Assembly (NCBI GenBank): GCA_964432305.1
Contig: CAYSND010000001.1
Coordinates: 1-50,420 of the forward strand
DNA length: 50,420 nt
Direction of reading: 5' to 3'
Origin: an uncultured Muribaculaceae bacterium
Lineage (GTDB): Bacteria > Bacteroidota > Bacteroidia > Bacteroidales > UBA932
How positions within the stretch are numbered: position 1 is the first letter of the stretch; each line of letters starts with the position of its first letter. Below, in pieces: positions 1 through 50,420 of this stretch. The notes below the pieces were generated by a model. It saw only the letters and a program-made list of their open reading frames with translations. It ran no database searches and was not told where the DNA came from. The position numbers were made by a program, and so were the translations under genes.

Positions 1-2
1 CT

Positions 3-167
3 CTCGAACTCTACCCATATCTCCCTGAGGCTTACTATAATAGGGGGCTAATCCTAATCTACTTGAAAGATAAAGAGAAGGGGTGTATAGACCTAAGTAA
101 AGCAGGGGAGTTAGGTATCTCCGATGCCTATAGCGTCATTAAGAAGTACTGTAAATCAGAGGAGTAG
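3..167 (+). CDS. C-terminal fragment of a TPR-like repeat protein (5' end outside window)
   Basis: Frame 3 is open from the window edge to TAG at 165-167. The translation ...EAYYNRGLILIYLKDKEKGCIDLSKAGELGISDAYSVIKKYCKSEE resembles a terminal TPR/Sel1-type repeat. It is too short to appear in the ORF track. Confidence 0.4.
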   Translation, partial: LELYPYLPEAYYNRGLILIYLKDKEKGCIDLSKAGELGISDAYSVIKKYCKSEE

Positions 168-174
168 ATTGGTA

Positions 175-1383
175 TTACCTCTGCTTCATTACTGTGGCGA
201 GGCCACCTTCGGAGGTCTCTTTGTAGATGCTTGGGAGGTCGTGGCCGGTCTGTTTCATGGTCTCAACCACGGTGTCGAAACAGACTAAGTGGGTTCCGTC
301 AGACATTATAGCGTATTGGGTAACATCGATGGCTCTTGCTGCGGCAAAGGCGTTACGCTCTATGCACGGTATCTGAACAAGACCACAAACAGGGTCACAT
401 GTTAGCCCCAAGAAGTGTTCTATCCCCATGGATGCAGCATATTCCATCTGCTGGATGGAGCCTCCGAAGAGTTGACAACCGGCGGCAGACGCCATTGAGC
501 AGGCAGAGCCTACCTCACCCTGACACCCTACCTCTGCTCCGGAAATAGAGGCATTGTTCTTTATAAGATTACCGATAAGTCCTGCTGTGGCAAGAGCATA
601 TTGTATTTTTTGATCGGAGAATCCGTGGTTTATAAATTGATTATAAAGGACTGCAGGAACTACTCCGCAAGAGCCACAAGTGGGGGCAGTTACTATGGTT
701 CCACCCGCTGCATTTTCTTCTGCTACTGCGAGTGCAAAAGAAAAGGTGTTCCCTCTTCTCTGCATGGAGCCTTGATAACTCTTTGCCCTTAGATAGTATG
801 AAGAGGCACGTCTTCTAACATAGAGTCCCCCTTTAAGAACCCCCTCGTTTTCAAGTCCTCTTTTAATAGCATCCTGCATTGTCTCCCACACCACCTGCAT
901 ATAATCAAGGACCTCTTTTCCCTCAAATTCCACAACGTACTCCCAAAATGAGAGTCCGTTATTTTTGCAGTACTCCATAATATCCAACATATTATTATGT
1001 GGATAGACATCTGATTTGTCTCTTCTGCCCGTGTCGCTTATATCTCCACCTCCTATACTGAAAGTGGTTTTATCACCAATAATTCGCTTATCGGCATCTA
1101 AAGCCTCGAACTTCATTCCATTAGGGTGCTGAGGTAAAAATTCGCGAGGTTTCCAGATAATCTCTATGTTATTATTTCCGCCCACTTTAGACAACCCTTC
1201 AATAACAGCTTCGTCTGTAAGGTGTCCCTTTCCTGTGGCGGCAAGACTGCCATAAAGGGTGACATTATAAGATACGGCGTTTGGGTATAGCTCTCCAAAC
1301 ATCTGCGCAGCTTTCATCGGAGCCATTGTGTGACTACTCGAAGGTCCTTTCCCGATTTTAAAAATCTCTTTTATAGATTCCAT
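175..1383 (-). CDS. sdaA: L-serine ammonia-lyase (iron-sulfur dependent, single chain)
   Basis: 402 aa with an ATG start. The N-terminus IFKIGKGPSSSHTMAPMKAA and the Cys-containing TAPTCGSCGVVPA segment are typical of the fused alpha/beta L-serine dehydratase. Confidence 0.9.
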   Translation of the reverse strand: MESIKEIFKIGKGPSSSHTMAPMKAAQMFGELYPNAVSYNVTLYGSLAATGKGHLTDEAVIEGLSKVGGNNNIEIIWKPREFLPQHPNGMKFEALDADKRIIGDKTTFSIGGGDISDTGRRDKSDVYPHNNMLDIMEYCKNNGLSFWEYVVEFEGKEVLDYMQVVWETMQDAIKRGLENEGVLKGGLYVRRRASSYYLRAKSYQGSMQRRGNTFSFALAVAEENAAGGTIVTAPTCGSCGVVPAVLYNQFINHGFSDQKIQYALATAGLIGNLIKNNASISGAEVGCQGEVGSACSMASAAGCQLFGGSIQQMEYAASMGIEHFLGLTCDPVCGLVQIPCIERNAFAAARAIDVTQYAIMSDGTHLVCFDTVVETMKQTGHDLPSIYKETSEGGLATVMKQR

Positions 1384-1403
1384 ATCTCTTTAATTGAAAG
1401 CTA

Positions 1404-1411
1404 CAAAGATA
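1404..1411 (-). promoter_or_regulatory. Candidate Bacteroidetes -7 promoter box (TATCTTTG) for sdaA
   Basis: The minus-strand 8-mer TATCTTTG matches the Bacteroides TAnnTTTG consensus. It lies 20 nt upstream of the sdaA ATG. Confidence 0.45.
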
Positions 1412-1446
1412 TGAAAATATACGACATTAAAAATGGTTTGGATAGC

Positions 1447-1890
1447 TTATTTCAATCTTTTCTTCCCCTTCTTGTTATTATAAGAGCGAAGGCGGGTGGC
1501 TGCTATTAGCATAGCCTCATCCCTCCCGATAAAACGGGCTGACATTAAGTTGAGAATAGCTGCCACTATCGGAAATACTGCAATAATGGAATATGACATG
1601 GAGGGGTCTCTCTGGAAAAACAAAACTAGTAGAAGAATCTGATAACCAGCTAATAATAGTGAGTTAAGGATGCAGACCCTTAATTGGAATATCCTTTTTT
1701 TGTAGTAGAAAATAACTGCTACGGAGAGGACAAAGGTTACTAAGTTAAAGAGTAGCAAATCCCATCTCTCAAAACATCTGATATTTGTAACCAAGTTTCC
1801 ATCTGTTATGGAGATAAGTGGAAAAATAAACATTGAGAGGAGAAGCCCTGAGGCTATCGTAAGAAATAATGACTGAATTCTAAAAAACAT
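1447..1890 (-). CDS. DUF4293-like small integral membrane protein
   Basis: 147 aa with four hydrophobic segments. The N-terminus MFFRIQSLFLTIA resembles the Bacteroidetes DUF4293 family. Confidence 0.55.
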   Translation of the reverse strand: MFFRIQSLFLTIASGLLLSMFIFPLISITDGNLVTNIRCFERWDLLLFNLVTFVLSVAVIFYYKKRIFQLRVCILNSLLLAGYQILLLVLFFQRDPSMSYSIIAVFPIVAAILNLMSARFIGRDEAMLIAATRLRSYNNKKGKKRLK

Positions 1891-1912
1891 ATAATATCAT
1901 TTTATGATGTGC

Positions 1913-1920
1913 CAAAAATA
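1913..1920 (-). promoter_or_regulatory. Candidate -7 box (TATTTTTG) for the DUF4293 gene
   Basis: The minus-strand TATTTTTG lies 22 nt upstream of the ATG at 1890. It pairs with the divergent box at 1934-1941. Confidence 0.4.
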
Positions 1921-1933
1921 GAAATTAATTTCG

Positions 1934-1941
1934 TACTTTTG
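1934..1941 (+). promoter_or_regulatory. Candidate -7 box (TACTTTTG) for the nucleoside phosphorylase operon
   Basis: TACTTTTG lies 18 nt upstream of the ATG at 1960. The same 8-mer recurs at 16220 and 35438 ahead of other operons. Confidence 0.45.
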
Positions 1942-1959
1942 AAATTTAACTGAAATATC

Positions 1960-2844
1960 ATGAAACCAATAGCAGAATCAGAATTTATTGTAAATAGTGA
2001 TGGATCCATATTCCATCTCCATATAAAACCGGAAGAACTTGCTGAAACGGTGATTTTAGTGGGTGACCCGGGTAGAGTTGAACTCCTTAAAACTTTCTTT
2101 GAGAGTCAAGAGGTATCAGGTTCCTCTCGTGAATTTAATTTCTTCACCGGGTTATATAAAGGGAAAAGGATGACTGTTCTCTCCACAGGTATCGGGACAG
2201 ACAATATAGATATTGTTATGACAGAGCTTGATGCCCTTGCGAATGTTGATTTTAAAACACGAATGATAAAGGAGGATAAAAAAACCCTTAATATTCTTAG
2301 AATAGGATCATCAGGAGCTATTCAGCCCGATATTCCACTTGGTAGTTATGTCTATTCTGAGGTCTCTGTAGGATTTGACTCACTTTTGAGTTGGTATGCT
2401 GATAGGGATTCCGTGGTTATGAAAGAGATAGAAAAATCGTTTCTCTCTTATATGGATTGGGAAAAATATAAGCTCCCTATTCCATATTTCGTTATGGCAG
2501 ATGAGAAGATAAGCAGCCTCTTTAGAGATTCAGCCATAATGGGGACAACTATCTCTGCTTCTGGTTTTTATGGCCCTCAATGCAGGGTTATAAGATTACC
2601 ACTTGCAATGCCCGATATGTTGGAAAAGCTTGAAAACTTCTCTTTTGAGGGGAGGAGAATGACCAATTATGAGATGGAGAGCTCTGCTATTGCAGGTTTG
2701 GCTGCCAAGCTCGGTCATAAGGCAGGGACTATTTGCTGTATTATAGCTAATAGACATATAGGAGAAAGCAATCCTAATTATCATAATGATATGAAAGGTC
2801 TTATAAAATTATCTCTTGATAAATTACACTCCATAACCAAATAG
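1960..2844 (+). CDS. Nucleoside phosphorylase family protein (PNP/UDP type-1 fold, uridine phosphorylase-like)
   Basis: 294 aa. Contains VILVGDPGRV, LSTGIGTDNIDI and a MESSAIAGLA-type C-terminal motif typical of PNP_UDP_1 phosphorylases. Confidence 0.7.
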   Translation: MKPIAESEFIVNSDGSIFHLHIKPEELAETVILVGDPGRVELLKTFFESQEVSGSSREFNFFTGLYKGKRMTVLSTGIGTDNIDIVMTELDALANVDFKTRMIKEDKKTLNILRIGSSGAIQPDIPLGSYVYSEVSVGFDSLLSWYADRDSVVMKEIEKSFLSYMDWEKYKLPIPYFVMADEKISSLFRDSAIMGTTISASGFYGPQCRVIRLPLAMPDMLEKLENFSFEGRRMTNYEMESSAIAGLAAKLGHKAGTICCIIANRHIGESNPNYHNDMKGLIKLSLDKLHSITK

Positions 2845-2851
2845 TTTTCCT

Positions 2852-3733
2852 ATGGTCATAGATGCCGAATTAAAATCTTTGGTAGCTCTCTTTGATGATA
2901 CAGATGACGAGGTTATTTCTGCGGTAAACGATAAGATGCTCGACAGAGGATCAACTGTTCTTCAAGAGCTCTACTATCTTTATGAAAATGAGAGCTCTCA
3001 AAAAACAAAAGAGGCGATAGCAGATAGGATTCTCTTTCTTACCAATGAGTTTATTATTGAAGAGTTGGAAGAGATTGCACTCTATGCTGAAGGTGGGGGT
3101 GAGTTTGACCTATGGCAAGGTCTCTACTTGGTATCTAAACTTTTGTCTCCCGATATTACTCGCTCATACTTTGAGAATCGGCTCTTTTCTATGATAGAAG
3201 AGTTAAGTTCCGAAATAACTGAAGAGAAGACTCCCGTTGAAAAGGTGGAGATATTCAATCACCTTTTTTTCCATAGGTTTCTCTTTAAGCTGAAAGAATA
3301 CCCATTGAATCAAGAGAGTACCTCTGTTTTTATCTCTGTTTTAGATTCCCGCAAAGGGAACCCTATCACAGTCTCCATAATCTATTTACTTCTTGCAAGG
3401 TCTATAGGACTCGATATCTATCCACTCTGTTTTCAAGGGGGGATGATTCCCTCTTTCGTTCAAGATGGCGAAGTCCTCTTTTATATGAATATGTCTAATA
3501 GAGGAGAGATTTTTTTAGAAAACAAATTAAAAGAGTCATTGAAGCAACAGGGGTTGAAAATGGATGAGCTTTTTTTGGATGTCAGAGGGGATGAAATATT
3601 GGTGATTACCTATTTAGAGCTCCTTTTAATGGTCTATTCATCACAAGGGGATAATGTAAAAGTGGAACTAATTAATAGAGCACTTGACTCTATTAGTGAC
3701 GAGAGATTTCTTGAAATTAATGATGATGAGTAA
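2852..3733 (+). CDS. Transglutaminase-like / SirB1-like (UPF0162-type) protein
   Basis: 293 aa. The segment SRKGNPITVSIIYLLLARSIGLDIYPLCFQGGMIP matches the RRGNPISL..LY..LA..LGL pattern of SirB1 N-terminal/transglutaminase-like proteins. Starts 7 nt after the upstream gene, so probably co-transcribed. Confidence 0.5.
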   Translation: MVIDAELKSLVALFDDTDDEVISAVNDKMLDRGSTVLQELYYLYENESSQKTKEAIADRILFLTNEFIIEELEEIALYAEGGGEFDLWQGLYLVSKLLSPDITRSYFENRLFSMIEELSSEITEEKTPVEKVEIFNHLFFHRFLFKLKEYPLNQESTSVFISVLDSRKGNPITVSIIYLLLARSIGLDIYPLCFQGGMIPSFVQDGEVLFYMNMSNRGEIFLENKLKESLKQQGLKMDELFLDVRGDEILVITYLELLLMVYSSQGDNVKVELINRALDSISDERFLEINDDE

Positions 3734-3739
3734 AAAGAG

Positions 3740-3812
3740 AGCGGAAAACGAGGTTCGAACTCGCGACCTTCGGCTTGGGAAGCCGACGCTCTACCAACTG
3801 AGCTACTTCCGC
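3740..3812 (-). tRNA. tRNA-Gly (anticodon CCC)
   Basis: Reverse complement is GCGGAAGTAGCTCAGTTGGTAGAGCGTCGGCTTCCCAAGCCGAAGGTCGCGAGTTCGAACCTCGTTTTCCGCT. It folds as a cloverleaf with a 7-bp acceptor stem, GCTC/GAGC D stem and TCGGC/GCCGA anticodon stem. The anticodon loop is TTCCCAA, followed by a T arm with a TTCGAAC loop and discriminator U. No CCA is encoded. Confidence 0.9.
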
Positions 3813-3831
3813 GTTTTAAGTAAACGGACTG

Positions 3832-3839
3832 CAAATATA
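3832..3839 (-). promoter_or_regulatory. Candidate -7 box (TATATTTG) for tRNA-Gly
   Basis: The minus-strand TATATTTG has 19 nt between its end and the mature tRNA 5' end at 3812. It overlaps the first base of the divergent permease start codon (3839-3841). Confidence 0.35.
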
Positions 3840-5050
3840 TGAATTTAAATTTATTTATTGCCAAAAAAATTGGAGGAAAGGATACAATTGCTACTGCAGC
3901 GGTAGCTATTAGTATTCTTGTTATGGTGGTGGCAATAGCAATATCCGAGGGATTCAAAAAGGAGATAAGGTATAAAGCAGTAGGTTTTTCAGGGGAGATA
4001 CTCTTTACGGCTCCAGGGCAGGATATTACAAATGATAGATATCCTATAAATAGGAAACTCTCATATATAGAGGATATTAAAACAATAAAAGAGGTAGCTT
4101 CCGTCAATGGAGTTGCCTATAAGCCGGGAATGTTGAGAACCAACGAGAATGTCCAAGGGGTCCTCTTTAAGGGGGTCGATTCACTCTATAATATGGATTT
4201 TTTTCAAAAGCATTTAATACAAGGAGTGTTGCCAAACTTTTCAGGGAGCAAGTCGAGTCAGGAGGTGCTTATTTCGGAGAGACTTGCTAAAATGCTTGGA
4301 TATAAGGTGGGAGATAATCTGATTGCTTATTTTGTAGATAGTAAAGTGAAGGTCAGAACATTTAAAATTACCGGACTCTATGGAGTTCAGCTCGAAGAGA
4401 TTGATAAAATGTTAATGGTAGCTGATTTGAGAGTGATTCAGAGACTTAGTGGCTGGGGAGAAGATGAGGTATCAGGGTTAGAAGTAGCCCTAAAGCAGGG
4501 TGCATATAATAAAAAGATAGTGGAGAGAATAGATAATATTATTCTTGAAAAGAGTAAAGACGATGAGAGTTCTGTGGTAGTAAAGGAGATAAGAGATATT
4601 TACCCCCACCTTTTTGATTGGCTCGACCTGCTCGACTTAAATGTTTTAGTGATTCTTATCTTAATGACCGTGGTAGCCGGTTTTAATATGATTTCAGGGT
4701 TATTGATTATACTTTTTGAGAGAATTTCCATGATAGGTGTGCTTAAAGCTCTAGGGATGAGAAACTCTGCAATAGGAAAAATATTCTTATCAAGAGCCTC
4801 TTTTATAGTAATTAAGGGGCTTCTGATAGGGAATATTATAGCTCTTTTAATTTGTGGGGTTCAGGATAAATTCAAACTCTTTAAATTAAATCCTGTTAAC
4901 TATTTTGTGGATTATCTTCCGGTAAATCTCGATTTTACAACACTGATTATCCTTAATATTGTCTGCTTTGTGGTAATGATGTTACTGATGTTAATCCCCT
5001 CACTATTTATAGCGAGAGTCTCTCCTGAGAAGACAATAAAAATGGATTAA
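3839..5050 (+). CDS. FtsX-like ABC transporter permease (LolC/LolE-type)
   Basis: 403 aa. It has an N-terminal TM segment, a large MacB-like periplasmic domain, then three C-terminal TM helices with the FtsX-type segment LKALGMRNSAIGKIF. Confidence 0.8.
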   Translation: MNLNLFIAKKIGGKDTIATAAVAISILVMVVAIAISEGFKKEIRYKAVGFSGEILFTAPGQDITNDRYPINRKLSYIEDIKTIKEVASVNGVAYKPGMLRTNENVQGVLFKGVDSLYNMDFFQKHLIQGVLPNFSGSKSSQEVLISERLAKMLGYKVGDNLIAYFVDSKVKVRTFKITGLYGVQLEEIDKMLMVADLRVIQRLSGWGEDEVSGLEVALKQGAYNKKIVERIDNIILEKSKDDESSVVVKEIRDIYPHLFDWLDLLDLNVLVILILMTVVAGFNMISGLLIILFERISMIGVLKALGMRNSAIGKIFLSRASFIVIKGLLIGNIIALLICGVQDKFKLFKLNPVNYFVDYLPVNLDFTTLIILNIVCFVVMMLLMLIPSLFIARVSPEKTIKMD

Positions 5051-6114
5051 TGTTTTATTACTAAGAGATACTCGTCATATTTGGAGAGAACTTCATCCAC
5101 ATATTTTATGGTTTCGGTTCCATTAAATTTCCCACATTTAATGATATTCGAATTATAGTATGTGCTCTCTTTCATTAATGGAATAATGGCAGCAACTGAC
5201 TCCCAATCTCTATGGTTTTTGCCAAGTGAAACTGCAAAATTAAGACAATCCTCCATTCTCCCTTCCCCCGCATTATATGCTGCTAATGTGAATTTTACTA
5301 TGTTAGCTGAATCCATCCCCTCTGCAAGGAAAATCTTTTGTAGGTATTTAAGGTGTAAAACTCCTGCTTTGATATTGTTGTCCGGGTTAAAGACATCGCT
5401 TACTCCATAATGTTCTGCCGTGGACTCTTTAATCTGCATAAGTCCAACTGCTCCTCTTGGAGATTGTGCCCCCATAGAGAAGTTTGACTCTTTATGGATA
5501 AGTGCTGCAAGTAGCCTCCAATCCCACCCTAATAGGGTACTATGCCTCTTTATAAGGAGATCGTAGGGGGAGATAACATCTGTCTTAGTACTATTCTCTA
5601 AGTTCTTTTTAGTTTTATATGATCTAAAGAAACGCTTTGAGAGTGTCTCATATTCCCCTTTCTGCATATAATGTGAGAGCCACAAATTAATATTCCGGAG
5701 GAGTTTTTTATCAGTATCTCTCACCACCCAGACGGATGTCTGGTTAATGGGGATACTCTCTTTAACATCATCAGCATATTTCGCAGGTATAGAGTCATTT
5801 ACATTGTCTATAACCAAAACATCTATCTCTTTATTTATAAGCATCTCCCAATAGTTTTCGTCTGAAAACGGAGGGTCAATGGAGATTATGCACCCTTGGC
5901 ACTCTGCATATTGCCCAAGAAGAGTGTAGTTGAACCCGATTGGGTCCCCTTTTTGAGTAAACATTTTCGGGTTAATTCCTATTCCTGCATTTAAAGTATC
6001 ATTGTCAAGGAAAAATCTTCTGCCTGTTTCTGTTCTAGGGCATTGTCTTAAGACAAGAAATGCAATAGTTGTAATTGAGAGTGCGATAAGTATCTTTGTT
6101 TTTCGTCCCATCAT
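5047..6114 (-). CDS. MltF-like lytic murein transglycosylase (solute-binding-like domain + SLT domain)
   Basis: The SLT catalytic motif LLAALIHKESNFSMGAQSPRGAVGLMQI...AYNAG sits in the C-terminal half. The track start at 6138 is a TTG. I prefer the ATG at 6112-6114 (MMGRKTKILIALS..., signal/anchor-like), which sits 2 nt after the upstream gene's stop. Confidence 0.8.
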   Translation of the reverse strand: MMGRKTKILIALSITTIAFLVLRQCPRTETGRRFFLDNDTLNAGIGINPKMFTQKGDPIGFNYTLLGQYAECQGCIISIDPPFSDENYWEMLINKEIDVLVIDNVNDSIPAKYADDVKESIPINQTSVWVVRDTDKKLLRNINLWLSHYMQKGEYETLSKRFFRSYKTKKNLENSTKTDVISPYDLLIKRHSTLLGWDWRLLAALIHKESNFSMGAQSPRGAVGLMQIKESTAEHYGVSDVFNPDNNIKAGVLHLKYLQKIFLAEGMDSANIVKFTLAAYNAGEGRMEDCLNFAVSLGKNHRDWESVAAIIPLMKESTYYNSNIIKCGKFNGTETIKYVDEVLSKYDEYLLVIKH

Positions 6115-6116
6115 TT

Positions 6117-8231
6117 TTAATGTACATAAAATGGCCAATGAATACCGAACTTAAATCCTCGTTGAGGTCTGATATATCGATATGCAGAGAAGTAATCTCC
6201 GTTGGGCCAACCAAGTGTAGCGTTAGTATATTTAACAAATATTGAAGCCCTCTTCCATTGAATGTTTGCAAAGACATCTATGTAGGGGGAGTTGCCGAGT
6301 TTCTCTCTCTCCTGAAGGTGAAATACTCCAAGAGCGGGATTATAGGCAGGTGCAAAGTAAAGTGTATTAAAAGTGGCAGAGGCACCTAACTGCATAGTCA
6401 TTACTCCTTTAACCACAGGGAATTCTAAATAATACCTTAGATTTAGAGAAAGTAGTGGTAGTTGCAATACTGTAGGTTTTGATGATACTTGAAAAAGTGC
6501 TTGATGATCAAAATGTAACATCCACACCTTGAAGTCCTTTTTCAAATAGGCACTCATGACATTTATAATATCCTGGTCTTGACGGATTACTGCCGTAGTA
6601 TCATAGTAGGTATATCCGCTGATAAGGGAATAACCAAAGAATGCTGATGTTTTCCAATGTGGAATAGAGAGATTCCCTTCGATAGAAGTTTTAGAAACTT
6701 TATCAAAATTGTTATTCCAAGCATAATGATTTGAGAAGTAATTGTTATCGTACCAGTCAGGTCGCTCAAGTGAGGTATTAAAAGCAGCAGTTAGATAGAT
6801 CCCTTCTTTAGACTTTTTAAAAGGGTAAAGAGCAAATGTGGCTTTTGCCTTTAGAAGGAAATCATTCTGATAGTACCCTGAGTATTGGTATTTACCAAAG
6901 GCATCCCATGAAAAATATTTTTTTAACTGTCCGGATGCCCCTGCGTATATATATAGATTATTTAAATTTTTATTTTTATTTCCGGTCAGGTATGAGGAGA
7001 GTGCAAAGTTGTAGTAGGAGAGGAGTTGGTAACCTAGTCCCCCCTCTATTTTAGAGATAATGGCATCACTTGCCCAAGGTTGGAGCCTTATAAATACTCT
7101 ATTGTCAAAGTTTGTCATCTGAATGGAGTCTGCACTTGAAATAGGATTGATATAGAAGACGTTATTATAAAAATCCCTTGCAGATTTATCGTTAGGGGCT
7201 ATCTTGTCTGTATAATATTTGGAGTATGTGGAGTATTCACCATAATGACCTATAAAGGCAACAGTCCCTTCTCCTATTGCAAGAGTGTCTTTTTTTCTAA
7301 AGAAATTGAAAGGAATGCTGTACGAATGGTTTATAAAAAAGGTGTTTCTCGATAACTTATTATGCGCTTCTGTAAGCCTTGTAGAGATGGTTTTAGCATC
7401 CACTATGGTGTCAGTGATTTCTTTAGGGTTTGAGACCCCTCCGTTTTCACCCCTCTTTACACTATTGCGAATAAACCCTCCGTGCATTATATACCTCTCA
7501 CCTAAGTTATTGAAAGTTAGCGAAGTCGTACGATTATCTGTGATTTCGTTTAGAAGAAGCCCCTTTGCCCCATACTTTTGGTAAAGAAAGCTGAAATTAA
7601 ATGAGGGGGTAATATTTTGGGTGTGGAGAAATTTAATACTTGCCTCCTCCTTATCTTTATAAGCAAATAGTGTCCCCCAATATGCGAGTTCTGTATATGC
7701 ACTTTTGGTGTTGTAGAATGGCATGTTCTCAGGTGTATATGAGTATGTCATATATGGGGCAAAAAATGAAAAATGCTCACTCTCTCTCCTCTTAAAATAG
7801 TTGTGGTTTTGAGTGGCGGAGCCGACTATACCGAGATAATCGGCATTAACATCCTCTTTGAGGAAAGGGTACTCCGTAAACCATGAATTAGCAGTGGTAT
7901 CCAGCTCTTTAAAAGAGATTTTATTGAAATGTTTATCACTGTTCCAAACGAGTATTCTTTTGTATCGAATCGAATCGGGTATGATGTAAGATTTAAGAAT
8001 ACGTGGTGTTGCTATGCGAATACTGTCATTATGTGCGCGAATGCTATCTCGCTCCATTCTTTTCCGCTCCTTTTCGGTAATAACTTTTTTAGGTATAGAA
8101 TCAGAATGAACAGTTGTTGTAGTATCACGAACTTTAAGGGTGTCAGGTGGCTCCTGAGCATGCAACAATCCAATCCGTGTAAAACAGATAAGGCTGATAA
8201 TCAATACTATCCTAAATAAATTATTTTGCAT
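6117..8231 (-). CDS. Putative outer-membrane beta-barrel 'putative porin' family protein
   Basis: About 704 aa from the ATG at 8229-8231 (the track start at 8240 is TTG). Has a signal peptide ...GLLHAQE, aromatic-rich alternating beta-strand-like sequence and a C-terminal ...FGIHWPFYVH. Resembles the Bacteroidetes 'putative porin' family. Confidence 0.5.
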   Translation of the reverse strand: MQNNLFRIVLIISLICFTRIGLLHAQEPPDTLKVRDTTTTVHSDSIPKKVITEKERKRMERDSIRAHNDSIRIATPRILKSYIIPDSIRYKRILVWNSDKHFNKISFKELDTTANSWFTEYPFLKEDVNADYLGIVGSATQNHNYFKRRESEHFSFFAPYMTYSYTPENMPFYNTKSAYTELAYWGTLFAYKDKEEASIKFLHTQNITPSFNFSFLYQKYGAKGLLLNEITDNRTTSLTFNNLGERYIMHGGFIRNSVKRGENGGVSNPKEITDTIVDAKTISTRLTEAHNKLSRNTFFINHSYSIPFNFFRKKDTLAIGEGTVAFIGHYGEYSTYSKYYTDKIAPNDKSARDFYNNVFYINPISSADSIQMTNFDNRVFIRLQPWASDAIISKIEGGLGYQLLSYYNFALSSYLTGNKNKNLNNLYIYAGASGQLKKYFSWDAFGKYQYSGYYQNDFLLKAKATFALYPFKKSKEGIYLTAAFNTSLERPDWYDNNYFSNHYAWNNNFDKVSKTSIEGNLSIPHWKTSAFFGYSLISGYTYYDTTAVIRQDQDIINVMSAYLKKDFKVWMLHFDHQALFQVSSKPTVLQLPLLSLNLRYYLEFPVVKGVMTMQLGASATFNTLYFAPAYNPALGVFHLQEREKLGNSPYIDVFANIQWKRASIFVKYTNATLGWPNGDYFSAYRYIRPQRGFKFGIHWPFYVH

Positions 8232-8280
8232 AGCCCGCAAAGGTACAAAAATTATGCAAAACTATAATTTAATAGAGGGT

Positions 8281-9042
8281 TTATATACCAGCTACCCTCT
8301 CTTTGTAAACGGCGATACACTCGTCAAGTCTCTGGTGAGCTGTGGTATCTCCGGGGATATTATGCGAGGGGTGAATGTAGAGTTTCACACCTCTTTCCGC
8401 TAAAATCTCAGCTACAGTGGTTACTGTCATCCAAACCAATGTAATAAATGCCATGGTGGAGACCGGACCAACTTTGTCCTGATGATTTTTTAATGTAACC
8501 GATGCGTCAACTAGGGGGGCGCATGAGTCAACAACCAAATCTGCGATTTCAAATAGTGTTTTTCCGCAAGAGTGTCTTGTCTTCTTTCCTTCTGTCTCTT
8601 TAGCAGAGCCGAAAACAATAACTTTCATCCCTAACTCTTTTGCTTTTAGGGCAATATCTATGTTCACATTATTTATACCGGTGTGCGAGAAAATCCACAT
8701 AGTATCTCTCTTATCAAAGTTATATGACTGCATAATAGCATTGCCATACCCTTCTGCCCTCTCAAGGAAGAGAAATTGATGAATTCCCATCTCTCCGGTA
8801 ATTCTAGTGAAAAATGTTAGAGGGAGTTCGCATAATGGGTGGAACCCTACAAATCCACCAATGCGAGGGTACATCTCTTCAACAGGGATAGTGGCGTGTC
8901 CACAACCGAATGTGTGTACCCATCTTTTTTGTTCAATACTATCCGCCATAATTTCAGCGGCTTTCTTAATATTTTCAATCTGTGTCTTTTCTATGTTTGC
9001 CATCACAGCTCTGGCATTGTTTAACCACTCTATTGCTAACAT
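8281..9042 (-). CDS. SIS (sugar isomerase) domain protein, UPF0309-like
   Basis: 253 aa. The segment VHTFGCGHATIPVEEMYPRIGGF matches the UPF0309/SIS pattern (..FG.GHS......F.RAGG). Confidence 0.65.
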   Translation of the reverse strand: MLAIEWLNNARAVMANIEKTQIENIKKAAEIMADSIEQKRWVHTFGCGHATIPVEEMYPRIGGFVGFHPLCELPLTFFTRITGEMGIHQFLFLERAEGYGNAIMQSYNFDKRDTMWIFSHTGINNVNIDIALKAKELGMKVIVFGSAKETEGKKTRHSCGKTLFEIADLVVDSCAPLVDASVTLKNHQDKVGPVSTMAFITLVWMTVTTVAEILAERGVKLYIHPSHNIPGDTTAHQRLDECIAVYKERVAGI

Positions 9043-9068
9043 TTTTTGAATATTGAATATTTTTATGA

Positions 9069-9076
9069 CAAAAATA
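9069..9076 (-). promoter_or_regulatory. Candidate -7 box (TATTTTTG) for the SIS gene
   Basis: The minus-strand TATTTTTG lies 26 nt upstream of the ATG at 9042, inside the 53-nt gap after the MFS gene. Confidence 0.4.
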
Positions 9077-9095
9077 ATACTTTTTTGCTAAAAAA

Positions 9096-10235
9096 CTATG
9101 ATTTTTTACTAAAACCAGCGAAAGAAATTAATACTATTGCTAATATCGCTCCCATCAGTATGTAGGGATGGGTTTTAATCCCCAAGGCGCCCAAAAGAAA
9201 ATTAAGAGAGGTATTCCCTAACAAGGCAATAACTAGTGCAAAACTAAAGGCAGTTCCTGACATCTCTTTATATTTTTCTCCAACTTTTCCGAGTATGACC
9301 GGGAAAGTGGAGGCAAGTCCCATTCCGAGGAGTGTCGCGCCTAAGAGGGCAATAGATGTGTTATGTGAGACAATAATGGTAACTACCCCCATGAAAGAGA
9401 TTAACATTGAAAGAGCCAAAATGTTTTTAGTCGGAAATTTTTTAAGGAGATAGATTAGAAGTAGTCTGCTTATCCCCATCCCCACTACTATAAAACTGAG
9501 TGCATATTGAGCCTGATCAAGGGACATTCCCCTTAATTGCGTCAGATATGTAGGAGTCCAACTTTGAGCAACTCCTTCAAGTCCACTCTGGAAGAAGAGA
9601 ACGAAACTCATAATCAGCAGCAATGGCTCTTTAGCCATTGAGGCTATTTTTTTAAGGGGTACTCCTTGTTTGTGTTTGGCTTCAGGGAATTTTATTATTA
9701 AGAAGAAAATAGCTGCAATTAACATTATTGCTCCTGTACCTGAGACTATAGGGGTGTACCCCATTGATTTGGAGAGGGAGGCGAGAAGAAAAGGGATAGT
9801 AAAAGCCCCCAAGCAGTAAAAGAAGCCGAGGAGAGAGAGGTTAGCTGATCTTGAGTGGTCTGATGAAATATCTGAAACAAGCGCGTTAGTAGCACCATTT
9901 AACATTCCTCCGCTGGTTCCAAGTATGAAAATAGAGACTCTTATCATACTCACATCGCTGGTAAATGCTAAAATCTCGAGTCCGATAAGCCCTAAGAGAG
10001 TGGCTGTGACCATCAATGATTTATATCCGTATCTATCTATTATTATTCCGAATACCAGCGAGCCTAATAGAATACCTAATGGAAGGAGTCCTACAAGTGT
10101 AGATGACTGAGCTGTATTTAGGTTAAGAGATTCAGAAAGAGAGGGGAGGATAGCCCCCATTACGGTAAAAGCCACTCCAAAAAAGAGCATCCCGATGAAT
10201 CCTGCAATCAGGACTAGTGTCTTATTTTCTTTCAT
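9096..10235 (-). CDS. MFS transporter (substrate unknown; sugar or niacin-type candidates)
   Basis: 379 aa, about 12 hydrophobic helices, with an MFS loop 2-3-like motif GIIIDRYGYKS. The start overlaps the ROK stop by 4 nt. Confidence 0.8.
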   Translation of the reverse strand: MKENKTLVLIAGFIGMLFFGVAFTVMGAILPSLSESLNLNTAQSSTLVGLLPLGILLGSLVFGIIIDRYGYKSLMVTATLLGLIGLEILAFTSDVSMIRVSIFILGTSGGMLNGATNALVSDISSDHSRSANLSLLGFFYCLGAFTIPFLLASLSKSMGYTPIVSGTGAIMLIAAIFFLIIKFPEAKHKQGVPLKKIASMAKEPLLLIMSFVLFFQSGLEGVAQSWTPTYLTQLRGMSLDQAQYALSFIVVGMGISRLLLIYLLKKFPTKNILALSMLISFMGVVTIIVSHNTSIALLGATLLGMGLASTFPVILGKVGEKYKEMSGTAFSFALVIALLGNTSLNFLLGALGIKTHPYILMGAILAIVLISFAGFSKKS

Positions 10236-11185
10236 TTTTCTGTGGCTTTAATTGCAACAGCTGCTGCTCCATATAACCCTGCCATCTTGGGGAGCTGGGT
10301 TGCAATGAAATTAACTTTTTTAATGGATATAGGCTGTGCCCATTTAGATGCCTCTTCATAAATTCTCCCTATTAGTGGAACAGCCGGACCGAAGAGACCA
10401 CCACCAAAAATAACTAGTTCGGGGTTAAAAATGCTTACCAAATTAGCTGCTGCCATTCCCCATAGTTCGATAGCCTGATTAATAACTTTTATGGCAATAG
10501 GGTCATTAACAAGATAGGCTGCAAATACTTCATAGGAGGTGATTTTTTCTCTTTGGTACTGCTTTAACACCCCTTTGTAACTCTTTTCTGACCCGAGTAA
10601 CTTTCTTACTTGCTTTGCAAGTCCCTCCCCTGAAGCATAAGTTTCAAAACAGCCACATTGGTCATATACCTTATTATATGGAGGTTTCAGAGCCATCCAG
10701 CCGACAGCACCGATAATATCGTCTGCTCCATGCAGTATTACTCCATCCACAACTATTCCTGCCCCTATTCCTGTCCCCACTGATAGAAAAATAGCATTAT
10801 TACACCCCTTGGCTGCTCCCATTCTCTGTTCACCGAGAATATAACAAGTCCTATCACTTTCAATAGAGATGGTAGCAGATGGGAAGCTACTTCTCATCTC
10901 CTCCAATAGAGGATAGTTGTTCCAATTTGGAATATTGGGAGCCCAAACAGACCCTGTTTTTGAATATGAAATACCGGGGACGCAAACCCCGATACTTACC
11001 GGGTGGTTGGGGAGAATCCCCCCTCTCTTCATTATTCTCTCACACAGCGTCGTAACAAGTTCGCCAACCTCTTTTCCTTCCCTTCCTTCAAGCAGAAGGC
11101 TGTCTTGTAATAGGAGATTACCGGATTTATCAAAAATTCCTGCTGATATTTTAGTACCGCCAATGTCAATACTAATGTAATTCAT
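10232..11185 (-). CDS. ROK-family sugar kinase (no HTH domain)
   Basis: 317 aa. Has the N-terminal ATP-binding motif ISIDIGGTKISAG and the ROK signature LSVGTGIGAGIVVDGVILHG. The zinc motif is non-canonical (QCGCFETYASGEG). Confidence 0.8.
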   Translation of the reverse strand: MNYISIDIGGTKISAGIFDKSGNLLLQDSLLLEGREGKEVGELVTTLCERIMKRGGILPNHPVSIGVCVPGISYSKTGSVWAPNIPNWNNYPLLEEMRSSFPSATISIESDRTCYILGEQRMGAAKGCNNAIFLSVGTGIGAGIVVDGVILHGADDIIGAVGWMALKPPYNKVYDQCGCFETYASGEGLAKQVRKLLGSEKSYKGVLKQYQREKITSYEVFAAYLVNDPIAIKVINQAIELWGMAAANLVSIFNPELVIFGGGLFGPAVPLIGRIYEEASKWAQPISIKKVNFIATQLPKMAGLYGAAAVAIKATEK

Positions 11186-11197
11186 GGAAATTTGGTG

Positions 11198-11773
11198 TTA
11201 ATTATCAATTATTAATACCCCTTTGGATTTCAGGTCTTCAATATTTTTAAGGTGCTCCTCATAGTCTATATAAGCGATTGCATTTTTAAGAATAGAGACT
11301 TGAACTCCAATTTTAAGAAAGTCGAGAGAGGTCTCTCTTATGCAAAACTCAGAGGCTATTCCACTTATTATAATCTCTTTGCCTGAAAATGAGGCTAAGG
11401 TTTTTCCATCATTGTTTCGAGCTACGAACCCTGAATACTCCTCTCTACTCTGAACTCTCCCTTTGTAAAATATGTTTGTGTTTGGGTCAGGACGATTATC
11501 TTTATTCTTAACATTATGGTAAAAATCAATATGAATAGCTCCACCGTAGCTCCCTTCAATACAATGCGTGGGCCAAATCCCCCCATTCTCTTTAAAAGAA
11601 CAGTGCTCTTTTGGGTGGGCATCACAGACATAGAGGACTTTCTGTTCCGGGTGTGCATTTATAAATTCAACACAATTTTTAATGCTCTCTTCAGCCCCTT
11701 TACAAGCCAGTGAGCCATCTATAAAGTCGTATATCATATCGACTACTATATGAGTTTTTTCTGACATATTCAT
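11198..11773 (-). CDS. pncA: Nicotinamidase / isochorismatase-family cysteine hydrolase
   Basis: 191 aa. Contains VVDMIYDF, the metal site CDAHPKEH, IWPTHCIEGSYGGAI and the catalytic Cys context ASEFCIRET. Overlaps the pncB stop by 4 nt. Confidence 0.75.
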   Translation of the reverse strand: MNMSEKTHIVVDMIYDFIDGSLACKGAEESIKNCVEFINAHPEQKVLYVCDAHPKEHCSFKENGGIWPTHCIEGSYGGAIHIDFYHNVKNKDNRPDPNTNIFYKGRVQSREEYSGFVARNNDGKTLASFSGKEIIISGIASEFCIRETSLDFLKIGVQVSILKNAIAYIDYEEHLKNIEDLKSKGVLIIDN

Positions 11774-13239
11774 TTAAAATGTTTTATCTCTTCGATAAGA
11801 GAATTAATAAGTTTCATCTTTAAGTCGTATAAAGAATCCGAAATATCCACTTTATAATAGTGGGGGTTTATGAGTCTCTTCTCAGTAAGGTTGAGGTGAT
11901 TAAGATTCTTATTATAATACTCCTTCCTCTCATTTATATGGGGCTCTTTCACAATAAGTTGACCCTCTTTTAATACTTGTCTCTGTAGCACCTTGAAATC
12001 GTAACTCCCTTTTTCAAAATAGGTAATTTTTGTCTCATCATATTCATCTCTAATAGAAAAATTTTCTCCACTTTCAATAGCCTTAGTTAGGGTGTCCCCT
12101 CTAAGACAGGTTACATCTCCTTTGAAATAACCATCCCTAATGATCCTGTAGGTAATCTGGAAGCCGGGATTTATAAGTTTGCTTTTATCTTCTGAGCGTT
12201 TAAGAACCGGTTTATCATCTATTTGAACCAATTTATAGACATTCCCGAAGCAGGGGTTATGTTTACTTGTGGCTATAGCATCTCCGACTCCATAAACATC
12301 AATAGCTGCTTTCTGTCTTTCAAGTTCAGCTATAAGATATTCGTCTAAGGCATTGGTGGCGAATATTTTACACTTTGTGAGTCCTGCTTTATCAAGTTCG
12401 GCTCTGCACTGTCCTGAGAGGTATGCAAGGTCACCACTATCAAGACGGATACTGTAACCTGGAGCATAGTCATCACCTATGCCGTTGTTTATAAATGCTT
12501 TAATGGCATTTTTTAATCCGCATTTAAGGGTGTCGTAAGTATCGATAAGGAGGGTTATAGGCTCATTTTTATGTGTCTTTATATAGACTTCAAAGGCTTC
12601 ATATTCACCGGCTATCGTACAGCCAAAAGAGGTAACGAAACTATGTGCCATAGTACCGCTTGCCTGGAAGCCGAATTTCGTGCTTGCAAGAATATTTGAA
12701 CTATTATAACACCCTGCTATATAAGCTGCTTTTGCCCCATAAGTGGCTGCCCATGGACCATGTGCCCTTCGTGAGCCAAATTCGCTAACAGGCTTCGGGG
12801 TACTGCGACTTACTCGTGAAGCTTTAGTGGCAATGGCCATCTGATGATTCATAATACAGAGGAGCGGGGTCTCTAAAACCTGTGCCTCAATTATGGGGGC
12901 TTCTATTGTTAAAATAGGTTCTGCAGGGAAGGCTATTTCTCCCTCTCGCATAGCATAAACGTTTCCGGTAAAGTGCATTTGGGAAAGGTATTTACGATAC
13001 TCATCATACTCTTCACCAGGGAGAAATTGTTCAAAGAACTCTTCCCCCTTGGAGCCAAGTCCGGAGATCATTTCGAGTGCCTCCTCAATGCCGGAAACTA
13101 CTGCCCAGTTATTATTATCCGGGGCTCTCCTAAAGAAAAGATTGAAAATTCCCCTCTGCTCCTTCATCCCATTGTCATAGAATGATTTCCCCATGGTATA
13201 TTGATATTTGTCGGAGCAATAAGAAATATTAAGATTCAT
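11770..13239 (-). CDS. pncB: Nicotinate phosphoribosyltransferase
   Basis: 489 aa, typical length and motifs of group-II NAPRTase (SEFGSRRAHG, GTMAHSF, IRLDSGDL, GVGD). Confidence 0.9.
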   Translation of the reverse strand: MNLNISYCSDKYQYTMGKSFYDNGMKEQRGIFNLFFRRAPDNNNWAVVSGIEEALEMISGLGSKGEEFFEQFLPGEEYDEYRKYLSQMHFTGNVYAMREGEIAFPAEPILTIEAPIIEAQVLETPLLCIMNHQMAIATKASRVSRSTPKPVSEFGSRRAHGPWAATYGAKAAYIAGCYNSSNILASTKFGFQASGTMAHSFVTSFGCTIAGEYEAFEVYIKTHKNEPITLLIDTYDTLKCGLKNAIKAFINNGIGDDYAPGYSIRLDSGDLAYLSGQCRAELDKAGLTKCKIFATNALDEYLIAELERQKAAIDVYGVGDAIATSKHNPCFGNVYKLVQIDDKPVLKRSEDKSKLINPGFQITYRIIRDGYFKGDVTCLRGDTLTKAIESGENFSIRDEYDETKITYFEKGSYDFKVLQRQVLKEGQLIVKEPHINERKEYYNKNLNHLNLTEKRLINPHYYKVDISDSLYDLKMKLINSLIEEIKHFK

Positions 13240-13260
13240 TATAAATTATTTAAGGTTAAA

Positions 13261-13268
13261 CAAAGATA
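13261..13268 (-). promoter_or_regulatory. Candidate -7 box (TATCTTTG) for the pncB-led operon
   Basis: The minus-strand TATCTTTG lies 21 nt upstream of the pncB ATG. Confidence 0.45.
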
Positions 13269-13282
13269 TGGCTTTTATTTAT

Positions 13283-13290
13283 TATTTTTG
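13283..13290 (+). promoter_or_regulatory. Candidate -7 box (TATTTTTG) for the amgK-like operon
   Basis: TATTTTTG has 20 nt between its end and the ATG at 13311. It stands back-to-back with the pncB box in a 71-bp divergent intergenic region. Confidence 0.45.
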
Positions 13291-13310
13291 CAAAGAATAA
13301 AGTTATATTT

Positions 13311-14726
13311 ATGAAAGAAGTCGCATCTCTATTTGAACAATTTACGGGTGAAAAAGCCCTATCAGTCACAGAATTACCCTCTTCAGGGAGCAATCGCCGC
13401 TATTTTAGGATAGTAGGGACAACTCAAACACTTATCGGGGCTAAAGGGACCTCTATCGAGGAAAATAAGGCTTTTTGGTCTATTGCAGAGCACTTCTGCA
13501 CGAGAGGTCTTCCTGTTCCAAAAGTATTAGCTCATGATAAGACATTTAGTTGTTATCTCCAGCAAGATTTAGGGGATGATGTTCTCTATAAGGTTATATC
13601 AAATGGGCGCGAAAAGGGGAGATATGACGAAAATGAGAAGGCTCTCCTTAAAAAGTCTATTTCCCTCCTCCCTGCTATTCAGTTTGAGGGGGCAGAGGGG
13701 TTTGATTTCTCAGTCTGCTATCCCCAGCCGGAGTTCGATGAGAGGATGATCGCTTTCGACCAAAACTATTTTAAGTACTGTTTTCTCAAAGCCACCGGTC
13801 TTGAATTTAGTGAGATAAGGCTTGATGAAGATTTTAAAAGGATGTGCGATGTCTTGATGAGAAACTCCTCATCTACATTTTTATATAGGGACTTCCAGGC
13901 GAGGAATGTAATGATAGTGGATGGGAATCCATATTTTATTGATTTTCAAGGGGGGAGGAAGGGACCTATCTATTATGATGTTGCCTCTTTTGTCTGGCAG
14001 GCAAAAGCTAATTACTCTGAGGAGTTAAAACAGGAGTTAATAGAGACCTATATAGCTGCTCTTCAGAGGTATATCCCTGTAGATGAGAAATATTTTCATA
14101 ATCAGCTCAGGCATTTTGTACTTTTCAGAACCCTGCAAGTGCTCGGAGCTTATGGTTTTAGAGGTTATTTTGAGAAAAAACCACATTTTCTCCAGAGCGT
14201 CCCTTATGCAATGGATAATATAAGGGGACTTCTTAAAACCCCTTTTAAAGAGTACCCTTATCTCTCGGAAATCTTACTCGAGTTAACTAAGATGAAGCAG
14301 TTTACCGATGTGGGATTGAATAATAAACTTGAGGTTAGGATTTATAGTTTTGCTTATAAGAAAGGGATTCCAAATGATATTTCAGGTAATGGTGGTGGAT
14401 ATGTTTTTGACTGTAGGGGGATTAACAACCCGGGAAAATTTGAACATTTTTCCCATTTTACCGGCAGAGATAAAGAGGTGATAGACTTTTTAGAGGAGGA
14501 TGGAGGGGTTAGTAAGTTTCTTAACAATGCTTATGAACTAGCCGATGCTCATGTTCAGAGATATATTGAGAGAAAATTCACCTCATTGATGTTCTCATTT
14601 GGGTGTACGGGGGGACAGCACCGTTCTGTCTATTGTGCCGAGCATCTTGCAGAGCATATCGCCAAGAAATATGATGTAAGGGTCTTTTTGTTCCATAGAG
14701 AATTAGAAATAGAGAGGGAGTTATAA
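13311..14726 (+). CDS. Fusion protein: AmgK-like anomeric amino-sugar kinase (APH fold) + RapZ C-terminal-like domain
   Basis: 471 aa. The N-terminal ~330 aa carry the APH/AmgK catalytic loop LYRDFQARNVMI and the IDFQGG..GPIYYDVASF motif. The C-terminal ~130 aa (VRIYSFAYKKGIP...YVFDCRGINNPG...FTGRDKEVIDFL...SFGCTGGQHRSVYCAEHLAEHI) match the RapZ/YhbJ C-terminal domain motif by motif. Confidence 0.75.
   Translation: MKEVASLFEQFTGEKALSVTELPSSGSNRRYFRIVGTTQTLIGAKGTSIEENKAFWSIAEHFCTRGLPVPKVLAHDKTFSCYLQQDLGDDVLYKVISNGREKGRYDENEKALLKKSISLLPAIQFEGAEGFDFSVCYPQPEFDERMIAFDQNYFKYCFLKATGLEFSEIRLDEDFKRMCDVLMRNSSSTFLYRDFQARNVMIVDGNPYFIDFQGGRKGPIYYDVASFVWQAKANYSEELKQELIETYIAALQRYIPVDEKYFHNQLRHFVLFRTLQVLGAYGFRGYFEKKPHFLQSVPYAMDNIRGLLKTPFKEYPYLSEILLELTKMKQFTDVGLNNKLEVRIYSFAYKKGIPNDISGNGGGYVFDCRGINNPGKFEHFSHFTGRDKEVIDFLEEDGGVSKFLNNAYELADAHVQRYIERKFTSLMFSFGCTGGQHRSVYCAEHLAEHIAKKYDVRVFLFHRELEIEREL
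14325..14708 (+). other. RapZ C-terminal-like domain within the AmgK-like CDS
   Basis: Covers aa ~339-466. GCTGGQHRS is encoded at 14601-14627. Confidence 0.7.
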
Positions 14727-14728
14727 TT

Positions 14729-15484
14729 ATGGTGGAATCTCCAAAGGTAGCAATGGTTTTTGCGGCGGGGCTTGGTACCCGTCTAAAACCTTTGACAGAT
14801 ACCATTCCTAAGGCTCTTGTCTCTTACGAAGGGAGACCGTTGCTCGAGAGGGTACTCACAAAACTAAAGGTAAGCGGTTTTACCAAAGTTATCATAAATA
14901 TTCATCATTTCCCTGAGCAAATAATAGAGTTTATCCACTCAAATAATAATTTTGGGATGGATATCCTTTTCTCTGACGAAAAGGGGCTCCTTAGGGAGAC
15001 AGGAGGGGGGATAAAATATGCTGAAGGGGCTATTTTATCGCAGATAGGGGGATCGGAGCAGGACTCTTTTTTGGTGCACAATGTTGATATTGTCTCCGAT
15101 ATTGATCTAAATTGGTTTTATGCACAGCATAACTCTTTTAACGGTGAGGAGCGACCTATTGCTACCCTTTTAGTAAGTGAAAGGGAGACTGCAAGGTATT
15201 TCCTTTTCGATTCAGAAATGAGGCTTGTGGGGTGGACTAATGTAATAACTGGGGAGGTGCGTTCCCCTTATGGAGAGATTGATCCAAGTAAATATAGAAA
15301 ATTAGCTTTCAGCGGGATGCATGTTCTCTCTACTGCCGTATTCCCATTAATGAGCGGTTTCCCGGAAAAATTTTCGATAGTAGATTTTTATCTCTCAATG
15401 GCTGATAAACAGATTATAAGGGGGGTAAGTCAGCCAAAGGGGGTCTCGATAGTGGATGTTGGAAAATTAAATCAAATCAAATAG
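14729..15484 (+). CDS. Sugar-1-phosphate nucleotidyltransferase, MurU-like (MurNAc-1-P uridylyltransferase candidate)
   Basis: 251 aa. Has the NTP_transferase N-terminal motif AMVFAAGLGTRLKPLT. It starts 2 nt after the AmgK-like gene, which is the amgK-murU arrangement known from the peptidoglycan recycling bypass. Confidence 0.7.
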   Translation: MVESPKVAMVFAAGLGTRLKPLTDTIPKALVSYEGRPLLERVLTKLKVSGFTKVIINIHHFPEQIIEFIHSNNNFGMDILFSDEKGLLRETGGGIKYAEGAILSQIGGSEQDSFLVHNVDIVSDIDLNWFYAQHNSFNGEERPIATLLVSERETARYFLFDSEMRLVGWTNVITGEVRSPYGEIDPSKYRKLAFSGMHVLSTAVFPLMSGFPEKFSIVDFYLSMADKQIIRGVSQPKGVSIVDVGKLNQIK

Positions 15485-15485
15485 T

Positions 15486-16214
15486 ATGAAACGAATAATA
15501 ATTATAGGAGCGACATCGGGACTTGGGTATAAGGTAGCTGAATTATACCTCGAAAAAGGGTGGGTGGTCGGTGTAGCCGGACGTAGAGAAGAGTTGTTAA
15601 ACAAGTTTAAAGAGAGGGCACCGGAGAGGGTTTTTACCAAGAAGATAGATGTTACCTCTGATGATGCCCCTAAGGATTTACGTGAGTTTATTTCTGAGCT
15701 CGGAGGGATGGATCTCTTTTTAAATTGCTCAGGAATGGGGAGAAAAAATCCCTCTGTGGAGCGTGGTATAGAGGTAGAGACTGTGGCAACCAACGTTAAA
15801 GGGTTTACTGCGGTTTTGCTTGAGGCATTTGATTTCTTTAAGGAGCAGGGGTATGGGCATCTGGCTGTTATCTCATCTATCTCCGGTACAAGAGGATTAG
15901 GAGTAGCTCCTTCTTACTCTGCCACTAAGGCTTTCCAGCAGTTCTATATGCAGGCTTTAACTCAGAATGTTCGCATAAATGGGATGGAGAATATAAAATT
16001 CACCGATATACGCCCCGGTTTTGTAGCAACAGATTTTATACAAGAGACAAATTACCCCTTAGTTCTTTCAGCGGATAAGGTGGCACGAACAATAGTGAAA
16101 GCCCTTGATAAAAAGAGGAGAGTGGTAACTATTGATTGGAAATTCTCAATCATTGTATTTGTATGGAGACTCCTCCCAAGGGCTCTATGGGAAAAATTGA
16201 AGATTACGAATTAA
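15486..16214 (+). CDS. SDR-family oxidoreductase
   Basis: 242 aa. Rossmann motif IIGATSGLG and the catalytic YSATK. Confidence 0.8.
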   Translation: MKRIIIIGATSGLGYKVAELYLEKGWVVGVAGRREELLNKFKERAPERVFTKKIDVTSDDAPKDLREFISELGGMDLFLNCSGMGRKNPSVERGIEVETVATNVKGFTAVLLEAFDFFKEQGYGHLAVISSISGTRGLGVAPSYSATKAFQQFYMQALTQNVRINGMENIKFTDIRPGFVATDFIQETNYPLVLSADKVARTIVKALDKKRRVVTIDWKFSIIVFVWRLLPRALWEKLKITN

Positions 16215-16219
16215 ATTAG

Positions 16220-16227
16220 TACTTTTG
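16220..16227 (+). promoter_or_regulatory. Candidate -7 box (TACTTTTG) for the 19-kb glycosidase operon
   Basis: TACTTTTG has 27 nt between its end and the ATG at 16255. Confidence 0.45.
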
Positions 16228-16254
16228 TAACTCTTACCGATAATTGCATCTAAT

Positions 16255-19053
16255 ATGAAACGAGTCCCCTCTATATTATTAATAGTGGCTACGCTTTTGC
16301 TTAGCATAAACCTTAATGGACAGACGCTAACTCATTTATGGTCAGGTCTTACAGAGAGACAGGCGGTAATGCCTAAGGGGAATGCCCCATTTCAAACCCC
16401 TACAAGAGTCCCTTTCAAAATACTCCCTGCTAAACTTATCCCTGACGGGGAAGGGGAGTGGATAATTTCCGAAGGGTGGAGTTTGACAGACAATACCACT
16501 TTTATGGAGAGAATGTTAGGAAAAAGCAGTGTGGATGTTTCACGTCACTACAATGCTACCGTTCCTGGAACAGTTCTTACCACCTTGGTGGAGCAGGGGG
16601 TCTATCCGGACCCTTATTTTGGTTTAAATAACCTCTCTATTCCCGATTCTCTAAGTCGTCAAAGTTGGTGGTATGAGGTCTCCTTTAAACTCCCCGAAGG
16701 GGTAAAAGGGGAGAGGAAGTATCTCCTTTTCAATGGGATAAATTATCGTTCTGAAATTTACCTGAATGGGAAAAAAGTTGGGGGTACCACCGGGGCTTTT
16801 AAACGCGAACTTATTGATATTACGAATATAGTTTCGGAGAGTTATAATCTTAAAGTACATATTCACCCATTAAATAACCCCGGTATCCCACATGAGCAAT
16901 CTATGTCTGAGGGTCAAGGACTTAACGGGGGGATAACCTCTGCTGATGGTCCTACTTTCATCGCCTCTATGGGGTGGGATTGGATTCCCGGAATCAGAGA
17001 TAGAAATATCGGGATTTGGCAGGATGTTCGTCTTGTAGTGGGAGGGGAAGTGAGGATTGGGGACCCTTTGGTGGTTACTAAACTCCCTCTTCCGGATACC
17101 ACTCGTGCCTCTATAAGGGTCGAGACAATGATTTTCAATGACGGGAACACTCCTGTAGAGGGGGAACTCTCAGCAACAATAAAATTCAATGGGGGAGTGG
17201 TAGTTTCGGATTTAAGAATTCCATATCAGCTTTCAGCGGGGGAGAGTAAAAAACTCCTCTTCACCCCTGAAACCTTCGCAGCACTTAATTTCTCCTCTCC
17301 CCACCTTTGGTGGCCCAATGGTTATGGTGCTCCTAACCTTTATCAGTTGGAGTTGCGCACTCACAACTCCGTTAAAACCATTACCTTCGGTATCAGAGAA
17401 CTCTCTTACGAGTTAATGGTAGACAATTCAGGAAAACAGGAGAGGGTAGCCTACACCCCTGTTCATAGAGAGAGTAGTGAACCACTCTTCGATTATATAA
17501 ATAGAGTCCCTTATACGAAATCCAATAATCTTCCCATCTTTGCAAGCAAAGACCTTTCGGGAGTGGAGTTTTTGGACAATAACGATCCTGTGGGTCCCTA
17601 TCTGGTTCTAAGAGTCAATGGAGTAAGAATTTTCTGCCGTGGTGGAAACTGGGGGATGGATGATGCTATGAAGAGAGTTTCGAGAGAGAGATTAGAGCCT
17701 TATTTCAAGCTCCATAAAGATTTGAATTTCAATATAGTAAGAAACTGGACAGGGGAGTCAACCGAAGAGGTGTTCTATACTCTTGCAGATGAATATGGAA
17801 TGCTTGTTTGGAACGATTTCTGGATTACCACAGATGACACAGTAGAGCCTGCAGATTTCGACCTCTTTATGACTAATGCAAGGGATGTGGTTCTACGTTA
17901 TCGTAATCACCCCTCTATTGTTTTATGGTGCCCTCGTAATGAAGGGTTTGCACCAAAAGCAATGGAGCCAAGACTTGCATCTTTAATTGCAGCGGAAGAC
18001 CCTACACGCCACTATCATGGACAGTCCCGTTTCCTAAATATGGACAGTAGTGGTCCTTGGGGATACTTCGAAGATCCCTCATATTACTATTTAGAGAGGG
18101 CAAAAGGGTTTAATACGGAGATGGGGGCTTATGCTATCCCCACCTCTTCGACTTTAAAGAAGTTTATTGCCCCTGAGGATAGGTGGCCCATTAATGATGT
18201 CTTGGCATATCATGACCTACACCATACTACACAGAATTTTAATGGTTTTATGAAAGCTGTTGAGGCTTACGGGAAACCGATAGGGCTTGAGGATTTCTCT
18301 TCTAAGGCACAGTTCGTCTGTTATGATGCTTGGAGGAGTATGTTAGAGGCTTGGAATAGTAGGATGTGGAATAATACCACAGGGCTTATTCTCTGGATGA
18401 GCCACCCTGCCTGGCCAAGTATGATTTGGCAGACATATACTTATGACTATGAAACTCCCGGCTCTTACTTTGGTTCTAAAAAGGCATGCGAGCCTCTCCA
18501 TATACAAATGAATCTTCCTGATAATAAGATTATTATCGTTAATACGACCAGAAATACTTATAAGAAACTAACAGCCGAGTTTTATATTTATGATGAAAGC
18601 GGAAAGGTTCTCTCCAAACGGGTGGAGAAGAATTATCAGGCTGCCCCAAATACCATTACAGAGTGTTTTATCCCCGATATGACAGGTACGCTCCCAGATA
18701 ACTATATTATTCGTCTTCTTCTGAAAGACTCTTCAGGGAAAACACTCTCTACAAATGATTACATAAAGGGGTTTAAATCCTCCTTTAATGGGTCTGCCGA
18801 GGTGTTGTATAAAGTTAAAAAAACAGCTAAGGGACTCTTTGTGGAGTTGAAAAACACCTCTAAGCTAGTAGCATTGGGGATTAAGTTGAACTTAACAGAT
18901 TCTCAGAGTGGAGAGCATCTGCTTCCCACTCTCTTCTCGGACGGATACTTTAATCTTCTACCGTCAGAGAGTAGGTCTATACAGATTTTAGAGAGAGATA
19001 ACATCCCTTCTGGAGGGGTGATAACCATTGATTATTATAATATTAAAAAATAA
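16255..19053 (+). CDS. GH2 glycosidase of the beta-mannosidase / exo-beta-glucosaminidase clade
   Basis: 932 aa with a signal peptide. Shows the GH2 sugar-binding region, a TIM-barrel with the acid/base context VLWCPRNEG and a candidate nucleophile FNTEMGAY. The C-terminal SDGYFNLLPSES resembles the mannosidase Ig/CBM-like end. Confidence 0.75.
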   Translation: MKRVPSILLIVATLLLSINLNGQTLTHLWSGLTERQAVMPKGNAPFQTPTRVPFKILPAKLIPDGEGEWIISEGWSLTDNTTFMERMLGKSSVDVSRHYNATVPGTVLTTLVEQGVYPDPYFGLNNLSIPDSLSRQSWWYEVSFKLPEGVKGERKYLLFNGINYRSEIYLNGKKVGGTTGAFKRELIDITNIVSESYNLKVHIHPLNNPGIPHEQSMSEGQGLNGGITSADGPTFIASMGWDWIPGIRDRNIGIWQDVRLVVGGEVRIGDPLVVTKLPLPDTTRASIRVETMIFNDGNTPVEGELSATIKFNGGVVVSDLRIPYQLSAGESKKLLFTPETFAALNFSSPHLWWPNGYGAPNLYQLELRTHNSVKTITFGIRELSYELMVDNSGKQERVAYTPVHRESSEPLFDYINRVPYTKSNNLPIFASKDLSGVEFLDNNDPVGPYLVLRVNGVRIFCRGGNWGMDDAMKRVSRERLEPYFKLHKDLNFNIVRNWTGESTEEVFYTLADEYGMLVWNDFWITTDDTVEPADFDLFMTNARDVVLRYRNHPSIVLWCPRNEGFAPKAMEPRLASLIAAEDPTRHYHGQSRFLNMDSSGPWGYFEDPSYYYLERAKGFNTEMGAYAIPTSSTLKKFIAPEDRWPINDVLAYHDLHHTTQNFNGFMKAVEAYGKPIGLEDFSSKAQFVCYDAWRSMLEAWNSRMWNNTTGLILWMSHPAWPSMIWQTYTYDYETPGSYFGSKKACEPLHIQMNLPDNKIIIVNTTRNTYKKLTAEFYIYDESGKVLSKRVEKNYQAAPNTITECFIPDMTGTLPDNYIIRLLLKDSSGKTLSTNDYIKGFKSSFNGSAEVLYKVKKTAKGLFVELKNTSKLVALGIKLNLTDSQSGEHLLPTLFSDGYFNLLPSESRSIQILERDNIPSGGVITIDYYNIKK

Positions 19054-19058
19054 AATAT

Positions 19059-21413
19059 ATGAAAAGAACATTTCTAACAGGTTTAGTAACCGCTATCGCA
19101 ATTATCCTATTAGGCTCTTGTACAGCCAAAAAAGAGGTTTACAATGAGGGGATCAATATAATCCCTACTCCACTATCAATGACCGTACTTGAAGGAGACG
19201 GTTTTATTCTTGGAAAAACCATAGAGATAACTGTTAACTCTAAGGAGGCTTTACAGGTAGCATATTTCTTTGAGTCAAAACTCAAACTCTCCACAGGTGC
19301 AAAGATTAAAGTGGAGATGAGAGAGACACCCGGAAATATTAATCTCTTTTTGGATGAGAATTTTGACTCCAAAGGGGAGGGGTACTCATTGAAAGTAACA
19401 GCAGAGGGGGTAAATGTGACAGCGAAGGCTCCTGCCGGTCTTTTTTATGGAATGCAGACTCTGCTTCAACTTTTACCTGCCGAGGTGGAGAGTGCGAAGA
19501 GAGTTTCAGGTATTGAGTGGAAGGCTCCGGCAGTAGAGATAAAAGATGAACCTCGTTTTGGGTATAGAGGAGTTCTATTGGATGTATGCCGCCATTTTGC
19601 ACCTGTTGACTTTATAAAGAAGCAGTTGGATGTAATGGCTCTTTTCAAAATTAACAGATTCCATTGGCACCTAACTGAAGATCAGGCTTGGCGCGTGGAG
19701 ATAAAGCAGTACCCTCTATTAACAGAGATAGGGTCAAAAAGAGTTGAAGGAGAGGGATTTGAGCACTCAGGTTTTTATACCCAGGAGGAGATAAAAGAGA
19801 TAGTAGCTTATGCTGCAGAGCGTCAGATAACCATTGTTCCAGAATTAGAGGTTCCCGGGCATGAATTAGCAGCTATTGCTGCATACCCTGAGCTCTCTTG
19901 TAAAGGGGAACCGATCACTCCGAGGATTGTTTGGGGTGTGGAGGATATTGTTATGTGTCCCGGGAAAGAGGACATGTTTGTTTTCCTTGAGAATGTTATT
20001 AGCGAACTGGCTCCTCTATTCCCCGGTGAGTATTTCCATATTGGTGGAGATGAGTGCCCTAAGAGTAGTTGGAAAGAGTGTCCTCTCTGTCAGGCTAAGA
20101 TTAAAAAAGAGGGATTTAAGAGCAATAAAAATCATACTGCCGAGGAGTATCTTCAGAGTTATGTAATTAGAAGGGTTGAGGCTATGCTTGCAAAGTATGG
20201 AAAAAAGATTATCGGATGGGATGAGATTCTTGAAGGGGGACTTGCTCCCACTGCCACTGTTATGTCATGGAGAGGTGAAGAGGGGGGTATTGCGGCAGCA
20301 AACGAAGGGCATGATGCTATTATGACTCCCGGAAGTCAAGGGATGTATATAGACCATTATCAGGGTGACAGCAAGATAGAGCCGGTAGCCATCGGTGGAT
20401 ATTCCACTCTTGAAAAAGTATATAGTTATGATCCTGTTCCTCAGTCGCTTATAGAGTCAGGAAAAGCTCATCATATAATCGGTGTTCAGAATAATCTTTG
20501 GGCAGAATATCTTTATACCACAGACCTTGTGGAGTATAGATTATGGCCAAGAGCCATTGCCCTTTCAGAAATAGCTTGGAGCGTTCCTGAAAATAAGAAC
20601 TTCGGAGATTTTTCCAGAAGGATAGAAAATGCGCTTGTACGTCTTGATAATCATAATATTAATTATCATATCCCTCTACCTGAGCAGCCTAATGGCTCAT
20701 GTGACTATGTTGCTTTCACTGATAAAGCTACCCTTGAGTTTACCACCACTCGTCCTATGAGGATTATTTATACCCTTAACGGAGTGATTCCTGCTGATAA
20801 TTCGGCTACTTATACTGAGCCGATTACCATCGACAAGACTACTACTCTGAAGATTTGTACTATTCTTCCATCAGGGAAGAAATCACCCGTCCGCACCATT
20901 ACCGTTGAGAAGCAGACACTTGCACCTGCACTTACTGTGGAGGCGCCTAAATCAGGAATTCTTATGAAGAGTACCCCCGGTTACTATCTTAATGTGGATG
21001 AGTTAAATAAGAGTGAAAGGGAGTGGAGCGAAGAGTCTGTTGTATCTGATTTCTTTGCACTTAGAGCACTTTATCCCTCTAATGAATCTGTAAGAAATTT
21101 CCCTCATTATGCTGCGATAGGGAGAGGGCTTGTAAATATACCTGAGGATGGAGTCTATTATTTCTCTTCTAATAATGACGAGGTATGGATAGATGGGGAG
21201 CTACTAATTAATAATAGAAATGAGGTTAAGAAGTTTTCTCGTAACGACAAGTCTGTAGCTCTTGCTGCAGGAATGCATGAAATCAAAGTGGTATTTCTAT
21301 CTCATATCATTGGTGGAGTCCCCTCTGTTTGGGATGCTGCGGATGTTAAAATTAGAAAAGAGGGTAATAATAGTTTTGAAAAAATAACTGCTGAAATGCT
21401 ATTTCATCAATAA
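19059..21413 (+). CDS. GH20 beta-N-acetylhexosaminidase lipoprotein with C-terminal CHB_HEX_C-like and PA14-like domains
   Basis: 784 aa. Lipobox LLGSC. GH20 motifs RGVLLDVCRHF, NRFHWHLTEDQAWR, YFHIGGDE and VMSWRG. C-terminal PA14-like segment GLVNIPEDGVYYFSSNNDEVWIDGELLINN...AGMHEIKVVF. Confidence 0.9.
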   Translation: MKRTFLTGLVTAIAIILLGSCTAKKEVYNEGINIIPTPLSMTVLEGDGFILGKTIEITVNSKEALQVAYFFESKLKLSTGAKIKVEMRETPGNINLFLDENFDSKGEGYSLKVTAEGVNVTAKAPAGLFYGMQTLLQLLPAEVESAKRVSGIEWKAPAVEIKDEPRFGYRGVLLDVCRHFAPVDFIKKQLDVMALFKINRFHWHLTEDQAWRVEIKQYPLLTEIGSKRVEGEGFEHSGFYTQEEIKEIVAYAAERQITIVPELEVPGHELAAIAAYPELSCKGEPITPRIVWGVEDIVMCPGKEDMFVFLENVISELAPLFPGEYFHIGGDECPKSSWKECPLCQAKIKKEGFKSNKNHTAEEYLQSYVIRRVEAMLAKYGKKIIGWDEILEGGLAPTATVMSWRGEEGGIAAANEGHDAIMTPGSQGMYIDHYQGDSKIEPVAIGGYSTLEKVYSYDPVPQSLIESGKAHHIIGVQNNLWAEYLYTTDLVEYRLWPRAIALSEIAWSVPENKNFGDFSRRIENALVRLDNHNINYHIPLPEQPNGSCDYVAFTDKATLEFTTTRPMRIIYTLNGVIPADNSATYTEPITIDKTTTLKICTILPSGKKSPVRTITVEKQTLAPALTVEAPKSGILMKSTPGYYLNVDELNKSEREWSEESVVSDFFALRALYPSNESVRNFPHYAAIGRGLVNIPEDGVYYFSSNNDEVWIDGELLINNRNEVKKFSRNDKSVALAAGMHEIKVVFLSHIIGGVPSVWDAADVKIRKEGNNSFEKITAEMLFHQ

Positions 21414-21424
21414 TTATAAGAGAT

Positions 21425-24400
21425 ATGATAAAATTTCTTCTACTCCTGCCATTAGTCTTAACTCCGTATTGGAAAGACGTATCGGTATATAAAGTTAATC
21501 GTGAAGATTATCGTACAGAGTTTATCTCATTTAACTCAAAAGAAGAGGCTCTTTCCAAGAAGTTCGAGGAGTCCCCTTACTACTACTCTCTTAACGGTGT
21601 ATGGAAGTTTCTCTACTCAGACGATTATAGAGAGATCCCTGAAGGGGTTCAGAATATGGACAATGTCTCTTCCTGGGATGATATTACAGTCCCCGGAAAT
21701 TGGGAGAGACAAGGGTATGGGGTGGCTATCTATGTAAATCACCCTTATGAATTTCAAACAAAGAATCCAACCCCCCCTCTATTACCGGAGAAGAACCCTA
21801 TGGGGGTATATCATAGAACCTTTGACCTCCCTTCAGGTTGGGGTGATAGAGAGATTCTCTTAAATATATGTGGTGCCAAATCAGGAGTTTATGTTTATTT
21901 GAACGGAGAGGAGATAGGGTATTCTACTAATTCAAAAGATAGGGCAGAGTTCAGACTTACAGGGGTGCAGAGAGATGGGAAACCTCTTCTTAAAGAGAAG
22001 GGTAATGTCCTTGTTTTTAAGATTATGCGTTGGAGTAGTGGCTCTTGGCTCGAGTGTCAGGACTTTTGGAGAATAAGTGGTATTGAGAGGGATGTTTACC
22101 TTTCATCTGAGCCAAAAGCTTTTGTGAAAGATTTTTCGGTAGTCTCAAAACTTGATAAGGGGTTGAAGGATGGATACTTTGCATTGGATCTATCCCTTTC
22201 CAACCCTTCCGAGAAGGAGATAACAGTCGGGTATGAACTATTGGATGCACAAGGGAGTGTAGTGGCTTCCGAGAGTTCAAAGAGTTCCGGTGCTGAAATT
22301 TGTTTTTCTAAAACCCTCCCCGATGTGGAGAAATGGAGCGCAGAATCCCCGTATCTATATAGACTTCTAATCTCGGTTAGCTCAGATGGTAAGGTGGAGT
22401 ATATCCCTTTCAGAGTCGGTTTCAGAAGGTTTGAAATAGTAGGTTCCCTCTTTTTGGTAAATGGTGAGCCTATTAAGTTTAAGGGGGTTAATATCCATGA
22501 ACACAACGAAGTAACCGGTCACTATGTTACCGAGGAGTTAATGAGGAAAGATTTCGAGATAATGCGAAAGAACAATATCAATGCTGTTCGTACCGCACAC
22601 TACCCTCAGCCAAGGAGATTTTATGAATTATGTGATGAGATAGGGATTTATGTCTATACAGAGGCTAATATTGAGTCGCATGGTATGGGGTATAACCTCA
22701 ATCGTGGACGTTCTCTTGGAAATAACAGGGATTTTTGGGGCCTCCATTTGGATAGAATAGAGGGGATGTATAAAAGGACAGCCAATTACCCTTCCGTAGC
22801 TATTTTATCACTTGGGAATGAGGCAGGGAACGGATATAATTTCTATAAAGCTTATGAGTGGATTGAGAGACTTGAGAAGGGGGAGAATAAGATGAACAGA
22901 CCTATCTGCTATGAGAGGGCATTATGGGAGTGGAATAGCGATATGTATGTTCCCCAATACCCCGATGCCGAATGGTTCCAGAAAATAGGGGAGTCAGGAA
23001 GCGACCGCCCTATCATGCCATCAGAATATTCACACTCTATGGGTAACTCCACAGGTGGTATATGGAGACAGTGGTACTATATATATCAGTATCCTCATCT
23101 TCAAGGTGCATTTATTTGGGACTGGGTCGATCAGGGGCTGTTAGAGCACGATGCAGAAGGGAGAAAATATTGGACTTTCGGTGGTGATTATGGTGTTAAT
23201 ACGCCGAGTGACGGGAATTTCTGCTGTAATGGTTTAATAAACCCTAATCGTCAACCTCACCCCGCAATAGATGAGGTTAAATATGCTTATTCTAATTTTG
23301 CTGTCAAAGAGATAGATATACAGAGGGGAATTTTTGAGGTTGCTAATAGATTTTATTTCACAGACTTATCTAAATATGAGCTCCTCTATAATATTTTAGA
23401 AGAGGGGAAAGTGATAAAGAAGGGGAGCCTTAACCTGACCACTCCTCCTCAAAAGTCAGAGCAGATTACCATCCCTCTCGATAAAATATCTATGAAAGAG
23501 GGGTATTATTATCTTATTAATTTCTCCCTTGTTACTAAGAGTGAGGAGAGATATATCCCTGCTAAATATAGTATAGCAAAGGAGCAGTTTATTCTTAAAG
23601 CCCCTGCTAAAACTATAAACAAAATAGCAACAAAGGGGGCACCACTCTCTCTCTCTGAAGATCCCTCCAAAGTTACTATCTCCTCAAAGAGTGTGAGCTT
23701 GCTCCTTAATAAAGTTTCAGGCGAAGTTATCTCATTGAAATATAAAGGGAAGGAAATTTTCACAGATAATTTCGGTATAAGACCAAATTTCTGGAGGGCT
23801 CCTGTGGATAATGATTACGGAAGTAATATGCCTGTTAGGCTTGCTATATGGAAAAATGCCCCTACAGTTTCTGAAGTAACTGCCCGTATGCAAGATGGAA
23901 ACGGAGTAATAAATGTTAAATACAGACTTGCCCCGGGTAATACTCTCGAGTTGGTTTATACACTCTACCCCTCAGGTGAACTCCATACTGCACTTAATTA
24001 CTCTGCAGCACCCGAAGGGACACCTGAGATTCCAAGATTAGGTGTAAGATTCAGACTCCCTAAGAGCAATAATATGTTTACCTACTTCGGAAGAGGTCCT
24101 CACGAGAACTATGTTGATAGAAAGGCAGGTTCTATGATGGGGCTCTATGCGTTAAATACTGATATTTCATATTTCCCTTATGTCCGTCCTCAGGAGAATG
24201 GGCACAGATGTGATACTAAATGGTTGTCTTTCAATGGATTCAGGATAATTGCCGACGACCTTTTAGAGTTTAATGTTCTACATAATAGTGTCGAGGATTT
24301 CGACAGGGGTAAACAGAGTCATATTAATGACATAATTCCTCAGAATTTTGTTGAGGTTTCTCTCGATTTTAAACATATGGGAATCGGAGGTTTTGATAGT

Positions 24401-24478
24401 TGGGGGAGCAGACCTGAGGATTATGCACTTGTGGATGCTAAAGGAACTTATAGTTGGGGATTTTCGATAGTACCTTAA
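21425..24478 (+). CDS. GH2 beta-galactosidase (LacZ-like)
   Basis: 1017 aa. Acid/base SLGNEAGNG, nucleophile region PSEYSHSMGNS (E. coli has CEYAHAMGNS) and a C-terminal small-chain domain (RPQENGHR). Confidence 0.9.
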   Translation: MIKFLLLLPLVLTPYWKDVSVYKVNREDYRTEFISFNSKEEALSKKFEESPYYYSLNGVWKFLYSDDYREIPEGVQNMDNVSSWDDITVPGNWERQGYGVAIYVNHPYEFQTKNPTPPLLPEKNPMGVYHRTFDLPSGWGDREILLNICGAKSGVYVYLNGEEIGYSTNSKDRAEFRLTGVQRDGKPLLKEKGNVLVFKIMRWSSGSWLECQDFWRISGIERDVYLSSEPKAFVKDFSVVSKLDKGLKDGYFALDLSLSNPSEKEITVGYELLDAQGSVVASESSKSSGAEICFSKTLPDVEKWSAESPYLYRLLISVSSDGKVEYIPFRVGFRRFEIVGSLFLVNGEPIKFKGVNIHEHNEVTGHYVTEELMRKDFEIMRKNNINAVRTAHYPQPRRFYELCDEIGIYVYTEANIESHGMGYNLNRGRSLGNNRDFWGLHLDRIEGMYKRTANYPSVAILSLGNEAGNGYNFYKAYEWIERLEKGENKMNRPICYERALWEWNSDMYVPQYPDAEWFQKIGESGSDRPIMPSEYSHSMGNSTGGIWRQWYYIYQYPHLQGAFIWDWVDQGLLEHDAEGRKYWTFGGDYGVNTPSDGNFCCNGLINPNRQPHPAIDEVKYAYSNFAVKEIDIQRGIFEVANRFYFTDLSKYELLYNILEEGKVIKKGSLNLTTPPQKSEQITIPLDKISMKEGYYYLINFSLVTKSEERYIPAKYSIAKEQFILKAPAKTINKIATKGAPLSLSEDPSKVTISSKSVSLLLNKVSGEVISLKYKGKEIFTDNFGIRPNFWRAPVDNDYGSNMPVRLAIWKNAPTVSEVTARMQDGNGVINVKYRLAPGNTLELVYTLYPSGELHTALNYSAAPEGTPEIPRLGVRFRLPKSNNMFTYFGRGPHENYVDRKAGSMMGLYALNTDISYFPYVRPQENGHRCDTKWLSFNGFRIIADDLLEFNVLHNSVEDFDRGKQSHINDIIPQNFVEVSLDFKHMGIGGFDSWGSRPEDYALVDAKGTYSWGFSIVP

Positions 24479-24488
24479 TTTAAGTATA

Positions 24489-25985
24489 ATGGAGAGAAGA
24501 AAATTGGTTTTTGGGGTAACAGGAACGGTTATCGGCTCAGTAATACTTGGAGCCAACTGTTCCCCTGCGCCCCAAAAGAGTAAAAAGCCTAATGTTATCT
24601 ACATTCTTGCCGATGATCTTGGCTATGGAGACCTTGCTTGTTATGGACAACAAAAAATCGAGACCCCTAATATAGACGCTCTCGCTTCTAAAGGGATTCG
24701 TTTTACTCAGCACTATTCAGGTACTGCTGTCTCTGCTCCATCCAGATGCGTTTTGCTAACAGGGCTCCACACAGGTCACTCGCAGATTAATAACAATGAC
24801 GAGATGGCAAGTCGTGGTAATGTTTGGAGTCATAGTGCAATGCTTGCAGACTCCACACTTGAAGGGCAACGTCCTTTGAAAGAGGGGACCATAACACTTG
24901 CCACCAAGATGAAAGAGGCAGGACTTGTTACTGCCTGCGTAGGGAAGTGGGGGTTGGGCTACCCCGGCTCCGAAGGGACTCCGAATAAGATGGGATTCGA
25001 TTTTTTCTATGGGTATAACTGCCAGAGGCAGGCTCATACTTACTTTCCCCCTTTCGTCTATCGCAATGAGAGGAGGGAGTATCTAAACAATGAGTTTCGT
25101 CCTCCGCATGCCTCTCCCTTAGATAAAGGGGCAGACCCTTATTTAGAGAGAAGTTATGAAAAATATTGGCAGAAGGAGTATGTTCCGGATCTCTCTTTTA
25201 ATGAGATAAGGTCATTTATTAATAATAATAGGGATACCTCTTTCTTCCTTATGTGGACTACCACCATTCCGCATGTTCCGCTTCAAGCACCTAAAAGATG
25301 GGTTGATTATTATGTTAAGAAATTCGGTGATGAAAAGCCATATACTGGGGGGGAATATTTCCCCTGTAGATATCCACATGCTACTTATGCTGCTATGATT
25401 AGTTATTTCGATGAGCAGGTGGGACTATTGGTGGAGCAGTTAAAAGAGCTTGGAATTTACGATAATACTGTGATTATATTTACAAGTGACAATGGTCCTT
25501 CAATGGCTACAGGAGGGGCAGACTCCCCTTGGTTTAATAGTGCAGCCCCTTTTAGCAGTGAGAATGGGAGGGTAAAAGCCTCTTTACGTGAAGGTGGTAT
25601 CAGGGTTCCTATGGTTATTACATGGGGCGAGAAGATAAAGAGAGCTAGAGAGTCGGATCATATTTCAGCTTTCTGGGATGTTATGCCTACTCTTTGTGAA
25701 TTAGAAGGGGTAAAGGCTCCTGCTGAAACCGATGGAATCTCTTTTCTCCCAACGCTTCTCGGTAAAAAACAGAAGAAGCATGAATATCTTTATTGGGAGT
25801 TTCCGGCAGGGAGTGGCTCTAAAGCTCTTAGAATGGGGGATTGGAAAGGTTATATAGAGAATACAAATAAAGGAAACACCTTAATAGAACTCTATGACTT
25901 GAAAAAAGACCCATTAGAGAAAAATGATGTAGCAGCTCTAAATAAAGATGTGGTGAAAAAGATGAACGAGATAATGAATAAGTAA
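24489..25985 (+). CDS. Formylglycine-dependent sulfatase (Ser-type)
   Basis: 498 aa. Contains PNVIYILADDLGYGDL and the signature S-A-P-S-R-CVLLTG, encoded at 24732-24746. N-terminus MERRKLVF...LGANC (RR motif plus lipobox-like Cys). Confidence 0.9.
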   Translation: MERRKLVFGVTGTVIGSVILGANCSPAPQKSKKPNVIYILADDLGYGDLACYGQQKIETPNIDALASKGIRFTQHYSGTAVSAPSRCVLLTGLHTGHSQINNNDEMASRGNVWSHSAMLADSTLEGQRPLKEGTITLATKMKEAGLVTACVGKWGLGYPGSEGTPNKMGFDFFYGYNCQRQAHTYFPPFVYRNERREYLNNEFRPPHASPLDKGADPYLERSYEKYWQKEYVPDLSFNEIRSFINNNRDTSFFLMWTTTIPHVPLQAPKRWVDYYVKKFGDEKPYTGGEYFPCRYPHATYAAMISYFDEQVGLLVEQLKELGIYDNTVIIFTSDNGPSMATGGADSPWFNSAAPFSSENGRVKASLREGGIRVPMVITWGEKIKRARESDHISAFWDVMPTLCELEGVKAPAETDGISFLPTLLGKKQKKHEYLYWEFPAGSGSKALRMGDWKGYIENTNKGNTLIELYDLKKDPLEKNDVAALNKDVVKKMNEIMNK

Positions 25986-26007
25986 GATATTTGATAAACA
26001 ATATATT

Positions 26008-29000
26008 ATGAGAAAACTTTTATTGCTTTTAATATTCCCTATTTTTATTTTGGGGTGTAATGGTAAGGGAGAGAGTAATTTTACCCAATTTGTAGATCCA
26101 TATATTGGTTCCGGTGACCATGGGCATGTCTTTGTGGGGGCAAATCTCCCTTTTGGATTCGTTCAGCTTGGTCCCAATCAGTTGACTCAAGGGTGGGATT
26201 GGTGCTCAGGTTATAACTGGGTGGATTCTACTATTGTAGGGTTTGGACACCTTCATTTGAGCGGAACAGGAATAGGTGATTTGGGCGATGTGGTTTTAAT
26301 GCCTGCCGTGGGTGAGGTAAAAATGGTAAGAGGGGTGGTAGAAGACCCTGTCTCCGGGATTTACTCACACTTTTCCCATGAAAAGGAGAGTGTGCGTCCC
26401 GGTTTTTACTCTGTTTATCTCGACAGGTATGATATCTCTGTGGAACTCACTGCTACTAAGCGCGTAGGTTTTCATAAATACAAATTCCCTAAATCGGAGG
26501 ATGCAAAGGTTATTTTTGACCTCCAAAGTGGAATCGGGTGGGACACTCCTGTCGATTGTTATATAAAACAGGAGAGTGAAACTCTCTTTAGCGGTTATAG
26601 AAAATCGAAGGGGTGGGCTGAATCTCAGGAGGTCTTTTTCGTGGCAGAATTTTCAAAACCGGTCAAAAGTTTTGCTGTTTACCAATCAGGGGAGTTATTG
26701 GAACAATTCTCCGAAACCCCCACAGGGAAAATATTTGCGGCAGCCTCTTTTGGAACCGAGGAGGGTGAAGAGGTAATGGTAAAAGTGGCATTGTCCCCTG
26801 TAAGTATAGAGAATGCGAAGTTAAATATGAAAGAGGAGCTTTCAGGTTGGGACTTTGCAAAAACTGTCAAAGAGGCGGATAGTGCTTGGAATGAGGAACT
26901 CTCCAAGATTAAGATAGAAACATCAAATCTTTCCGACAAGAAGATATTTTATACTGCCTTATATCATACTATGACTGCTCCATCTCACTTTCAAGATCTG
27001 AACGGGGATTATCGCGGAGCTGATCTAAAGGTCTATAACGACACCTCTTTTCTGAATTATACCACTTTTTCTCTCTGGGATACATATCGGGCAGCTCACC
27101 CCCTTATGACTATAATCCATCCCGAAAAAGTTAAAGATATGGGAAATACCATGATTGATATATTTAAAAAGCAGGGTAAACTCCCCGTTTGGCACCTTAT
27201 GGGGAATGAGACTAACTGTATGGTGGGGAATCCGGGTATTCCGGTTCTTGCCGATATGGTTCTGAAAGGGTATGATATAGATGCAGAGGCTGCTTTTGAG
27301 GCTATGAAAAGCTCCGCGATGTTGGATGAGCGGGGACTTAAATGGATGAAAAAATATGGATATCTCCCTTATGATTTAGAAGATGCAAATGAATCAGTGG
27401 CCAAAACACTCGAATATGCACTTGCCGACTGGTGTGTGGCGCAGGTGGCTCTAAAGCTCGGAAAAATAGAGGATTATAACTATTTTACCAAAAGAAGTAA
27501 GGCATATAAATTTTTCTTTGACTCTGAGAAGAGATTTATGAGGGCTCTTTCATCAAAGGGAAAATTCAGAGAACCATTTGATCCTTTCCGCTCTTCACAT
27601 CGTGTTGATGATTATACGGAAGGGAATGCTTGGCAATATACCTGGCTCGTTCCCCATGATGTTGAGGGACTTGTAGAACTTTTTGGGGGTAAAGTCCCAT
27701 TCATAGAAAAATTAGATTCTCTCTTTACCGTTAAGGGAGATATGGGAGATGAAGCCTCTCCTGACATTTCAGGACTGATAGGACAATATGCCCACGGTAA
27801 TGAACCGAGTCATCATATTATTTACCTCTATACTATGTTAGGTCAGCAGTGGAAAACCGCTGACAGAGTTCGTGAAGTGCTTACGACTCTTTATCATGAT
27901 GCCCCTGCAGGACTCTGTGGAAATGAAGATGTAGGGCAGATGTCGGCATGGTATATAATGTCAGCAATGGGATTTTATCAGGTGGCTCCTGCAGGGGGAG
28001 TCTATTATTTTGGCTCGCCTCTCATGGATAAGGTAACTATTAATGTGGGTGGAGATAAGAACTTTACAATAATAGCCCATAATAATAGTCGTGAAAACAA
28101 GTATGTAAAAAGTATTAAGCTCAACGGGAAAACCCACTCAGAAAATTATATAAAACACTCCGATATAATGGAAGGTGGTCTCCTTGAGTTTGAAATGACC
28201 TCGACACCCCCTCCTGCTCCGTATGGAGCACTCCCTACTTCGCAGCAGATAGAGTGGCAGAAGATGGAGCATTATATGTTTGCTCACTTTGGACCTAACA
28301 CCTTTACTGATGTAGAGTGGGGGGATGGGAAAGAGGATCCAAAAGTCTTTCTCCCTACTGATCTTGATTGTCGTCAATGGGCTAAAATCGCAAAAGAGTC
28401 GGGATTGCAGGGGATAATTGTTACAGCAAAGCATCATGACGGTTTCTGTTTATGGCCTACCAATTACAGCACTCATACTGTTAGAGAGTCCCTTTGGAAA
28501 GAGGGTAAAGGGGATGTTATAAAAGAACTCTCAGAGGCTTGTAAGGAGTATGGTATTAAGATGGGGGTCTATCTCTCCCCTTGGGATCAAAATCACCCTA
28601 CTTACGGAACAGCAGATTATAATAAGGTCTTTGCAGCTACGCTTGATGAAATCCTCTCCTCGTATGGAGATATTTTTGAACAGTGGTTTGACGGAGCTTG
28701 TGGGGTGGATATGAAATTCCAATATGATTGGAAGTTGTTTAGAGAGACAGTTTATAAAAATCAGCCAAACGCCATTATATTTAGTGATACAGGACCGGGG
28801 TGTAGATGGATAGGGAATGAAAGAGGGTTTGCAGGTGCTACCAACTGGAGTACTATTAATCTTGCAGGGTACCTCCCTGGGAGAGAGTCCCCTTCATTGG
28901 ATACTCTAAATAGTGGAAACTGCAATGGCTCTCACTGGAGTGCAGGTGAGGTAGATGTATCGATTCGTCCGGGGTGGTTTTATTCCCCCTCTACCGATAA

Positions 29001-30276
29001 TCAAGTTAAGAGTGTGAGTAAACTTATGCAGATATATTATGAGTCAGTAGGTAGAAATGCCACACTTTTATTAAATGTCCCTCCTGACCGCAGGGGTAAA
29101 ATACACCCTAATGACTCCCTCAGACTTATGGAGTTTAAGAGAGAGAGAGATGCTGCTTTTAAAAACAGGATATTACCTAAATCGGTTTTGTCGGATAATA
29201 TTAGAGGAGGAGAGGGTTCAAGCTATTCTCCCTCAAATATTATTGATAATGATTATGATACTTATTGGGCTACCGATGATGCTGTTACGTTAGCTTCTGT
29301 TACTCTTAATCTAAAGAATAATAGTAAAGTCAATATGATTTTACTCCAAGAGTTTATTCCTCTTGGTCAGAGAATTAAAGAATTTAATGTAGAGTCTCTT
29401 AATGATAAAGGGGAGTGGGTTAAAATAGCCTCGGGAACGACTATCGGTTACAAAAGAATAATTCGTTTTAATGAGGTACAGACCTCAGGAATAAGAGTAA
29501 ATATTACTAAATCTTTAGCTCCTCCAACACTCAATAATATAGAATTATACCATAATAAACAGGAGTGGAAAGAGGTATGGAGGGAGGATTTCAATGGTAA
29601 TGCTGTAGATACTCTTATATGGTCAAGAGTCCCAAGAGACTATCCCGACTGGAAAAATAAGATGGCGGATGATGATTCGCTTGTATGGGTGAAAGATGGA
29701 AACCTTATTCTTAGAGGTGTGGTGAATGGGACTAAACCTGAAGATACTTCTGCATTTTTAACGGGAGGAATTTGGGGAAAATATAAAAAATCTTTTTGGG
29801 CAGGAAGAGTTGATATAAAGGCCAAAATAGATTGTGGAACCGGTTTTTGGCCCGCCCTTTGGCTCCTCCCTGATCATCAGAAATGGCCCCATGGAGGGGA
29901 GATAGATATAATGGAGCACCTTAATAGGGATAGTATAGTCTATCAAACAGCCCACTCTCCCTATACTCAACTCTTAGGGATAAAAGAGGATCCACAACAC
30001 TCCGCTCTTATTAAATACAATCCCGGAGAGTTTAATATTTACAGTGTAGAGATTCACACCGATAGCTTGGTCTTTTTTGTGAATGGTAAGAGGAACTTCA
30101 CGTATCCTAGAATAGAGACTCCGCATAAAGGACAATTCCCATTTGCAGACAACCCCTTCTATCTCATTTTATCTGCACAGCTTGGTGGCTCATGGGTAGG
30201 TGAGGTAAATCCTGCTGATCTCCCTTTAGCAATGAGTGTGGATTGGATTAAATTTTCGGAATTAAGAAGTAAATAA
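26008..30276 (+). CDS. Multi-catalytic lipoprotein: GH92 alpha-mannosidase + GH29 alpha-L-fucosidase + F5/8-type-C (CBM32-like) + GH16
   Basis: One uninterrupted 1422-codon ORF with ATG start and lipobox FILGC. Module motifs are listed in the four domain features below. Only the first module has a signal peptide. Confidence 0.85.
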   Translation: MRKLLLLLIFPIFILGCNGKGESNFTQFVDPYIGSGDHGHVFVGANLPFGFVQLGPNQLTQGWDWCSGYNWVDSTIVGFGHLHLSGTGIGDLGDVVLMPAVGEVKMVRGVVEDPVSGIYSHFSHEKESVRPGFYSVYLDRYDISVELTATKRVGFHKYKFPKSEDAKVIFDLQSGIGWDTPVDCYIKQESETLFSGYRKSKGWAESQEVFFVAEFSKPVKSFAVYQSGELLEQFSETPTGKIFAAASFGTEEGEEVMVKVALSPVSIENAKLNMKEELSGWDFAKTVKEADSAWNEELSKIKIETSNLSDKKIFYTALYHTMTAPSHFQDLNGDYRGADLKVYNDTSFLNYTTFSLWDTYRAAHPLMTIIHPEKVKDMGNTMIDIFKKQGKLPVWHLMGNETNCMVGNPGIPVLADMVLKGYDIDAEAAFEAMKSSAMLDERGLKWMKKYGYLPYDLEDANESVAKTLEYALADWCVAQVALKLGKIEDYNYFTKRSKAYKFFFDSEKRFMRALSSKGKFREPFDPFRSSHRVDDYTEGNAWQYTWLVPHDVEGLVELFGGKVPFIEKLDSLFTVKGDMGDEASPDISGLIGQYAHGNEPSHHIIYLYTMLGQQWKTADRVREVLTTLYHDAPAGLCGNEDVGQMSAWYIMSAMGFYQVAPAGGVYYFGSPLMDKVTINVGGDKNFTIIAHNNSRENKYVKSIKLNGKTHSENYIKHSDIMEGGLLEFEMTSTPPPAPYGALPTSQQIEWQKMEHYMFAHFGPNTFTDVEWGDGKEDPKVFLPTDLDCRQWAKIAKESGLQGIIVTAKHHDGFCLWPTNYSTHTVRESLWKEGKGDVIKELSEACKEYGIKMGVYLSPWDQNHPTYGTADYNKVFAATLDEILSSYGDIFEQWFDGACGVDMKFQYDWKLFRETVYKNQPNAIIFSDTGPGCRWIGNERGFAGATNWSTINLAGYLPGRESPSLDTLNSGNCNGSHWSAGEVDVSIRPGWFYSPSTDNQVKSVSKLMQIYYESVGRNATLLLNVPPDRRGKIHPNDSLRLMEFKRERDAAFKNRILPKSVLSDNIRGGEGSSYSPSNIIDNDYDTYWATDDAVTLASVTLNLKNNSKVNMILLQEFIPLGQRIKEFNVESLNDKGEWVKIASGTTIGYKRIIRFNEVQTSGIRVNITKSLAPPTLNNIELYHNKQEWKEVWREDFNGNAVDTLIWSRVPRDYPDWKNKMADDDSLVWVKDGNLILRGVVNGTKPEDTSAFLTGGIWGKYKKSFWAGRVDIKAKIDCGTGFWPALWLLPDHQKWPHGGEIDIMEHLNRDSIVYQTAHSPYTQLLGIKEDPQHSALIKYNPGEFNIYSVEIHTDSLVFFVNGKRNFTYPRIETPHKGQFPFADNPFYLILSAQLGGSWVGEVNPADLPLAMSVDWIKFSELRSK
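26077..28203 (+). other. GH92 module of the fusion (aa ~24-732)
   Basis: Contains FVDPYIGSG..GH, FSLWDTYRA, YTEGNAWQYTW (Glu codon at 27619-27621), YAHGNEPSHH and CGNEDVGQMSAWY (Asp codon at 27928-27930). Ends ...GGLLEFEMTS before the Pro-rich linker TSTPPPAPYG (28198-28227). Confidence 0.85.
28243..29172 (+). other. GH29 alpha-L-fucosidase module (aa ~746-1055)
   Basis: Contains QQIEWQKMEHYMFAHFGPNTF, AKHHDGFCLWPT and the nucleophile context FEQWFDGA (Asp codon at 28690-28692). The ELWFDGA-type motif plus a following discoidin domain is the GH29-B-like layout. Confidence 0.8.
29185..29556 (+). other. F5/8 type C (discoidin / CBM32-like) module (aa ~1060-1183)
   Basis: Contains NIIDNDYDTYWATDD...ILLQEF...IKEFNVES...WVKIASGTTIGYKRIIRF...IRVNI. 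Confidence 0.7.
29563..30273 (+). other. GH16 module (aa ~1186-1422)
   Basis: Begins WKEVWREDFNG, then GFWPALWLLP and the catalytic E-I-D-I-M-E encoded at 29899-29916. Ends MSVDWIKF. Confidence 0.8.
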
Positions 30277-30279
30277 AAC

Positions 30280-31947
30280 ATGAGAAGGATAACATTTCTA
30301 CTAATATCTCTTTTTCTACTTATCGGATGTAAAGATAGGGGGATGACTCTGATTAAGTTCAAACAGGGTACATATCATTACTACTCTTCAGAGGCATTTA
30401 TAAGGGACTATTATATCTCTAACCACGACCAGGTTACACCAAAAAAGATTGCTATCCCTATCGATGGTCTTGAGGATATTATTTTAGATGGAAATGGCTC
30501 ACACCTGATAATGCATAATCAAATTATCCCTATATCAATAGTCAATTCTAAAAATATTAAACTCAGAAATTTTACCATAGATTACGATAATCCACATATT
30601 ATTCAAGCTAAAGTGCTTGAGAATGACACTACAAATAGATTTATAATTTTTGAAACAGCCCCCTGGGTACAATATGTTATTAAAGACTCCCTCTTTTATG
30701 GAGTAGGGGAGGATTGGGAATATCACCCTACCATAGCAAGCGTATTCGAGGGGGATACTAAAAGGGTACTCTATAATTCGAGTGATATTTCTCTTCATAT
30801 TAATAGGGTGGAGGAGATTAGTAAAGGGGTTATAAAAGCCAATGGGTGGTTTGACAAAAGACTGCTCCCCGGTACCGTTATGGCTATGCGAACATATTAT
30901 CGTCCTAATCCCGGTATATTTATCAGTGGCTCTAAGGATATTACGATAGAAAATGTTACTGTTCACTACGCTGAGGGGATGGGGCTTTTGGCACAAATGA
31001 GTGAAAATATAACGTTAAATAATTTCTCTGTCGCCTTAAAAGGGGCTACTGATCCCCGTTATTTTACCACCCAGGCAGATGCGACACATTTTTCGGGGTG
31101 TAAAGGGGTAATAATCTCCCAAAATGGTCTTTATGAAGGGATGATGGATGATGCCATTAATGTTCATGGTACCTATTTGAAAATAGTAAAGAGGGTGGAT
31201 GATAGGAGTGTGGTAGGGAGATATATGCATCCTCAAAGCTACGGTTTCTTATGGGGGGAAGCAGGTGATACTGTTAATTTCATACGCTCCAATACTATGG
31301 ATATCGTAGGTGATAATTATATTATAGAGAGTATTAACCCCTATGATATAGAGAGAGTTTGGGGAGCGAAAGAGTTTCTTGTAACATTTACCACCGGTAT
31401 AGATACCTGCATAAACGAAAATGTCGGTTTCGGTATGGAGAACCTCTCTTGGACGCCCGAGGTTTACTTTAAAAACAATATTATTCGGAACAATAGGGCT
31501 CGCGGAGCACTTTTCAGCACTCCGAAAAAAGTGGTCGTGCAGAGGAATGTATTTGACCATACTTCCGGAACTGGGATTCTTCTCTGTGGGGACTGCAACG
31601 GGTGGTATGAAACAGGCTCTTGTAGAGACATTACCATAAGAAGGAATGTCTTTATAAATGCTCTGACCTCATATTATCAGTTTACAAATGCAGTAATATC
31701 TATATATCCCGTTATACCAGACCTCGAAAATCAGCAGAGTTATTTCCATGGACGTGGTCCTAAGAGTATTAGAATTGAGAAGAATACCTTTAAGACATTT
31801 GACCATCCTATTCTCTATGCAAAATCAGTTAATGGCCTTATCTTCAAAGGGAATTATATTGAGAAGAATAACGACTACCCCCCATTTCATTGGAACAAGG
31901 AGCGGGTTTTACTTGAGAGAGTAATAAATGATGATATAGAGAAGTAG
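30280..31947 (+). CDS. Right-handed parallel beta-helix glycosidase, GH110-like (alpha-1,3-galactosidase candidate)
   Basis: 555 aa. Lipobox LLIGC. The N-terminus FKQGTYHYYSSEAFIRDYYISNHD...ILDGNGSHLIMHNQIIPISIVNSKNIKLRNFTIDY resembles my recollection of GH110 enzymes. Also has PbH1-like repeats (DDAINVHGTY, NNRARGALFSTP). Confidence 0.55.
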   Translation: MRRITFLLISLFLLIGCKDRGMTLIKFKQGTYHYYSSEAFIRDYYISNHDQVTPKKIAIPIDGLEDIILDGNGSHLIMHNQIIPISIVNSKNIKLRNFTIDYDNPHIIQAKVLENDTTNRFIIFETAPWVQYVIKDSLFYGVGEDWEYHPTIASVFEGDTKRVLYNSSDISLHINRVEEISKGVIKANGWFDKRLLPGTVMAMRTYYRPNPGIFISGSKDITIENVTVHYAEGMGLLAQMSENITLNNFSVALKGATDPRYFTTQADATHFSGCKGVIISQNGLYEGMMDDAINVHGTYLKIVKRVDDRSVVGRYMHPQSYGFLWGEAGDTVNFIRSNTMDIVGDNYIIESINPYDIERVWGAKEFLVTFTTGIDTCINENVGFGMENLSWTPEVYFKNNIIRNNRARGALFSTPKKVVVQRNVFDHTSGTGILLCGDCNGWYETGSCRDITIRRNVFINALTSYYQFTNAVISIYPVIPDLENQQSYFHGRGPKSIRIEKNTFKTFDHPILYAKSVNGLIFKGNYIEKNNDYPPFHWNKERVLLERVINDDIEK

Positions 31948-31993
31948 TCTATTTGTTTTTTTCCTAACTTTACAACAATTAAATCTATATAGA

Positions 31994-33106
31994 ATGTATA
32001 AAAACGATAAGAGAATAGTAATGACGCTTGATGCCGGCGGAACTAATTTTACCTTTTCTGCTATACGTGGCGGTGAATATATTCTTGAACCCATTACGCT
32101 CCCCTCTATGGCAAAGGAGAAAGATGCTTGTTTAGGGAATATAATAAATGGCTTCACTGTTCTTAAAAGAGAATTACCGGAACCCCCTTCTGCTATTAGC
32201 TTTGCTTTTCCCGGTCCGGCAGATTACCCTGCTGGAATTATAGGTGATTTACCTAACTTTCCCTCTTTTAGAGGGGGCGTGGCTCTTGGGCCATTCCTTT
32301 CCGATTACTTTAAGATTCCTGTTTTTATTAATAACGATGCGGATCTTTTTGCATATGGTGAGGCATTGACAGGTGCTTTGCCTGAAGTCAATAGAAGACT
32401 TGCCGATTTAGGGAGCATGAAAAGGTATAATAATCTTCTTGGAATTACTGTAGGAACCGGATTTGGGGCGGGTGTGGTTATAGATGGACATCTTATGAGG
32501 GGGGACAATGCCGTAGCAGGTGAGATTTGGTGTCTAAGAAATAAGAAATATCCCCATTGTATAGTTGAAGAGAGTGTAAGTAATAGAGCTGTTCAGAGAG
32601 TCTACTCAAACCTCTCAGGGGATAATACTTTTATGACCTCAAAACATATTTATGAAATAGCTAAGGGAATAAGGGATGGGGACAAAGGGGCTGCTATAGC
32701 CGCTTTTGAAGAGTTAGGAGAGATAGCCGGGTGTGCAATAGCTGATGCGATCGCTATAATAGATGGACTTATTGTTTTTGGAGGTGGACTTTCAGGGGCT
32801 TCAGAGTTTATAATCCCCTCTATGATAAGGGAGATGAATAGAACAATAACTAAACTCAACGGAGAAATGTTCCATCGTCTCCAAATGAGAACCTTTAATC
32901 TTGATAATGAAAAAGAATTTGAAACATTTGCCAAAGGTGAAGTTGTGAAAATTGAGGTCTTTGGCACATCGAGGATGGTTGACTATGATAACTTTAAAAG
33001 GACAGGTATCATTACCACCAAACAGGGAAGCAATAAATCTGTTGCTATAGGTGCCTACTATTTTGCTTTAGAAAAATTAGATTCTACTAAAAAGACCTCT
33101 CGATGA
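31994..33106 (+). CDS. ROK-family sugar kinase (cytoplasmic; divergent)
   Basis: 370 aa with no signal peptide. Contains MTLDAGGTNFTFS and ITVGTGFGAGVVIDGHLMRG. The stop overlaps the next GH92 start by 4 nt. Confidence 0.7.
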   Translation: MYKNDKRIVMTLDAGGTNFTFSAIRGGEYILEPITLPSMAKEKDACLGNIINGFTVLKRELPEPPSAISFAFPGPADYPAGIIGDLPNFPSFRGGVALGPFLSDYFKIPVFINNDADLFAYGEALTGALPEVNRRLADLGSMKRYNNLLGITVGTGFGAGVVIDGHLMRGDNAVAGEIWCLRNKKYPHCIVEESVSNRAVQRVYSNLSGDNTFMTSKHIYEIAKGIRDGDKGAAIAAFEELGEIAGCAIADAIAIIDGLIVFGGGLSGASEFIIPSMIREMNRTITKLNGEMFHRLQMRTFNLDNEKEFETFAKGEVVKIEVFGTSRMVDYDNFKRTGIITTKQGSNKSVAIGAYYFALEKLDSTKKTSR

Positions 33107-35382
33107 AACGATCCCTTTTTTTATTCTTCTGCACAGCCTCTTTCCTATTATATACCTCTTGCAATTTAGTAAATGATTCATCAAAAGATTACACTCAATA
33201 TGTAAATCCTCATATAGGAACAGCTCATTGCAGGTGGTTTCATTTTACCCCCGGTGCTCTTCCTTTCGGAATGGCTAAACCAGCCCCCTCTACTAATGCA
33301 CATTTAGGTAATAAATGGGGTTGGGAGGCAACAGGGTATGATTACCGCGATATAACTATTGAAGGTTTTCCATGTCTTCATGAATTTCAGATAGGGGGGA
33401 TAGTCCTTATGCCTACCGTGGGAGCTTTGGAGACTCTCCCCGGGAGTGTAAATGATACAAGTGGTAAAGGGTATCGTTCTCAATTCTCTCATAATAATGA
33501 ATTTGCTACTGCCGGATACTACTCGGTACTGTTGGATAAATATAATATAAAGGCAGAGTTGACAGCCACTAAAAGGGTAGCTTTTCAGAGATATACATTT
33601 CCCAAAAGTAGCGAGAGCAGAATCTTATTCGATATAGGGAACAGACAAGGGGAGAGCGGAGCGGTTAAAGATGCCAAGGTAACCTATATTGGTGGAGGAA
33701 GAGTAGAGGGGTGGGTTACTACTATTCCGGAATATGTAAAAAAATATCAGCCCGGGGCAGATGTTACACTCTTTTTCTCCGCATTATTAGACAAAGAACC
33801 ATCAGAATTTGGTGCCTTTAATGGAGACTCTATCTATCCGGATAAGAATGAGGCTTGTGGTATAGGAGCAGGAGTTTATCTTGGATTTAATACTTCCTAT
33901 TCCGAGAAAATAACAGTAAAGGTGGGGCTCTCTTATACCTCAGTGGAAAATGCGAGAATAAACTTGGATGCAGAGGCGACAGATATTACTTTTGACGACG
34001 CAAAAGACTCTGCCAAAAAAATATGGAATGAATATCTTGGTCGTATAGAGGTAGAGACCTCAAATAATGATGATTTGGTTAAGTTCTACACAAGTCTCTA
34101 TCATGCACTCTTAGGGAGGGGATTGGCAAGTGATATAAATGGCAGTTACCCTAAATTCGATGGAACAGTTGGGCAGATACCATTGAAAAACGGCAAACCT
34201 ATTCATAATCATTATAACACAGATGCGATGTGGGGTGCTCAGTGGAATTTGAATCAACTCTGGATTCTTGCCTATCCTGAGCATAGCTCGGATTTTATAA
34301 GTAGTCACCTTTTAGTCTATAAAGACTCCGGTTGGTTAGCTGATGGTATAGCTAATAGCAGATATGTTTCAGGAGTAGGAACGAATATGTTATCGCTCTT
34401 AATCAGTGCTGCATATTCTTGCGGAATAAGGGACTTTGATGTAGATTTAGCGTATGAAGCCTCTCTTAAAAATGAGATTGACGGATTAAACAGACCATTA
34501 GGTGCCGGAAGGGTTGATACAGACAGATTTACTCAATATGGCTATGTACCTCATCAAGATTCAGGAATAGGTCCGGATGAATCATTTCTTTTTTCCGCTT
34601 CACATACTCTCGAATATTCTTTCTCCTGTTGGGCTGTAGCTCAGTGGGCAAAATCTCTCGGGAAAATGGATGATTATGAAAAACTCATCTCCCTCTCAAA
34701 GGGGTGGGAGCGTCTATATGACCCCTCTACTAATTTTATAAGACCTAAAATGGTAGATGGAAGATTTATCGATAACTTCGATCCAATGCAAGTTTGGAGA
34801 GGATTCCAAGAAGGAAACGCTTGGCAATATACCTTTTATGTTCCACACGACATAGAGTCTCTAGTGAGCAAAGTGGGTAAAGAAAATTTTAATAACCGAC
34901 TCGACTCCATTTTTACAGTTTCACAGGCAAATCTCTTTAGCGGAGGGACTACAATAGATGCTTTTTCAGGTCTTAAAACTCTCTATAATCATGGTAATCA
35001 GCCCTGTTTACATATATCTTGGCTTTTTAATGAGACAGGAAAACCTGAGCTGTCAGAGAAATGGGTAAAAGCTATTCTTAATGAATTTTACGGGACAGAT
35101 GGTATTCATGGTTACGGATATGGTCAAGATGAAGATCAGGGACAACTCGGAGCCTGGTATGTAATGAGTTCCATAGGACTTTTTGATATTAAGGGACTCA
35201 CCGGGGAGACCCCTTCCTTTTCAGTAGGCTCTCCTTTGTTTGATAAGGTAACCATTAAGCTCTCCAATAAGTATTATTCAGGAGGTAAATTTGTCTTAGA
35301 GTTAAAATCTGATTCCCGTAATACTGCTTTAGCTACTAGACTCCCTTTTAAATCTGTAGTTAAAGGGGGAAAATTATATTAA
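33103..35382 (+). CDS. GH92 alpha-mannosidase lipoprotein
   Basis: 759 aa. Lipobox LYTSC. Contains YVNPHIGT, FQEGNAWQYTF and GQDEDQGQLGAWYVMSS. Confidence 0.9.
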   Translation: MKRSLFLFFCTASFLLYTSCNLVNDSSKDYTQYVNPHIGTAHCRWFHFTPGALPFGMAKPAPSTNAHLGNKWGWEATGYDYRDITIEGFPCLHEFQIGGIVLMPTVGALETLPGSVNDTSGKGYRSQFSHNNEFATAGYYSVLLDKYNIKAELTATKRVAFQRYTFPKSSESRILFDIGNRQGESGAVKDAKVTYIGGGRVEGWVTTIPEYVKKYQPGADVTLFFSALLDKEPSEFGAFNGDSIYPDKNEACGIGAGVYLGFNTSYSEKITVKVGLSYTSVENARINLDAEATDITFDDAKDSAKKIWNEYLGRIEVETSNNDDLVKFYTSLYHALLGRGLASDINGSYPKFDGTVGQIPLKNGKPIHNHYNTDAMWGAQWNLNQLWILAYPEHSSDFISSHLLVYKDSGWLADGIANSRYVSGVGTNMLSLLISAAYSCGIRDFDVDLAYEASLKNEIDGLNRPLGAGRVDTDRFTQYGYVPHQDSGIGPDESFLFSASHTLEYSFSCWAVAQWAKSLGKMDDYEKLISLSKGWERLYDPSTNFIRPKMVDGRFIDNFDPMQVWRGFQEGNAWQYTFYVPHDIESLVSKVGKENFNNRLDSIFTVSQANLFSGGTTIDAFSGLKTLYNHGNQPCLHISWLFNETGKPELSEKWVKAILNEFYGTDGIHGYGYGQDEDQGQLGAWYVMSSIGLFDIKGLTGETPSFSVGSPLFDKVTIKLSNKYYSGGKFVLELKSDSRNTALATRLPFKSVVKGGKLY

Positions 35383-35437
35383 AAATTAAAAAATAATATT
35401 TTTTTCACATTTATTTGGAGATTAATATTTTTAATTA

Positions 35438-35445
35438 TACTTTTG
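35438..35445 (+). promoter_or_regulatory. Candidate promoter for the regulator (-7 TACTTTTG with upstream TTTG at 35414-35417)
   Basis: TACTTTTG plus a TTTG element 20 nt upstream matches the two-part Bacteroides consensus. It lies 68 nt upstream of the ATG at 35514. Confidence 0.5.
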
Positions 35446-35454
35446 TTTCCACAT

Positions 35455-35474
35455 CAGCACAGTACAGCACAGTA
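35455..35474 (+). repeat. Perfect tandem 10-bp direct repeat (CAGCACAGTA x2) in the regulator leader
   Basis: Read directly from the sequence. It begins 9 nt after the -7 box and is enclosed by the 8-bp inverted repeat TTTCCACA (35446-35453) / TGTGGAAA (35505-35512). Confidence 0.6.
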
Positions 35475-35513
35475 TAGCTGTTTAAGAAGTGAGCTGAATG
35501 AACCTGTGGAAAA

Positions 35514-36494
35514 ATGGATGTTGCTTTTACAAATAGTACGACCAAAGTGTCTCATTTGGCTGAACAGATAAGTTTGGCTATCTCAAATGGTGAATTTGAG
35601 GTAGGCGAATCCCTCCCTTCCATTAATGAGTTAAGTAAGAAGTATTCAGTTTCAAGAGATACTGTATGTAAGGCATTTTCTAATCTTAAAGAGAGAGGAC
35701 TTATAGACTCTGTCCCAGGCAAAGGTTTCTATGTTTTAGGCAAGAGGTTTAATATACTTTTACTTCTCGATCACTATTCCTCTTTTAAAAACGAATTGTA
35801 TAATAATTTTGTAAAATCCCTCTCGACAGATTATACAGTAGATTTACTTTTTCATGAATACAATGAATACCTCTTCGATACATTTATTAAAGATTCTATA
35901 GGGAGGTATAATCGATATGTAGTGATGAGTTTTCATAATGAGATATTATCGGGTTCTCTCTCAAAAATAGATAAGAATAAGTTACTCCTTCTCGATTTTG
36001 GTAAATTCGACAAATCGGGATATTCTTATATATGTCAAGATTACGATGAGAATTTCTATAAGGCACTCGCTCAACTCGAGACACGTTTTAGAAGATATAA
36101 AAAGATAGCTCTTGTCTTTTCAAAGGGGATTAATCACCCTGAGAGCAGTATAGAGTTTTTTATAAAATTCTGTAAAGACTTTAATTTTAGATATGAATTG
36201 ATTAATGACATGCACGAGAGAGAGATAGAGAGAGGAACAGCCTATATAGTAGTGCAGCAGAGTGTTGTTGTCTCAATATTGAAAAAGGGGAGAGTTCAGG
36301 GGTTTACATGTGGAGAGGATTTCGGATTGTTAGGATATAATGATTACCCCTTTTATGATGTGATGGATGTGGGGATTACCTCCATTACCATTGATTTTGC
36401 CAAGATGGGAAGAATGGCAGCGGACTTTATTAAAAATAATATAACTATTCGGGAGTACCTTAATACTGAAATAAGAATGAGGCACTCTTTATAA
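35514..36494 (+). CDS. Chimeric transcription regulator: GntR-type wHTH + LacI/PBP1-type sugar-binding domain (AraR-like architecture)
   Basis: 326 aa. N-terminal LPSINELSKKYSVSRDTVCKAFSNLKERGLIDSVPGKGFYV is a GntR HTH. The C-terminus has PBP1 features (..IALVFS.., GEDFGLLGYNDYPFYDVMDVGITSITIDF). Confidence 0.8.
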   Translation: MDVAFTNSTTKVSHLAEQISLAISNGEFEVGESLPSINELSKKYSVSRDTVCKAFSNLKERGLIDSVPGKGFYVLGKRFNILLLLDHYSSFKNELYNNFVKSLSTDYTVDLLFHEYNEYLFDTFIKDSIGRYNRYVVMSFHNEILSGSLSKIDKNKLLLLDFGKFDKSGYSYICQDYDENFYKALAQLETRFRRYKKIALVFSKGINHPESSIEFFIKFCKDFNFRYELINDMHEREIERGTAYIVVQQSVVVSILKKGRVQGFTCGEDFGLLGYNDYPFYDVMDVGITSITIDFAKMGRMAADFIKNNITIREYLNTEIRMRHSL

Positions 36495-36561
36495 CAAAAA
36501 ATAAGTAACCTAATCTATATAACCTTTTTTAAACCTAATTATCAACACTAAAATTTTTTTT

Positions 36562-39500
36562 ATGAATCTAAAACATTTTAAGAGATCGTTGATTATTGCA
36601 CTTGTTCCCCTTTTTATGGGTATCTTGCCATTTAATGGCTATGCTCAGACTAAGGTTTCAGGTGTTATAGTTGATGAGGCAGGGCAACCAATTGTGGGTG
36701 TCGCTGTAAATGTGAAGAACACATCTAAATTCGCTACAAGCGATGAAAATGGAGCTTACGCTATTGACGGTGTTAAGTCGGCAGATGTTCTTGTCTTTCA
36801 GATGTTTGGCTTACAAACCATGGAAGTAGCTGTAGGTGGTAAATCCATTCTAAACGTTACTATGAAAGAGGATGTTCTATCAATTCAAGAGACTGTAGTT
36901 ACTGCACTTGGCATCAAGAGGGAGAAGAAAGCCCTCGGTTATGCAGTTCAAGAGTTGAAAGGATCGGATATTCTAGAAGCTCGTGAGGCAAACATTGTAA
37001 ACTCTTTGTCTGGAAAAATTTCCGGTCTTCAAGTTATTCGTTCAAGTAATGGACCAGCGGGGTCTTCTAAAATTGTACTTCGTGGTAACAACTCTCTAAC
37101 TGGTAATAACCAGCCTTTGATTGTTGTGGACGGTATTCCGATGGACAACTTTACAGGTGCATCGAATAATGACTATTGGAACCCATCACCAGATATGGGT
37201 AATGGTATGTCTGATATAAACCCTGAGGATATTGAGAGTATGTCAGTTCTTAAAGGTGCATCCGCTGCAGCTCTTTATGGATCACGTGCAGGTAACGGAG
37301 TAATCTTGATCACTACCAAATCAGGTCGTAAACAACAAGGTTTGGGACTTTCTATCTCAGGAACAGTAGGTATGGAGACAATATTCATGAGACCTTCATA
37401 TCAGAATAGTTTCGGACAAGGATCAAATGAAGTTTATGATGTCAGATCCGGTAGTAGCTGGGGACCCAAAATCGAGGGACAGGATATATTGAATTGGAGT
37501 GGTGAAACTGTTAAAATGGCTGCTTATGATAACGTAGCTAATTATTTTGCCAAACCAGGACTTAGTAATACCCAGTCTGTTACTTTCCAGCAGGCTTATG
37601 ACAACCTATCTGTATATACTTCATTAACCAGAAGCGATGATATCTCAATAATCCCAGGAGCGACTCTTAATCGTACTAACCTTTCTACACGTGCCGTGTC
37701 TAAATTTGGTAAAGATAAGGAGTGGACTCTTGATACAAAGGTGCAATATATTCGCTCTGCTGCGAAAAATAGACCTTTGTCAGGAAGAAATAGTAGTAAC
37801 GCTTTCAATACTATGTACCTACTTCCACGCTCAATGGATATTACTAATTTTTCAGCAGCTACTAATGAGCAAGGTAAAATGATTTGGTATGGTGGTGGGC
37901 AACAAATGAACCCTTACTGGATGACTAAGTATAATAGAGTGTCAGATACCCGTGATCGTTTCCTTATGACAGCTTCATTGAAGTATGAATTTACTAGTTG
38001 GTTAAATGCTGAAATTAAGGGAGGTACAGATATGTACACCACTGATAATGAAACAAAACTCTATGGAGGTAGCCCTTTGACATCTACAGGAAGATATAGT
38101 TTTGGTAAAAATAGTTTTAATGAGACTAACTTCAGTACTTTAGTTACGGCTAAGAAAGATAATCTTTTTGGTAAATTCGGAGGATCTATTCAGTTAGGAG
38201 GTAACCTAATGAGTACATATTCTAATGGTGTATATGGAAGTTCAGGTGAGCTCCTTGTTCCTAATTTATTCTCTATCAATAATGCTAAGAATGGGAAACC
38301 AGGTGTTGGAGAGAGCTTTTCACAGAAGAAAATGAACTCTCTTTACGGAATGGTACAAACTAACTATGATGGATGGTTGTTTGTGGACGGTACGATTAGA
38401 GGTGACTGGTCATCTGCACTTAGTAAACAGAATAATCCATATTTCTACTATTCAGGTAACGTTGCTTGGGTAATAACAGATATGATGAATAAAATGGGTG
38501 TCTCTTTGCCGGAGTGGTTTACATTCGCTAAATTAAGAGGCTCTATTGCTCAAGTAGGTAATGACTTGGGAGCTTACTCATTATACAATACTTACTGGAT
38601 TGGCACTGATCCACTAGGAGGAACTACAGCAGGTGTAGGGAATGTATTATTAGATCCAAATGTGAGGAATGAATTAATAACCTCGAAAGAGGTGGGATTG
38701 GAACTTCGTTTCTTTAATAGCAGATTAGGACTTGATGTAGCTTGGTATAAATCTAATGCTACTAATCAATTAATTAACCTCCCTATGGACCCATCAAGCG
38801 GGTATAGTGCTAAAAAAATCAATGCGGGTAATATCCAGAACCAAGGGTTGGAGATAATGATTAACGGTAAACCTTTTGAAAGTAACTCTTCAACTGGATT
38901 TTCTTGGGATGTATCGGCTAACTTCTCATTGAATCGCAACAAAATCATTGATTTGGCAGAAGGAGTTAAGCAGTATGGTCTTGGTGGCTTTGATGATATA
39001 CAAATAGTGGCAGAAAAAGGCTCACTTTATGGAGACATCTTAGGTACTACATATAAAAGAGTTACAGATGAGACTAGTCCCTATTTCGGTAAATTACTTT
39101 TATCTGCAGATGGTCTTCCTCAGAGAAACACTGAAAAAACTTTCTTAGGTAATCAGCAAGCATTTGCTTTAGCGGGTCTTACCAATACTTTTAGAATGTA
39201 TAATGTTGATTTAAGTTTCTTAATCGATGCGAGGATTGGTGGCTATATGTTCTCTGGTACAAACCAGACAATGCAACTAAGTGGTACAGCATCTCAAACG
39301 GTAGTTAACGGAGAGAGAGCCAAAATTACAGTAGATGGAGTCTATATGAATGCTACAAATCAGTTGGTTGTTAATGATAAAGAGATTACAACCCAGCAGT
39401 ATTGGGAGTCAGTAGCCGGACAAGGCAACGTGGGTATAGTAGAAGCTAACCTTTATGATGCTACAAATGTTCGTCTTAGAAATGTGCAGTTAGGTTACAC

Positions 39501-39705
39501 TATCCCTAAGACTGCATTGAAATCAATGCCTATTCAGTCTATTAGATTTGGTGTTACTTGTACCAATGTATGGATGTTGTATAGCAAAATGAATGGAATC
39601 GATCCTGAGTCAGTATATTCAACCGGAACCAATGCTGTCGGATTTGAAGGTGGATCTTCTCCTACTACTCGTAATTTTTTGTTTAATATTACTCTTAATT
39701 TCTAA
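36562..39705 (+). CDS. susC: SusC/RagA-family TonB-dependent outer-membrane transporter
   Basis: 1047 aa. Has a signal peptide and a CarboxypepD_reg-like domain (VSGVIVDEAGQPIVGVAVNV). The plug contains ALGIKREKKALGYAVQEL and the SusC signature SSKIVLRGNNSLTGNNQPLIVVDGIP. Ends in the terminal strand NITLNF. No STN signalling extension. Confidence 0.95.
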   Translation: MNLKHFKRSLIIALVPLFMGILPFNGYAQTKVSGVIVDEAGQPIVGVAVNVKNTSKFATSDENGAYAIDGVKSADVLVFQMFGLQTMEVAVGGKSILNVTMKEDVLSIQETVVTALGIKREKKALGYAVQELKGSDILEAREANIVNSLSGKISGLQVIRSSNGPAGSSKIVLRGNNSLTGNNQPLIVVDGIPMDNFTGASNNDYWNPSPDMGNGMSDINPEDIESMSVLKGASAAALYGSRAGNGVILITTKSGRKQQGLGLSISGTVGMETIFMRPSYQNSFGQGSNEVYDVRSGSSWGPKIEGQDILNWSGETVKMAAYDNVANYFAKPGLSNTQSVTFQQAYDNLSVYTSLTRSDDISIIPGATLNRTNLSTRAVSKFGKDKEWTLDTKVQYIRSAAKNRPLSGRNSSNAFNTMYLLPRSMDITNFSAATNEQGKMIWYGGGQQMNPYWMTKYNRVSDTRDRFLMTASLKYEFTSWLNAEIKGGTDMYTTDNETKLYGGSPLTSTGRYSFGKNSFNETNFSTLVTAKKDNLFGKFGGSIQLGGNLMSTYSNGVYGSSGELLVPNLFSINNAKNGKPGVGESFSQKKMNSLYGMVQTNYDGWLFVDGTIRGDWSSALSKQNNPYFYYSGNVAWVITDMMNKMGVSLPEWFTFAKLRGSIAQVGNDLGAYSLYNTYWIGTDPLGGTTAGVGNVLLDPNVRNELITSKEVGLELRFFNSRLGLDVAWYKSNATNQLINLPMDPSSGYSAKKINAGNIQNQGLEIMINGKPFESNSSTGFSWDVSANFSLNRNKIIDLAEGVKQYGLGGFDDIQIVAEKGSLYGDILGTTYKRVTDETSPYFGKLLLSADGLPQRNTEKTFLGNQQAFALAGLTNTFRMYNVDLSFLIDARIGGYMFSGTNQTMQLSGTASQTVVNGERAKITVDGVYMNATNQLVVNDKEITTQQYWESVAGQGNVGIVEANLYDATNVRLRNVQLGYTIPKTALKSMPIQSIRFGVTCTNVWMLYSKMNGIDPESVYSTGTNAVGFEGGSSPTTRNFLFNITLNF

Positions 39706-39709
39706 AGAT

Positions 39710-41671
39710 ATGAGAAAAATATTTATTATAATATTGTCTATTGTTGCTCTCGGATTTGTCACTTCATGTGCAGATTTTGAGGATGTTAATAAAGATCCAA
39801 AAGCAGCAAGTTTAGATCAGGTTCAGGTAGAATACCTTTTGAATAAATCTATTGGTGGAGCACAGATGGATCCACATATTGCTGAGCGTGTCTTTATCCT
39901 TTATTGGAAATCTGCAGGGAGACAACATATTGCGGGAGGTATCGTAAACGGTTCAGCTAATGATGGTTGGACAAATGATTATTATAGCTATCTACAAGGA
40001 TGGATTAAATCAGCAACCTTAGCAGTAAATACTGCTGATGACCAAATTAAAGGTGGAAAAGCCAATGTTTGGGTAAATAATCTTATGCAATGTTCAAGGA
40101 TCTGGAGAGCTTATCTATATTCAGAGTTAACAGATAACTTTGGTCCTTCTGCTTTTAACGAAACACTTGGGGTACTTCCTGAGTTCAAATCGGAGAAAGA
40201 GTGTTATGCGTTCATGTTAAAAGAGTTAAAAGAGTCAGTAAAAGCTATTGATCCCACCAAAGGTTTTGGGGGAAACAATGCAAATGACCCGGCTTACGGG
40301 TATGATTTTAACAAATGGATAAAATTTGGTAACTCCTTGAGAATGAGATTAGCCATGCGTATTTCAAACTCTACTGCAGATCCTGCTTTAGCAAAAGCTG
40401 AGTTTGAAGATGCAGTAAGAGAAGGAAAATATATTTCAGATAAAGGGGATATTTTCAGTGTAAAAGAGAATAACGGTTGGGATGATTTTACAGCAGTAAT
40501 GTCGCGTCAGTGGAATTCTAACATTATCTCTGCTACCCTTAATAACCTAATGATTAATCTTGGAGGGATTACTACAGTTAAATCTATTGGGAGCAAGTAT
40601 CCTATAGCAGCTGCTGTTAAACCTGCTGATTATTTCGGAGTAAGATATGAGAAGCACTATGCAAGCTACACTAATGACCCTTCTATAGGGTTCTGGTTTG
40701 ATGGTCTATATAACACTATGGATCCTAGAGCATATGTGATGTTCCAAATACCAGGCAACCATGATGATAGAGGGAAAGAAGGTAAGAATTTTGATGAGAA
40801 TTACTGTTATTATCCCGGTTGGACAAACGATGCTCGCACACAAACAGTAAAAATGGAGGTTAAGGCTGGTTACACTCCTAATACTGAGCCAATAGTAATA
40901 GATGCTACCTATACTTGGAATGCATTCGCAAATGGTGCTTGGGGAGATGCAGGTTCTGTATGTGAACCAAGAGGATTCACCGGAAAACAGCCTTGCTTAA
41001 AGAATCATTATCGTGGTGGTGAGTTTAAAGGACAGCCAAATAGAAGAGTATTCTTCGCAGCATGGGAGTCTTATTTCTTGATAGCAGAGGCTGCTGTTAA
41101 GGGATGGAGTGTAGGTATGTCTGCTAAAGATGCTTATGAGAGAGGGGTTAAAGCAAGTTTCGAATACAACGGTATTCCGGAATTAGCAGCAGAATATTTA
41201 ACCTCTGAGGATTATAATAGAGTAGGTACTTCTGTTAAGTGGGAACATACAGCAGAAGCTACACCAGTAGTGTATAACTGTGTAAATGGATATACAGGAG
41301 TTGCTGAGACTACTACTTGGAAAAAACCCTCGAACACTATTTATGGTCCTAACAACAACGATGTGATGAATAAAATTCTAACTCAGAAATTTATTGCTCA
41401 GACACCATGGCTCCCATTAGAAACATGGTCTGACCATCGTCGTCTTGGACTTCCTTTCTTTGAAAATTCAGCAGTAGAGCTTCCTATTCAGACTCTACCT
41501 GATTTGAACCAAGCGAATGCTAAGATTATGAATAAGACTACATTCTTCCCTCAAAGGCTTAAATACCCTTCAGGGCTTGAAAATAGTAACCCTACAGGTT
41601 ACGCGAAAGCAGTTCAACTATTAGGAGGTAAAGATGATGTACTTACCCCTCTTTGGTGGGCTAAGAGGTAG
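39710..41671 (+). CDS. susD: SusD/RagB-family glycan-binding lipoprotein
   Basis: I start it at the ATG at 39710 (MRKIFIIILSIVALGFVTSC, lipobox). This is 4 nt after the susC stop. The track's 39593 start lies inside susC. 653 aa with a SusD-like C-terminus (WSDHRRLGLPFF). Confidence 0.9.
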   Translation: MRKIFIIILSIVALGFVTSCADFEDVNKDPKAASLDQVQVEYLLNKSIGGAQMDPHIAERVFILYWKSAGRQHIAGGIVNGSANDGWTNDYYSYLQGWIKSATLAVNTADDQIKGGKANVWVNNLMQCSRIWRAYLYSELTDNFGPSAFNETLGVLPEFKSEKECYAFMLKELKESVKAIDPTKGFGGNNANDPAYGYDFNKWIKFGNSLRMRLAMRISNSTADPALAKAEFEDAVREGKYISDKGDIFSVKENNGWDDFTAVMSRQWNSNIISATLNNLMINLGGITTVKSIGSKYPIAAAVKPADYFGVRYEKHYASYTNDPSIGFWFDGLYNTMDPRAYVMFQIPGNHDDRGKEGKNFDENYCYYPGWTNDARTQTVKMEVKAGYTPNTEPIVIDATYTWNAFANGAWGDAGSVCEPRGFTGKQPCLKNHYRGGEFKGQPNRRVFFAAWESYFLIAEAAVKGWSVGMSAKDAYERGVKASFEYNGIPELAAEYLTSEDYNRVGTSVKWEHTAEATPVVYNCVNGYTGVAETTTWKKPSNTIYGPNNNDVMNKILTQKFIAQTPWLPLETWSDHRRLGLPFFENSAVELPIQTLPDLNQANAKIMNKTTFFPQRLKYPSGLENSNPTGYAKAVQLLGGKDDVLTPLWWAKR

Positions 41672-41691
41672 TTAGTAAATTAATAAGGTTT

Positions 41692-41723
41692 AGAGGGTGG
41701 TATTTATTTCAATACCACCCTCT
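41692..41723 (+). terminator. Intrinsic terminator-like hairpin after susD
   Basis: Perfect 13-bp stem AGAGGGTGGTATT / AATACCACCCTCT with the 6-nt loop TATTTC, followed by the T-rich ATTTATTT. It begins 20 nt after the susD stop. Confidence 0.7.
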
Positions 41724-41728
41724 ATTTA

Positions 41729-41763
41729 TTTACCCCCTTTGTGTTTCCCCGGTGGGGAAAGGA
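41729..41763 (+). repeat. Direct repeat copy 1 (35 nt) with internal 7-bp hairpin
   Basis: Sequence TTTACCCCCTTTGTGTTTCCCCGGTGGGGAAAGGA. The hairpin TTTCCCC-GGT-GGGGAAA lies at 41744-41760. Confidence 0.8.
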
Positions 41764-41973
41764 TGCACGACACTACTGTCTTTCCCCCTGCTTCGCAGGT
41801 ACGACCCGTGTCGGTCGTCTGATGACGACTTCTTCCGCTTACTTTATGTTTGGTTTGGTGGTTCTTGGGGAGTTTCGTCAAGTTTAAAGGCTAAGCAATT
41901 TTAATTACACTCATTCCGTAAGCCCGAGCCGCAGTGGTTGCTGAAGCAACACCAAACTTCGTTTGGTTAAAAT

Positions 41974-42007
41974 TTTACCCCTTTGTGTTTCCCCGGTGGG
42001 GAAAGGA
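41974..42007 (+). repeat. Direct repeat copy 2 (34 nt), identical except for one fewer C
   Basis: Sequence TTTACCCCTTTGTGTTTCCCCGGTGGGGAAAGGA. The hairpin lies at 41988-42004. The copy ends 1 nt before the stop codon of the minus-strand GH92 gene. Confidence 0.8.
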
Positions 42008-42008
42008 G

Positions 42009-44264
42009 TTATTCAAAAGTTAGTTTTCCTTTATGTGAAAGCTCTTTATAAGTTATAAAAGGTTTCTGAATGGGTTTGCCATTGAGTTTTATCTTCATGA
42101 AAATATTTTTTTCAGGGGAGTTATCAGGTGCGGAAATCTTAAATCTGCTTCCGTTTTCATTAGTAATAGAGACCTTTCTAAAGAGAGGAGAGCCAAGTGC
42201 AAACTCATCAGATGCAGGGTTCACGGGGTAAAACCCCATTGCACTCATTACAAACCAGGCTGAGGTCTGTCCATTATCTTCATCTCCGCAATAACCATCA
42301 GGGGTGGCATTATAGAATCTCTCCATAACCTCCCTTACTCTGCTCTGAGTCTTATCCAGTTCATCAACATAATTATATAGATATATAGCGTGCTGAACAG
42401 GCTGATTCCCATGTGCATAGTTTCCATAATTCATAATTTGCATCTCTCGTATTTCATGAATAGTAAATCCATAATATGAATCATCGAAAATAGGGGGGAG
42501 TACGAACATTGAGTCTAACATTTTACTAAATTCTTTTTTCCCACCCATTAAAGAGATAAGTCCCTCGATATCATGAAACACACTCCAAGTATAATGAATG
42601 GCATTCCCTTCCGTAAAGGCATCTCCCCATTTGAAAGGGTTAAAAGGCTCGGAAAATTTTCCGCTCTGTTGCTTTCCTCTCATTAGCTTGGTAGTAGGGT
42701 CAAAAATGTTTTTATAATTATTAGAGCGGTCATAATATTTTTTTACCTCCACTTCGCTCTTACCAAGCTCCTTCGCAAGTTTATAAATACACCAGTCTGC
42801 GTAAGCATATTCGAGGGTGCGGGCAGCCGATTCGTTAATCCCTACATCAGATGGGACATACCCTAATTTATTATAATAATGGGCCCCTTTTCTCCCTACT
42901 GAAGTTAGAGGTCCCTCATTCTCGCTGTTTTTTATAACAGCTTCATAGAGCCTCTCTATATCGTACCCTCTTATCCCATTGAGATATGCACCTGCTATGA
43001 TTGATGCTGAATTAGAGCCTATCATACAGTCTCTATGTCCGGGAGATGCCCATTCAGGTAACCATCCGCTCTCATTATAGGTGTTTGTAAGCCCCTCCAT
43101 AATCCGAGAGGTAAGTTCAGGATAAAAGAGGGTGTAAAAAGGGAATACCGCCCTGAATGTGTCCCAAAAGCCATTGTCTGTAAACATTTCCCCCTGCATG
43201 ACCTCCCCATTGTAGGGACTGTAATGGACTCTCTCACCTTTTTCATTTATTTCGCTAAAATCACGCGGAAAAAGCATAAGGCGATAAAGAGAGGAGTAGA
43301 AAACTGAGATGTCGTCATATTTACCACCACTTACCATAAATCTTGAAAGCTCCTCATTCCACCTCTTTTTGCTTTCACTTTTAGTGGTTTCAAAAGAGTC
43401 ACCTCCCACTTCTCTTTTAAGGTTAAGCTCTGCCTGCTCAAAAGAGATAAAGGAGGAGGCAACCTTTGCCGAAACCGTCCCATTTCCCTGAGTGTCAAAT
43501 GAGACTACAATCCCTGTGTGATTTCCTTTTGCTTCTTTAATCTCTCTCTCTTTACTATGGTAATAGGTTGAGTCCACCCATAAAGAATATCTAACTATAG
43601 GTCTATCAAACTCTATTACAAAGTAGTTTTTAAAATTCTCAGGAACTCCTCCGCTATTTCGTGTGGTATAACCTATAACTTGTCCTTTCTCTGCCTCTAC
43701 TTTTATATAAGAACCTTTGTCAAAACAGTCTATAACTACATTTGAACTACCCTCTCCCCCCTGAGGATATTTTATACGGAACTGTGCGGCACGTGAAGTC
43801 GGGGTTAGCTCTGCAGTGATGTCATAATCTGCTAAATAGACACTATAATAGTATGGCTTTGCTATCTCTGATTTATGTGAAAACCAGCTTTGTCGTTTCT
43901 CCTCCTCGAAAATAGGTGCGCCTGTAGTTGGCATTATGGAGAATTGACCATAATCATTGATCCATGGACTTGGCTGATGGGTCTGCTTAAACCCCCTTAT
44001 GTGGTGACTATTATATTTATATTGCCATCCATCCCCCATTTTTCCTGTTTGTGGGGTCCAAAAATTCATCCCCCATGGGAGGGCTATAGCAGGGTAGGTG
44101 TTTCCGTTAGAGAGGAGATATTCAGAGTCTGTTCCCATTAAGATATTTACCCACTCCACTGGGGAAGTTACACTCTCTATATACCCTTCAGGGAGGGTTT
44201 TATGTTCAGAACAGGAGGAGATATATAAAGTTACCAGAATGGCTAATAATATTCTTTTCTTCAT
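42009..44264 (-). CDS. GH92 alpha-mannosidase lipoprotein
   Basis: 751 aa. Lipobox YISSC. Contains WVNILMGTD, FTEGNAIHYTW and CGDEDNGQTSAWFVMSAMGFY. Confidence 0.9.
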   Translation of the reverse strand: MKKRILLAILVTLYISSCSEHKTLPEGYIESVTSPVEWVNILMGTDSEYLLSNGNTYPAIALPWGMNFWTPQTGKMGDGWQYKYNSHHIRGFKQTHQPSPWINDYGQFSIMPTTGAPIFEEEKRQSWFSHKSEIAKPYYYSVYLADYDITAELTPTSRAAQFRIKYPQGGEGSSNVVIDCFDKGSYIKVEAEKGQVIGYTTRNSGGVPENFKNYFVIEFDRPIVRYSLWVDSTYYHSKEREIKEAKGNHTGIVVSFDTQGNGTVSAKVASSFISFEQAELNLKREVGGDSFETTKSESKKRWNEELSRFMVSGGKYDDISVFYSSLYRLMLFPRDFSEINEKGERVHYSPYNGEVMQGEMFTDNGFWDTFRAVFPFYTLFYPELTSRIMEGLTNTYNESGWLPEWASPGHRDCMIGSNSASIIAGAYLNGIRGYDIERLYEAVIKNSENEGPLTSVGRKGAHYYNKLGYVPSDVGINESAARTLEYAYADWCIYKLAKELGKSEVEVKKYYDRSNNYKNIFDPTTKLMRGKQQSGKFSEPFNPFKWGDAFTEGNAIHYTWSVFHDIEGLISLMGGKKEFSKMLDSMFVLPPIFDDSYYGFTIHEIREMQIMNYGNYAHGNQPVQHAIYLYNYVDELDKTQSRVREVMERFYNATPDGYCGDEDNGQTSAWFVMSAMGFYPVNPASDEFALGSPLFRKVSITNENGSRFKISAPDNSPEKNIFMKIKLNGKPIQKPFITYKELSHKGKLTFE

Positions 44265-44301
44265 GACTTCATGCGTATAGATAGTTATTTAATGGGTTGT
44301 C

Positions 44302-45816
44302 TTATTTAATAGAGATAATCTCCTTTAGTTTATTTGCCAACTCTTCCCCTTTTTCGGGGTATTTGCTATAGATATTCTCCCTCTCCCCTATATCATTTGT
44401 TAAATTATAGAGTTGTGGTTCTATACTGTTCCCACTCTCTATATTAACAGATGCGTGATAGGGTACCCCTTTGTTAGGTGTTATATATTTATAACCTCCC
44501 ATTATTATGGAGAGGGAACCACTCGCACTCTGCTCTATTATATACTCAGAATCGGTTTTATCTTTTCCCTTAAACTTTGCAGAGAGGGCTCTACTATCTA
44601 TGGCTCTCCCATTAGGGATTTCTACCCCTATAATCTCCGCAAGAGAGGCGAAAAGGTCTATATGACTCACTAAGGCATTGGAACTACTCCCTTTTTTTAA
44701 CTTATTTCCCCAAGCTACAATCATCGGGACTCTGGTACCTGCCTCAAAAATGCTATATTTTCCACCGCGGAAATTCCCAAAAGGGTTATGGGTACCAAGA
44801 AGCTCCACTGCCCCATCTTTATAACCATCATCTATCACAGGACCATTGTCACTTGAGAGAATTATTATGGTGTTTTTTAATAGTTTGAGCTCTTCTAAAA
44901 CTTTTATCACCTCTCCCACCGAGTAATCAAATTGGAGGATGGCATCCCCTCGCGCCCCCATTCCTGTCTTCCCTGCAAACCTTTCATGGGGGGCACGCGG
45001 AACATGTATATCATTGGTGCCGAAATAGAGGAAAAAGGGTCTGTTGGCATTATCTTTAATAAATGAGACCGCCTTCTCTGTGATTCTGTCTGCTATATCT
45101 TCATCTCTCCAGAGGGCTGATTTACCACCTGTCATCCACCCAATTCTCGATATCCCGTTTATAAGAGCCATGTCGTGCCCATGTGAGGGGTGTAGTTTCA
45201 GGAGTTCGGGGTTATCTTTGCCGGTAGGTTCTCCGGGAAATGGTTTAGAGTAGCTAACTTTTATCGGATCAGAGGGGTCGAGGTTTACTACTCGTGAGTT
45301 TTCTATATAGACACATGGGACTCTATCCCCTGTAGCAGCCATGATAAAAGAGTAATCGAACCCTATGTCTTTTAATCCGGGGGTTATCTCTCCATTCCAA
45401 TCCTGTTCCCCTCTTTTGCTCCCAAGTCCGAGGTGCCACTTCCCTATTGCTGCAGTAGTGTAACCTGCATCTGAAAAGGCATCTGCAAGTGTATATTGAT
45501 CTGGTGTTATTACCATTGCGGCATCTCCGGGAGCCACTCCTGTACCCTCTTTTCTCCAAGGGTATTCTCCGGTTAAGAGTCCGTACCGAGAAGGGGTGCT
45601 GGTAGAGGAGGTGGTGTGTGCATTTGTGAGTCTGACCCCCATAGATGCAAGTCTCTCCACATTAGGTGTCCTAACAGATGAAAAACCGTTGCAACTTAAA
45701 TCTCCATAGCCAACATCATCTGCATATATTATTATGACATTGGGCTTTTTATTCTGGCTATATGATATAGTGCAGAGTGCAGTGAGACAGGGGAGTAGCA
45801 GGTATTTTTTATTCAT
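44302..45816 (-). CDS. Formylglycine-dependent sulfatase (Ser-type)
   Basis: 504 aa with a signal peptide. Contains PNVIIIYADDVGYGDL and the signature S-T-P-S-R-YGLLTG, encoded at 45586-45600. Confidence 0.9.
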   Translation of the reverse strand: MNKKYLLLPCLTALCTISYSQNKKPNVIIIYADDVGYGDLSCNGFSSVRTPNVERLASMGVRLTNAHTTSSTSTPSRYGLLTGEYPWRKEGTGVAPGDAAMVITPDQYTLADAFSDAGYTTAAIGKWHLGLGSKRGEQDWNGEITPGLKDIGFDYSFIMAATGDRVPCVYIENSRVVNLDPSDPIKVSYSKPFPGEPTGKDNPELLKLHPSHGHDMALINGISRIGWMTGGKSALWRDEDIADRITEKAVSFIKDNANRPFFLYFGTNDIHVPRAPHERFAGKTGMGARGDAILQFDYSVGEVIKVLEELKLLKNTIIILSSDNGPVIDDGYKDGAVELLGTHNPFGNFRGGKYSIFEAGTRVPMIVAWGNKLKKGSSSNALVSHIDLFASLAEIIGVEIPNGRAIDSRALSAKFKGKDKTDSEYIIEQSASGSLSIIMGGYKYITPNKGVPYHASVNIESGNSIEPQLYNLTNDIGERENIYSKYPEKGEELANKLKEIISIK

Positions 45817-45824
45817 AGTATAAT

Positions 45825-48122
45825 CTATTGTCCGGTGTTAATTATAATATTTTTTGCCGAAACAAGTTTCTCGTGTGAGATGAGATAACCTCTCTGTTTA
45901 ACCCCATCTATATAGATAGATTTTATGATATTGCCCGTCCCTCTTTTTTGGATGTTAAGAGCATTTCCATTTAGCAGGAGAGTAACCTTATCAAATCGTG
46001 GTGTGGTAATTATATATTCTGGTTTTCCCGGACAATTAGGGTAAACGCCGATCATTGAAAAGAGTACCCAGGAGGAGAGGGTCCCGGTGTCATCATTGCC
46101 GGGAAGCCCATCCGGAGTCGTTTTATAATGGCGGTCAATAATATCCTTTACGATTTTCTGGGTACGCCACTCCTCCCCTTTAAAATATGAGAAGAGGTAA
46201 GGATAGACTATATCCGGTTCGTTAGTAGGGTCAAAGTACCCCTTATCAAAGACCATCTGTAGTTTGTTTACAAAGTGTTTTTTACCCCCCATTAACTCTG
46301 CCAACTCTATAACGTTGTGAGGCACTGCGAAGGTATAGTTCCAGGCATTTCCTTCATGGAACCCCGGACATGGTTCGAAATTAGCTCCTTGCAGAGGGTC
46401 GAAAGGGGAGTAAAATGTTCCGTCAGGGAGTTTGGGACGGAGTGTCCCAAATTCCGGAGAGTAATAATGCTTGTAGCCCAACGACTTCTCATGAAAGATT
46501 TTAGCATCTTTCTCTTTTCCAAGCACTTTGGCTAACTCTCCAAGGCACCAGTCTGCAATATAATATTCAAGTGCATGTGAGACCGAGTTGTCAAAAGGCT
46601 CTCTAAGAGGGACATATCCTAAACGGAGGTAGTCGTCATTATCGGGACGGAGAGGATTTGCTGAGCTTGGCGAGAGAGTAGATTTGGTCATTGCTTCATA
46701 AGCTGTCTCTATATCGAATCCCCTTATCCCTTTCATCCAACTATCCACAATAACAGGAATAGCAGGGTCTCCCTCCATAGTAAGAGTCTCTCTGCTATAG
46801 AGCTCCCATTTGGGGAGCCATCCACTTTCATTATACATCTCGACCATAGAGTTTACCATATTAGACTGACGGTCAGGATAAAGGAGTGTGATAAGCTGAT
46901 GAAGAGTGCGGTATGTATCCCATAATGAGAAGACAGTGTAGCGGTTTCGCTCTGTTTTCATAACTCTGCCACTCCCCATAGCAGGGTACTCTCCATTGGC
47001 ATCCTGAATTATATTAGGGTGTATTAGTGAATGGTAAAGGGCTGTGTAAAAGATGGTTTTATCATCTTCATTTCCCCCTTCAACATTGATTTTATTCAGA
47101 CTTTCAGACCATAACGAACGTGCCGACTGATGAATGGTCTCAAATGGGAGGGGAGTAGGAGTTTCGGTATGAGTTTTCGTCGAGCTCTCATTGCGGAGTT
47201 GTTCTGCACCCACAAGGTACTGCTCTCTGTCAAGATTAAGTCTTGCATTCTCTATAGATACAAAAGAGACACCCACTCTAACTTCTATAATCTCTCCCTC
47301 TTTCAAATCATAACTAAACCATGCCCCTATATCATCTCCGGCAATTACTCTATCATAATCGGTATAAATTTTATATTTTCCATTTGAGGGATCCCACTCC
47401 TCTTTATACCCTTTGCGAAATCTCTGTTTCTTCCAATATCCTGATTCTAATGGTGTTTTACTGACTCTCATAACGAAATAGAGAGGAAATACTGCCTGCT
47501 GTTCAGTAAAACAGAATGTCCCTTGAAGTTTATACCCCTCTATCTCTCTCTCGTTTACTTTTGAAACAAAAGCCCCTGTCTCGTTTGTAAGCCCCTCTCC
47601 TAAATTCATAAGTATGTTTGCTCTACCGGCAGGGAAGATAAACCTTACGGCAGATGTTCTCGGGGTTACAGTCATTTCACAATTAATGCCGTATTTAGTA
47701 AGCAATGTGCTGTAATAACCGGGGGAGGCTTTCTCCTGAGTAAAATGGCTACCGTAGTTATTTATATCCACATCGAGAGGACCGGTAGTGGGCATCAGTA
47801 GCAGAGAGGCAAGTTCAGGGCACCCTACACCACTAAGGTTAACATGTGAAAACCCTGCTATCACCTTATTATTAGGTTCGTATGGCATAGACCACCACCC
47901 TCTGTCCTTATCAAATTTATTCTCTAAAGAGCCTGTCGAGTTAAATGGGGTAATAGACATCATTCCGTGAGGGGTAACAGCACCCGGATTGGTTGCTCCA
48001 TAATTTGATGTCCCTATAAATGGATTTACATAATCTATCGGATGCTTTTCTTGAGCCGATATGCTCAACGATATTGCCGTAAATAGGGCAATAAAGAGTA
48101 TTCTTCTCTCACTCCTTCTCAT
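45825..48122 (-). CDS. GH92 alpha-mannosidase
   Basis: 765 aa with signal peptide ...SISAQE. Contains YVNPFIGTS, FHEGNAWNYTF and PGNDDTGTLSSWVLFSMIGVY. Confidence 0.9.
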   Translation of the reverse strand: MRRSERRILFIALFTAISLSISAQEKHPIDYVNPFIGTSNYGATNPGAVTPHGMMSITPFNSTGSLENKFDKDRGWWSMPYEPNNKVIAGFSHVNLSGVGCPELASLLLMPTTGPLDVDINNYGSHFTQEKASPGYYSTLLTKYGINCEMTVTPRTSAVRFIFPAGRANILMNLGEGLTNETGAFVSKVNEREIEGYKLQGTFCFTEQQAVFPLYFVMRVSKTPLESGYWKKQRFRKGYKEEWDPSNGKYKIYTDYDRVIAGDDIGAWFSYDLKEGEIIEVRVGVSFVSIENARLNLDREQYLVGAEQLRNESSTKTHTETPTPLPFETIHQSARSLWSESLNKINVEGGNEDDKTIFYTALYHSLIHPNIIQDANGEYPAMGSGRVMKTERNRYTVFSLWDTYRTLHQLITLLYPDRQSNMVNSMVEMYNESGWLPKWELYSRETLTMEGDPAIPVIVDSWMKGIRGFDIETAYEAMTKSTLSPSSANPLRPDNDDYLRLGYVPLREPFDNSVSHALEYYIADWCLGELAKVLGKEKDAKIFHEKSLGYKHYYSPEFGTLRPKLPDGTFYSPFDPLQGANFEPCPGFHEGNAWNYTFAVPHNVIELAELMGGKKHFVNKLQMVFDKGYFDPTNEPDIVYPYLFSYFKGEEWRTQKIVKDIIDRHYKTTPDGLPGNDDTGTLSSWVLFSMIGVYPNCPGKPEYIITTPRFDKVTLLLNGNALNIQKRGTGNIIKSIYIDGVKQRGYLISHEKLVSAKNIIINTGQ

Positions 48123-48123
48123 A

Positions 48124-50394
48124 TTACTGTATTATTATTTCATCTGTAAATACAAACCCCCCTTTCCCATTCTGTCGAGCGGCGAATTTAACATAACGGA
48201 GCTCCGTTTTATCCCCTTCCCACCCGAAAATTTGGAATAATGCCCCCTGAAAATCAACAGGGACAGAGCATAACTGCTCCCCTAAAAGGGTAAAATCAAT
48301 ACCATTTTCGGAACCATACACCTCCACTTTAGAGGGGAAGAAGATTCCCGGACCTATCATCTGCATAAAGTTTGCCTTAACACGATGTATCTTTTGGAGT
48401 CTCCCCAAATCTATAACCACCTCCATCTCATTTGGACAGAACCCCTGCCACCTTCCATCTCCATACCCTTTCCCTCCAAGGAGACCATCCACCAATGCTT
48501 TTTCGCCACCTGCGGCATAGTCAGGGTAGATACGTGTTAGATAAGTTGCCTTCTTACCTATTCCTTTATGGAAATCTACATTTATTGAGACAGACTCCCC
48601 AATGGGAGAATCTTTATAAAAAAGAGCAGCTTTTATAAAAAGAGAATCTTTTACCCTGATAGAGTTAGTGTAAAGAGGGGAGTTAAGAGTAGGCTCACTC
48701 CCATCAGTGGTGTAACGAATCTCGATTGGAACCCTTTCCGAATGGAGGGAGAGCATAATATGATCTTTAAAAACCTCCTGAGAGGAGAGGGGTCTGTCAT
48801 TTAGAGGGAAGGCATTATACCCCTTTTCATGCAAAGCAGTCACTTCGTGGTTTACCCTCTTCTTAAACGAATCCCAGGATTTATTTTTGGTTTTAGTCCA
48901 CCCCACCTCTGCTATTGCCAATATTCGAGGGTAGATCATATACTCTGTATGTGAATATGTAGGCATATACTCTGTCCAGACATTTCCTTGTACCCCTAAA
49001 ATATGTTTTCTAATCTTTGCCGAGGGGACAGGGTCGAATGAATAGACTTTTTCGAGTGGAAGAAAACCCCCTATAGCTTCAGGCTGCGTTTCAGGGTCTG
49101 CTTGATAAGCATCCAAATAACAATACCCTCCGGGGGTCATAACCACATCATGTCCACTTTTGGCTGCCGCAATCCCCCCTTCGGTACCTCTCCATGACAT
49201 AACTGTCGCATTTGGAGCCAACCCCCCTTGAAGTATTTCATCCCACCCTAAGAGCTTGCGCCCTTTAGAGTTTATAAATTTCTCAATTCTATGAATTAGG
49301 TAGCTCTGTAATTCATCCACATCTTTCAGCCCTTCACTCTTCATCCTCTCCTGACATTTATCGCAGAGTTTCCATGCCCCTTTCCCCGCCTCATCTCCTC
49401 CAATATGGATATATTCAGAGGGGAAGAGTTCAATAATATATGATAGGACATTTTCGAGGAAAGTAAAAGTCTCCTCATTTCCAACACAAAAATCGGAGTT
49501 TTTATAGGGTTCTCCGCTGCAGGAGAGTTCGGGGTATGCCACCAGCACCTCTTCGGAGTGCCCCGGCATCTCTATCTCAGGGACAATAGTTATATTGCGC
49601 AGACGTGCATATTCCAATACCTCTCGAACATCCTCGGCAGTGTAGTACCCTCCGTAGGCTCCGGGGCTCCCTTGAGATCTGTACCTACGATTGTTCTTAA
49701 CCTCTCCTGAAACAGAGTCAGGTGCTCCGAACCACCACTCTTTCCAGTCGCTCTCTCCTCTCCATGCAGCAATTTCGGTAAGGCGAGGGTAGGCAGGAAT
49801 TTCAATTCTCCACCCCGCTCCATCAGTTAAATGCCAGTGAAAATAATTGATTTTATAATGTGATAGTGCATCTAATTGCTTCTTAATAAATTTAATATCG
49901 TAAAAATGACGTGAGACATCTAAGTGCATACCGCGCCACTTAAATCGCGGATAATCCCTTATTGAAACCATAGGGAGCGAATCCTCTGCTGCTAACTGTG
50001 CAACTGTCTGCAAACCATAGAATATTCCGGAATACTCAGGGGCATTGATTATTATCTCACCATGTTTGGTGATAAAGAGTTCGTAACTCTCATTATTGGG
50101 GAATTTTTTATGGTCAGTTATATTTAAATGGATATTGGCTTTGAGAGAGTCTGAATCGGATACATTTTTTAATGGGAGTGGGTACTCTTTAAGGTATTGC
50201 TCCAAATCTTGCAGTGCCTCCAGAGGCATATCTGCTTTATAGTGGTAGTAAGGGAGAGCTATTTTAGAATTTGAATTAATGGTTACATGTTGGGGATATG
50301 GGGTTATATCTAGTACTTCCGTTTTTTTATCCTCCTTAGAAATACAGGAATTAACTATTAATACGAAGAGTATCAGCGAGAAGATTCGTTTCAT
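48124..50394 (-). CDS. GH20 beta-N-acetylhexosaminidase lipoprotein with C-terminal F5/8-type-C-like domain
   Basis: 756 aa. Lipobox IVNSC. Contains RGMHLDVSRHF, NYFHWHLTDGAGWR, YIHIGGDE and VMSWRG. The C-terminal ~150 aa are discoidin-like (ALVDGLLGG...RWQGF...). Paralogous to the gene at 19059-21413. Confidence 0.9.
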   Translation of the reverse strand: MKRIFSLILFVLIVNSCISKEDKKTEVLDITPYPQHVTINSNSKIALPYYHYKADMPLEALQDLEQYLKEYPLPLKNVSDSDSLKANIHLNITDHKKFPNNESYELFITKHGEIIINAPEYSGIFYGLQTVAQLAAEDSLPMVSIRDYPRFKWRGMHLDVSRHFYDIKFIKKQLDALSHYKINYFHWHLTDGAGWRIEIPAYPRLTEIAAWRGESDWKEWWFGAPDSVSGEVKNNRRYRSQGSPGAYGGYYTAEDVREVLEYARLRNITIVPEIEMPGHSEEVLVAYPELSCSGEPYKNSDFCVGNEETFTFLENVLSYIIELFPSEYIHIGGDEAGKGAWKLCDKCQERMKSEGLKDVDELQSYLIHRIEKFINSKGRKLLGWDEILQGGLAPNATVMSWRGTEGGIAAAKSGHDVVMTPGGYCYLDAYQADPETQPEAIGGFLPLEKVYSFDPVPSAKIRKHILGVQGNVWTEYMPTYSHTEYMIYPRILAIAEVGWTKTKNKSWDSFKKRVNHEVTALHEKGYNAFPLNDRPLSSQEVFKDHIMLSLHSERVPIEIRYTTDGSEPTLNSPLYTNSIRVKDSLFIKAALFYKDSPIGESVSINVDFHKGIGKKATYLTRIYPDYAAGGEKALVDGLLGGKGYGDGRWQGFCPNEMEVVIDLGRLQKIHRVKANFMQMIGPGIFFPSKVEVYGSENGIDFTLLGEQLCSVPVDFQGALFQIFGWEGDKTELRYVKFAARQNGKGGFVFTDEIIIQ

Positions 50395-50420
50395 AACTAT
50401 GTTCTATAATGAATAATACC

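Follow-up and report, generated by a model that had tools for sequence, protein, structure and literature searches.

A GH92-GH29-GH16 lipoprotein in a Muribaculaceae lineage, probably a seamless fusion of three lipoprotein genes that acts on host glycans

The GH16 O-glycanases include BACCAC_03717, the Bacteroides caccae GH16_3 enzyme (PDB 6T2R) from a host-glycan context in Bacteroidales, which cleaves polyLacNAc, mucin and keratan sulfate as an endo-beta-1,4-galactosidase and has a very weak (trace) laminarinase side activity (Crouch et al. 2020, PMC7419316). All nine of the enzymes tested there were endo-beta-1,4-galactosidases. Five of the nine characterised GH16 O-glycanases, BACCAC_03717 included, are lipoproteins for which an initial step at the cell surface has been proposed, and GH16 O-glycanases located in the periplasm have also been described. 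Fine specificity varies among fucosidases of the GH29-B type: AmGH29A (8AYR) is active on the disaccharide Fuc-alpha-1,3-GlcNAc only, with no reliable activity on intact mucin glycans, while others accept Lewis antigens. In family GH92, B035DRAFT_03340 (7ZGM) and BT3130 (6F8Z) are alpha-1,3-mannosidases with one catalytic domain each, and B035DRAFT_03340 is an SPII lipoprotein.

These three families meet in one polypeptide in the DNA analysed here (the window, a stretch of 50,420 nucleotides from an uncultured gut Muribaculaceae bacterium). A reading frame at 26008..30276, on the forward strand like all features below unless stated, is unbroken across all 1422 codons and encodes a lipoprotein signal, GH92, GH29 with an F5/8 domain, and GH16. 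An earlier note, made from the letters of the DNA, had proposed that GH92, GH29 and GH16 modules share this frame, and HMM searches recovered all three families with catalytic motifs intact. The Pfam matches, every one above its gathering threshold, are Glyco_hydro_92N (aa 28-263), Glyco_hydro_92 (aa 269-731, 602 bits), Alpha_L_fucos (aa 752-1042, 121 bits), F5_F8_type_C (aa 1070-1168, 43 bits) and Glyco_hydro_16 (aa 1260-1414, 42.5 bits); NCBIfam TIGR01180 (GH92) scores 686 bits. Taken singly, the parts are ordinary representatives of known enzyme families; the architecture is new, a real combination and a very rare one. It is likely that the protein is a genuine tri-catalytic lipoprotein, derived by seamless fusion of three lipoprotein genes, that dismantles host glycans. 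Three once-separate lipoprotein genes would have fused in one Muribaculaceae lineage, each join at the cost of a stop codon, the DNA between the genes, and the signal peptide and lipobox of the downstream gene, and a single N-terminal lipid anchor would now hold three active sites.

The GH92 module (26089..28200) is delimited by Pfam and TIGR01180, with an N-domain at aa 28-263 and the catalytic domain at aa 269-731. Among solved structures it is closest to 7ZGM (E 2e-187) and 6F8Z/BT3130 (E 2e-184), BT3990 being a weaker match (4e-125). Alignment to E535/D637 of BT3130 and D644 of BT3990 assigns the general acid to E538 (nt 27619-27621) and the general base to D641 (nt 27928-27930). Both are conserved in B035DRAFT_03340 and BT3130, and all three proteins have Asn, not Asp, two residues ahead of the base. 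The +1-subsite segment differs, reading HAES in 7ZGM and HRV plus a 3-residue gap in the fusion; the equivalent of 7ZGM H530 is kept, the counterparts of E532 and S533 have been substituted or lost, and the mannose linkage is therefore uncertain. The module is probably an exo-alpha-mannosidase on the N-glycan core, of alpha-1,3 specificity by analogy with its relatives.

The second module begins with a GH29 barrel of subfamily-B type (28219..29142), identified by Pfam and PDB matches. The FEQWFDGA motif noted earlier lies at aa 890-897, with the nucleophile D895 at nt 28690-28692, and E938 in IGNERG is the putative acid/base. Matches to 8AYR (1.5e-111), 3EYP (2.9e-102), 6ORG (3.6e-99) and 3UES (1.1e-96) far exceed those to GH29-A structures (1e-13 to 1e-19). 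The F5/8 type C, CBM32-like beta-sandwich that follows (29143..29550; Pfam aa 1070-1168) had been listed as a module in its own right. The domain is indeed present, but not as a separate insertion: alignments to 8AYR, 3EYP and 6ORG continue through it to about aa 1173, those of standalone GH29 relatives reach q1181-1186, and members of this GH29 clade constantly carry it as their C-terminal beta-sandwich. AmGH29A, BT2192 (3EYP), SpGH29 (6ORG) and AfcB (3UES) share the same two-domain core, aligned end to end, and the WFDGA nucleophile and GNExG motifs; unlike the fusion module, they each have a signal peptide and stand without another catalytic domain. AmGH29A, BT2192 and AfcB are alpha-1,3/4-fucosidases. 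By analogy, the GH29 module, together with the F5/8 domain, would remove alpha-1,3/4-linked fucose from GlcNAc, of Lewis type or as Fuc-alpha-1,3-GlcNAc.

The fusion gene sits in a nine-gene co-directional block (16255..35382) whose genes are spaced -4 to 46 nt apart. It is preceded there by a beta-mannosidase-like GH2, a GH20, a LacZ-like GH2 and an S1_20-like sulfatase, and followed by a GH110 alpha-1,3-galactosidase, a ROK kinase and a GH92. Next come a GntR/LacI-type regulator and a SusC-like and SusD-like pair (35514..41671), then a convergent block on the reverse strand (42009..50394) with GH92, an S1_15-like sulfatase, GH92 and GH20, which extends past the window into a GH2, a radical-SAM/SPASM (maturase-like) gene and a GH95. 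The neighbours that the earlier note had named (two GH2, two GH20, two sulfatases) are all there, and the cluster holds four GH92 domains in total. The sulfatases are most like BT1622 (S1_20, 3S-Gal) and BT1624 (S1_15, 6S-Gal). Such content is in keeping with sulfated and fucosylated substrates of the complex N-glycan or polyLacNAc kind. Relatives of the GH29 (65% identity) and GH92 (60.5%) modules that are not fused occur together in one operon of a canonical GH18-containing N-glycan PUL.

If module specificities are transferred from relatives at 44-53% identity, the fusion, its partners (GH2, GH20, GH110, GH95, additional GH92s, and sulfatases of 3S-Gal and 6S-Gal type) and SusC/D would together break down host glycans of the sulfated, fucosylated complex N-glycan, polyLacNAc or keratan-like kinds. 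The likeliest gain from fusion would be obligate co-localisation at 1:1:1 stoichiometry, which would place GH29 defucosylation beside GH16 endo-cleavage; substrate channelling is not obvious, since the three modules act on non-adjacent N-glycan layers.

The earlier note had suggested that the fusion could initiate the cluster's activity. This is a tentative and less likely reading, in which the protein would be exposed on the cell surface and GH16 would make the first endo-cut in place of GH18, GH85 or a PNGase. No GH18 or GH85 was found in the window or in the 10 kb past its right edge, and no PNGase in the cluster; as proposed earlier, GH16 is the sole predicted endo-acting enzyme across that range. 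An SPII-type signal peptide with lipobox ILGC (Cys17; 26008..26058) can be read from the sequence, and the GH16 O-glycanases proposed to work as surface lipoproteins, BACCAC_03717 among them, offer a precedent. However, the residues after Cys17 (NGKGES) match neither C-X-K-(D/E)2 nor SDDDD, the surface-export signals of Bacteroidota lipoproteins (PMC5080379), and the sister lineage described below (IIGC-KSGEES, hence CKSGEES) likewise lacks a canonical signal. Its absence tilts the predicted location slightly toward the periplasm, where some GH16 O-glycanases reside. Cuts in polyLacNAc antennae, moreover, would not free the mannose core that the cluster's GH92 domains, four in number, and its beta-mannosidase-like GH2 require. 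The Bacteroides complex N-glycan apparatus is reportedly distributed over several loci, a finding credited to Briliute and colleagues in 2019, and a GH18 or PNGase may therefore sit elsewhere in the genome.

The last module of the proposed tri-catalytic lipoprotein, a subfamily-3-like GH16 (29560..30264, by Pfam and the 6T2R match), has the catalytic E1298-I-D1300-I-M-E1303 (aa 1298-1303, nt 29899-29916), just where the earlier note had placed it, and a Trp motif of W1281, W1285 and W1293. Both the ExDxxE motif and the three-Trp subfamily motif are shared with BACCAC_03717, to which it is 53% identical across the whole domain (231 columns, E 1.8e-83, 283 bits); the fusion module differs in a 3-residue deletion in the loop ahead of the catalytic strand, and in being C-terminal without a signal of its own, whereas BACCAC_03717 is a standalone chain of 264 aa with its own SPII signal. 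The likeness to Bacteroides polyLacNAc endo-beta-galactosidases suspected from the letters is thus borne out, and the module may well be an endo-beta-1,4-galactosidase cutting within polyLacNAc chains. That it is instead a beta-1,3(4)-glucanase (laminarinase), as the majority of GH16_3 members are, and has no host-glycan role is unlikely. The next-best solved matches are indeed the laminarinases 4DFS and 3AZX, close homologues are annotated "beta-glucanase" in their sources, and BACCAC_03717 has its trace activity; but the laminarinases score about 86 bits (about 1e-23), the tested O-glycanases were galactosidases without exception, and the cluster contains host-glycan enzymes and sulfatases only.

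A signal peptide and lipobox are seen on the first module alone, as first noted, and the downstream modules have none. The standalone relatives of all modules are lipoproteins, and homology stops and starts exactly at the joins. At join 1, TSTPPPAPYG (aa 731-740, 28198..28227, exactly as first located), the C-terminal tail of GH92 runs into the mature N-terminus of the ancestral GH29, whose signal peptide and lipobox are missing. Alignments of standalone GH92 relatives run to q730-747; most standalone GH29 relatives begin at q733-736, right behind their own lipobox Cys, and three begin earlier (q714-724). The Pro-rich linker claimed here is present but only about 10 residues long, and it falls where the C-terminal tail of standalone GH92s and the mature N-terminus of standalone GH29s overlap. 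At join 2 (LYH|NKQEW, 29545..29568) the F5/8 domain abuts GH16 essentially without a linker, and standalone GH16 relatives start aligning at q1181-1190, just past their own lipobox. Judged from these alignments, both junctions are seamless. An AlphaFold model of the C-terminal 688 aa is uninformative at join 2: its pLDDT is about 31 across aa 1188-1230, most probably an effect of MAFFT having put the first ~50 residues of the GH16 homologues in the wrong place.

It is quite improbable that the frame encodes a precursor cleaved at the joins into separate enzymes, which would make the fusion irrelevant once the proteins have matured. The short join 1 is rich in Pro, Ser and Thr, and the data contain nothing against cleavage; yet join 2 offers essentially no linker for it, and the freed C-terminal pieces would lose their sole membrane anchor, when every standalone relative is a lipoprotein. 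Join 1 is conserved and join 2 identical in the sister lineage (in L005 and L001, respectively), a near-invariance compatible with fusion and processing alike.

The identical fusion protein occurs on 7 contigs. Among the three that were read (ENA ERZ28614920, Logan SRR29243443 and Logan ERR2683124, from different samples and assemblers), the 4269-nt gene has 0 mismatches and the surrounding 20-24 kb have 1-3. The sister lineage, at about 91-92% amino acid identity, keeps both joins in frame and gap-free: L005, a Muribaculaceae MAG, covers aa 1-1084 at 92%, and L001 covers aa 751-1422 at 91%. At a dS of 0.5-0.8, dN/dS is 0.07 for GH92, 0.05 for GH29, 0.10-0.16 for F5/8 and 0.09 for GH16; every module is under purifying selection. 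The open frame, the independent assemblies and the sister-lineage joins uphold the original view of a genuine fusion rather than three adjacent genes. An assembly chimera, or an overlooked frameshift or stop at a module boundary, is conceivable in that the window evidently comes from a metagenome assembly, but it found no support and is effectively refuted by the three identical, independently assembled samples, the in-frame joins at that divergence and the selection on each module.

The earlier note had not recognised the GH92, GH29 and GH16 combination from elsewhere, and homologue searches found no further protein of this kind besides the sister lineage. Its rarity stands as a three-family combination; multi-catalytic fusion as such is common in these families, examples being Alistipes GH92-GH125, GH29-GH95, GH29-PNGase-like and two GH29...GH16 forms. 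The last two, metagenomic P0366 (932 aa) and P0436 (924 aa, a 59-member cluster), join a GH29-B-type module with F5/8 to a GH16 with ExDxxE, but lack GH92 and have extra Fn3-associated or second F5/8 domains between the modules; P0366 apparently has an SPI-type signal in place of the lipoprotein signal seen here. Their identity to the present fusion is low (44% in GH29, 26-34% in GH16), so they are probably fusions of independent origin. The Alistipes GH92-GH125 fusions (about 1175 aa; e.g., P0049, P0116 and P0120) are very common, on hundreds of contigs, and their N-terminal GH92 belongs to the same clade at 58-59% identity; there the partner is a second mannosidase acting on the same sugar, giving two catalytic domains in place of the three found here.

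The open reading frame at 26008-30276 (+) encodes 1422 amino acids without interruption, and profile searches recover each of the families that an earlier note had read in the sequence, all above curated cut-offs. The GH92 part, from a family of Ca2+-dependent exo-alpha-mannosidases, is covered by its N-domain (Pfam PF17678, aa 28-263, 267.6 bits against a cut-off of 34.5), its catalytic domain (PF07971, aa 269-731, 602.6 against 24.6) and the NCBIfam GH92 model TIGR01180 (aa 7-734, 685.9 against 249.55). These are followed by Alpha_L_fucos (PF01120, aa 752-1042, 121 against 25.2), an F5/8 type C domain (PF00754, aa 1070-1168, 43.4 against 28.2) that is matched by a second profile, PF22633 (33.6 against 27.8), and Glyco_hydro_16 (PF00722, aa 1260-1414, 42.5 against 22). 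The linker TSTPPPAPYG at the GH92/GH29 boundary (nt 28198-28227) and E-I-D-I-M-E (nt 29899-29916) lie exactly where they had been placed, and FEQWFDGA is at aa 890-897.

That these modules form a genuine fusion is upheld by the agreement of independent assemblies and a sister lineage, which effectively excludes a chimeric assembly or a hidden frameshift. The identical 1422-residue protein is on record for seven contigs. Three contigs that differ in sample and assembler (ENA ERZ28614920, a 250-kb scaffold; Logan SRR29243443; Logan ERR2683124) share the same gene order, with no mismatch in the 4269-nt gene and 1-3 across 20-24 kb. The sister lineage is represented by two loci: L005, from an uncultured Muribaculaceae MAG, carries aa 1-1084 in one ORF up to the contig end (92% identity), and L001 carries aa 751-1422 (91% identity) in an ORF open at the opposite contig end. 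Both align to the fusion without gaps, and both joins are nearly invariant. P0121, a 666-aa protein 91% identical to the C-terminal half, was considered as an unfused GH29-GH16 and rejected, as its gene call stops where the contig does, the ORF being open at L001 base 1; it is therefore uninformative on the unfused state. Nei-Gojobori comparison of the fusion with the sister lineage (dS 0.5-0.8) gave dN/dS values of 0.07 for the GH92 module, 0.05 for GH29, 0.09 for GH16 and 0.10-0.16 for F5/8, the highest of the four; this range of 0.05-0.16 indicates purifying selection on all four modules since fusion. The protein is thus a real tri-catalytic CAZyme kept by selection, with one lipobox, three intact catalytic modules that are each under selection, and conserved joins.

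For each module, the nearest relatives occur as standalone proteins: for GH92, proteins of about 785 aa (58-63% identity); for GH29 with F5/8, of 470-690 aa (60-65%); and for GH16, of 250-285 aa (50-57%). Local alignments with the standalone GH92s stop at query residues 730-747. Those with the standalone GH29s mostly start at 733-736, straight after the relatives' own lipobox Cys (three start at 714-724), and match up to 1181-1186, past which some relatives have extra C-terminal domains; the standalone GH16s take up at 1181-1190, just past their own lipobox. By these alignments both joins are seamless. Each has lost the stop codon, the DNA between the genes and the signal peptide of the downstream partner, and since genes of the block are spaced by only -4 to 46 nt, small deletions would have sufficed.

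Among solved structures, the best relatives of the GH92 module are 7ZGM (E 2e-187) and 6F8Z (2e-184), with the alpha-1,2 enzyme BT3990, whose catalytic residues are E533 and D644 (numbering of Zhu et al. 2010), at 4e-125. The enzyme of 7ZGM, B035DRAFT_03340, is an alpha-1,3-mannosidase with an SPII lipoprotein signal that acts on the N-glycan core, and 6F8Z is BT3130, likewise termed an alpha-1,3-mannosidase (PMC9522356). Aligned to the catalytic Glu535 and Asp637 of BT3130 (PMC5930347), and to E533 and D644 of BT3990, are E538 in YTEGN as general acid and D641 in GNEDVGQMS as general base. Alpha-1,3 specificity is likely but not secure, because the +1-subsite segment departs from that of 7ZGM: where the latter has H530-A-E532-S533, the fusion has H-R-V followed by a 3-residue gap.

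The GH29 module (aa 738-1173) aligns end to end with AmGH29A (8AYR, 1.5e-111), BT2192 (3EYP), SpGH29 (6ORG) and AfcB (3UES), at E-values of 1e-111 to 1e-97, against 1e-13 to 1e-19 for GH29-A structures (1e-13 to 1e-18 for the Thermotoga and BT2970-type enzymes). Its closest matches thus place it with subfamily B, nearer to the alpha-1,3/4-specific structures than to GH29-A. The conserved motifs WFDGA and GNExG contain D895 and E938, presumably the nucleophile and the acid/base by comparison with D172 and E217 of AfcB. AmGH29A chiefly cleaves Fuc-alpha-1,3-GlcNAc (PMC10067855). The CBM32-like module of the earlier note matches F5/8 profiles but is not a separate insertion, since the structure alignments continue through F5/8, the C-terminal domain that is standard and constant within this GH29 clade. 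The F5/8 segment (window 29143-29547) has a G+C content of 33%; the window as a whole has 40%, and the three catalytic modules 41-44%.

Residues 1185-1416 match PDB 6T2R at E 1.8e-83 (283 bits, 53% identity); the next GH16 matches, laminarinases and other O-glycanases, lie at ~1e-22, laminarinases reaching at most 86 bits. The enzyme of 6T2R, BACCAC_03717 (Supplementary Table 5 of PMC7419316; confirmed in PMC10154620), is one of nine GH16_3 endo-beta-1,4-galactosidases that act on polyLacNAc in mucin O-glycans and on keratan sulfate (PMC7419316). The nearest characterised relative of the module is accordingly an O-glycanase and not a glucanase. The catalytic motif ExDxxE is present as E1298-I-D-I-M-E1303, and the three-Trp subfamily motif described in PMC7419316 as W1281, W1285 and W1293. 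That paper names no residue-level determinants for BACCAC_03717; an O-glycanase would select for an axial O4 (Gal) at subsite -1 and GlcNAc at -2/+1, and would cleave TriLacNAc or keratan sulfate. An AlphaFold2 model of aa 735-1422 has a mean pLDDT of 76 with good F5/8 and GH16 cores; the drop to ~31 over aa 1188-1230 most likely stems from the MAFFT alignment, in which the first ~50 residues of GH16 homologues were placed wrongly. A side observation concerns locus L087 (3328-8819), where two paralogous BACCAC_03717-like GH16 genes (54% and 57% identity to the module in the window) stand on either side of a PNGase_F-II_N/Porph_ging-domain protein and of an 878-aa protein without Pfam match.

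The fusion gene lies within a run of plus-strand genes that encode a beta-mannosidase-like GH2 (16255-19053), a GH20 (19059-21413), a LacZ-like GH2 (21425-24478), a sulfatase most like BT1622 (S1_20, 3S-Gal/GalNAc; 24489-25985) and, downstream of the fusion, a GH110 alpha-1,3-galactosidase (30280-31947), a ROK kinase (31994-33106), a GH92 (33103-35382), a GntR/LacI-type regulator (35514-36494) and a SusC-like/SusD-like pair (36562-41671; SusC 36562-39705). On the minus strand follow a GH92 (42009-44264), a sulfatase most like BT1624 (S1_15, 6S-Gal/GalNAc; 44302-45816), a further GH92 (45825-48122) and a GH20 (48124-50394). Adjacent SusC and SusD, CAZymes and a regulator together make this a PUL. 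The mechanical SusD ORF (39593..41671, 692 aa) overlaps the SusC end by ~110 nt (window 39593-39705); gene callers on identical contigs choose a later start, giving 653 aa directly after SusC. The same scaffold continues past the right edge (L085:1-9919, beyond 50420) with a LacZ-like GH2, a radical-SAM/SPASM gene that is likely an anaerobic sulfatase-maturating enzyme, and a GH95 fucosidase, after which Mfa-like fimbrial genes are found. On the 5' side of the glycosidase block, window 8281-15484 holds genes for a SIS-domain protein, an MFS sugar transporter and a ROK kinase, then isochorismatase and NAPRTase, and an APH/RapZ-C-like kinase with a nucleotidyltransferase that resemble an amino-sugar salvage pair. 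The predicted targets of the cluster cover alpha-Gal caps, beta-Gal, GlcNAc, Fuc, Gal sulfate, alpha- and beta-Man, and internal polyLacNAc bonds, which fits sulfated, fucosylated complex N-glycans with polyLacNAc, or keratan-sulfate-like chains, as the probable substrate class.

The predicted activities, an alpha-mannosidase, an alpha-1,3/4-fucosidase and a polyLacNAc endo-beta-galactosidase, would gain from fusion by being co-localised in a fixed stoichiometry. Defucosylation beside endo-cleavage would make the most rational pair, and independent GH29...GH16 fusions point to the same pairing. The suggestion in the earlier note that the fusion, through its GH16, initiates degradation is possible but not favoured. 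GH18, GH85 and PNGase are absent from the window and the stretch past its right edge; the gene for a GH18 or a PNGase may lie elsewhere. The lipobox, judged by eye, is ILGC with Cys17 (IIGC in the sister lineage), and the residues past it, NGKGES here and KSGEES in the sister, match none of the Bacteroidota lipoprotein export signals C-X-K-(D/E)2, SDDDD or SDDFE (PMC5080379); the stretch here has a single acidic residue, with positions +3 to +5 free of any. GH16 O-glycanases are also described from the periplasm, where they multiply the chain ends on which exo-enzymes act, and these two points weigh against an initiating role. Furthermore, cuts in the antennae would not free the mannose core needed by the cluster's four GH92 domains. 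A more specific proposal, which we consider improbable, is that the protein is tethered at the surface, where GH29 would strip the alpha-1,3-fucose that blocks internal Gal-beta-1,4-GlcNAc and the initial endo-cleavage of fucosylated, sulfated polyLacNAc, on N-glycans or keratan sulfate, would fall to the adjacent GH16. If true, a host-glycan PUL would need no initiator of the GH18, GH85 or PNGase type, and the recurrent independent GH29...GH16 fusions would reflect obligate mechanistic coupling.

The fusion overturns no current view. If the modules are active as predicted, the protein would unite in one natural polypeptide a mannosidase, a Lewis-type fucosidase and a polyLacNAc endo-galactosidase, a toolkit for complex glycans of mammals, and could find use as a glycan-profiling reagent. 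It raises for the Sus paradigm the question of whether a fused endo/exo enzyme works on the cell surface or within the periplasm. The fusion also provides a Rosetta-stone link by which GH16 O-glycanases of the BACCAC_03717 type, until now considered in connection with mucin O-glycans, are tied to N-glycan-type machinery (GH92 and the beta-mannosidase-like GH2) and to antennary defucosylation. This link is reinforced by the independent GH29...GH16 fusions and by unfused relatives of GH29 (65%) and GH92 (60.5%) that share an operon in L090, from a Bacteroides sp. MAG (GCA_021201335.1), within a canonical N-glycan PUL with a BT1044-like GH18. That locus (L090:1-17791) contains SusC/D, the GH18, BT_3987-like binding proteins, GH35, GH29 (P0122), GH20, GH3 and GH92, and its GH35, GH3, GH29 and GH92 set resembles a plant-type N-glycan pathway (PMC9522356).

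The GH92-GH29-GH16 order, which the earlier note had not recognised from any other protein, was likewise found nowhere outside the sister lineage in the databases scanned. Word-indexed searching of 5.8 billion proteins returned only the fusion protein itself as a full-length match, and with the C-terminal half as query only the truncated P0121. HMMER with that half against 1.84 billion representatives gave no GH29 + F5/8 + GH16 protein at comparable score, and none of the top 150 carried a GH92 module; the query's own protein was not returned by the representative search, so that fusions can hide behind representatives of other architecture and the result reads as none found rather than none existing. 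Of the best 80 species-representative genome loci, L005 alone carries the fusion, and JGI metagenome contigs scanned with the C-terminal half yielded no match. Around the nearest standalone GH16s (P0241, P0253) neither GH29 nor GH92 occurs as a fusion partner; these neighbourhoods hold just a fragment of a GH92 N-domain and a PNGase-F-II-N-like gene. L045, a Flavobacterium MAG locus matching query 1-1415, was rejected as the ancestral unfused order, its middle gene being GH125 and its GH16 only 25% identical. Pedobacter and Mucilaginibacter were also set aside: their GH29 and GH92 are adjacent yet separate genes, often in reversed order, and the Pedobacter GH29 is of a distant type. L045 (671-14834) and L049, also Flavobacterium, are N-glycan-type loci (GH29-A, GH20, beta-mannosidase-like GH2, GH92, GH125, GH20, glycosylasparaginase, CutC) with a small GH16_3-like gene, only 25% identical to the module; here GH16 is associated with N-glycan genes for a second time, in a case unrelated to the fusion.

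The fusion is composed of ordinary GH92, GH29-B and GH16_3 members; new is their combination, not found elsewhere. Multi-catalytic fusions are frequent in these families. Distant GH29...GH16 fusions are P0366, with GH29, F5/8, Fn3-associated, second F5/8 and GH16 domains, and P0436, a member of a 59-member cluster; compared with the fusion here their GH29 is 44% and their GH16 26-34% identical. Other GH29 fusions are GH29-GH95, PNGase-F-like-GH29 and SGNH-esterase-GH29. Very abundant are the Alistipes GH92-GH125 two-mannosidase fusions of ~1175 aa (hits P0022-P0120), single sequences of which occur on 120-280 contigs and whose GH92 is 58-59% identical to that of the fusion.
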